Positions 1 to 54,878 are shown, counted from the stretch's first letter. The stretch: 54,878 nt of DNA from Myxococcota bacterium (GCA_039030515.1 JBCCEA010000027.1:1-54878), one strand, 5' to 3'. Translations and numbers: made by a program. Notes: generated from the letters alone by a model not told the origin.

Positions 1-2
1 CT

Positions 3-878
3 GATTTGGCGCTCGCAAACGATCCAGACGCAGACCGACTGGCGGTGGCCTGTAAAGACGAAACCCGGTTTCGCATTCTGAACGGCAACGAAATCGGTTG
101 TCTGCTTGCCCATCACCTCCTGCGCTCCAAAAAAAACTCACGATCGACGAAAGGGCCGTGCATTCTTTCATCGATCGTGAGTTCTCCGTGGATCTACGAG
201 ATCGGCAAGATCCACCAGTGCCGCGTGGAGCAGACCCTAACCGGATTCAAGTGGATCTCCAATCGAGCCCTTGAACTTGAAGCTGAGGGATACGACGTCG
301 TATTTGGTTACGAGGAAGCACTCGGATACTCGGTAGGTTCGTTGGTTCGCGATAAAGACGGAATCGGAGCCGCCGTGGCGTTCGCGGATCTCGTCGACCG
401 ATGCACTCAGGAGGGAAGAACCCTCGTTCAAGAGCTGGAGAACCTCTGGCGAAGAACAGGTCTGTTCATGTCACGTCAAGTATCTAGGGTGCTCGACGGC
501 GAACAAGGATCCCAAACGATCCGCGAGATGATGCATGCGGTCCGGAGCTGTCCTCCACATCAGATGGCCGATTGGAAGGTAGCCTCGATAAGCGATTTGC
601 AAACTGGACTTCGCCGGTATCCGGACGGCAAGTCTGAGCAGGTGCCTTTGCCTCGGAGCAACGTGCTCAGCATCTCTCTCGAGCCTGGCCACAGAGTGAT
701 GATCCGTCCCAGCGGAACGGAGCCGAAGATCAAGCTGTACTTTGATGTTCGACTGGATTTCAACGAGCGCGATTCGTTTGCACTTCATGAGCAGTACGGC
801 AACTCCGTGCTGGACGCGCTTGAAAGCGCCCTAGAGGCGCATTTCATGGCCCACATGAACACGCCTATGTCTGCCTGA
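3..878 (+). CDS. Phospho-sugar mutase (PGM/PMM family), 5'-truncated by the window edge
   Basis: DPDADR metal-binding loop, GYEEALG sugar-binding loop, RPSGTEPKIK phosphate-binding motif. Confidence 0.93.
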   Translation, partial: DLALANDPDADRLAVACKDETRFRILNGNEIGCLLAHHLLRSKKNSRSTKGPCILSSIVSSPWIYEIGKIHQCRVEQTLTGFKWISNRALELEAEGYDVVFGYEEALGYSVGSLVRDKDGIGAAVAFADLVDRCTQEGRTLVQELENLWRRTGLFMSRQVSRVLDGEQGSQTIREMMHAVRSCPPHQMADWKVASISDLQTGLRRYPDGKSEQVPLPRSNVLSISLEPGHRVMIRPSGTEPKIKLYFDVRLDFNERDSFALHEQYGNSVLDALESALEAHFMAHMNTPMSA

Positions 879-1004
879 CCTACTTGCGCGTTTGGGCAGA
901 CAACCTACTCGACCGGTGCGATCCCATTTCTTCTACCCTTAGAAATCCGGGGAGTGCGTGCTGTGCTGCCCTTGCTGGGCTTTTCTCAAGTCGGTCCGCC
1001 CAAT

Positions 1005-2633
1005 TCAGGGGCGTCGCGGATCCAAAACATAGCCTTTCCTCGATCCGCGTGCCGTCTCGTCACGTTCCTTAGGGGCCTCATTCTTTTGGGTGGGCGCTGC
1101 CAGCTCGACATCATGTACTGAATCAGATTCTTCGGAACGCACCTCGAGCGGAGGCGGCAACGTCTCAATCTGTCTGGTTACAGGCAGGAGTTTTAGGGGT
1201 TCGGGGTTGGTGCTCGTCGGGGTGCGGTTCGCATCTTCCAGGTTGCCGGAGGCATCTCCTAAGGCGAGGGCGAAGACCAACGCCGCAAATGCGAGCACCA
1301 AGAAGAAAAGGAGCCCAATAGGACCAAAGAATCCGTTGATTCGTATTCCCGCAGGAGCTCGGTTCGAGTCGAAGACCGCACCTGTAGGGTCGCTGTTCTG
1401 TCCGCTGTCGGCACTGGATGTTCTGAGCGAAAAGGGCCCCGCCGGTGCAGGACTTGAATTCCGGCCCTCTTCGGCGGCCGCAGGCAGCGGGTACTGCTGA
1501 TAGGCGGGCGGTACATCATCCGAAGGGGCGGCCAGCCCTTCTCCTTGGAACTCTGCGCAGATCACCGTGATGTTGTCGTGTCCACCACCGTTGTTGGCCA
1601 ATTCGATGAGACGAGTCGCCACCGCGTCGAGACTCGCAAATTCTTGGAGTGTCTCCTTGATCAGATCTGCGTGGACTAGCCCACTCAGACCGTCCGAGCA
1701 GAGCACCAAGCGATCGCCTTGGCGAATCTCCAGGAACGTCAGGTCTACACTCACTTCTTCTGTCGTACCGAGCGCCTGAAGGATGATATTCGAATGCTCG
1801 AATGCCTCTGCCTCTTCTTCGGTAAGCTGACCCGCCTCGATGAGTTGGTTCACCAGGGATTGGTCCTTGGTGATCAGAGACAGTGTCGATCCCCGAAGCA
1901 AATAGGCCCGACTGTCTCCCACTTGCCCGATGAACAGGACTTTGTCGACCATACCGGCCACCGTTGCAGTCGTTCCCATACCGCGTCGCGATCGATCTAA
2001 TCTTGCTGCGTTAAAGATGCGGTTTCCCGCCTCCTCGATCGAATGCATGAGTCGGTAGGCGAAGCCATCGCGATCTGCTGGAGGATCGCTACACTCCATG
2101 ACCTCGTAAATCGTGTCGACCGCCATTTGACTCGCAACTTCACCGGCCGCCGCACCACCCATGCCGTCGCACACGGCCAACACCAGGCCTTTGCCGCATA
2201 CGATCGCTTCCTGCTCAGCCCCGTCAGTCAGTCCTGCCTGGCTACGATACAGGTCTGCCACGAGGAAATTGTCCTCGTTGTGTTCCCGGACAAGCCCCAC
2301 GTCGGTCTTCCCAAAATAACGGCACAGAATCTGCGGGACTTCTTTCTGAGTAGCCTCATCATGTGCGCCCGCGGCCGCTTCCTCCGCAGTCGTTTCCTCC
2401 GCGGGGCCAGAGCGCTCTGGTTCGCTTGCAGAATTTAGAGACGCGTCATCCCTATCTACCGCTAAATCGATGACGTTCTTCATATCATCGGAATCAGGCG
2501 CGGGCGTCGAGGCCGCCGAGTTCAGCAAACCACAGACCCCGTCTTCACCACTAGGGTCGTCACTCGGTCCACCGATAGAGTTCGGCGTCGGTCGTTCCTC
2601 GGGAGGATGGCTGTCTCGTTCGACTTCGTTCAT
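1005..2633 (-). CDS. PP2C-type Ser/Thr phosphatase (Stp1/IreP-like) with one C-terminal TM helix
   Basis: TDVGLVREHNED, VCDGMGG, GQVGDSRAY, LCSDGL, GGHDNIT motifs; hydrophobic segment near the C-terminus. Confidence 0.93.
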   Translation of the reverse strand: MNEVERDSHPPEERPTPNSIGGPSDDPSGEDGVCGLLNSAASTPAPDSDDMKNVIDLAVDRDDASLNSASEPERSGPAEETTAEEAAAGAHDEATQKEVPQILCRYFGKTDVGLVREHNEDNFLVADLYRSQAGLTDGAEQEAIVCGKGLVLAVCDGMGGAAAGEVASQMAVDTIYEVMECSDPPADRDGFAYRLMHSIEEAGNRIFNAARLDRSRRGMGTTATVAGMVDKVLFIGQVGDSRAYLLRGSTLSLITKDQSLVNQLIEAGQLTEEEAEAFEHSNIILQALGTTEEVSVDLTFLEIRQGDRLVLCSDGLSGLVHADLIKETLQEFASLDAVATRLIELANNGGGHDNITVICAEFQGEGLAAPSDDVPPAYQQYPLPAAAEEGRNSSPAPAGPFSLRTSSADSGQNSDPTGAVFDSNRAPAGIRINGFFGPIGLLFFLVLAFAALVFALALGDASGNLEDANRTPTSTNPEPLKLLPVTRQIETLPPPLEVRSEESDSVHDVELAAPTQKNEAPKERDETARGSRKGYVLDPRRP

Positions 2634-3517
2634 CGATTCCCCGAATCGCTATGGATATCATACCGGAACAAATGCCGACCGATACGAAACATATCCCCAG
2701 ACTCGAGATTCCATGCTGAGCGGATGCGAAGAAAGGTTCCGTTGAACGACTCCAAATCACCCAACTCGAAGGCTCTAGTCGTTTGGTCGAAAGAGATCAT
2801 CGCATGTCTCCGCGAGAGAAAAGGGTCGTCTGTAAACACGATCTCCCCAATTTCTCGACCAAGCACTGTCTCGTTCCGGTGGATGTAATACATGTCTCGT
2901 CCGATGCCCTCGGTGGTGCACTGAACCAAACGTGCAAACCTGGGTGCTCCCGGAGTACCGAACACAGAAACCCCATGAGCACGCGCGGGGCCAAGAGGAA
3001 GCTTATCATCCGACACTACCTCTAAGCGTAACACCTGCTGGCCGATGAGGATCATATCTCGATCCTTCAACGCATGAGGTCGCCGGAGGCGCACGTAGAT
3101 TCCGTTCACACTGTCGAGATCCTGCAGAACCACATGATCACGACGGATCGTCACGCGTGCGTGGCGGTCTGAAAGATAGGGATCCTCCCGAAGAATCAGT
3201 TCACCCGCAACACGACCGATGTCGGTGTTCGGTACACAGAGCGGAAAAGCTTGACCGTCGGAGCCATCTTTCATGATGGCGACCAGCCTTGACCCGGTAA
3301 GCCCGCCGACCATCGCCGAAGGGGTGTCGGTAAGCGAAGCCGGGTTCACGACGGGGACGCGCTGCGGTTCGGAACCTGAAACCCGATCACCCGTCGAAGT
3401 CTTCTTCAGGGGCTTGGCTTGACGCTCCACCGAGTCCGAGACTCCCAGCTTGCACCCACATTCTTGGCAAAAGATGCTTGTATCCAGATTTGGATAACCG
3501 CAGCTCGGGCACTTCAT
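2630..3517 (-). CDS. Zinc-ribbon plus tandem FHA domain protein
   Basis: CPSC...CQEC N-terminus; two GR..S.RHA..DL.S.NG FHA signatures; stop overlaps PP2C start (ATGA); start placed at MKCPSC. Confidence 0.9.
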   Translation of the reverse strand: MKCPSCGYPNLDTSIFCQECGCKLGVSDSVERQAKPLKKTSTGDRVSGSEPQRVPVVNPASLTDTPSAMVGGLTGSRLVAIMKDGSDGQAFPLCVPNTDIGRVAGELILREDPYLSDRHARVTIRRDHVVLQDLDSVNGIYVRLRRPHALKDRDMILIGQQVLRLEVVSDDKLPLGPARAHGVSVFGTPGAPRFARLVQCTTEGIGRDMYYIHRNETVLGREIGEIVFTDDPFLSRRHAMISFDQTTRAFELGDLESFNGTFLRIRSAWNLESGDMFRIGRHLFRYDIHSDSGNR

Positions 3518-3593
3518 GATGCTGAGAAGTGGACCCTGCCTTGGTGGCGCCGTCAAGTCATGAAGAACGGAGCCCACATGCTCCGGAGCCTCC

Positions 3594-4301
3594 CTAGGGC
3601 GATTGGAATATCGCAAGTCCGATCTGCAAGGTCGTCGCCACGTCTAGCCCAGAACCCACCGAACGCTTCAACCCATCACTGTCCGCCTCAAACTCAGTGG
3701 TCGAGAAGAACCACCAAGAGTTCCCGATGCGGAGGGAGACCTCTGCCGACAGCTCGATTTCGATACCAAATCTCGCTCCGAAAGCCCCCCCGGCGGAATC
3801 CACCCTGAAGCTGTCTCCGAAAAGAAGCCCCCCACCCATGATCTCGACGTAGGGATGAACCATGCGATGAGGCAGCATCCCGTAGCGAACTCCCCCGTAC
3901 AGCAACTGAAGCACGCCAAGCTCGTACACGCCGTTACCGTCGAGAAACCAAAACTCGGCACCGGTCAGAATCGCAAACCCGTTGTTCCACCGCCGCTCAA
4001 GCGATCCACCAATGCCGCCTCCCAACCGGAAGAGACAGCGTGCCCTCTGCGCGTCTTCTCCCGCACCCACCGTGCCTGGGCAGAGCTGATCGTTAGACAC
4101 GGGCATCACCAGTGGCGTGTGGACCTCGCCAACCAGCACGGACGGCTGCTCACGCGGCTTAGGCGGTAACTGAAAGGACGCGTCGTCCTGGGCCAGAGCG
4201 CTTGAGTGAGAACATCCAACCCACAGACAACATGAAATCAAAGCAGAGGCGGCGGGCCTAAGCGCTCGAGCGCTCAATGTAAGTACGGGAAACTCATGCA
4301 T
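3594..4301 (-). CDS. Hypothetical exported protein, probable outer-membrane beta-barrel
   Basis: Signal-like N-terminus, alternating Gly/aromatic strands, co-oriented with FHA/PP2C genes. Confidence 0.6.
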   Translation of the reverse strand: MHEFPVLTLSARALRPAASALISCCLWVGCSHSSALAQDDASFQLPPKPREQPSVLVGEVHTPLVMPVSNDQLCPGTVGAGEDAQRARCLFRLGGGIGGSLERRWNNGFAILTGAEFWFLDGNGVYELGVLQLLYGGVRYGMLPHRMVHPYVEIMGGGLLFGDSFRVDSAGGAFGARFGIEIELSAEVSLRIGNSWWFFSTTEFEADSDGLKRSVGSGLDVATTLQIGLAIFQSP

Positions 4302-4303
4302 TG

Positions 4304-4331
4304 TTGACAGGCCCTTTGGCGCCTCTATAGT
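4304..4331 (+). promoter_or_regulatory. Sigma70-type promoter for the acidic small protein gene
   Basis: TTGACA-N16-TATAGT about 30 bp upstream of ATG 4363, with GAGGA/GGAG RBS. Confidence 0.65.
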
Positions 4332-4362
4332 AGCGGCGAATATCGTCACCCTGAGGACGGAG

Positions 4363-4722
4363 ATGGAGATCTACCTCGACAAGCGCTCGGTTCGCCAGTT
4401 GCGACTTTCGATTGCAGACGCGATCGAAGAGGGCGACAGCGATACCCTTCGTGAAGACGTCATCGACGCTTTCACGGATGAGCAGATCGAAGAACTTGAA
4501 CGGCGACTCGACTCGGGAGACTTCTACGACTTTGTGTCTGAGATCTTAGACGAGTGGAGCGGGGAAGATGCCGACGAGCTCTTCGAACTCTTGGAGGCAC
4601 AACTCGCCGACGCGGACGTCGACATGAAGTATGCAGCTTCCGAGGGAGACGACGAAGAAGAAGAAGAAGAGGACGACGAGGAGGAACTCGGAGAGGATTT
4701 CGAGTCTGAGGAAGAGCTCTGA
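4363..4722 (+). CDS. Very acidic small hypothetical protein
   Basis: 119-aa ORF with promoter and RBS; D/E-rich throughout with an acidic tail. Confidence 0.8.
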   Translation: MEIYLDKRSVRQLRLSIADAIEEGDSDTLREDVIDAFTDEQIEELERRLDSGDFYDFVSEILDEWSGEDADELFELLEAQLADADVDMKYAASEGDDEEEEEEDDEEELGEDFESEEEL

Positions 4723-4764
4723 ACACACGCTTGCGCGCTCAACCTCCTCACGCTGTTCAACCTC

Positions 4765-5922
4765 CTAACGCTGAAGGGGCGCCTCGCGAAGCAAACCTTC
4801 GGGACATCGCGTCACATGAACTGCTTTGGCTCGGCGAAACGCACTCCCCACTTCAAATTCACTCAGGACACGGCTTAGATATCGGCAACCGCGCTCCGTT
4901 CTGCCGGCTTCAAGCGACATCAAGCCTAGCTCGGTAAGCGCATCGTCTCGCAGCGTGGAGTTTGGAAAGTCGGTGTACGTCTTCATGAAGTAGCGCGCTG
5001 CCTTTTCGAAATTCTCTAGCCGATCTCGATAGATCCGGGCGATCTCTAAACTCGCGCGAGGAAAGGCTGCAAGCGTGTAGCTCCCCACAAGAGTGGTCGA
5101 CTCAGCACGCTGCAGCATACGATCCAGTCGATGCACCGCCCGGCCATAGTGCTCGTGACGAATCTCCATAGCGACGAGCATCCAGATCGCATCGTCCCAT
5201 AGATGTCCCTGCGGATAGGGATGATCGCGCACCAATCTCTCGAGTAGCGCGGTGGCCGCGACATCTTCTCCCGCCTCAAGCTTCAAGCGCGCATGCGAGA
5301 TCAAGAGATTGTCCCCGATCGGGGTGTCTCCAAGCGTTTCATACATCTCGGCCAAGTAACTCTGGGCTGCTTCTAGCGCCTCGCGGCGCCTGTAGTCTCT
5401 GAGCACGTTTTTGAGCGCAGAGCTTGCAAGCCCATGGCTCGGCCAGGTTGCGATCAGGTCCTTCCAAGCGTCTACGGCAACCGCGTGCGATCCAAGCGCA
5501 TGCTGGATACGAGCCGCGTCATAAAGTGCACGCACTGTGCGGCGCGCGACGGGGCGACGGGCGGCCAATCGCTCGAGCACGCGCAAAGCCTCGAGTTTTC
5601 GATCGGCACGCTGCAGAACTCGCGCAAGAAGGTAGAGCGCTTCCTCTTCGTCTACGCGACGACCTGCGTGCTCTGCAGCTTTGCGGAATGAGGCTTCCGC
5701 ATCCGGATGGCGCTCGTGAAGCAGGTGGCGTCTGCCCGCCGCAAAGGCCTCGGTGTACGAGCGGCTTTGAGGGGAACTGATCGTGGGAGGGCAACCCAAA
5801 AGAGTGAAGCATCCTAGGACGACAAGACCGAGCGTGAAGCGCGAACTAAAGGCTGAACGGCAAGCGCAGACGGAGTTTGGTCCTGGGCCGCCTCGCGAGC
5901 TGAATTCTTTGCTAAGCCGCAT
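4765..5922 (-). CDS. Tetratricopeptide-repeat lipoprotein
   Basis: LLGC lipobox-like motif; repeated helical TPR-like units (ALY.LA, W..L...WP, ..YP..DDA). Confidence 0.8.
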   Translation of the reverse strand: MRLSKEFSSRGGPGPNSVCACRSAFSSRFTLGLVVLGCFTLLGCPPTISSPQSRSYTEAFAAGRRHLLHERHPDAEASFRKAAEHAGRRVDEEEALYLLARVLQRADRKLEALRVLERLAARRPVARRTVRALYDAARIQHALGSHAVAVDAWKDLIATWPSHGLASSALKNVLRDYRRREALEAAQSYLAEMYETLGDTPIGDNLLISHARLKLEAGEDVAATALLERLVRDHPYPQGHLWDDAIWMLVAMEIRHEHYGRAVHRLDRMLQRAESTTLVGSYTLAAFPRASLEIARIYRDRLENFEKAARYFMKTYTDFPNSTLRDDALTELGLMSLEAGRTERGCRYLSRVLSEFEVGSAFRRAKAVHVTRCPEGLLREAPLQR

Positions 5923-6036
5923 CTTGACCGTACCCGCTGCGGTCTTCGATCACCACGCCTGAACCTTCCGCAACACTCAAACTCCTGCTTTGCTTGACAA
6001 CATCTTCTCCGCGGGTACATGCCCTCTACTTGGACG

Positions 6037-6075
6037 GCCATCCTAGCTCAGTTGGTAGAACAGCTCATTCGTAAT
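6037..6075 (+). pseudogene. Orphan 5' half of tRNA-Thr(CGT), ending at the anticodon loop
   Basis: Matches 6214-6252 except one D-stem change (GTAGAAC vs GTAGAGC); identity stops after TTCGTAAT. Confidence 0.9.
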
Positions 6076-6213
6076 TCGTCGATGTTAGGTGGTAGCGCTT
6101 TGGTTTGTGTTCGTAGTTCCGGCGGGTTACGCGTCCCGATGACTTTACGTTCTCACATTTTTTCTCACATCCACGAAGGTAGCCGAAGACGAAGTTGAGA
6201 GCGGTTCAGACAT

Positions 6214-6286
6214 GCCATCCTAGCTCAGTTGGTAGAGCAGCTCATTCGTAATGAGCAGGTCACCGGTTCGAGTCCGGTGGATGGCT
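6214..6286 (+). tRNA. tRNA-Thr(CGT)
   Basis: GCCATCC/GGATGGC acceptor stem, GCTCA-TTCGTAA-TGAGC anticodon arm, GGTTCGAGTCC T-arm; CCA not encoded. Confidence 0.96.
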
Positions 6287-6322
6287 CAACGAAAAGCGCC
6301 GCGGCTCACCATGCGCGCATCG

Positions 6323-6600
6323 TCAGCCGCGGCGTTTCACTTTGGTGCGAAGTCTGATGTTGCGAAGTCTGATGTAGAGCTCGCCAAGGTTGGGCGCGAC
6401 GCCCCTCCACACGTCTTCGAGTTTGTGCCGCGACGCGTGTAAGACGGATGCCGCAATCTTGGCCTGGTAGTACTCCGTGGTGGTGACAGACCGGTGCCCG
6501 AGCCAGTCGCGAATGCGCGTCATCGAGAGCGGCTTGCCCCGGGTCCCCGTGGCCAGGTGGCTCCCGCAGTGGTTGGCTCGTACATCGGGGTTACTCCTTG
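6323..6600 (-). pseudogene. Tyrosine recombinase C-terminal remnant, copy 1
   Basis: R..H.CGSHL...IRDWLGHRSVTTTEYY catalytic box II; no N-terminal domains. Confidence 0.75.
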
Positions 6601-6897
6601 CGACGGGCGATTCGTTCTCTTGCGTCGCTGCATCCCGAGCTTTTCGGGCGACGCTTTTCGGGACGAATGTACGCACGCTCGCCTCAGAAATTTGACGGCA
6701 CCGATCGGCCGCGCTCATGTCAAAAATAGGGTTCATCGCCTCTCAGAAGGTGATGAGTCCAGGAGCCTGTCGCTGTTGGCGCAGCGGCGGGTTTCCGTTT
6801 TATGTACTGAGCGTCCCATTAGAATCAGGCCTTGGTAAATGCTAACCTAATGAAATCTAATGTTATTTTCCCACGTAGCACTTGCGCGAGAGCGCGA

Positions 6898-6947
6898 TTG
6901 ACCAAACATTTCATCCGGTTATATTTATAAGTACGGATGTTTTGTTT
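6898..6947 (+). promoter_or_regulatory. Probable abiE promoter overlapped by an inverted repeat (autoregulatory operator)
   Basis: TTGACC-N16-TATATT inside the dyad AAACA-TTT-CATCCG...CGGATG-TTT-TGTTT. Confidence 0.55.
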
Positions 6948-6950
6948 CTG

Positions 6951-7544
6951 ATGCATCTCGACAAGAAAATACGGCGAATGGCCGCCAAAGGGATTGTTCG
7001 GCCCCGAGACCTTGAAGAGCAAGGCATCCCGAGGTCACGTCTCTACGCCCTGCGGGATCAAGGCCTCCTGACTGCGGTGGGTCGTGGGCTGTACACCGTC
7101 GCTGACCCCGACATCACCGAGAACCACACCCTGGCCCTCGTCGCGAAGAGCGTGGACCACGGCGTGATGTGCCTCCTTACCGCACTGCGGTTTCACGGCC
7201 TCACCACGCAGGCTCCTCATCAAGTCTGGGTGGCCATTCACGGCGACGCGCACAAACCCGTGATCGACTACCCGCCGACCCGCGTCGTCCGTATGACGGG
7301 CGAGGCAGTGACCGCAGGCATGGAAAAGCACTCGATCGAAGGAGTCCCCGTACGTGTCTATGGCGCGGCGAAAACGGTGGCCGACTGCTTCAAGTTCCGA
7401 AACAAGATCGGAACGGACGTCGCCATCGAAGCCCTGCGCGACTTCCTCTCACGTCGCGGCCGCAAGATCGATGAGCTCCAGAAGTTCGCTCGCATTTGCC
7501 GGGTGACAAACGTCATGCGTCCGTATGTGGAGAGCATCGCATGA
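6951..7544 (+). CDS. abiEi: Type IV toxin-antitoxin antitoxin, AbiEi family
   Basis: N-terminal wHTH (GRGLY), CLLTAL.FHGLTTQ.P, AKTVADCFKFRNKIG motifs. Confidence 0.9.
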   Translation: MHLDKKIRRMAAKGIVRPRDLEEQGIPRSRLYALRDQGLLTAVGRGLYTVADPDITENHTLALVAKSVDHGVMCLLTALRFHGLTTQAPHQVWVAIHGDAHKPVIDYPPTRVVRMTGEAVTAGMEKHSIEGVPVRVYGAAKTVADCFKFRNKIGTDVAIEALRDFLSRRGRKIDELQKFARICRVTNVMRPYVESIA

Positions 7545-8452
7545 AGAAGGTCCAAAACGTCACGGCGTCTGTGCGGCAGCGGCTGCTCAACCTCTCTCGC
7601 GAACGTGGCGACGACTTCCAACGGATGATCACGCAGTATGCCCTCGAACGTTTCCTGTACCGGCTCTCGGTTTCGCAGCATCAGGACGACTTCATTCTGA
7701 AAGGCGCCATGCTCTTCAGCGTGTGGAGCAACGATCGGCATCGTGCCACGCGCGACCTCGATCTGTTGGGGTTTGGAGATCCGTCTCCTGATCGACTCCG
7801 GAACGTGATCGAAACCATATGCGCAATAGAGACCCAGGAGGATGGCCTCCAGTTCGACACCCGTAGTCTATCTGTCGCTCACATTCGAGAGGACAAGGTC
7901 TACGAAGGTACGCGGGCAACCTTCACTGCCATGTTGGGCCGTGCTCGGATTCATGTGCAGGTCGATGTGGGCTTCGGCGACGCAACCACTCCGCCGCCTG
8001 AGCTCATCGAGTTCCCGACGCTGCTCGACTTTGCGGCTCCGAAGCTTCGCGCCTATCCACGGGAGACGGCTATCGCGGAGAAGTTCGAGGCCATGGTGGC
8101 CCTCGGCATCGACAAAAGCCGCATGAAGGACTTCTACGATATCGCAGTGCTGGCAGGTGAGTTCGAGTTCGACGGCCAACGTCTGCAAGACGCGGTTCGA
8201 GAAACGTTCTTACGTCGCCGAACGAGTGTGCGGAACCGCGAACCCTTGTCGCTTACAGACGAGTTCTATTTGAACGACCACAAAGAGACTCAATGGCGAG
8301 CGTTCGTCGACAAGGGCCAGCTGATGCGCAACACAGACTCCTTGGAAGGAACCGTTCGACTTATTCGCGATTTCATCATGCCGGTCGCGAAGGCAGTTCG
8401 GAGCGGCGAGTCGTTCGCAAAGGTCTGGGTCGGCAATATCGGCTGGCACTGA
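7541..8452 (+). CDS. abiEii: Type IV toxin-antitoxin nucleotidyltransferase toxin, AbiEii/AbiGii family
   Basis: FILKGAML, RATRDLD, AEKFEA, SRMKDFYD; ATG overlaps the antitoxin stop. Confidence 0.92.
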   Translation: MKKVQNVTASVRQRLLNLSRERGDDFQRMITQYALERFLYRLSVSQHQDDFILKGAMLFSVWSNDRHRATRDLDLLGFGDPSPDRLRNVIETICAIETQEDGLQFDTRSLSVAHIREDKVYEGTRATFTAMLGRARIHVQVDVGFGDATTPPPELIEFPTLLDFAAPKLRAYPRETAIAEKFEAMVALGIDKSRMKDFYDIAVLAGEFEFDGQRLQDAVRETFLRRRTSVRNREPLSLTDEFYLNDHKETQWRAFVDKGQLMRNTDSLEGTVRLIRDFIMPVAKAVRSGESFAKVWVGNIGWH

Positions 8453-8487
8453 ACGACTCCGAATTTTCCGGCCCTATTCCAGTTTGT

Positions 8488-9135
8488 TCATTCTTCGAAT
8501 GTGTCTCGTGGCATCGCACGAATGACAGCCTCGCGCGCTCGATGTGTCTCGGGCCGGAACCGCAAGCGGCGCATAGCCCGGGCTTCGATCTGACGGATGC
8601 GCTCGCGGGACAAGCTCAGGATGTCGGCCACTTCTTGAAGCGTGTGTGAGCCGCGTTCGGCCACGTCCAGCGAGCGGGAGCTCTCGAGTTCCCACGGCTT
8701 GAGGTCGGGTTGGTTGAGCAACAACGAGCCGTTCAGCTTTACGTCCAGGTAGAGATGATGTCGGCAACCCACCCAAGGACACGGGCGCGGGCCATCCATG
8801 CAGTCGCCACGCGTGCGAGACCGCGGTACATTCACCTCGTCGATCACCCGGAGCGCGCGTCGGTCCGCAGCGGTAACACACTTGGCGGAAAGGGACTTGT
8901 TGCGTCGCCGCTTGCGGCTTTGTCTCGGAACGTCCGGTGCCTTTTTCCGGACGCCCGTCGACTCTCGATCCGGCTCGCTGGGCAAGGTGGCGGAAAGCGT
9001 GGTTGCTTTGCCAGATTTCCCCGCGCCTTTGATCGCCACCGGCGAGGGACACCGAACGCTTGCTGACGCCAAACTCGGCCGCGGTCTGATCGCATGCTGG
9101 GCGAAGGCGACACGACCATCGCCACCTGGGAGCAC
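8488..9135 (-). CDS. Sigma70 region-4-like HTH protein with Cys/His cluster; start uncertain
   Basis: TLQEVADILSLSRERIRQIE region-4 motif preceded by DC..GPRPCPWVGCRHHL. Confidence 0.75.
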   Translation of the reverse strand: MLPGGDGRVAFAQHAIRPRPSLASASVRCPSPVAIKGAGKSGKATTLSATLPSEPDRESTGVRKKAPDVPRQSRKRRRNKSLSAKCVTAADRRALRVIDEVNVPRSRTRGDCMDGPRPCPWVGCRHHLYLDVKLNGSLLLNQPDLKPWELESSRSLDVAERGSHTLQEVADILSLSRERIRQIEARAMRRLRFRPETHRAREAVIRAMPRDTFEE

Positions 9136-9237
9136 ACCTACATTCTTCGCCGCACGGGCGACTGCTGGCGCGTTTCCCTCACCATCGCCGATGGCGAGAT
9201 GGCGGCATGGGCCGCGCTCGGCGCACAGCTCTGAGTT

Positions 9238-9864
9238 CTAAGTTTCCGGCGGAGCAGTGACCGGCGGTAGTGCTTCGCCTCCCTCGTTTCGTAGCGAAAG
9301 CGGTGTCAGGTCCAAATGGGCTACCAGCCACGTTTCACGTGGGGTGTCATAGATCATGTCAAAGTTCAAAATCGCTTCGCTGAAGTCGACGGTCGTTGTC
9401 TCCTCGTAGTGCGACGCACGAACGTAGGCGCGAAGGGTTGCGGTGGTGGAGGTCTCGTTCTGTATGAGAACTGAGCCAATCACGTGAAGAGAGCGGGGGT
9501 ATCCGGGCGCCGGCGATACCCAGTTGCCTGCTTCTGCGGAACCGGTGACGACGTTGATCCAACCCTCGATGCCTGGGGCAAAGGTCTGATCGCCGCCCAG
9601 AACCTCCGGCAGCTTGAAGGTGATGAAACAGTCGTCGGTGATGTGGTCCACAAGCAGAGCACGTGCGCGCTCCGTGTCGAGGGCGAACATTGCATCCCAC
9701 ACCTGAACGTGGCGACCGGGCACGTTTCGCAGATCGATGCGCCGATGCACGGCGTCAAGCGAGCTCGTGTTGTCGACGAGGGATGTGGAACGTTCGTCGC
9801 AACCCAATGAAAGATGGCAGAGCACAGCAATAAGGAAAAGAACGCGAATCGATCGACGGTCCAT
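9238..9864 (-). CDS. SnoaL/NTF2-like lipoprotein
   Basis: LSLGC lipobox; WD...ITDD and terminal W.V..L pattern of the NTF2 fold. Confidence 0.6.
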   Translation of the reverse strand: MDRRSIRVLFLIAVLCHLSLGCDERSTSLVDNTSSLDAVHRRIDLRNVPGRHVQVWDAMFALDTERARALLVDHITDDCFITFKLPEVLGGDQTFAPGIEGWINVVTGSAEAGNWVSPAPGYPRSLHVIGSVLIQNETSTTATLRAYVRASHYEETTTVDFSEAILNFDMIYDTPRETWLVAHLDLTPLSLRNEGGEALPPVTAPPET

Positions 9865-9880
9865 AGTTTCAACTCTCATT

Positions 9881-10297
9881 TCAAGATCCGGCGATTCCAT
9901 AGAGAAATGCAGGGATGGCAAGTAGAAACCCTGTTCCCCAGGCAATGCTGCGAAACGGCGTGATTCCCGCCGCATAGAATACGAAATGCAACAGTCGTGC
10001 TCCGAAGACGGTAACCGCTGCGTATTGGGTCCAAATATTCGATACGCCCGCAACCGCAGCTACGATTACCAGCGGCGCAAAAACCGCCAGACCCTCGACG
10101 TGATTGCGCACCACTCGAGAAAGGCGGGCCGTGGTGGCGGTAGCACCCGGCGGCGGGCCGTCTCGATTCGAGAGTGCGTAGGCAGTCCCGGAAGTGCGAT
10201 CGGCGTGAATCTGTTGGAGGAAGATAGCCATCCAAAGCACCACCGTCGTGCCGAGAAGCGCCCAAAGTTCCATCGTCATTCCATATGCTGATGCCAT
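9881..10297 (-). CDS. MAPEG family membrane protein
   Basis: R..RV.RNHVE.L..F and ARLLHF.FY motifs; hydrophobic helices; GAGGGAG RBS. Confidence 0.85.
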   Translation of the reverse strand: MASAYGMTMELWALLGTTVVLWMAIFLQQIHADRTSGTAYALSNRDGPPPGATATTARLSRVVRNHVEGLAVFAPLVIVAAVAGVSNIWTQYAAVTVFGARLLHFVFYAAGITPFRSIAWGTGFLLAIPAFLYGIAGS

Positions 10298-10448
10298 GCT
10301 CCCTCGATTCTCATTCGGCGATCGGTTTCCAGCAGCTGATTTCGCCACGATCGTTATCCAACGCGACCATGTTATATAACGACTGGTATTTAACGCAAGA
10401 CATATTATAACGATAATTGCAAAACCACGCCTATGGCCCTAGTATCGA

Positions 10449-11045
10449 GTGATGCCGCGGCCTCGTACGTTTGACGAAAAGGAAGTGATTACGCGCGCTA
10501 TGTTGGCGTTCTGGAAGAAGGGTTACGGAGCCACTTCCATTCGTGAACTCGAAGATGCCACCGGGATATCGCGAATCAGCATCTACAATGCGTTTCGTGA
10601 TAAGGAAGGCTTGTTCCTTGCGGCGCTGCGCAATTATCACCAAATCGCCCACGCGTTCCTGAACGAAGATTTTATCGCTGGCGGGCTCGACTCGATCGTG
10701 GCGCTTTTTGAGAGCATGGCGAAACGTCGTCCGAAAGACGCGCCGGAGCATTTTGGTTGCTTGATGGTGAACTCGATACTCGACGTTCATGGAATATCCG
10801 CCGAGGCGCATCAGATCGTGATGCACTGCCGTAAAGACTTACTTTCAGCCTTCACCTCGGCGCTACGTCAGGCGCGTCGCGACGGTGAGATCGACGCGAC
10901 GGATCGAGAGATCAAGGATCGTGCTGAGTTTCTGGTCGCAGTGATGTGGGGTTGTAGAACAACATCTCGATTGGCCGGCGACGCGTTGGCCGGGCGCGGA
11001 ATCGCAAAAACAGCAGCGGCAATGGCCTGTGGTTGGCGAGTTTGA
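10449..11045 (+). CDS. TetR/AcrR family regulator, divergent from the MAPEG gene
   Basis: PRPRTFD...FWKKGYGATS...GISRISIYNAF.DK HTH; GCLMVNS. Confidence 0.92.
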   Translation: MMPRPRTFDEKEVITRAMLAFWKKGYGATSIRELEDATGISRISIYNAFRDKEGLFLAALRNYHQIAHAFLNEDFIAGGLDSIVALFESMAKRRPKDAPEHFGCLMVNSILDVHGISAEAHQIVMHCRKDLLSAFTSALRQARRDGEIDATDREIKDRAEFLVAVMWGCRTTSRLAGDALAGRGIAKTAAAMACGWRV

Positions 11046-11399
11046 ACTGCCTTGCTGCGCTTCGTGGATCGTTTTTCGTTGGCGACTTTGAGCAAGAATG
11101 ACTAGCGCTCTTGCGCATGTGCGTGCGTAATCACGCCAGGATCGCATCGCGCATGTGTGTTCTGCGGGGGTGTCCCGTATACCGCGCCGCTTGGGCCACT
11201 GCACTGAGCAGGCCTACCCCGTACCCTTACGAAACCAAGTTGCGGTGGCCGACCTAACGGTTCGCTTGTTTCGTTTGCACTTCGCACATCCTACGTCTTC
11301 GGGCCTATGCTGCAGCGAATGATCAACATCGGCGCTCGCCCTCAACCAGTCGCGACCATTCAAAAACGCGCGACGAATACAGAGCACGCCGAACGCAAA

Positions 11400-11562
11400 C
11401 GCGAATCACCCCGTCGTGGCATCACGGCGAAGCCGGACCGTGTTGCGAAGCGGCGCCTCGCCGAAGAGTCGCGCATAGTCTCGGCTGAACTGAGAGGGGC
11501 TCTGATATCCGGCGCGGTAGGCCGCGTCTTCGGCCGTCGTGTGCTCGTCGACCATGAACCGC
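11400..11562 (-). pseudogene. AraC-family regulator C-terminal remnant
   Basis: Minus-strand reading AEDAAYRAGYQSPSQFSRDYARLFGEAP with no N-terminus. Confidence 0.7.
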
Positions 11563-11564
11563 TA

Positions 11565-11823
11565 TCTCTTTATACTTCGTGAAGTCGTGCACGAAGCCGA
11601 CGTGCACCATCCCGTCGCTCTCCTGCGCCCCCGTAGTGAGCGTTTCAAAGTCGCGCAGCTCGCCCCGGCGAACCCCGCAGCCAGCATCGCGGAATGCTTT
11701 TGCCGACGCATCGGAGCGAGCCAGCCCGACGACTTCGTGACCGGCCTGGATGAGCTCGCGCATGATGGCCGTTCCGATAAAACCGGTGCCCCCGGTGAGA
11801 AAGATGTTCATGGTCTTCATCAT
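11565..11823 (-). pseudogene. NAD-dependent epimerase/SDR N-terminal remnant
   Basis: IFLTGGTGFIG Rossmann motif; homology ends after about 85 aa at the junction with the AraC remnant. Confidence 0.75.
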
Positions 11824-11976
11824 GCAGACACGGACCTAGATCGAGAATGCGCGAACGTCCGCAAATCTCGCCCGATCGTCCGGAACACAAGGATGGTGCC
11901 TCTATGGCCGCTGTGAAACCGTTCTTACGTCCCGTTTCAGAACATGTGGGAGAAATATGAGAATCGGGTTTACATA

Positions 11977-12107
11977 TTGGTGCGAAGTCTGATGTAGAGC
12001 TCGCCAAGGTTGGGCGCGACGCCCCGTCCATACGTCTTCGAGTTTGCGCCCCGACGCGTGTACGACGGATGCCGCAATCTTGGCGTGGTAGTACTCCGTG
12101 GTGGTGG
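11977..12107 (-). pseudogene. Tyrosine recombinase 3'-end remnant, copy 2
   Basis: Closely matches 6342-6485 (TTTEYY.AKIAASV.HAS). Confidence 0.75.
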
Positions 12108-12199
12108 CGGAAATTTCGCTCGAGCAGATTGGGGGCGATCGGCCCGTCGTGATTCGAGTCGGTCGTCTTACGGCAGGCCTTCTCTTGCTAGCGACCACA

Positions 12200-12290
12200 G
12201 TCCCTCGAGCTTCACCGCGTCAGCCTTGAATTCGTCCGTGAACTACCGCCGTGGTCGCTTCGTCTTTGTTGAACTTTTCTTCTTCGCCAT
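12200..12290 (-). mobile_element. IS3-family transposase orfA remnant
   Basis: MAKKKSSTKTKRPRR*FTDEFKADAVKL with an internal stop, then truncated. Confidence 0.65.
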
Positions 12291-12326
12291 CGGACACTCC
12301 CGCGTCGGCCCAACGTCCCTGAGGGC

Positions 12327-14591
12327 TTACCTCGAGGACCCCTTCACCGAGCCTAGCGCCGCAGCCCGCGACTCGACGCGCTCCCACATGCGGAGGTAAG
12401 CCTCGGCGCTTCGAAAGAGCGGCTCGAGGTCGGAGTCGCTCATTCCCGCTCGACGGGCCTCTTCGATGAGCTCGGCGACGAGGCCGATATGAACCATGCC
12501 CTCGGTGTTGAAGTCGATGAGTCTGTCCCCAACGCGCGGCTCCATGAAGACGACATCGCCTCGGTACGATTCGAAGGGGTAGTCGACCTCGTGCTCTTGC
12601 GGCTCGCTGCAAACACTTTCATCCCCGAAGCGAGGACGCGGCGCGTGGGCGAAACCGTTGAGGTCGAAGCCGAATCCTTCTGCCGGGTATCCATCGCGGG
12701 AGCGAATCAAGTCGATTCGTTCGATATAGCGGGTGCCAAACGCTCCCTCGCTGTCGCTACAGCGGCCGAAGTGCCGATTCGACGAGAGGCCGCCAAGTTC
12801 ATAGAGCTCGCCCTGATTGTTCGTACCGTGCGTGGCCGTGGCCGGGAAGTCGAAGTCTCGAAGCAGCTCATAGGCACGCGCATAGGCTCTGCGCGGCAGG
12901 TGGTCGATATCGATGATCATGCCTCGCCTCATCATTTCGACCATGAGCGTTTCTCCGAGAGCGGTCAGGCCAGAAGCCTGGCAGTAGTCCCCTTCGAGCG
13001 GTGGCTCGCTTAGCTGCTCGAGGAAAGGGAGCAGCGCCACTGCCGGATTCTGGGAAAAGGCATTGAAATCGTTGGGCGCTTCCGACGCGAATTCGTCTCG
13101 AGGTTCATTCAGGCCCCCGAAGAGAACGTCGCCTCGATCGAAAACAGCTTCGTTCTCCGGGCAGTCCTCCACGAAGTTGGACCAGTGACCCGTGTTGACG
13201 AAGCTCCCAAGCTGGCCGACTTCTCGGTCGCCGTCGCCCGCGGAGAAAGCGTTGTCAAATTTATGCACAGGAAAGAGAACGCGAATCCCGCGCTCGTAGT
13301 AGGTGTCCAGCTTGCTGCGAACTTCGCTCTCATCACACGCCTCGAAGCCATCGGGAGGCGTGAGAAAACAGTCGAAGAGATTGCTAGTCTCGATCCCTAA
13401 TACGAGCGCAAGCTTGCCTTCGGAGATCACCGCTCGCGCTTCGGCGGGTGAGGTCACGATACGCAGCCATCCCTCACCGGGTCCGCCGGACTGCGCGTCC
13501 ACGTAGCGCTCCAGCTCGTAGGCTGCATCGATTTGGAGGTCGACCGAGACCATTTCATTGCAGGTGTAGCGAATCGATTGCGCTCCGATGCCGTCACCAA
13601 GCTCGCAGAGAACCGAGTTGCTGGTCGCATGCTGCACCAAGAGGCGCAGGCCGGCCATGTACGCCCGCTCGACCCATCGGTAGTACATCTGCTGATGCGT
13701 GACGTGCTTCCACCCGTTGGGCCAGTCGGTGAAGGTGGGGTACCCCTCGGTGTGGTGGACGAAGTCATCGCTTTGCCCGGTCAAAAAGATGGGCAAAAAA
13801 TCCTCGATCGCAATGTTCGCGAGCTCTCCCGAGAAGGCGTACGCGATGATATCACTGCTGCCGTCGACGTTATGCGAGCGCTCGCAGTCGGGCAGCGCAT
13901 GTTCTACCCCGAGCCGGTGAAAGGGCGCCCCGTGAAACATCCCCGAGCCGCCATAACCCAGGTTCATGAAGAGGTGGGTGTGGGCGTCCGCGAAGCCGTA
14001 GACGTCACCGTCGTCCCAGGCGTCTCCATCCACTGTGCCTTCGGCATCGAGCGTGAGCTCCGGGAAAGAAGCGCACCCGCTGGCGGGGTAGAGCGAGATC
14101 GACCCGCTCTCGTCCGCATCTACCAGCTCTGCGGAGGCGGATAAGTAAAGACCGGTTGCCCGGTGCTGCAGGCGAAGGCGGGATTCATCCTCAGGGAATA
14201 GTTCGAGATTCCACTCAGCCGGAGAAGTGAACTCCGCCTCGCCTAGCTCGACCGCATCATCGAGGTCGGACTGGGCGACAAGGCCCCCCTCGAGCCCTAC
14301 AACAAAGGAGCCTTTTTCGTCGAGCAAGAGGTAGGTCCCGAGATCGGCGGCGCGCAAATGCAAAGGGGCGCCGGCTTCTTTTCGAGACGCCGAAAACGCA
14401 TAGCGATCTTCTTCGATCGTCAAAAAGCGCGAGCGAGACGAGCCGGGAGCGGCCGCATCCATCGTGTAACATCCGCTCGCGAACTCGTAGATGTCTTCAA
14501 AGAGGGGGGCTATCGGCCGCGTCGAAGAGCTTCCTCCATCGCAGGCCGAGAGAACGAAAAAAAGGAAGCAGCGTGTAGTGCGTCGAGACAA
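12327..14591 (-). CDS. Lipoprotein metallo-amidohydrolase, membrane dipeptidase (M19)-like
   Basis: LSAC lipobox; DAHTH, LGIE, HKFDN, IDIDH, TH, GFDLNG metal-ligand motifs. Confidence 0.75.
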   Translation of the reverse strand: MSRRTTRCFLFFVLSACDGGSSSTRPIAPLFEDIYEFASGCYTMDAAAPGSSRSRFLTIEEDRYAFSASRKEAGAPLHLRAADLGTYLLLDEKGSFVVGLEGGLVAQSDLDDAVELGEAEFTSPAEWNLELFPEDESRLRLQHRATGLYLSASAELVDADESGSISLYPASGCASFPELTLDAEGTVDGDAWDDGDVYGFADAHTHLFMNLGYGGSGMFHGAPFHRLGVEHALPDCERSHNVDGSSDIIAYAFSGELANIAIEDFLPIFLTGQSDDFVHHTEGYPTFTDWPNGWKHVTHQQMYYRWVERAYMAGLRLLVQHATSNSVLCELGDGIGAQSIRYTCNEMVSVDLQIDAAYELERYVDAQSGGPGEGWLRIVTSPAEARAVISEGKLALVLGIETSNLFDCFLTPPDGFEACDESEVRSKLDTYYERGIRVLFPVHKFDNAFSAGDGDREVGQLGSFVNTGHWSNFVEDCPENEAVFDRGDVLFGGLNEPRDEFASEAPNDFNAFSQNPAVALLPFLEQLSEPPLEGDYCQASGLTALGETLMVEMMRRGMIIDIDHLPRRAYARAYELLRDFDFPATATHGTNNQGELYELGGLSSNRHFGRCSDSEGAFGTRYIERIDLIRSRDGYPAEGFGFDLNGFAHAPRPRFGDESVCSEPQEHEVDYPFESYRGDVVFMEPRVGDRLIDFNTEGMVHIGLVAELIEEARRAGMSDSDLEPLFRSAEAYLRMWERVESRAAALGSVKGSSR

Positions 14592-14798
14592 GAAGCGTCA
14601 CTCCGGATCGCAAATTGGAGCAAGTATGACTCGTCCCTGACGCCTGAGCTAGGCGCCAAGTCAAGGCTATTGTCGCGATCGCGGTGCTGGACAAAGCCAA
14701 TTCGCGATAAGACCAAAGTGCCGGTCGAGGATCGGTCCGCCAGAAAAAGAGGTGCTCAAGAGCCGCGAGACTGAGGCAAGGGCCGGCGCAGCAACGGT

Positions 14799-14841
14799 TT
14801 CGTAATGAGCAGGTCACCGGTTCGAATCCGGTGGATGGCTC
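14799..14841 (+). repeat. attR-like duplicate of the tRNA-Thr 3' half
   Basis: TTCGTAATGAGCAGGTCACCGGTTCGAATCCGGTGGATGGCTC, one mismatch to the tRNA 3' half. Confidence 0.92.
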
Positions 14842-14873
14842 TAAGGGGGGTAGCCCGAAGGCGATACCTTGAT

Positions 14874-15371
14874 CTAGCGAGGTCGAAGCCGGGCCCAGTT
14901 TTGGTTGGCGGACTGGATGTATTCGTCACGATGTTCCAGCCACTTTTCTTGGATGGTGCGCGAGTAGTTGAGGTAAAGCTTGCCGCCGTGGACGGTGAAG
15001 GCTTGAGGGTCGACCGTCACGAATTGCCCCTTTGCCATGGCGTAAGCACAGTAACCTCCGTATTGAGGTGCGTAGCGGCTCGGCCGAGATTCAAAGCGCT
15101 CGCGGTGTTCCGCTGAGGCGAAGAGAAACGTACTCCCCAGGTACTCGAAGGAAAACTCCTGCGTTCCCCTCACGGCGCGGCCTTCGATGAAATAGGCCAC
15201 GGGATCATAGCCATCGATCGCGTACGCGCCTCCATTGCGATTGATTGGACTCCGCTGAGCTTGAACCGCGCTCGTCCCGAAGAAGAGAAGAAGGCTTATC
15301 GACGCCGTCGCTACAAACTTCATCACGGACCTTCCTTTCCCGGGTTCCGTAGCACCTTCAAGCTTCAGCAT
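14874..15371 (-). CDS. Exported YHS-domain protein (Cys form); true start probably MKFVAT
   Basis: AIDGYDPVAYF, F.F.S.E.R..F...P.RYAPQYGGYCAY, GKLYLN. Confidence 0.9.
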   Translation of the reverse strand: MLKLEGATEPGKGRSVMKFVATASISLLLFFGTSAVQAQRSPINRNGGAYAIDGYDPVAYFIEGRAVRGTQEFSFEYLGSTFLFASAEHRERFESRPSRYAPQYGGYCAYAMAKGQFVTVDPQAFTVHGGKLYLNYSRTIQEKWLEHRDEYIQSANQNWARLRPR

Positions 15372-15473
15372 CCCGGAGCAAACCAGAGCCAGCCTGACGC
15401 ATCAAAGATAACGCGCCTATGGCAGAAACTGCGTCGTTTCGATGCGGGCACGGGATTCATCAGGCGAACGCGA

Positions 15474-17828
15474 TCAGAATGCGGCGGATAGGCTAAGCCG
15501 CGCGTTGAATGGTGGACCGGCAACGTAGTGCACTACCGGAATCTCGCTTGGCTCCTGACCGGGGCGCCAATGGCTCGCGTAGTGATACTCTCCTTCTCGA
15601 ATGCGCTGGTTCAGCACGTTCTCAACCTCCAGATCCAATCGAATCCAGCCCCAAGTGTATCCAGCAGTCGCGTCTAAGGCCGTCATCGGCGCACCCTCAG
15701 CTCCATGAGGCAGAGAGCGCGAAGCAAGCCCCATGAAACGCAGACCCGCGCGCACCCCGCTGTTGTGGGTGACCACCGCACGGACGCCACCGACAAGCCA
15801 CGGAGCAAGCGGAATCGTATTGCCCGAGTCTACAAACCGAGCGTCGACGTAGGTCACGTCCGCATGCAGCATCAGCCAGTCGACCGGACTCAGACGGGCT
15901 TCCAGCTCGCCGCCAAGGCGCCTCGTGCTGTTCAGCGCCAGATTCACTCCTGAGACATGGTCGAAGACGGTCTCCCGCTCGATAAACGAAGCAAACCCCG
16001 AAACCGAAGCGCCAAAGTAGCCGTTCGGGATCCAGCGCGCGCCGACTTCAAAGGAGTCGACCACCGTCATACGCGGATCGCCCCCGTCAAACACGTCTTC
16101 TGAAAGCCCGATGCGCTCAGGTTCAAACGTCGTGAACGACCGAGCTTCAGGCGGACGAAAGCCCCGGCCGTAGGCAGCAAATAGCCGAAGCGGGGTCAGA
16201 ACGCGCCACTCGACGGTGGCCCTTGGTGAAAAGGCTGCCGGCGCACCCGATGAAAGGCGGCTATCGTCGAGACCGTCCCGGACAGAAACGTGTGCCACGT
16301 CGATTCGCGCGCCAACCGTGAGCCGCAACTCGTCAACCGGTCGAAACCTGAGTCCGACTCGCGCGTGCGATGAGGTCTGTACGCCTTGCAGCTCGCGCTC
16401 GGTCTCGATCGGAGCCTGCTGCTGGTCCACATGCTGCTGAGTCTGATCGAGTCGGTCGCCGTGAAGGCCGAGCGCTGCTTCGAGGGCAAGCCACGTCGTC
16501 AGCCTTACGCTGTAGTCGATCTTGGCTCCAAAGCTCCAGGTGGTTTGCGTCTGACGGCGCCTGTCGCCGCGAATCGGATCCACCAAAAATCCGGTATAGT
16601 TTTCGAGCAGTTCAAGGCGTCGATATCCGCCGTAGACTGTCGAGGAAACGGAGTGATCGCCCCTGTCCCAATCGTGCGATACCGCAGCAAGACCACGGGC
16701 CGAGAGTCCGTCACCCGCTCGATCATAGGCATCGTAGAAACCGATGCGTCCCGCTTGGACGTCTTCGTTGCGGAGCGTGCCGGGCAGCTCAAAGCGCGCG
16801 AGATACCCGGAGCCGAGCAGAGAAAGCGTGCCGTACGCGTCATCATCCAACAAACGGATGCGACCGAGCAGCACACCACGATCGATCCCGCGATTCATGC
16901 CAAATCCATCATCGTGCATGGCCTCCACCGCAAGGAGGTCGTCGCCTTCGCGCGGGCTGTAGGTCACGAGACCTCGGTGACGGTTGGTGGTGCCGATGGT
17001 GTACGTCGTGCGCAGGCCTCGATCGTTTGCCGGAATACCAAGCTGGTAGTCGGCCGACCCGGCCATCGCAAAGGCGCCCTGATCGAGCGTGAACGGCCCC
17101 TTCGTGACCTCGACCGACTGGATGGTTTCAGGAATGATGAAACCGAGGTCGATGTAGCCTTGCGCGTGAATATTCGACCACTCGTTGATCGGGATGCCCT
17201 CGATGGTCAGCTCGAAATCCGCGCCGTGGATGGCGTCGAAGCCGCGAAGAAAGAACTGGTGCCCTTTACCCTCACTGCCGTGCTGCACCAGCGTGAGCCC
17301 GGGCACGAGACGCAAGGCATCTTCGGCATTACGCCGCGGCACCGACGCGATCTCCCGGGAGGTAATCTGACTTGTCGACGCCGTCAGAGGACGACGGCGG
17401 GCGATGGTGGCCGTGGCCCCGAACTCCGGTAGGCTCACGTAGCGGGTCTCGATCACGATGGGGCTTTGATGCGCCTCGGGTCGAACCTCCACGCGAACCG
17501 GCTCGATGGTGTCGCCTTCCGCGACGAGAACCGCGTGACCCAGGGGGACGCCTCGGATCAGGAACGCTCCGCGCTCATCGGTCACGCTCTCGAGCTGCAC
17601 CCCCACCACACGTACGACGATTCCAGCGACAGGTTCACCCAGATCTGCATCGATGAGCCGTCCACCTAGGGTCTGTGTTGCACCCTGACTGAAAGCCGTT
17701 TGCGCAAAAGACACGGCGGTGATGAATACAGACCATTTCGTGAATCGTGCGGCTATTTGGCGGGCGCGGCGCGGCAGTGTGCTTCTCCGTCGACATGCCC
17801 GAGGGTCTGGGTCTGAGCCACGAGCCAA
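15474..17828 (-). CDS. TonB-dependent receptor, probably for nickel/metal; start uncertain
   Basis: Plug LRLVPGL..QHGSEGKG.QFFLRGFDA.HG.D; barrel; C-terminal Phe. Confidence 0.92.
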   Translation of the reverse strand: MARGSDPDPRACRRRSTLPRRARQIAARFTKWSVFITAVSFAQTAFSQGATQTLGGRLIDADLGEPVAGIVVRVVGVQLESVTDERGAFLIRGVPLGHAVLVAEGDTIEPVRVEVRPEAHQSPIVIETRYVSLPEFGATATIARRRPLTASTSQITSREIASVPRRNAEDALRLVPGLTLVQHGSEGKGHQFFLRGFDAIHGADFELTIEGIPINEWSNIHAQGYIDLGFIIPETIQSVEVTKGPFTLDQGAFAMAGSADYQLGIPANDRGLRTTYTIGTTNRHRGLVTYSPREGDDLLAVEAMHDDGFGMNRGIDRGVLLGRIRLLDDDAYGTLSLLGSGYLARFELPGTLRNEDVQAGRIGFYDAYDRAGDGLSARGLAAVSHDWDRGDHSVSSTVYGGYRRLELLENYTGFLVDPIRGDRRRQTQTTWSFGAKIDYSVRLTTWLALEAALGLHGDRLDQTQQHVDQQQAPIETERELQGVQTSSHARVGLRFRPVDELRLTVGARIDVAHVSVRDGLDDSRLSSGAPAAFSPRATVEWRVLTPLRLFAAYGRGFRPPEARSFTTFEPERIGLSEDVFDGGDPRMTVVDSFEVGARWIPNGYFGASVSGFASFIERETVFDHVSGVNLALNSTRRLGGELEARLSPVDWLMLHADVTYVDARFVDSGNTIPLAPWLVGGVRAVVTHNSGVRAGLRFMGLASRSLPHGAEGAPMTALDATAGYTWGWIRLDLEVENVLNQRIREGEYHYASHWRPGQEPSEIPVVHYVAGPPFNARLSLSAAF

Positions 17829-18463
17829 GCCCAGAGATCATCGACCCCATCGCTACTGCCCGGGTCGTACGCACCGATATCTGTGGCGGCAAGCTCAGGC
17901 TGGGTGATGCTTCCATCCTCGTTCAAATCTGCGTCGGCAAGCGCCCGAAACAGCACCTGTGGCTCGTCTGAAACGAGACTGTCGTAGAGCAGGTGGTCCG
18001 CGTGAATCGTGATCTGAAACGTCGCCTGGTCCCCATCGCGCACCGAAGTAGTGGTTTCACATTCAGTGTAAGTCGATGGCTGATCGAACACCCAGCTGAA
18101 GGACTTGGTGTCGGCACCCTTGGTCGCCGTGCCGTCTACCTCGATCCTGGAGACGGTGAAGCCCGCATCGGTATGGTCACCGCTTGGCACCAACACCGAC
18201 CCGAGCTCGTGGCCTTCGCCCGCAGAAGCCTCCGAAAGGTCGACGGTCACTGGAACGTTGACCTCGATACCGGCAACCGTGACCTGCTCGATGCGCACCT
18301 CGAATCGCGAGAACTCTACGGCCCATCCGTCACCCACCTCGGAGGCCGGGATACCGTCCTCGATAAACGACTCGCCATACGCGGTGACCGTCACCGTGCC
18401 TTCACCGTCCGTGCCGCAGGCGCCAAGGGCGAGAAACGACAAAACAAAAGGAGCTGTGCGCAT
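17753..18463 (-). CDS. Acidic lipoprotein of unknown function, putative metal binding
   Basis: LGAC lipobox; TIHADHL and GHVDGEAHC motifs. Confidence 0.8.
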   Translation of the reverse strand: MRTAPFVLSFLALGACGTDGEGTVTVTAYGESFIEDGIPASEVGDGWAVEFSRFEVRIEQVTVAGIEVNVPVTVDLSEASAGEGHELGSVLVPSGDHTDAGFTVSRIEVDGTATKGADTKSFSWVFDQPSTYTECETTTSVRDGDQATFQITIHADHLLYDSLVSDEPQVLFRALADADLNEDGSITQPELAATDIGAYDPGSSDGVDDLWAWLVAQTQTLGHVDGEAHCRAAPAK

Positions 18464-18480
18464 GAAAAGTTCCTCTCTAT

Positions 18481-19308
18481 CTATTTGCGTTGTGAGGCAT
18501 CGACACTGAAGTGATCGTGCGTTTGAAATGTGCGCCGGAGCTGGTTGTAGGCATCGATGAGCTCGGGGGATGTGGCCTGCGCATCGATCCTGAGCGAACC
18601 GTCGGCATCCTCATCGAGCGCGAAAAAGTCCACACCGTCGAACAGCGTGTCGCCCTCAAACGGGTCAAGGGTAAGTAGGCGAATGCCCAGCTGCTCGGTA
18701 GAGGACTGCCTCACCTCAAACTCGAATGGCGCCCCGACGAGCTCCCGACCTTCGGGGGAATCGATGATCGCCGTAAAAACGACAGCTCTGGCATCTCTCG
18801 TCGCAACACCCTCGAGCACGGCCGTGTGCCCTAGCAAAGGGTCCTCGGCGGCAAGCCCGTCGTCTTCGGTCGCTTGAATGAACGTGAAGTTGGCGCTCGC
18901 ATAGGTGCCGACGAGCAGCGTCGCTCGGCCCAACTCTGGCGCATCTGCATTCAGCCAGTTGAGCTGAAAGCGGCCACGAAATTCTCCGGTCACGTCTCCG
19001 CCCTGAAAGTGACCGGGGTGCGCATACGCTGACGAAACGAAAAGGTCCGAAACGTGCCTCCGCAGCGACCGAGCGTGCGCCTCGCCGGCGATCGTAAACG
19101 CCAGATTTTCGATCATCGCCCGTGCGCCTGTGAGCATCACCTCATAGCCGAGATCGCTGGTGCTTCGTTCGATTCCGCCTGGATCGACCACCACCGGGAG
19201 CTCGACCCGGGGCACCTCCTCGAGATCGCCGCACGCCTGAAGCGCAAGCGCATAGAGGTAAAACCCCGATGCCGCACGGCGTCGCTGTATGCTCGGCGCT
19301 CTGATCAT
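18481..19308 (-). CDS. Lipoprotein of unknown function, putative metal binding
   Basis: LQAC lipobox; internal AYAHPGH motif; start overlaps nikR stop. Confidence 0.8.
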   Translation of the reverse strand: MIRAPSIQRRRAASGFYLYALALQACGDLEEVPRVELPVVVDPGGIERSTSDLGYEVMLTGARAMIENLAFTIAGEAHARSLRRHVSDLFVSSAYAHPGHFQGGDVTGEFRGRFQLNWLNADAPELGRATLLVGTYASANFTFIQATEDDGLAAEDPLLGHTAVLEGVATRDARAVVFTAIIDSPEGRELVGAPFEFEVRQSSTEQLGIRLLTLDPFEGDTLFDGVDFFALDEDADGSLRIDAQATSPELIDAYNQLRRTFQTHDHFSVDASQRK

Positions 19309-19715
19309 GGGTCCGGACGACTGATGACAACCTTGCCGTGTTTCACGCCCTTCATGCCGATGAGGCTGTCGGCAATGCCTCGGAGCGCTTTGGGATTGCC
19401 GCGCAGTGCGATCACCTCGAGACAGTTGTCGTGATCCAGGTGCACGTGCATGGACGCCATGATCGCGTCGTGATTGTCGTGCCCCACCTCGAGAAGCCGG
19501 TCTGCCAGATCGCGCTTGGAGTGGTCGTACACAAGGGTCACGGAGGCCACTGCATCGCCTTCATCTGAGGAGACCCATTCTTCTTCGATGAGACGATTGC
19601 GGATGAGGTCGCGCAGCGCCTCGGAGCGGTTTCCTCCTGAGCGCTCGGTCAACGCGTCAAACCGTCGAAGCAGTTCGGGCTCAATGGCTAAACTCACGCG
19701 CTCTTTTTCGGGCAC
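19305..19715 (-). CDS. nikR: Nickel-responsive regulator NikR
   Basis: Ribbon-helix-helix NRSEALRDLIR; YDH...H..HVHLDHDNCLEV nickel site; GTG start after GAGG. Confidence 0.95.
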   Translation of the reverse strand: MPEKERVSLAIEPELLRRFDALTERSGGNRSEALRDLIRNRLIEEEWVSSDEGDAVASVTLVYDHSKRDLADRLLEVGHDNHDAIMASMHVHLDHDNCLEVIALRGNPKALRGIADSLIGMKGVKHGKVVISRPDP

Positions 19716-19721
19716 CGGGAC

Positions 19722-19756
19722 CTCGTTACTACGAATTGGCTCAGGCGTAATACGAG
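19722..19756. promoter_or_regulatory. Candidate NikR operator
   Basis: Imperfect dyad GTATTAC-N14-GTAGTAA (minus strand) directly upstream of the nikR RBS; same half-site spacing as the E. coli GTATGA-N16-TCATAC site. Confidence 0.55.
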
Positions 19757-19920
19757 CCCAATACGCGCCAGGCAACACCTTCTTTCACTCGGAGGCGGGA
19801 TACGAGCGGCGCAACCGGGTCTCCACAACATCGGGCGGGCGCAGCACGGGTGAACACCGGCAGCTGGAGTCGATACAAAACCAACTGGCCGGATGACTGC
19901 TTCTCCCATACGCTCACGGC

Positions 19921-20712
19921 GTGCAGGTCGAAAGCGATGCGCGGACTTCAGAGAACCTCTCCATCTCGGACGAGTCTTCTCCGCAATCGGATCCACGATC
20001 GCGGGAGCAGCGGCCGGCCAGTCACGAGATCACCCACGGTCCTTCCTTTGCCATGCTGCGGGTCGACCTCACCGCTGGACAAACCCTGGTTGCAGAGGCT
20101 GGTTCGATGGTCGCGCGCCAATCTTCAGTGCACATGCAAGTGCGCATGAACGCAAATACGTCAGCGGGTTTCTGGCCTAAGCTCGCGTCTTTTCTCATCG
20201 CTCTTGTTCGCAAGTTCGTCGGCGGAGAAACCTTTTTTGTGAATCACTTCTCTGCGCCCGAGAAAGGCAGCGTTTGGATCGCCCCTACGTTTGCGGGGCA
20301 GATCGGCTATCGAAAGATGCACAACGAGCGCATCACCCTCTCCACCGGCGCCTTTGTCGCGAGCACAGGACCACTCGATATTCGACTCAAATTCGGGGGG
20401 ATCAAGGCGCTGCTCGCCAAAGAGGGGGTCTTCTTTCTCGAGGTCAGCGGTTCCGGCGAGCTCTGGTTCACCAGCTACGGCGGCATTCATGCAGTCGATA
20501 TCGACGGGCCGTTCATCGTAGACAACGGCCACATCGTCGGTTTTGAGGGCAATGTGACGTACCGCATTCGAAACGCAGGTGGCGGCTTCATGGGCTTTGT
20601 GGCCTCCGGTGAGGGTTTGGTCTGCGAGTTTAGCGGAACGGGTCGCGTCTATCTCCAGTCACGCAGCGTCGGTTCACTTGTGGGCTGGCTCAAACCTCTT
20701 CTCCCCGGGTAG
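19921..20712 (+). CDS. AIM24/TIGR00266 family protein 1
   Basis: AEAGSMV, GGETFFVN.F, VDNGHIV.F, SGEGLVC.F.G.G. Confidence 0.9.
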   Translation: MQVESDARTSENLSISDESSPQSDPRSREQRPASHEITHGPSFAMLRVDLTAGQTLVAEAGSMVARQSSVHMQVRMNANTSAGFWPKLASFLIALVRKFVGGETFFVNHFSAPEKGSVWIAPTFAGQIGYRKMHNERITLSTGAFVASTGPLDIRLKFGGIKALLAKEGVFFLEVSGSGELWFTSYGGIHAVDIDGPFIVDNGHIVGFEGNVTYRIRNAGGGFMGFVASGEGLVCEFSGTGRVYLQSRSVGSLVGWLKPLLPG

Positions 20713-20715
20713 CAG

Positions 20716-21393
20716 ATGCACATCGAGATCGGTTACAGACCAGCCCAAGCCATGGCAAGCGTCTCCCTTGAGGCTGGCGAGTCGATTCGGGCCGAGGCTG
20801 GAGCGATGGTGGGCATGAGCACCAACATACGCATGCAGACCGGCGCCACCGGCGGGCTCCTCAAGGGCCTCAAACGCTCCTTTGGTGGGGAAAGCTTCTT
20901 CCAAAACACGTTCACCGCGGAAGAGGGGCCGGGTGAAGTGTTGCTCGCCCACGCACTGTGTGGCGACATCCTATCGCTCGACATGCCGGAGCAGGGACTC
21001 TTCATTCAATCATCGAGCTATATCGCAAGCGCAGAAGCCGTGGATGTTCAAACAAAACTCGGGGGCTTCAAAAGCTTTTTCGGAGGGGAAGGCCTCTTCG
21101 TCCTTTACGCCACGGCGACAAAGGCCGCTCAGATTTTGATCGGCGCCTTTGGGGGTGTTGAAGAGCTCGCCTGCGACGGCAGTCTGGTCATCGACACCGG
21201 TCACCTGGTCGCCTGGGATGCGACGCTCGACTACAGCGTCGGCAAGAGTGCGGACGGCTGGCTAAGCTCCTTCTTCAGCGGCGAAGGCCTCGTATGTCAC
21301 TTTCGCGGTCAGGGACGAATCTGGATTCAAACGCGCAATCCGCAGGAATTTGGTCACGCGGTCGGCCGTCTTCTGCCGGCAAGAGAGCGATAA
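20716..21393 (+). CDS. AIM24/TIGR00266 family protein 2
   Basis: AEAGAMV, GGESFFQN.F, IDTGHLVAW, SGEGLVC.F.G.G. Confidence 0.9.
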   Translation: MHIEIGYRPAQAMASVSLEAGESIRAEAGAMVGMSTNIRMQTGATGGLLKGLKRSFGGESFFQNTFTAEEGPGEVLLAHALCGDILSLDMPEQGLFIQSSSYIASAEAVDVQTKLGGFKSFFGGEGLFVLYATATKAAQILIGAFGGVEELACDGSLVIDTGHLVAWDATLDYSVGKSADGWLSSFFSGEGLVCHFRGQGRIWIQTRNPQEFGHAVGRLLPARER

Positions 21394-21394
21394 C

Positions 21395-22078
21395 ATGCGC
21401 TACGAGCTTTTGGACAAACCGGATTTCGGAATGGTGAAGGTGGCTTTTGAAGCGCCGGGCGAGCAGCTCGTTGTCGAGTCGCAAGCGATGGTGGCGCGGG
21501 ACAGCGGAGTAGACATGTCAACGCACATGCGCGGCGGATGGATGGCTGCCGCAAAACGCAAAGTCCTCGGCGGAGAAAGCCTTTTTCAAAATACCTTCAC
21601 CGCAACCGCTCCGGGGCAAGCCCTTTGGTTGGCGCCCAACGCCGAAGGCGACGTGCTCGCGCTCGAGCTCGATGGCGGGTCAGATATCATGCTTCACTCT
21701 GGGGCGTTCTTGGCAGCGTCTCCCAGCGTTTCTCTCGATACCAAGTGGGGCGGTGCAAAAGGGTTCTTCAGCGGCACCGGTTTCTTTCTCTTGAAGTGCA
21801 ATGGGACAGGCTCGCTCTTCTTCAATAGCTGCGGCGGCATTCACCCTGTCGACATCGGTCCCGCCGGATACATTTGCGATACGTCTCACGTCGTCGGTTT
21901 CACCAGCGGTCTCAACTACAACGTAACCAAGGTCGGGGGGCTGAAGTCGCTCTTTCTCGGTGGCGAAGGCCTGGTCTGCCGCTTTCAGGGTCGAGGGCGA
22001 CTCTGGATCTCCACCCGTAACGCGAATGCCCTGGCTTCGTTTGTCCATCCCTTTCGCAAAGTTCGCAACAAGGGCTAA
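21395..22078 (+). CDS. AIM24/TIGR00266 family protein 3
   Basis: ESQAMV, GGESLFQN.F, DTSHVVGF, GGEGLVC.F.G.G. Confidence 0.9.
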   Translation: MRYELLDKPDFGMVKVAFEAPGEQLVVESQAMVARDSGVDMSTHMRGGWMAAAKRKVLGGESLFQNTFTATAPGQALWLAPNAEGDVLALELDGGSDIMLHSGAFLAASPSVSLDTKWGGAKGFFSGTGFFLLKCNGTGSLFFNSCGGIHPVDIGPAGYICDTSHVVGFTSGLNYNVTKVGGLKSLFLGGEGLVCRFQGRGRLWISTRNANALASFVHPFRKVRNKG

Positions 22079-22190
22079 GGGCCAAAGAACCACGCGTCGT
22101 AGCGGTGACCAGGGCGATTCACAATGTGCCTTCGCGGACTCCGGCTTAATGCAAAGACACGGCGTCTTCCGCGGATAGGGCTCTAGCCTG

Positions 22191-22757
22191 CTACATGGCG
22201 GGGGACGCTGCGGCGTTCTTTACCAGATAGTCCAATCGTTCTTGCTTTTTTATCTCGTATTCGAGATTGGGATACTGCTGCTTTAACGAAGAAAGACGCT
22301 CAGCGTCCATGTCGATCGACAGGCTATGAGCCTCGCCGGTAACCGCACAAAAGATCTTCAGCTTGAAGGGCGTGTAGATCCCAAGCGTGAGTACATTAAC
22401 CAAACCTTGCCAACCGTTTTGTCTCATCTCGATACGGGCGATGCCGGAGGGACAGACCGAACGCTCGTCGAAATCATCCACTCCTCTTACCAGTCCCCAG
22501 AGAAAGTGGCTCCTCCACTTGTCTACCGCAGGTTGGTCTTGGGGCACTGCTCCCGATACGATGGCGTCGCGATAACAGCCTGATAGAGACAGCGCCATCA
22601 CCAAAGAGGCTCCTAAGAGAAGATTCACGTTGAGACGGTTCACGTTTCCTCGCTTGTTTACTGCATTTGCTGATTGAAATGCCCGGTGTATGGCCGGAAC
22701 CCTTATCATGGCTGGGATGCACCTGTAAACAGACAGCGCCGACCAGCCCGCACTCAT
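22191..22757 (-). CDS. Bor/Iss-like lipoprotein; true start probably downstream
   Basis: LSGC lipobox; HFLWGLV...VC......LTLGIYTP...FC pattern. Confidence 0.7.
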   Translation of the reverse strand: MSAGWSALSVYRCIPAMIRVPAIHRAFQSANAVNKRGNVNRLNVNLLLGASLVMALSLSGCYRDAIVSGAVPQDQPAVDKWRSHFLWGLVRGVDDFDERSVCPSGIARIEMRQNGWQGLVNVLTLGIYTPFKLKIFCAVTGEAHSLSIDMDAERLSSLKQQYPNLEYEIKKQERLDYLVKNAAASPAM

Positions 22758-22840
22758 CGAGGTCTACCGCGTGCTCAGAGCATCAAAACAATATGCGCCC
22801 TGGGCTACTCCCCTCAGCTGCAAAAATAGGTGACTGTCCG

Positions 22841-23377
22841 TCACTGCAGCGCTTCGACCGCATGGTGAATTTGAGCCTTGATCTCTTCATTGCTCACTTC
22901 ACCGGTAGCGAGATCAAAATTGCTCTTGAAAACGGGCATAGAGACTTTCGCTTTGACGTCCATACCGAAGTACGGCGCTCCAGACTCTGCTGCTGCAAGC
23001 ACGCCCGCGCCTCCTCTCGGCCCTGGACTCGCCGCCATGAGCACGACCGGCTTATCCTGAAAGACCTTTTGGTTGATGCGAGACATCCAATCAAAGAGGT
23101 TCTTATACACTGCAGTGAAGCCTCCATTGTGCTCTGCAAATGAAATGATCACCGCGTCTGAGTCACCGATCTTGCCGAAAAACTCCTGCGCCTTTTGAGG
23201 GATACCTCCCTCCGCTTCTCGATCCTGCCTGTAGAGCGGCATTTCGTAGTCGACGAGATCGAGAAGCTCTATCTGCGACTCGGCGAACCGCTCCTGGATC
23301 ACGGAGGCCGTGTAGGTCAGCAGTTTCTTATTGATCGACTCGTTGTGGTTCGTGGCGGCGATGGCGAGAATCTTCAT
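22841..23377 (-). CDS. NADPH-dependent FMN reductase (flavodoxin-like)
   Basis: SINKKL, AEHNG...YKNLFDW.SR, SPGPRGG. Confidence 0.92.
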   Translation of the reverse strand: MKILAIAATNHNESINKKLLTYTASVIQERFAESQIELLDLVDYEMPLYRQDREAEGGIPQKAQEFFGKIGDSDAVIISFAEHNGGFTAVYKNLFDWMSRINQKVFQDKPVVLMAASPGPRGGAGVLAAAESGAPYFGMDVKAKVSMPVFKSNFDLATGEVSNEEIKAQIHHAVEALQ

Positions 23378-23635
23378 CGTTCAATCTCCTTGATGGGACG
23401 TTCTATCCTTAATTGGAAACAACGATCATCTTTTCATCGAGTCCCCGTAGGTCGCGTGCACAGGGCAGAGCGTTTCGAAATTTCTCCGGCCAGCGGGAGA
23501 GACAGCGGCAGGAACCTGGATGCACGGCCCACCTCGACCACCCTGAACGCCGCGGGGACACAAAATCATGCGGCTGCAGCCCACGGGCAAGTTCGACTGG
23601 ACGCGCCTGTTTCCAGCCCGTAAGGGCCAATCGCT

Positions 23636-24256
23636 ATGGCGAAATTCGACGTGGGCTTCTGGGACGAAAAATTTGAGCCGGATCACTTTGTATACGGCGA
23701 AGAAGCGACCGTATTTCTGCGGGAGCAAGCGCACCACCTGGCCCCCAAGTCGCACATCCTGGTTCCGGCAGACGGCGAGGGACGCAACTCCGTCTTCCTC
23801 GCCAGCCTGGGCCATTCGATCGTCGCAACCGACCGCTCCGATCGCGGTCTTGCCAAGGCGCGCAGACTCGCCGAGTCAAAATCGGTGGAGGTCGACTACC
23901 GCAAACGGGACATCCATAGCTGGGAGTGGCCAAAGGCGGCGTTCGATGCGGTCGTGGCGATCTTCATCCAGTTCTCAGAGCCGAAGATGCGTTCCTACGT
24001 CTTTGACCAGATGCAAAAGGCCGTTCGTCCGGGAGGGCTCGTGTTTCTTCACGGATATACCCAAAAGCAGCTCGAATACGGCACGGGGGGTCCGCCCGTG
24101 CTCGATCACCTCTACACCGAAGAGCTGCTTCAAGCGTCATTTACCGGCTGGCAAATGCTGCGCCTAGAGGCGTATGAGCGCGTCCTAGAAGAAGGCACCG
24201 GTCACGTCGGCCAGTCGGCCCTCATCGATCTCATCGCCCGGCGCCCGGCAGACTGA
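23636..24256 (+). CDS. Class I SAM-dependent methyltransferase
   Basis: FWDEKF...YG, ADGEGRNSVFLA, YGTGGPP, EGTGH.G.SA. Confidence 0.9.
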   Translation: MAKFDVGFWDEKFEPDHFVYGEEATVFLREQAHHLAPKSHILVPADGEGRNSVFLASLGHSIVATDRSDRGLAKARRLAESKSVEVDYRKRDIHSWEWPKAAFDAVVAIFIQFSEPKMRSYVFDQMQKAVRPGGLVFLHGYTQKQLEYGTGGPPVLDHLYTEELLQASFTGWQMLRLEAYERVLEEGTGHVGQSALIDLIARRPAD

Positions 24257-25228
24257 TTCCGGCAGAGCAACTCCGGCAAAATGATTCCGGCAGATCGATC
24301 GTGGCCTGTCTTTTTTGCATCAATACTGCTGGATTATCGATAAAGCATCTCTGGTTCAACCGGAGCGTCGCCGCGGCACCCTCCATCCGCAACGTACGTC
24401 AACGACGGGAGGAGGAGCAGCAGATGCGGTTCTACGTACGGGCGACTGGGTGGGATATGCCGTATTTTGGAACCGAATCTACTTCCGCGAGATTTTCCAA
24501 ATCGTCCGTCCGATTAGATTTTTTAGTTGTTTCACAGATGCGTCATCTTTTACTGATGACCAAAAAAGCTCTGCATCGTAGAAGGCGGCTCGAGGAGTCG
24601 TTCGCACCGGAGTCGTTCGCAACGGAGTCGTTCGCAACGGGCGAGTCATTAGAAACGAGCATGCTGCAACGACCTCCACGGACCTGGTTCCCTGGGCACT
24701 TGACCTTGGCGCCAGCGCCTCTTCTACATGAGGATTGAACTTATTTTGTCCACCAGCCCACCAAGGTTTGGTGTCGAGCGTGGCTTGGACCGCAGAGAGA
24801 ATCACGTAGCTCTCCCCTTGCCGTGTCCGAAGCACCCGCGCTATCGCTTCGCGCGGCCCCATCGCACCCAAAACCCGAGTATTCTCACGCCGTAGAAGGG
24901 CTCGATTTTGCAACGCAAGCGGGGGCGCATTGTGGTGCATCCTTCAACGTCCAATCCGAGAGCCTCATCGAGCGTGCCTGCTTGGCCGCCCTTTCGCACT
25001 CCGATGTGTATTTTTACACACCACTGTTCAGAAGCGATTTCACCCGATAGCACTCCCGTGGTCCCGAGCCTCGAGGTCACCACGCTGGAGTGGAGCCGGC
25101 CCTCATCGATCTCATCGCCCGGCGCCCGGCAGACTGATTCCGGCAGACTGATTCCGGCAGAGCAACTCCGGCAAAGTGATCCCGGCAGAGCGATCGCGGC
25201 CTGCGTCTTTTGCAGCAATACCGCTAGA
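24216..25228 (+). repeat. Direct repeat (24216-24332 and 25097-25228) of the methyltransferase 3' end and downstream spacer
   Basis: CGGCCCTCATCGATCTCATCGCCCGGCGCCCGGCAGACTGATTCCGGCAGA occurs twice, with continuing similarity downstream. Confidence 0.9.
24356..24940 (-). pseudogene. Orphan family B member 1; ORF 24479-24940, frame stays open past an internal TAG to about 24356
   Basis: RENTRVLGAMG...GESYVIL...QNKFNPHVEEALA resembles 32009-32953. Confidence 0.5.
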
Positions 25229-25300
25229 GCGAAACCGGCTCTGCTAGTCGAGAGACGCGCTCAGACGGCCCAGGGCAGCCGTGGTCGACCATGCACTCCT

Positions 25301-26059
25301 TCACGACCACTTGCTGGATAGGCGTTCCCACCACCATGTTTTCGGTAAATCACCGCGATCAACTGCCGCAGGTGCTGGGCCGGGTGCGACAACAGGTGCT
25401 GTAACGAATACGGGGCCGGTTGCAGGTGCAGAACATAAGTCTTCACCGTAGTTAAGCTGAATGCCCATTGAACGGAATTCACCGCAGACTAAGTCTATTG
25501 CTTGTCGCAACACTTCGTCTCTTTGGTCGGGTTTAACATGTGGGCCCGATTCAGCAAACCGCGCTATATAGCTTGTCTTTGAGGGCGCTGTATAGGTTGT
25601 CTTTGAGGAAGGACTTCTGTCGCGGCTTACTTTAATGCTCGCAAGGAGTTTGTATTCGCCGTAACCGGCGTAGCCGTTGTAACCGTCGTATGGCCGCTGG
25701 ATTTCGGGATTAAGGCCGTATTGATTTGGCCTTCCCAAACAGTGTGCCCTGTGGCTAAACACCTCGGGACTAGGATTGAAGACTACGAAATAATGAGCTT
25801 TGCGGGTCGAGCTCTGCACGCCGGATTTTTTTTGAGGACGTTGCGCACCTGACTTTGGCTGAGAGCGCCACACGTCGACCAGTATCATAAGCCAATTGCA
25901 AGCTTCTAAGATCCGCTTGTTCTCACGGTGTAGGTAGGATGGGACTGGAGGTGGGCGTAAGTGACGTGGTGGATGCTTGCGTCGACCTGGTCCCTTGCGT
26001 CGACCTAGAGGTTTTAGTCGAGGCGGAGGCTTGCCTCCACTCTCTGCACCGTGGCCCAT
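25301..26059 (-). CDS. Orphan family B member 2, hypothetical
   Basis: Long lower-GC ORF; RENKRILEA...HYFVVFNP; Pro-rich termini. Confidence 0.6.
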   Translation of the reverse strand: MGHGAESGGKPPPRLKPLGRRKGPGRRKHPPRHLRPPPVPSYLHRENKRILEACNWLMILVDVWRSQPKSGAQRPQKKSGVQSSTRKAHYFVVFNPSPEVFSHRAHCLGRPNQYGLNPEIQRPYDGYNGYAGYGEYKLLASIKVSRDRSPSSKTTYTAPSKTSYIARFAESGPHVKPDQRDEVLRQAIDLVCGEFRSMGIQLNYGEDLCSAPATGPVFVTAPVVAPGPAPAAVDRGDLPKTWWWERLSSKWS

Positions 26060-26297
26060 GGTTTTGTCACCTGTCCGAACACGACCTCGAGCGCTTCTGT
26101 TGGGCGGCTCAGTCTGTTCTGCCTGAAAGTATGATGCAGTACAGTCCGGAAGCGATTTCAGCGGATAACACACCGGTCACCTCGACCTCACGACAGCTCA
26201 GCAGGCTCGGCACTTGGAGCGTGTGGCGCAAAACTCAACTGCGCGAGCCACACTCGACCACTCGACCACTCGACCACGCGAGCCAGGCCCGACTGCG

Positions 26298-27080
26298 CTA
26301 CTTGAACTGGCCCGCGTTGCGGGCGATCTCCAGCTCTATCTCTTCTTCTGAGGCATGCGGTGGCCCAAAAAAAGCCGGGCGGGCGAAGGGAATGCTGAGG
26401 CCCGTCTTGAACGAAGGTCGCTCGTGCAGCATCTCGATCCACGCTCGGAGATGAGGCATCTCTATGAGTTCGACGTTGGCCCAGTAGGCGCTCGCACAGT
26501 AGGCGAAACAAGCCACGTCGACGAGGGTGCAGTTGCGGCCCAAAACGAAAGGCCCCTCGGAGCTGTCGAGCTGCCGATCGAGTACCCCTAGACAGCGTTC
26601 CGCTTCGGCGACAAACCGACCGATCGCAAAGGGATCGTCCTGACCGTGTACCCGGGCAATGCGCTGGAAATACATCGCCTGACCCATCGCGGGGCCGAGG
26701 GCGCTTACCTGCCAGTACAGCCACTGCTTTACCTGGAGGTGCAGCTTCAGATCCTCAGCCGGGCTCGGCAGGAGCGGACTTGCGAATCGCTGCGCCACGT
26801 ACTCGAGAATCGCTCCCGACTCGGCAACCGTCACCCCGGGGCCGCGGTCGATGAGTGCCGGAATCCGCCCATTGGGGTTGATCGCCAAAAACGACTCGCT
26901 TTTCTGCTCGTTCTTTGAAAAATCAACCAGCGCCCAGTCGTAAGGGGCACCGATTTCCTCAAAGAGGATGGGAAGCTTCCAGCCATTTTGTGTGGCGTAC
27001 ACGAGACAACACAGTTCGCTATGCGACCGGTCGGTCCAAACCTGCTCAAAATCCACGCGACGAGCGAGTGTAGATGCCAT
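26298..27080 (-). CDS. Glutathione S-transferase (YghU/YfcG-like)
   Basis: TQNGWK, INPNGRIPAL, ESGAILEY, WLYWQV..LGP.MGQ. Confidence 0.92.
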   Translation of the reverse strand: MASTLARRVDFEQVWTDRSHSELCCLVYATQNGWKLPILFEEIGAPYDWALVDFSKNEQKSESFLAINPNGRIPALIDRGPGVTVAESGAILEYVAQRFASPLLPSPAEDLKLHLQVKQWLYWQVSALGPAMGQAMYFQRIARVHGQDDPFAIGRFVAEAERCLGVLDRQLDSSEGPFVLGRNCTLVDVACFAYCASAYWANVELIEMPHLRAWIEMLHERPSFKTGLSIPFARPAFFGPPHASEEEIELEIARNAGQFK

Positions 27081-27294
27081 CTTCTCCCCCCCCCCAGAGT
27101 CACACCGCGAGTAGACGCGGACTGAATCGATCGGTCGTAGCATACGCTCCGAAGCATCAAGCGGGCAGCGACCGGAAACGTCGCTCCGAGCTGGCGATAC
27201 TGCTGAAAAGATGGCAATTCTGCCGCGCGACACGGTTTGATCCCGCACGTATTAAGGTCCAGGTCCCCGATCGAAAAGCCCAGTCGAAAAAACA

Positions 27295-28260
27295 GTGACT
27301 TCAAAAATATTCGACATCTCGGTCCAGAATCCGGACGATTCGACCCACTTCGGCAATCCAGCTGCATCGAAGACCACTCCCTGTCCCGCGTGCGGTAGCC
27401 GAATCGCGCGCCCGCTCTTCCCGAAAGAGCGCCCTTGGATCCTTCGCTGCGACACCTGCGGGCTAACCCGAGCAGAGCCCCAGCCTTCGGATGATGAGCT
27501 CGAGGCCATCTACGATGAGCACTACTACGAGCAATTTGGCTTCGTCGCTCGAAACCAGGACGATCGGGCGCTGTCGACCACCAAGCGCGCCACCTACGGG
27601 CGCCTGCTGTCACAGCTCCAAACGCATCTGCCCAAGGACGCACAGCAACCCGAAAGCGTGCGTCCTCGTCACCTGCTCGATATCGGATGCGGCCTTGGCT
27701 ATTCTCTGCTGGAAGCTCAATCGCGGGGCTATCAGGCCCTGGGCCTCGACCCGCTCGCGCCCGTCGGAAACCCCAGGTTTGCGGATCGAACGATCCTTCG
27801 AGACACCCTAGAAACCGTCGAGCTGACCCAGCGATTTGACGCAGTGACCGCGATCGACGTCATCGAACACGTGCGAGACCCCATTCAAACGGTACGTGCC
27901 GCTGCGCGACTGTTGCGATCGGACGGGGTGCTCATGCTCGCCACCAACGACGTCAGCAGCTTGGGCGCGCGACTGCTCGGCCCGCGCTGGACGCATTTTC
28001 ACCGGGCCCACCTCTGGTTCTTCACCCCAGAAACACTGAGCAAAATCGTCAGCCTGGCGGGCCTCGAAGTGATCGCAACCGAACCCGTGTGGCGGGTCTA
28101 CAATTTTGAATACATCGCGTCGATCCTCGCTCGTGGCGACAACTTCCGCCTCGCTATGCGATGTGCTCAGGCAGGTCTGAAGCGGGTTCCCAAAGCCCTG
28201 CAGCGCCTACCCTGGCCCGCGGTTCCGGAAGGCTTCGTGCTCTTCGCCCGCACGCCATGA
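27295..28260 (+). CDS. Class I SAM methyltransferase with N-terminal Zn ribbon (surface-glycan associated type)
   Basis: CPAC...CDTC, LLDIGCGLG, DVIEHV.DP, HLWFF. Confidence 0.88.
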   Translation: MTSKIFDISVQNPDDSTHFGNPAASKTTPCPACGSRIARPLFPKERPWILRCDTCGLTRAEPQPSDDELEAIYDEHYYEQFGFVARNQDDRALSTTKRATYGRLLSQLQTHLPKDAQQPESVRPRHLLDIGCGLGYSLLEAQSRGYQALGLDPLAPVGNPRFADRTILRDTLETVELTQRFDAVTAIDVIEHVRDPIQTVRAAARLLRSDGVLMLATNDVSSLGARLLGPRWTHFHRAHLWFFTPETLSKIVSLAGLEVIATEPVWRVYNFEYIASILARGDNFRLAMRCAQAGLKRVPKALQRLPWPAVPEGFVLFARTP

Positions 28261-30032
28261 CGCAACGCACCTTCACTCCGGCCAGCGCCAAACCGATGAA
28301 GCAGCAACCGAAAGCGCAATCTCAAAAGTCCGGTTCGACAAAGCTTCCGAGGGGATGGATTCTTCTCTGCGGTCTCGGATCCCTCGTATTTTGGGCGCCG
28401 TGGTTCGCGACCAGCGATCTGACCGGTTTCGGAGACTGGCAGTGGTTTCATCGGCAGTGGGAACTCGGGCGAATCGCCTATCTGAAGTTTGGCGAACTTC
28501 CTCTTTGGGATTCAAGTCAGTGCGGAGGCTCTTCCCTTTGGGCGCAACCCCAGAGTCAGGTGTTCTCGCCGCTCTACCTTCTTTTGGCACTCCCGCTCGG
28601 AACCGTAACCGGCTCAAAATTGTGGGCGGTGGTTCATAGCTTCGCAGCAGCGGTCGGCATGGTGTTGCTCGCGCATCGGGAATACCGATTGCATCCCGCC
28701 GGAACCCTGATCGCGACCGTAGTATTCGCCTTTAGCGGATTTTTTGCCTGGCATGGCACCGGTGGACACGCGACCTACTTCGCCTTCTACTACTTGCCCT
28801 GGCTGGTGCTCGGGCATCGACGTTCGATGTACGATCGACGCTACTGCGCTTTGGTCGCAGGCGTCCTCGGCATGGCGCTGCTCGAGGGCGCGCACTATCC
28901 CGTCCCCTACTTCGTCTTGGTGCTCGCGTCTGAGGGGGTTCGTGCACTCATCGTGCATCGCTCCAAGCTCGCCACCGTCTTCAAAGCGGAACTCGTCAGC
29001 GGCGTCTTGACACTCATGCTCGGCGCGTTCCGCCTCGTCCCCATCGCAGCCGCCGTCGTGGACAATCCAAAAGAGGTTCCTTCGCTGGACTCCCTGAACC
29101 TCAGCGAGGCACTTTTGATGTTCACCGCCCGAAGTCATCAATGGCACCTGCCCGGCCACGTCTGGGTTTGGGCGGAATACGGAACCTATATAGGCTGGGC
29201 CGCGCTTGCGCTGGGAGGCGCAGGCCTCATCCACAGCCTGGGGAGACGTCGAGATCTGGTCGCCGGATTCTTGATCGCATTCGCCATCATGCTTGGGGAC
29301 CTGGGTCCCTACTCGCCCTGGTCGCTGATGCACAACCTACCCTTCTATGAGCGACTCCATCTCCCGTCGCGCTTCGCCGTATTCGTGAGCTTTTATCTCG
29401 CACTTGCCGCCGGTGCTGCACTCGACGCCCTAAGCCACTTGAGCCTAAGGCAGCACCAGACCCATCGCGCCATGCGGTACGCCCTCTGGACGATCGCGCT
29501 TGGAATCACCGTCGATATATTCTCCGTCAATGTAAAAACCAATAACCGCTGGAACCACCCTCCTCTGCATGAAGACATGCCGGACGGTCGCTACCACCTG
29601 ATACCTGGCGAACACTTTCATCGGGTTTTCGCCAGCTACCCGAGGCGCAATGTGGGCGTCACGGAGTGCTACGATGCGACAAACTGGAGCGTCGCTGAAG
29701 ATCTCTGGGTCGGCGACACGGCCCAGGCCAAGGTAATTCGGGGCGGCGGCAAAGTTCATGATTGGAACCGAAGCAACACCCGTGCGTTCGCTGAGGTAAC
29801 GCTCAAAGCGCCCGGCGTCGTCGCCTTCAATCAGAACTACGCCCGGGGCTGGACAAGCAATATCGGCGCCGCATTCGACTACAAGGGGCTGATGTCGGTG
29901 CGCGATGTTCCGGCGGGCACGCAGAGGATCGAACTGGAGTTTAAGCCGCCGGAGTTTTACCCCCTGCTGATGCTGCTGCTCCTCGGCAGCGCCCTGTGCC
30001 TACGGATTGCAGCAACACCTCATCCCTGGTGA
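28257..30032 (+). CDS. Polytopic membrane protein, GT-C/YfhO-like glycosyltransferase
   Basis: GELPLWD...GG, many TM helices, P.RF motif, NQNYARGW C-terminal domain. Confidence 0.72.
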   Translation: MTQRTFTPASAKPMKQQPKAQSQKSGSTKLPRGWILLCGLGSLVFWAPWFATSDLTGFGDWQWFHRQWELGRIAYLKFGELPLWDSSQCGGSSLWAQPQSQVFSPLYLLLALPLGTVTGSKLWAVVHSFAAAVGMVLLAHREYRLHPAGTLIATVVFAFSGFFAWHGTGGHATYFAFYYLPWLVLGHRRSMYDRRYCALVAGVLGMALLEGAHYPVPYFVLVLASEGVRALIVHRSKLATVFKAELVSGVLTLMLGAFRLVPIAAAVVDNPKEVPSLDSLNLSEALLMFTARSHQWHLPGHVWVWAEYGTYIGWAALALGGAGLIHSLGRRRDLVAGFLIAFAIMLGDLGPYSPWSLMHNLPFYERLHLPSRFAVFVSFYLALAAGAALDALSHLSLRQHQTHRAMRYALWTIALGITVDIFSVNVKTNNRWNHPPLHEDMPDGRYHLIPGEHFHRVFASYPRRNVGVTECYDATNWSVAEDLWVGDTAQAKVIRGGGKVHDWNRSNTRAFAEVTLKAPGVVAFNQNYARGWTSNIGAAFDYKGLMSVRDVPAGTQRIELEFKPPEFYPLLMLLLLGSALCLRIAATPHPW

Positions 30033-30118
30033 GCGCTTCTGGTGAGCGCCTTTGCCGACCATCACAGATGAGCCTCTGTTCACGCGCACGCACAGCGCGA
30101 CCGCGATTCGCGCAAAGA

Positions 30119-39655: not shown

Positions 39656-40542
39656 CGTTCCATCATGGAACGCCGCAAAATCTACGCAGTGCAGCGTAAG
39701 CGATTCACGAACTCTCCCTGCTCCCTGCGCCGTCGCTCAGACGTCATCGGCGACTGGTGAAATCTACGCATCAGCCGGGAGTGTCTTATCGGACCGAAGC
39801 GATTCGACGAGCTGCAGGGGTTTCTAGGAGTGGGGCGAAACATCCCTCTTCGCCGTGATGCCGGCGCGATTCCTAGGGAAGCGGCCGCACGTATCCCAGT
39901 CCCGCAAAAACCCCGGGGGATGCCGACGTAGAGGGAGCCACAAGCGGGACCACTCCGCTCAGCACGCGAGCCCACGGCCGCGCTTCATGACCGCTGGCCA
40001 CGCGGGGCGAGGTCCACACCTTGAGTTCCGATAGGGTGAGCCCAATACCCAGCGCCACCAAAGCGGGAATCTGCTGATCAAAAAAGAGCGAGCGCGTCCC
40101 GGCGATCATCGTATTCAGAAATATCAGGCCGGCGTGAGCAAACCAGTTGCGCGCTTTGCGTTCAGATCGGGCATAGCGCCGCAGGAGCGCACGCTTGGCG
40201 GCAACACAATCGGCGGGACCACTCCAAGAGCGCTTCCCCAGCGATCTTCGTGATCCTGCGGCAGCACGAGTTGCACCCCGCTACCGATGCTTTCTCCGGC
40301 TAGAGTCACGGCCCAGGCGCGGCGCCATCTTTGTGCCGCCTCTTGGGCCTCTCTGAGAATGCCGTCGGGCTTTTCTTCCTCAGAGGTTCGCAAGTCTTCT
40401 TCTGCGCTCAAAACTACGCCGCAGGAGTGGGCTCGTGCCGAACTCGGTGCGACAAAGGCCGCGGCCAAAGGCGCAGAAACGAAGATACATCTAAGGCAAG
40501 CCGGAAAGTCCCGATGGCCCCATTCAACCTGACCGGGTACGG
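39656..40542. pseudogene. Degenerate copy of operator, HxlR fragment, gene X and the MBL upstream motif
   Basis: Long near-identity to 37807-37997 and 33890-34755; jumps at about 40520 to sequence matching 36770-36791. Confidence 0.9.
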
Positions 40543-40890
40543 TGCGCCTGACCGGGTATGGTTGGCCTAACCGGCTGCGACGCCAGATCAGATACGGTTG
40601 GGCTGTGCGCGCGATCGGCTGCGGTGCGCCTGACCGGGTACGGTTGGCTTGACCAGGTACGGTTGACCAGCTGACCGGGTGCGGTGCGCCTGACCGGCTC
40701 ATTCAACCTGACCAGGTACGGTGCGCGCCTGACCGGGTACGGTGCGCCTGACCGGCTGCGGTGCGCCTGACCAGGTACGGTTGACCAGCTGACCGGGTGC
40801 GGTGCGCCTGACCGGCTCATTCAACCTGACCAGGTACGGTGCGCGCCTGACCGGGTACGGTTGGCTTGACCGGGCACGGTTGGCCAGACT
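40521..40890. repeat. Minisatellite of ~19-bp units (CTGACC(G/A)GGTACGGTGCGC-like)
   Basis: Many imperfect tandem units with a higher-order block repeated 118 bp apart. Confidence 0.9.
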
Positions 40891-41096
40891 CAGATGGTCC
40901 ACCGCCCAATGGTGCATCAGGATGGGCGGAGTTCTTTGGTGATCTCGCCGGCCGTGTTTTTCTCGCTGGAAACAACCTTCGGCGCAGCTACCCAGAGGCT
41001 CTCGGTGCTCAGGCGATAGGAGCCGGACGCACCGGAAGGGGCGCTTGAAACGGTCGGTTCTGGAGGTGGTCTTTGGTTAGGGCGCGAGTATGATGG

Positions 41097-41489
41097 TTAG
41101 GGCGCGAGTATGATCACCTTCAACTGACTAGGGGTGGACCGGGTACCGACGCAGTTGCCCTTGTTTTGAGAGGACATGCTGCTCATTCGACTCACCGGCA
41201 TACCTCCGACCAGCACGGTCATCGCACCGGTAAGGTGCTTGGAGGAGCCCATCACCGAGCCAGAAACAGCGCCGCCCTGAACTCCCGCGTTGTCGCCGAC
41301 GGTCATCGGTACCGAGGAGCCGAGATTGTGCGTCGGCGCGCCCGCCATCAACACGTGGAACACCGCTCCGGATGCCGTCATTCCGTGGGCTGTGTTGGGA
41401 TAAGGCACGGGAGTGGGCGTCGGCGACGGGGTCATACACACGTCAGGGAACGCCAGATCCATGCCTGCTGCCTGGGTATTCGCAAACAT
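41097..41489 (-). CDS. PAAR-like DUF4150 protein
   Basis: MFANTQ..GMDLAFPDVC.TP...PVPYPN...GDNAG...PSQ.KV. Confidence 0.9.
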   Translation of the reverse strand: MFANTQAAGMDLAFPDVCMTPSPTPTPVPYPNTAHGMTASGAVFHVLMAGAPTHNLGSSVPMTVGDNAGVQGGAVSGSVMGSSKHLTGAMTVLVGGMPVSRMSSMSSQNKGNCVGTRSTPSQLKVIILAP

Positions 41490-42343
41490 CAACCGACCTG
41501 TACCTGTGCACCGTCGACATGCACCAAGTTCCTTGCGGTCACGCTCGTCATCTCAGCGTCGAGTCGGGCGGTCTGCTGCGCGCGGAACTCGAGCGCCCCC
41601 GCACGCAGCGTTTCCTTGCCTACTACGGTGCGGAATACCGACTCCGCCGTCTGCACCACCTGCCTCGATACCGCTTCCACCAGGTCGCCGATCAAATGCA
41701 CAAACCGTGCACGCAACTCAAGACGTTCACTGCAGACTCGCGTAACCTCGCTGCGGAACTCTGCCTTGTGACCGTCGAACGAGAGGTCCTGTGCCGCAAG
41801 CTGAAGCGTCGAGCTGACGACCTGAAGCGGACGTGAGGAGGTACCGAAAACCATTTCCGCATCCGCACCCACCTGCACTTGCGGCGCTGAGGTTGCAATT
41901 ACCGCGATGATCACGATGCGGTCGTCCACCGTAACGCACAAAACCTCATCACCAGAAACCGGCTCAACCAAACAACTGACAGCACGCGTAGCCCCGCCAA
42001 CCACCTCACCGTCACGTTCGACGAGGTATCCGGCATCGGACCGGCGCAACACGCGCCCTATCCTAAGAACATTTTGCATTGCGACTGCAGTACTTACCTC
42101 GGCGGGGCTCATCCCTGTAGTACCCATCCCGGCGGGGCCCATCCCTGCAGTGCTTACCTCGGCGGTGCCCATCCCTGCGGTGCTCCCCCTGGCAGCATTC
42201 ATCCTCGCAATAGATGACCCTGATGCGGGCAGCTGGGCGGTGGGTGACCCGACTGATTGTGGTCCCAGGATCACCTTAGAGGGATGGTGTACGTTGTGTT
42301 GAACAGTCATGTGCATGATTGACTCTCCTCTTTTTTGGCGCAC
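41489..42343 (-). CDS. DUF3540 protein (T6SS-associated); N-terminal extension uncertain
   Basis: RAVSCLVEP..GD.V and terminal VHVDGAQVQVG. Confidence 0.85.
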   Translation of the reverse strand: MRQKRGESIMHMTVQHNVHHPSKVILGPQSVGSPTAQLPASGSSIARMNAARGSTAGMGTAEVSTAGMGPAGMGTTGMSPAEVSTAVAMQNVLRIGRVLRRSDAGYLVERDGEVVGGATRAVSCLVEPVSGDEVLCVTVDDRIVIIAVIATSAPQVQVGADAEMVFGTSSRPLQVVSSTLQLAAQDLSFDGHKAEFRSEVTRVCSERLELRARFVHLIGDLVEAVSRQVVQTAESVFRTVVGKETLRAGALEFRAQQTARLDAEMTSVTARNLVHVDGAQVQVG

Positions 42344-42494
42344 GAGAAGCTGAAGGGTGCATCCAAACCTTCGTACAGTTCGCGGCGGGTGCGATCACCG
42401 CAAGGTCGACTGAAACTGGGTGCTCTGCTCCATAAACCGACTCTGCTCTGGGTACATTATTTATTGAAGTGCGCGTGTCCCAAACCATATGTCT

Positions 42495-43604
42495 CTAAGC
42501 AGCATCACCGGGAGGACGATAGAGCTCCGCGCGCAAAAGCTCTTGATCCGTTGGAATCGCTCCCTCAGGCAACTGTGCAAGCCCACGGACCGCATGACAG
42601 CGCGTCCGATAGGTGCTGGCGCCGGAAAGGTTCAGGTTCCCCGTCATCTCGCACCAGGACAGGTCCGCATAGTCGAGTATCGAGTTCTGCATCGGAACGT
42701 CGTGCAGCTTTGCGCCCTGCAATACCGACTCCTTGAAAGATGCTTCTCTTAGAACCGCTCCGGTGAAATCAACTCCCGCCAAGTTGCTGCGGTTAAAAAG
42801 AGCCGACTCGGCTATGACTTGACGTAGGTTCGACTCAGGAAAGCTCGAGTAGCAAACGCTAGCCTCGGTGAACAACGCTGTAGACAGGTCACAATCTTTG
42901 AAGCCCGATCCGTCGAGAACGCTCTTGGTGAAATCACAACCGGCCAGCACCGAGCGCTGCCATTGACAGCCACGCAAAGTCTGGCCGGCAAAAGAAACAC
43001 CGGCCACGTTTACTTTGTTGAGCACGCATGAATCCATCGCTACTTGTTGCAGCTGAGCGCTTCTTAGATCGGCCTCGAGAAACGTAACCCGCTCGAAACA
43101 GCTGCCGGTAAACGTGGCGTCGCTTAGGGTGCATCCGGAGAATGTCACCATGTTCAAATCCGCCTGAGGCGATCGGAGGCCGCTGAGGTCTGTCTTGTCA
43201 AAGAATACCGAGTGCATCACTACCTCGTCTGACTCGGTACCGATCATCGTCCCACCGAGAAACTGAGACTCACTAAGATGCACTGAAGACAAGAACAGTT
43301 CCGTAAAATGGCAACGGATTGCGACAAGGTCTTTGATCGCAGACTTCAAAAAATTCACGGAACGAAAAGAGCAGTCGATACATATCACGTCGTCAAAACG
43401 AACTCGATGCATCGAACAGCCTACAAAGTGAACATCTTGCAGGGTCACTCCGTTCAGCTCCAGTTCATCCAGACACTGACCCTCGACCGTAGCGCAACGC
43501 AGTTCTCCCTCACGTTCGACCCGTTCTCTGAACTCGGCCCCGCTGAGAAAGGGGCGGGGCGCATCCGATGAGTCTTTGTGTGGAAATGGGAAATCTTGCA
43601 TCAC
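42495..43604 (-). CDS. Pentapeptide repeat protein (T6SS-associated)
   Basis: Continuous A(D/N)L/F-type pentapeptides; coupled to the DUF2169 gene. Confidence 0.9.
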   Translation of the reverse strand: MMQDFPFPHKDSSDAPRPFLSGAEFRERVEREGELRCATVEGQCLDELELNGVTLQDVHFVGCSMHRVRFDDVICIDCSFRSVNFLKSAIKDLVAIRCHFTELFLSSVHLSESQFLGGTMIGTESDEVVMHSVFFDKTDLSGLRSPQADLNMVTFSGCTLSDATFTGSCFERVTFLEADLRSAQLQQVAMDSCVLNKVNVAGVSFAGQTLRGCQWQRSVLAGCDFTKSVLDGSGFKDCDLSTALFTEASVCYSSFPESNLRQVIAESALFNRSNLAGVDFTGAVLREASFKESVLQGAKLHDVPMQNSILDYADLSWCEMTGNLNLSGASTYRTRCHAVRGLAQLPEGAIPTDQELLRAELYRPPGDAA

Positions 43605-46198
43605 AACTCTTCCGATACCTTCCTGAGAGGGAGCACCTGAACTCGCGACTGATCTGCTTCTTGAAACGCGGTGAGCTCGTCGGACCAGACTTCGGAGAAA
43701 TCAGCGCCAAACAAACTGGCATGGCCGAAACTGGCTGCTCGAAGATCCGCTTTTGCGAAACTCGCCTCGAAGAGATCTGCATGAAGAAACCTCGCGCTCG
43801 TGCACCGTGCGCGTCGGAACCGAGCTCTTCTGGCGACGACCCTCGAGAGGTCGGTCTCGCTCAGGTTCGCAAGGCTCAGGTCTGCATCGTTCATTTTTGC
43901 ACCTTCAAGACAAGAACGACGTAGGTCAACGCCTCTAAAAAGTGCCTTTTCTAAAAAAGCCTGACGAAAGATGGAATCGGAAAGATCTGTTTCTTCCCCC
44001 ACAAACCGCACCCCAGCCGCGGCTGCTTCGAAACAGTCGATCCCTTTTGCCTGACACTGAATGAACGAGGTGCTCTCTAGGCACGCACCTCGAAAGGATG
44101 CGTTTTTTATCACGCAAGAAATAAAGATCGCCTTTTGCAGTTTCGTGTTGTCGAAGCAAATCTCCGCGAGTTCATGACGGTGCCAGCATGACTCCTCGAG
44201 TTCTGCATTCGAAAAGTCAGTTTTATTCAAAATGGCTTCCGTAAACTCCACATCTTTCAAGACACACCCAGAAAGACAGGCACCTTGAAGGTCTGCCCCG
44301 CAAAAAATCGTCCCTTTGCACTCTGAAGAACTAAAGTTGGATCGATGAAGACGTGCTTTGCCGAAATTGGCACCTTCTAAGCAACAACCCTGAAATGAGG
44401 CATCCTCACAGTTCGCATGCGAGAAGACGGCAAAGGATAGATCCGACCCGTCGAAGCGCGCGCCTCTCAGGTCTACCCCGTGAAAGTCGGCAAATTTTAG
44501 ATCCTTGTTGCGATAGTCTACAGCCGTCGAGCGGGATGGTTCGCCCGCAGTTTCTTGGATAGGTCGCGGCAATTGATAATGCGCCATCGACACCTGACTC
44601 CGACGAGAGGACTCTTCAAAGCTCGACTGAGTGGATGCAGAGAAGCCTAAATCTTCAGGCACGGAACGAGAGGGGGCCAATCCTTGCCAGTAGATTTCTG
44701 TCTCCGAGATCCCCGCTTCTTTCAGCTTGGAGCGGATCTTCTGCTCGAGATTCTCAACGGGGCTCTCTCCCTCTTGATCTCCACTCGACTTAATCTTCTG
44801 CAGAATTTCCTTGAGGCTGTATCCTTTGATCGGAACCGCGGGACTTGAGGCAGATGCATTACTCGATGAACTTTGCGGCTCCCCCTCGATGCTGGGCGAT
44901 GTTTCCCCATCGCGCATCGGAGCCGAGGCCGGGCCTTTTTGCACTGAAGATTCGGTGGAGTCCGCTCCTGCAGCCGAGTCCGCTCCTGCAGCCGAGTCCG
45001 CTCCTGCGGCGGCGGCAACTGAAGCAGGGTTCTGCCCCAGACGGGAGGTCGCTTCATCGATACGCTTCATCGCTCGCTGCAGACGCGGGCTCAAGGGGAT
45101 TAGTGTTTCTTCACTCGAGTTGCTCGAAGAGTCGTCTTTGCGTGCTGGCTGCAACCACGCGGGATCGAGCGTCGCCTCGACTCTGCCCTCAGCCGTTTGG
45201 TAGTGCTGCATGGCCCAGCGGTAGTACGCATCATCTTTTGGTTCTGCGGGATCCTCCAGACCGACAAGCACACAGCCCACATCAAATCCATCGTCGTGCT
45301 GGGAGGGTATTTGGCCGTGAAAGATCAGAATCATTTGCTCCACATCGGGCATGAGCCACAGGGTGCGCAGCTTCATCTCCAAACGCTCTGAGGCCTCCAC
45401 CTTCATATCGGTGCGTTGAACGAATCCACGGCATGTCAAAGAAGGAAGCTCGGCCGTGAGAACCGACTTGGTCGGGTGGAGGTGCTCCATGCGAACGACT
45501 TCAAGCCGGCTCCACTCGGAGCGGCTCCATTGATCGCTCGGCGCCATCTGAAAGAAACGAGGGTCGACATCTCGCGGCATTCCCGGAAACTCCGACTCTA
45601 CCCAATGCGCGTCGTACGTTCCCGCTCGATCCCGGCGCACCTGCCAGTCGGGCCGCATCGGACCAAAGCCCGCAGCCACCCGGCGCGTTAGAGACGCCTC
45701 GTCCCAGGTGAGCGAGGCATCGGGTGGGTATTCAATATTGGGCAGGTAGCCGGGCTCGGTGGAAATCGTAAAGCCTCGCCCATCGGGATTTCCCGGGTGT
45801 CCCGGACCACCAAAGGCACGGGACCATTCGAGGGGCATTCGTTCAAACGCCTCTGGGGGCGAAAGGTCCCGCCCTGACCAGTATCGGTCACCCGTCACCT
45901 GAAGCTTCTTATCGACCTCTCCAAAAACAACTCGGGGGTAGCAGCGCGCTACGTCTGGACCTCCAGAATAGGCTGCCCCCGCCAAGAGAAACTCCGGGTG
46001 CGCCTTTGGAAGAAGTTCGTCCAGCGCTCCAAATGCCGGGGCGATTCGTTCACCGTAGCGTTTGTACAGCTCTTGCTCGGAGCTCAAGACTCGATCGAAA
46101 CCGACCATCACTGCAGCGCCGATGCAAAGATAGTGGGATCCACCAAGCGTGACGGATCGGCTGAGCACCGAGACAGTGGTGGGTTTGATCACACGCAT
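43601..46198 (-). CDS. DUF2169 T6SS adaptor fused to pentapeptide repeats
   Basis: V.GDR.W, MPL.WSRAFGG, NP.GRG, LPNIE, GFGP...W..R...AGTYD..W, FFQMAP.DQ; C-terminal pentapeptides. Confidence 0.92.
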   Translation of the reverse strand: MRVIKPTTVSVLSRSVTLGGSHYLCIGAAVMVGFDRVLSSEQELYKRYGERIAPAFGALDELLPKAHPEFLLAGAAYSGGPDVARCYPRVVFGEVDKKLQVTGDRYWSGRDLSPPEAFERMPLEWSRAFGGPGHPGNPDGRGFTISTEPGYLPNIEYPPDASLTWDEASLTRRVAAGFGPMRPDWQVRRDRAGTYDAHWVESEFPGMPRDVDPRFFQMAPSDQWSRSEWSRLEVVRMEHLHPTKSVLTAELPSLTCRGFVQRTDMKVEASERLEMKLRTLWLMPDVEQMILIFHGQIPSQHDDGFDVGCVLVGLEDPAEPKDDAYYRWAMQHYQTAEGRVEATLDPAWLQPARKDDSSSNSSEETLIPLSPRLQRAMKRIDEATSRLGQNPASVAAAAGADSAAGADSAAGADSTESSVQKGPASAPMRDGETSPSIEGEPQSSSSNASASSPAVPIKGYSLKEILQKIKSSGDQEGESPVENLEQKIRSKLKEAGISETEIYWQGLAPSRSVPEDLGFSASTQSSFEESSRRSQVSMAHYQLPRPIQETAGEPSRSTAVDYRNKDLKFADFHGVDLRGARFDGSDLSFAVFSHANCEDASFQGCCLEGANFGKARLHRSNFSSSECKGTIFCGADLQGACLSGCVLKDVEFTEAILNKTDFSNAELEESCWHRHELAEICFDNTKLQKAIFISCVIKNASFRGACLESTSFIQCQAKGIDCFEAAAAGVRFVGEETDLSDSIFRQAFLEKALFRGVDLRRSCLEGAKMNDADLSLANLSETDLSRVVARRARFRRARCTSARFLHADLFEASFAKADLRAASFGHASLFGADFSEVWSDELTAFQEADQSRVQVLPLRKVSEEL

Positions 46199-46331
46199 CG
46201 CAAAAAGAGTGTCCGCCGATGTGACCGAAGTTCGATCCAAGACCGAAGTTCGATTCAATCAAAGCAGCTACAACCTTCTACGCGCGGGATCGAAGAATCT
46301 CTCCCTGGTGGGGTGAATCAAATCTCGCGAA

Positions 46332-47393
46332 TCAAAAATTTCCGCTGAGCACCAGGCGATCGGATGCCAGCGACATACTCAAGCTGGCTTCTCGGCCCTC
46401 GGTTTGGCGCACCGGAATCGATAGGAGGAGCACGGAGGAAGCGATCCCGGCAAGACCAGCGACCGTATAACCCCAGGAGATGCCTCGTTGCCCCCGATCA
46501 AACTGCTCGCATGTGCCGTCCGGCGCGCGAGATGAACACGAATTGGAACGAACAAGACCGACCATGCCGACTGAGAACAGTGCCGAAGCGCCTGCGGCGA
46601 CAACTCCGGCGGTGACGATTCGGGCCAGCGGCAGCCGGCGGGTCTTGCTGCGATCGGTCGATCCAGAGGGCGTGCCCGACCCCTGCACGTCGCTCTCGGA
46701 AGCATCCCGCTCGAGATTGACGGCCATCTCAAACACCCCACCTGCTGCGGAGCCCACCTCGAATTCTCGGACTTCCTCGCCAGCGCTTTCATGACGCACT
46801 ACCAGGGTATGTATGCCCGGGGTCACCAGGGTGTCGATCGGGGTGGTGCCGACAAAGCGCTCGTCGATGATGACCGCTGCTCCCGGCGGCTGAGAACTCA
46901 CGCGCACCACTTTCTCACCTTCGTTCTCCGCGTCTCTGAGCGCCTCTTGTAGAAGCTCTGGCAGAACCGCGGAGAGCAGGAGATTTTCTGAAGATCGGTC
47001 GGCTCGCCCGATCCCATCCTCGGAAACCACGATGAGCTCGATCGAAGCAGGTCGCCCTCCCGAGAGGAAGGATGAGACCAGGAGCACCCCTTCGAGCCCA
47101 AGCTGAGCGCGCTGCTCACTCCAGCAGGGAGTGGTATCGCATCCGCCAAGACCCGCCGCCGCTCGACGATGTTGAATCACGTCGGCAGAGATCACGTCAT
47201 GCCCTGATTGGACCAGCGCCTCGGTCAGGGCCGACTGAATGTGCGAGGACAGCTCCTTATCAAACCGGGCGTCTCCTGCAGGGGACGCGATACCCCAGGG
47301 TTCTGCCGCTGCGGAGTTCGGCACCGACTGCAACCCCATAAATAAACAGCTGCTGACGATGAGTGCATTTCGAGTCACAAACGCTCCTATCAC
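46332..47393 (-). CDS. Exported PEGA-domain protein
   Basis: VSSQPPGAAVIID...GTTP.....PGIH; signal peptide; C-terminal hydrophobic segments. Confidence 0.8.
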   Translation of the reverse strand: MIGAFVTRNALIVSSCLFMGLQSVPNSAAAEPWGIASPAGDARFDKELSSHIQSALTEALVQSGHDVISADVIQHRRAAAGLGGCDTTPCWSEQRAQLGLEGVLLVSSFLSGGRPASIELIVVSEDGIGRADRSSENLLLSAVLPELLQEALRDAENEGEKVVRVSSQPPGAAVIIDERFVGTTPIDTLVTPGIHTLVVRHESAGEEVREFEVGSAAGGVFEMAVNLERDASESDVQGSGTPSGSTDRSKTRRLPLARIVTAGVVAAGASALFSVGMVGLVRSNSCSSRAPDGTCEQFDRGQRGISWGYTVAGLAGIASSVLLLSIPVRQTEGREASLSMSLASDRLVLSGNF

Positions 47394-47440
47394 AAACGAT
47401 CAGAGTTCTTCTTCAACAAACGCGGAGACAGAACCGCTGA

Positions 47441-49090
47441 CTAAAACGACCGCTGATAGCCAAGTCCGACACCACCGGGAACACTCTGAGGTAAGAACAT
47501 CCCGCGATCCGTCGTGACGCTCGCCCGGTGTTCTGCTTCATGATCCCCATCCTGGGCAAACCGAAAAAAACCATACGAGAGTGCAAAAAACGGGATCGAT
47601 GCCGAGGCGAGAGGTACATCCAAGCGCTCAAAGTCTGCATCGTTGGTAAGCTTGTGCACCCAAAGCGACGCTGCGGTGGCGGCAAGAAACACCCCGGTCC
47701 CGAGGCTCAACCATCCCCAGCGTCTCGCGTGAGGAACCGGACCCACGCTCTGCAACAGCAGCACGCTACCGGCGGCTGCAGCGGCTGCTCCCGTGGGCGA
47801 CCAATAGTAGGGCCAGCGCTCGATAAACTCGTAGCGATCCGAATCAGCCGCCGCGACTGACGAGGAACCTGTGTTCTCGGGTATCGATCCGTCTCGACGG
47901 GCAGACCAGCGCAGCCCCCACGACACGAAACCGGTGGTAAGCGCGGCAGTGCCAACCGCGAGCAGTGAAATGCCCATGTAGCGGCTGTGTTTCGTAGACC
48001 ACCGCGGCTGCCGATCGGACCCTTGCGCGACCTCGGTTTGGGCGGGCAACAGTAGACGAACCGCCTCAGCCGGATCTTCTCGCAGCTGCTGCTTTGAAAG
48101 CTGTATGCGGGCCGAACGCTGCCCCGTGCTCACCTCGACATGCTCCAAAAAGACCTCGTCGCCCGCGTGGGTCAGCAGAGCGAACTGTTCGACGCCCAAC
48201 CACTGGGCCAATTGGAGGGCGTGATCGGCGACGCGGTCTGCGGCCTCGGTAAGACTTGAGTACGCGAGGTGCACCTGAGGTCGCATGCGAAGGCTCTTCT
48301 CGAGCGAAAAAGAGACCTTGAGCCAGTTGTCTCCGCTTTGAAGCTCCGATCGGTAGACCTTGGACTCCCGTCCATCATCACAAACCAAACGGACGTACAC
48401 GGCGCCTGGGGTGAGTCGCCCCACCGTCAAGGGTACCGAGCCCGCGACCACTCCGTTGATCTTTGCGTGACACCCAGAGCGATCCGTCTCCACGCGCAGT
48501 CTTGCGGAGCGTTCACTCTGAAGCTCTTGCCATGCCCGCGACCAAAGCTGGCGAACCGAAGGGGGGTGGAATACGTCGCTCGGCTCCGCGCCTACAAATT
48601 CGGACACGCAGCGCGCAGCTTCTTCTCCGGCGGCATTCGGATCGCCCTGAGCCTGTCGGTAGCGGGGAATGAGCAAACACCAGTCCAAGAGACGGCGCAC
48701 TTCAAAATCCTTTGGTGCGAGGGCCGCAGTGCGACCATCGATGCGACGCAGCTCTTGGACATGCGACTCGGCAGCCGCGATGCTTTCTCTCGAAAGCGCC
48801 CGAAGTGCCGCCTCAGCATGACCGTTGGCGGACTGAAGCACCCCGTCGATATCGACATCGGACACCGTGATTCGGGTGCGGGCAGCCTGCACCACTTGGT
48901 CCGAAGGCAGCACCGGGTGGCCTGCCTCGCGAAGCGCATCCCGAAACTGCTCCAGAACATCAGCCTCTATTTCAGGGACTTGCTCGGCATACGCCGGGAC
49001 CACGAGCCACTGAGCCACTGCCGTTTGGGGAGTCACCAACTTCAGACATCCAAACGCCAAAAAAAGCGAAAGGTTTAACCGGACGATCAT
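47441..49090 (-). CDS. Exported PEGA-like domain protein
   Basis: Signal peptide; LRVET..GC...INGV..GSVP.....L.PG; hydrophobic C-terminal third. Confidence 0.7.
   Translation of the reverse strand: MIVRLNLSLFLAFGCLKLVTPQTAVAQWLVVPAYAEQVPEIEADVLEQFRDALREAGHPVLPSDQVVQAARTRITVSDVDIDGVLQSANGHAEAALRALSRESIAAAESHVQELRRIDGRTAALAPKDFEVRRLLDWCLLIPRYRQAQGDPNAAGEEAARCVSEFVGAEPSDVFHPPSVRQLWSRAWQELQSERSARLRVETDRSGCHAKINGVVAGSVPLTVGRLTPGAVYVRLVCDDGRESKVYRSELQSGDNWLKVSFSLEKSLRMRPQVHLAYSSLTEAADRVADHALQLAQWLGVEQFALLTHAGDEVFLEHVEVSTGQRSARIQLSKQQLREDPAEAVRLLLPAQTEVAQGSDRQPRWSTKHSRYMGISLLAVGTAALTTGFVSWGLRWSARRDGSIPENTGSSSVAAADSDRYEFIERWPYYWSPTGAAAAAAGSVLLLQSVGPVPHARRWGWLSLGTGVFLAATAASLWVHKLTNDADFERLDVPLASASIPFFALSYGFFRFAQDGDHEAEHRASVTTDRGMFLPQSVPGGVGLGYQRSF

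Positions 49091-54878: not shown

Follow-up and report, generated by a model that had tools for sequence, protein, structure and literature searches.

An ordinary strain-variable mosaic islet with ORFans beside a Tvp/Paar1-type gene set in a Myxococcota bacterium

In the toxin/immunity arrays found at rhs, cdiA and vgrG loci, the DNA that is conserved comes from the end of the effector's own constant region and lets recombination re-arm the main gene, and an immunity gene accompanies every toxin piece. Genomic islets linked to tRNA genes, and the tandem accretion of islands, offer another comparison, as do integrons and CALINs, the latter being attC clusters without an integrase; their cassette arrays carry attC-type imperfect palindromes. 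The class III Tvp system of Serratia marcescens Db10 operates with a stand-alone Paar1; the available part of its description names no effector gene adjoining paar1 (PMC13373197, EMBO J 2026).

The window described here is the whole stretch of DNA analysed, 54,878 nucleotides from a marine Myxococcota bacterium whose genome is a MAG of 75 contigs and 85% completeness. An earlier note on this DNA proposed local tandem duplication with strong diversifying selection or cassette replacement acting on effector-like genes downstream of a T6SS spike module, and put forward delivery by T6SS as a hypothesis from position only. The locus is an ordinary strain-variable mosaic islet with ORFans, where recently duplicated fragments of resident genes alternate with much older or mutually unrelated orphans, and it was probably built by recombination rather than by rapid divergence.

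The Tvp/Paar1 gene set and its neighbours

Four minus-strand genes encode a TvpAB-type DUF2169 and pentapeptide-repeat protein (43601..46258; DUF2169 8.2e-63 over residues 73-314, Pentapeptide 4.1e-43), a TvpB-type pentapeptide-repeat protein (42495..43604; Pentapeptide_4 1.4e-30), a TvpC-type DUF3540 protein (41489..42343; DUF3540 1.3e-33) and a stand-alone PAAR-like protein of 131 aa (DUF4150, Paar1-type; 41097..41492; Tox-PAAR-like 1.5e-33, covering 10-116). The defining features of class III Tvp sets are thus present, namely a DUF2169 plus pentapeptide TvpAB, a separate TvpB, a DUF3540 TvpC and a stand-alone DUF4150 PAAR, and judged by domain architecture the T6SS spike module of the earlier note is an intact class III accessory set (TvpAB/TvpB/TvpC/Paar1). 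The set does not lie downstream of a cognate vgrG: this contig carries no vgrG and no Phage_GPD match, the two Phage_GPD matches in the genome being on contigs C47 and C1, the only long VgrG (1030 aa) on C47 and TssC on C32. Upstream of the set are a Ser/Thr kinase gene (Pkinase) and two PEGA-domain genes, not vgrG. The neighbouring TvpAB/TvpB/TvpC/Paar1 would serve the long VgrG from another contig. Only one of 87 family relatives has a TvpC-like protein, and the match is weak (E 1.3e-4).

The six orphan ORFs are all on the minus strand, as the earlier note stated, sharing the strand of the Tvp/Paar1 genes and positioned downstream of them. Together with the near-identical repeats that flank the orphans, this arrangement favours the effector model, although the orphans are tied to the Tvp/Paar1 set by position alone. 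The orphans show no sequence similarity to Paar1 or to any of the Tvp genes. The stretch in between holds a tRNA gene, a regulator on the plus strand, a pseudogene and a dispersed repeat, and two of the orphans (W1 and W2) lie 15-17 kb from the set with unrelated genes between. The Z and W ORFs are solitary, each being followed by a tRNA or hxlR fragment or by the gene for MBL or MCP; no toxin domain, immunity-like partner or chaperone/adaptor family (DUF1795, DUF4123) was found among the scanned ORFs. It also argues against the model that class III Tvp sets, on the available part of the Serratia account, use a stand-alone Paar1 (PMC13373197). The reading of the orphans as effector-like and T6SS-delivered accordingly has nothing beyond position behind it.

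The 118-nt repeat 3' of the PAAR gene, previously taken for a repeat protein, has matches on 20 of the 75 contigs and is dispersed and non-coding. A tandem array of ~19-nt units (40521..40889) also belongs to a genome-dispersed repeat family, and the ORFs called there are spurious.

Duplicated resident-gene pieces and the orphans between them

The SAM-dependent methyltransferase gene (23636..24256, plus strand; Pfam Methyltransf_25 3.1e-13, TPMT 4.5e-10) is a resident gene whose 3' end is present twice, in agreement with the earlier note. Copy 1 (24216..24333) consists of the ORF's last 41 nt, four 14-nt units (CCGGCAGAnnnAnT) and a T-rich tail; copy 2 (25097..25228) also holds the final 41 nt and has one extra 14-nt unit. 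The copies are 100% identical over 51 nt (24216-24266 and 25097-25147) and 90% identical between 24245-24326 and 25140-25221.

The second duplication, described earlier as three copies of a tRNA-Gly/hxlR/gene X/MBL unit, involves a tRNA-Gly/hxlR-derived segment that is indeed present three times (units A, B and C), with tRNA-Gly, hxlR and Y pieces 88-95% identical in DNA. The intact tRNA-Gly(CCC) gene (37647..37721, minus), which is the sole one in the assembly, and the intact hxlR-family regulator (37752..38360, plus; HxlR 9.2e-17) make up unit B. In unit A, the 3' 31 nt of the tRNA (33866..33896, minus), a dead fragment 100% identical to 37647-37677, are joined via GGCGACT microhomology to hxlR nt 148-244 (33890..33986, plus), a 97-nt fragment with a stop inside and 95% identity to 37899-37995. 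Unit C has no tRNA piece whatever and an hxlR fragment of 190 nt (39656..39845, plus; 88% to 37807-37995). Gene Y is common to units A and C (33987-34753 and 39846-40520, 92-95%). Y_A (34014..34835, minus; duplicated part 33987-34753), probably the gene X of the earlier note, is an intact secreted/membrane protein gene with one outside homolog (P0004, 46% identity) and an Atlas feature score of 0.96 to unnamed clusters in which Myxococcota is the commonest recorded phylum; Y_C (39876..40520, minus) is a pseudogene copy with a 91-nt frameshifting deletion. The MBL-fold lipoprotein gene (34795..36717, minus; 640 aa; Lactamase_B 3.5e-14) does not share in the duplication: no second copy or remnant was found, the best non-self tblastn match (E 0.055) being at an unrelated site.

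Each resident gene retains just one intact copy. Degeneration is seen as the GGCGACT microhomology deletion in unit A, the 91-nt deletion in Y_C and a frameshift in one orphan (ZA), and the fragmentary tRNA and hxlR copies with the Y_C deletion bear out the earlier observation that the passengers decay by deletion yet stay near-identical. Identity falls abruptly in two places, the 3' end of the tRNA and a breakpoint within hxlR; similarity between units A and B stops exactly at the former, and the repeat pairs have unequal identities (88%, 93% and 95%).

Three orphans accompany these units. ZA (33012..33831, minus) is Cys/His-rich with a C-terminal hydrophobic segment, is broken by a frameshift/insertion and has the first Cys of its CPIC motif changed to Y. 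ZB (36840..37589, minus; 249 aa) is intact, with CPIC...HLVCMNC...CPTC Cys/His motifs and C-terminal hydrophobic segments, and ZC (38632..39462, minus; 276 aa) has Cys motifs, a strong C-terminal TM and an AAGGAG Shine-Dalgarno motif. All three start with ATG, and an AGGAG-type Shine-Dalgarno motif precedes ZA and ZC, a purine-rich leader ZB, which speaks for their being real genes. The earlier note had called the orphans recognisable only by protein motifs, and such a relationship holds for two pairs. ZA and ZB are demonstrable paralogs with strong support from their protein comparison (Smith-Waterman z 18 in the C part and 9 in the N part, a score reached by 0 of 500 shuffles), the similarity being confined to the ORF frame (133 versus at most 68). 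W1 (24479..24940, minus; 153 aa) and W3 (32009..32953, minus; 314 aa) are paralogs with moderate support by the same kind of evidence (34% identity over 68 aa, E 4e-5; z 6.3, 0 of 500 shuffles; frame-specific score 70 versus at most 47 in other frame pairs). For ZC, homology to ZA and ZB is not demonstrable in these alignments (ZB/ZC z 2.4, score reached by 16 of 500 shuffles; no ZA/ZC similarity by Smith-Waterman) and it is a positional analogue only. W2 (25301..26173, minus; 290 aa) is likewise a positional analogue of W1: the W1/W2 score of 52 (z 4.5) is beaten by the best off-frame pair at 56, and the same comparison gave no W2/W3 similarity. W2 also has a GC3 of 0.47 and poor coding statistics, and no outside homolog was found for it. 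Since ZC and W2 are without demonstrable homology and W2 is statistically poor as coding sequence, some of the orphan ORFs, W2 in particular, may not be genes.

None of the six orphans, W1 included, has a family match in Pfam, NCBIfam, PHROGs or PADLOC, and no homolog of any was found in 40 relatives, among 1.84 billion representatives (a search in which ZB too found none) or in a word search of 5.8 billion clusters. Their GC3 is 0.47-0.62 versus 0.58-0.74 for family-matched genes, and GC over ZC is 0.49-0.54, values that give the cargo a foreign look. The Cys/His spacing of ZA and ZB (C-x2-C ... H-x2-C-x2-C ... C-x2-C) resembles that of RING and Prok-RING zinc fingers, and the best leads for both in Pfam and the Atlas all point to RING-type families, but every match is below its curated threshold (ZB: Prok-RING_4 19.2 bits, cut-off 27, and RING_XB3 14.5, cut-off 50; ZA: zf-C3HC4_3 10.9, cut-off 27). 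None of ZA, ZB and ZC reaches the RING finger or Prok-RING_4 cut-off, and ZC has no RING-type Pfam match. The full set of eight RING-like ligands is not evident in ZA and ZB, RING clusters give an Atlas feature score of 0.89, which is no more than a lead, and an AlphaFold2 model addressing a RING-like fold was of low confidence (mean pLDDT 43.7). The prediction for the Z proteins is that they are Cys/His-rich membrane proteins, tail-anchored and facing the cytoplasm, and RING-like at a sub-threshold level. We do not think that they are T6SS cargo, and regard their genes rather as strain-specific accessory genes.

Age of the orphans and origin of the mosaic

The comparison of flanks with ORFs proposed in the earlier note gives 50% nucleotide identity for ZA/ZB (48% for shuffles) versus 88-95% for the flanks. 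ZA and ZB have a third-position identity of 0.33, use the same codon at 19 of 53 identical residues and have a saturated NG86 dS of 2.77 in the C part and 1.04 in the N part; for W1/W3 the same codon occurs at 3 of 22 and dS is saturated and not computable. Y_A and Y_C differ at 36 of 642 nt (8, 12 and 16 at the first, second and third codon positions; dN 0.044, dS 0.10). Over 97 nt the three hxlR fragments show star-like divergence, with 2, 3 and 4 changes private to one fragment each. With saturated dS in ZA/ZB versus about 0.10 in the flanks, the orphans are estimated to be at least ten-fold older than the duplications, and on this evidence they predate them and did not diverge quickly afterwards. 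Selection does not speed up synonymous sites, and their saturation therefore refutes diversifying selection on recent duplicates; of the two causes that had been offered, cassette replacement or juxtaposition survives.

Because the orphans are far older than the flanking duplications, the patchwork likely came from strain-to-strain recombination. The DNA would come from co-occurring related strains with the same resident genes and a different orphan, and would be added by crossing-over within shared resident sequence, either through one cross-over with a circularised fragment or through unequal exchange, each of which yields repeat-cargo-repeat. Microhomology-mediated deletions would afterwards have stripped the redundant resident copies. 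Related strains do co-occur: contigs with 90-99% identity to the window occur in runs X2-X4, and an X4 contig from a diverged strain joins 24280 to 25177 and lacks the W1 unit. No circular intermediate, needed by the single-cross-over model, was observed, nor was any donor allele recovered together with its flanks, so that we only infer the recombination route.

Flanks that have undergone gene conversion could look young without being so. A tandem array of Z (and W) paralogs that is itself ancient, with resident pieces kept alike by concerted evolution, would explain old cassettes beside similar flanks without outside DNA, and the unequal repeat identities are as expected from separate conversion events. 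We nevertheless consider it unlikely, as conversion from unit B over the A-specific deletion junction, or over the hxlR|Y junction common to A and C, should have refilled the lost sequence; moreover, the hxlR fragments are star-like rather than donor-recipient patches, dead fragments of 31 and 97 nt are poor conversion substrates, and the X4 contig without W1 points to recent gain or loss.

That the assembly strung together the variants that different strains have at a single hypervariable locus, or an excised circle of 3.8-5.9 kb, is an improbable reading, although this is a fragmented, incomplete MAG with related strains in the same samples. The earlier note had allowed for such artefacts, and the check went largely against them. 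Contigs of run X1 cover all unique segments at a depth of 19-22.6, the same as the core, where alternative alleles would divide core depth, and most unique/repeat junctions are bridged, with S1|tRNA', R1|MBL, ZB|tRNA, tRNA|hxlR, hxlR|ZC and ZC|hxlR' each under a 100%-identical contig. Uniform depth and bridged junctions in these short contigs support the assembly. The Logan contigs (k=31) stop at every repeat, and the 31-nt tRNA and 865-nt Y repeats are beyond their phasing; reads are able to phase the repeats, which are 5-12% divergent and also differ in indels. One X3 contig joins ZB to an A-type junction (37646->33866), which would allow a different order or a 3.8-kb circle, but the joint may be a graph artefact, since exactly 31 nt are shared, which we take to be the word size of the Logan graph.

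Serial site-specific integration of small islands into the tRNA-Gly 3' end, one Z gene apiece, is about as doubtful. It would fit the direct repetition of the tRNA 3' 31 nt 3.8 kb away, the exact stop of A/B similarity at the tRNA 3' end and, on the same contig, a tRNA-Thr whose 3' end recurs as a 43-nt direct repeat at a distance of 8.5 kb. No integrase family was found among the ORFs scanned across the window, however, unit A arose from a B-like copy by deletion at a microhomology, unit C is without any tRNA piece, and the repeats take in Y and hxlR on the 5' side of the tRNA, which attachment-site duplication would not do.

Tandem duplication in place followed by diversifying selection on T6SS-delivered effectors is very unlikely given the dS contrast and the lack of a detectable relationship of ZC and W2 to the other orphans, even though ZA is more diverged between strains (88% in an X2 contig over 33455-33867, 48/412 differing) than MBL (97-99% in X2 and X4 contigs; 8/826, 7/419 and 22/819) in this one comparison.

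Comparison with known systems

The orphan arrays at rhs, cdiA and vgrG loci resemble the locus, on the available part of the Salmonella orphan Rhs account, in that co-oriented cassettes, either strongly diverged or not related at all, follow a secretion-related gene and have short, near-identical, recombination-capable DNA between them (PMC3967940). The conserved DNA here, in contrast, consists of scraps of unrelated housekeeping genes, namely tRNA, hxlR, Y and methyltransferase genes, and there is no main effector gene, toxin domain or immunity partner. Assignment to a T6SS orphan effector/immunity array was rejected on the lack of a toxin domain, a shared delivery region and a trailing immunity gene.

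Integron and CALIN arrays likewise have co-oriented ORFan genes between repeated elements of ~100 nt, but the repeats here are gene fragments and 14-nt direct repeats instead of attC-type imperfect palindromes, and there is no IntI; this class was rejected on the type of inter-cassette repeat and the absence of an integrase. The locus shares with tRNA-linked islets strain-variable, ORFan-rich DNA of atypical composition at a tRNA with a 3'-end direct repeat, but differs in lacking an integrase, in repeats that pass to the other side of the tRNA and in one unit without a tRNA. A tRNA-integrated genomic island was also rejected, with no integrase family in the window and repeats holding hxlR and Y.

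Compared with the class III Tvp locus of Serratia marcescens Db10, as far as the available part of that source describes it, there is no preceding vgrG or vai1-like gene, and kinase and PEGA genes stand there instead; the same four domain architectures are present in the same order, as four intact ORFs (PMC13373197).

Duplicated segments and their decay

The window, a complete contig of 54.9 kb (C27), belongs to a metagenome-assembled genome (4.08 Mb in 75 contigs, 85% complete) whose family-level relatives are too distant to provide a synteny reference, and DNA near-identical to it is present in four marine-metagenome runs, all of one study. Domains encoded in the window include FHA, PP2C, Ser/Thr kinase and PEGA. 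Six orphan ORFs lie on the minus strand between duplicated pieces of other genes. Two of these are associated with a methyltransferase gene (23636-24256, plus strand), the end of which is duplicated together with the 14-nt repeats downstream (24216-24333 and 25097-25228), with orphan W1 (24479-24940) following the first copy and W2 (25301-26173) the second. The 14-nt tandem units, CCGGCAGAnnnAnT (24245-24300 and 25126-25195), begin within the methyltransferase stop-codon region and are unequal in number between the two copies; a diverged strain in run X4, one of the metagenome runs with matching contigs, has one extra unit. The third orphan, W3 (32009-32953), lies next to a PAS-MCP gene, to the left of which are genes for a membrane protein, two methyltransferases and a GST. 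The chemoreceptor gene has an internal duplication of 341 nt (80.6%, 31170-31876) corresponding to its two PAS domains, and three consecutive AIM24-family genes (263, 225 and 242 aa, plus strand) are found at 19921-22078.

The remaining orphans are each associated with a segment derived from a tRNA-Gly and an hxlR gene. Unit A comprises the frameshifted orphan ZA (33012-33831), a tRNA 3' fragment (33866-33896), an hxlR fragment (33890-33986) and an intact copy of the secreted-protein gene Y (Y_A, 34014-34835, minus), followed by an MBL-fold lipoprotein gene (34795-36717, minus). Unit B consists of orphan ZB (36840-37589), the sole tRNA-Gly(CCC) copy in the assembly (37647-37721, minus) and an intact hxlR (37752-38360, plus), and unit C of orphan ZC (38632-39462), an hxlR fragment (39656-39845) and a minus-strand Y pseudogene (Y_C). 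Comparison of the units bears out the description in the earlier note in part. The local duplications are real, with repeats far beyond chance: A and C share 471 nt at 95% identity and a further 313 nt at 92%, B and C share 191 nt (88%), and A and B share 97 nt (95%) and a 31-nt tRNA end (100%). Decay of the duplicated pieces by deletion is visible at base level: in unit A a shared GGCGACT fuses the tRNA 3' end to hxlR at about codon 50, and Y_C is short of 91 nt relative to Y_A. One hxlR-Y breakpoint is common to units A and C and absent from B. Exactly one working copy each of tRNA-Gly, hxlR, Y and the MBL gene is left.

The MBL gene had been counted as part of a triplicated unit, but it is a single-copy gene with no remnants, and Y is the gene duplicated with hxlR. 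Y encodes a real protein, with an outside homolog (P0004) 46% identical and many Myxococcota look-alikes; the Atlas clusters nearest to it have Myxococcota as their commonest recorded phylum, and a metagenome scan for P0004 found no match. A 64-nt stretch at 38542-38605 may be a further remnant of Y (69%, E about 5e-4), but protein comparison lends it no support. Among 30 relatives, five have hxlR paralogs, 33-41% identical, and no closer match was found. Promoter and terminator scans of 32-41.6 kb gave counts at or below shuffle expectation.

Other repeats are present on the contig. Tandem units of about 19 nt (CCTGACCGGGTACGGTGCG-like) form a 369-nt array at 40521-40889, recur at 36757-36802 and occur on 20 of the 75 contigs (C47, C53, C56, C33, C28 and C19 among them), often at contig ends, and therefore probably break the assembly. 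This family is a dispersed non-coding repeat, and the long Pro/Arg-rich ORFs over its arrays are spurious. A second tRNA-linked mosaic involves a tRNA-Thr(CGT) gene (6214-6287) with an incomplete 5' copy at 6037-6075 and, at 14799-14841, a direct repeat of 43 nt from its 3' end. The 8.5-kb interval contains a 129-nt repeat (94.6%, 6358-6485 and 11978-12106), an AbiEi/AbiEii pair, a sigma-70 region 4 protein and a TetR regulator, and no recognisable integrase.

Age and nature of the orphan ORFs

Kinship among the orphans can be demonstrated for two pairs, ZA/ZB (z 18 and 9, with a frame-specific score of 133 against no more than 68) and W1/W3 (z 6.3, with a score of 70 against no more than 47), but W1/W2, ZB/ZC, ZA/ZC and W2/W3 could not be distinguished from background. 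An architecture of ATG start, Cys/His motifs and C-terminal hydrophobic segment is nevertheless common to ZA, ZB and ZC, all three of which are preceded by Shine-Dalgarno-like or purine-rich leaders. An HMM of ZA and ZB and another of the W ORFs, run against the genome's 35,506 six-frame ORFs, matched nothing further, and ZC was not recovered.

Had the orphans been duplicated jointly with their flanks and only afterwards separated by selection, divergence at their synonymous sites would be expected to match that of the flanks, which is not the case for ZA/ZB or W1/W3. Y_A and Y_C differ by a dN of 0.044 and a dS of 0.10, with 16 of 214 third positions changed, and over 97 nt the three hxlR fragments carry 2, 3 and 4 private changes, in a star-like pattern. 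For ZA and ZB, dS is 2.77 in the C part and 1.04 in the N part, third-position identity is 0.33, the same codon is used in 19 of 53 identical residues and overall nucleotide identity is 50%, compared with 48% for shuffles. Synonymous sites are saturated in W1 and W3 too (same codon in 3 of 22). The Z and W paralogs are thus at least ten times older than the surrounding duplications: the cassettes are old and their flanks young. The earlier idea of fast divergence after duplication is contradicted by this result, which favours the cassette juxtaposition offered alongside it. The abrupt drops in identity at the tRNA 3' end and within hxlR mark sites of recombination or insertion rather than the limits of a mutational hot zone, and none of the window ORFs that were scanned matched a reverse transcriptase or other mutator family. 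Greater divergence in a coding sequence than in the dead DNA next to it can therefore mislead, and the synonymous-site test separates fast evolution from juxtaposition of old cassettes.

Searches for what the orphans encode returned little beyond the window. Among 1.84 billion representatives, ZB matched only itself and a spurious repeat protein (P0002), and searches with the Z and W alignments returned only the window's own proteins. No significant ZB match was found in 40 relatives, the single hit (E 0.006) containing stops. Family libraries gave no above-threshold match for any orphan, and PHROGs and PADLOC were likewise empty. ZB and ZA gave only sub-threshold RING-type leads, Prok-RING_4 (E 1.1e-3) and an Atlas score of 0.89 in a search whose ten best hits are all RING clusters. 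An AlphaFold2 model of ZB from a 3-row alignment has a mean pLDDT of 43.7 and gives no confident fold. GC3 of the orphans (0.47-0.62) is mostly under that of family-matched neighbour genes (0.58-0.74). The Z proteins are best read as strain-specific accessory membrane proteins, likely tail-anchored, facing the cytoplasm and binding zinc, and they constitute a database-unique family, likely of membrane-anchored zinc fingers, in an uncultured marine bacterium. The bacterium is likely a myxobacterium, to which both the domain content of the window and the Atlas neighbours of Y point. It is possible that W2 is not a gene.

Strain variation and assembly of the array

Addition of related-strain DNA by cross-over is expected to leave a repeat-cargo-repeat layout like this one, in which the flanks differ by about 5-12% and the cargo is old or unrelated. 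The incoming DNA would have carried the same resident genes with a different orphan, and a cross-over within the shared sequence, either a single one of a circularised fragment or an unequal exchange, would have produced the layout, after which microhomology deletions would strip the spare resident copies. With moderate confidence, we infer that some explanation of this family, juxtaposition of old cassettes by cross-over from related strains and then deletion, accounts for the array. Homogenisation of the flanks by gene conversion is an unlikely alternative source of their similarity.

Misassembly is improbable. Contigs of run X1, which were built independently, cover each unique segment with 100% identity and at near-equal depth (22.6, 19, 21, 21, 21, 22.3 and 19.5); competing strain alleles would split the depth between them. 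These contigs bridge ZA to the tRNA fragment, Y_A to the MBL gene and through ZB to the tRNA, the tRNA to hxlR, and hxlR through ZC to the next hxlR fragment, but they break inside the repeats, so array order is unreadable from them. A single X3 contig joins ZB to an A-type junction (37646 to 33866) with an overlap of exactly 31 nt, presumably the word size of the contig graph. This repeat-length overlap makes the joint ambiguous: it may be an artefact of the graph, or it may point to a circle, tandem copy or other array order. As a circle or tandem-copy junction, it would close a 3.78-kb segment containing Y_A, the MBL gene and ZB (33866-37646), with the 31-nt tRNA repeats at its edges. An X4 joint (33969 to 37979) is ambiguous since the hxlR pieces are paralogous. 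The locus is probably not an assembly artefact.

Diverged strains co-occur in the samples (contigs 90-99% identical). In X4, one contig passes from the methyltransferase directly to 25177, skipping the 896-nt W1 unit, with a right side only 83% identical. An X2 contig over the 5' half of ZA is 88% identical (48 of 412 differences), compared with 97-99% for MBL contigs of other strains. Single contigs in each case, these indicate that the orphan units are the variable part of the locus between strains; uncovered parts over ZA, ZC, W2 and part of W3 in the diverged X3 and X4 strains were not counted as absence. Serial insertion of tRNA-targeted islands is as improbable as misassembly, as no integrase family matched the ORFs scanned in the window and the repeats reach across the tRNA.

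T6SS accessory genes beside the array

Four minus-strand genes match the class III Tvp accessory system: a TvpAB-like DUF2169 and pentapeptide protein (43601-46258), a pentapeptide protein (42495-43604), a DUF3540 protein (41489-42343) and a stand-alone DUF4150 PAAR-like protein (41097-41492). In the portion of the published account drawn on here, TvpAB, TvpB and TvpC load stand-alone Paar1 onto a long VgrG, and in the Serratia model the immunity gene adjoins vgrG1, with no separate effector identified (PMC13373197). The set (41097-46258) is intact, detached from any vgrG and directly behind two PEGA-domain genes and one Ser/Thr kinase gene (46332-51561). Elsewhere in the genome are TssC on contig C32 and a 1030-aa VgrG on C47; the latter (C47 7777-10869) is the genome's only long VgrG, an orphan, followed by unknown ORFs of 445 and 259 aa. 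TvpC gave one weak hit among 87 relatives, and four short matches in Actinomycetota records in a contig scan (20-80 residues) were judged spurious.

The suggestion that the orphans are T6SS effectors is left with position as their sole link to these genes: family scans found no toxin domain, immunity partner or chaperone, the contig has no vgrG, and W1 and W2 are 15-17 kb from the Tvp/Paar1 genes with unrelated genes between. A very improbable reading is that ZA, ZB and ZC are alternative alleles, separated long ago, of one RING-like membrane protein that is tail-anchored and specific to the lineage, and that balancing selection maintains them in a marine myxobacterial population as a reshufflable multi-allele cassette array beside Tvp/Paar1, exchanged between strains via the shared housekeeping flanks. 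If true, this would be a new kind of polymorphic locus for self/non-self or host interaction, and it might add a new class of cargo for stand-alone Paar1 spikes. Should the Z cassettes prove to segregate as ancient alleles, the locus would be tractable as a model of balancing selection acting on ORFans. Diversification in situ followed by T6SS delivery, the model of the earlier note, is scarcely credible given the saturated synonymous sites of ZA/ZB and W1/W3.

Under the preferred juxtaposition by cross-over and deletion, the locus illustrates in a small natural setting how repeats and cargo accrete in alternation and how redundant gene copies are then lost in a complementary way, and it also contains an orphan class III Tvp gene set without a linked vgrG. 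It is a strain-variable mosaic islet with ORFans, and such islets are a known kind.
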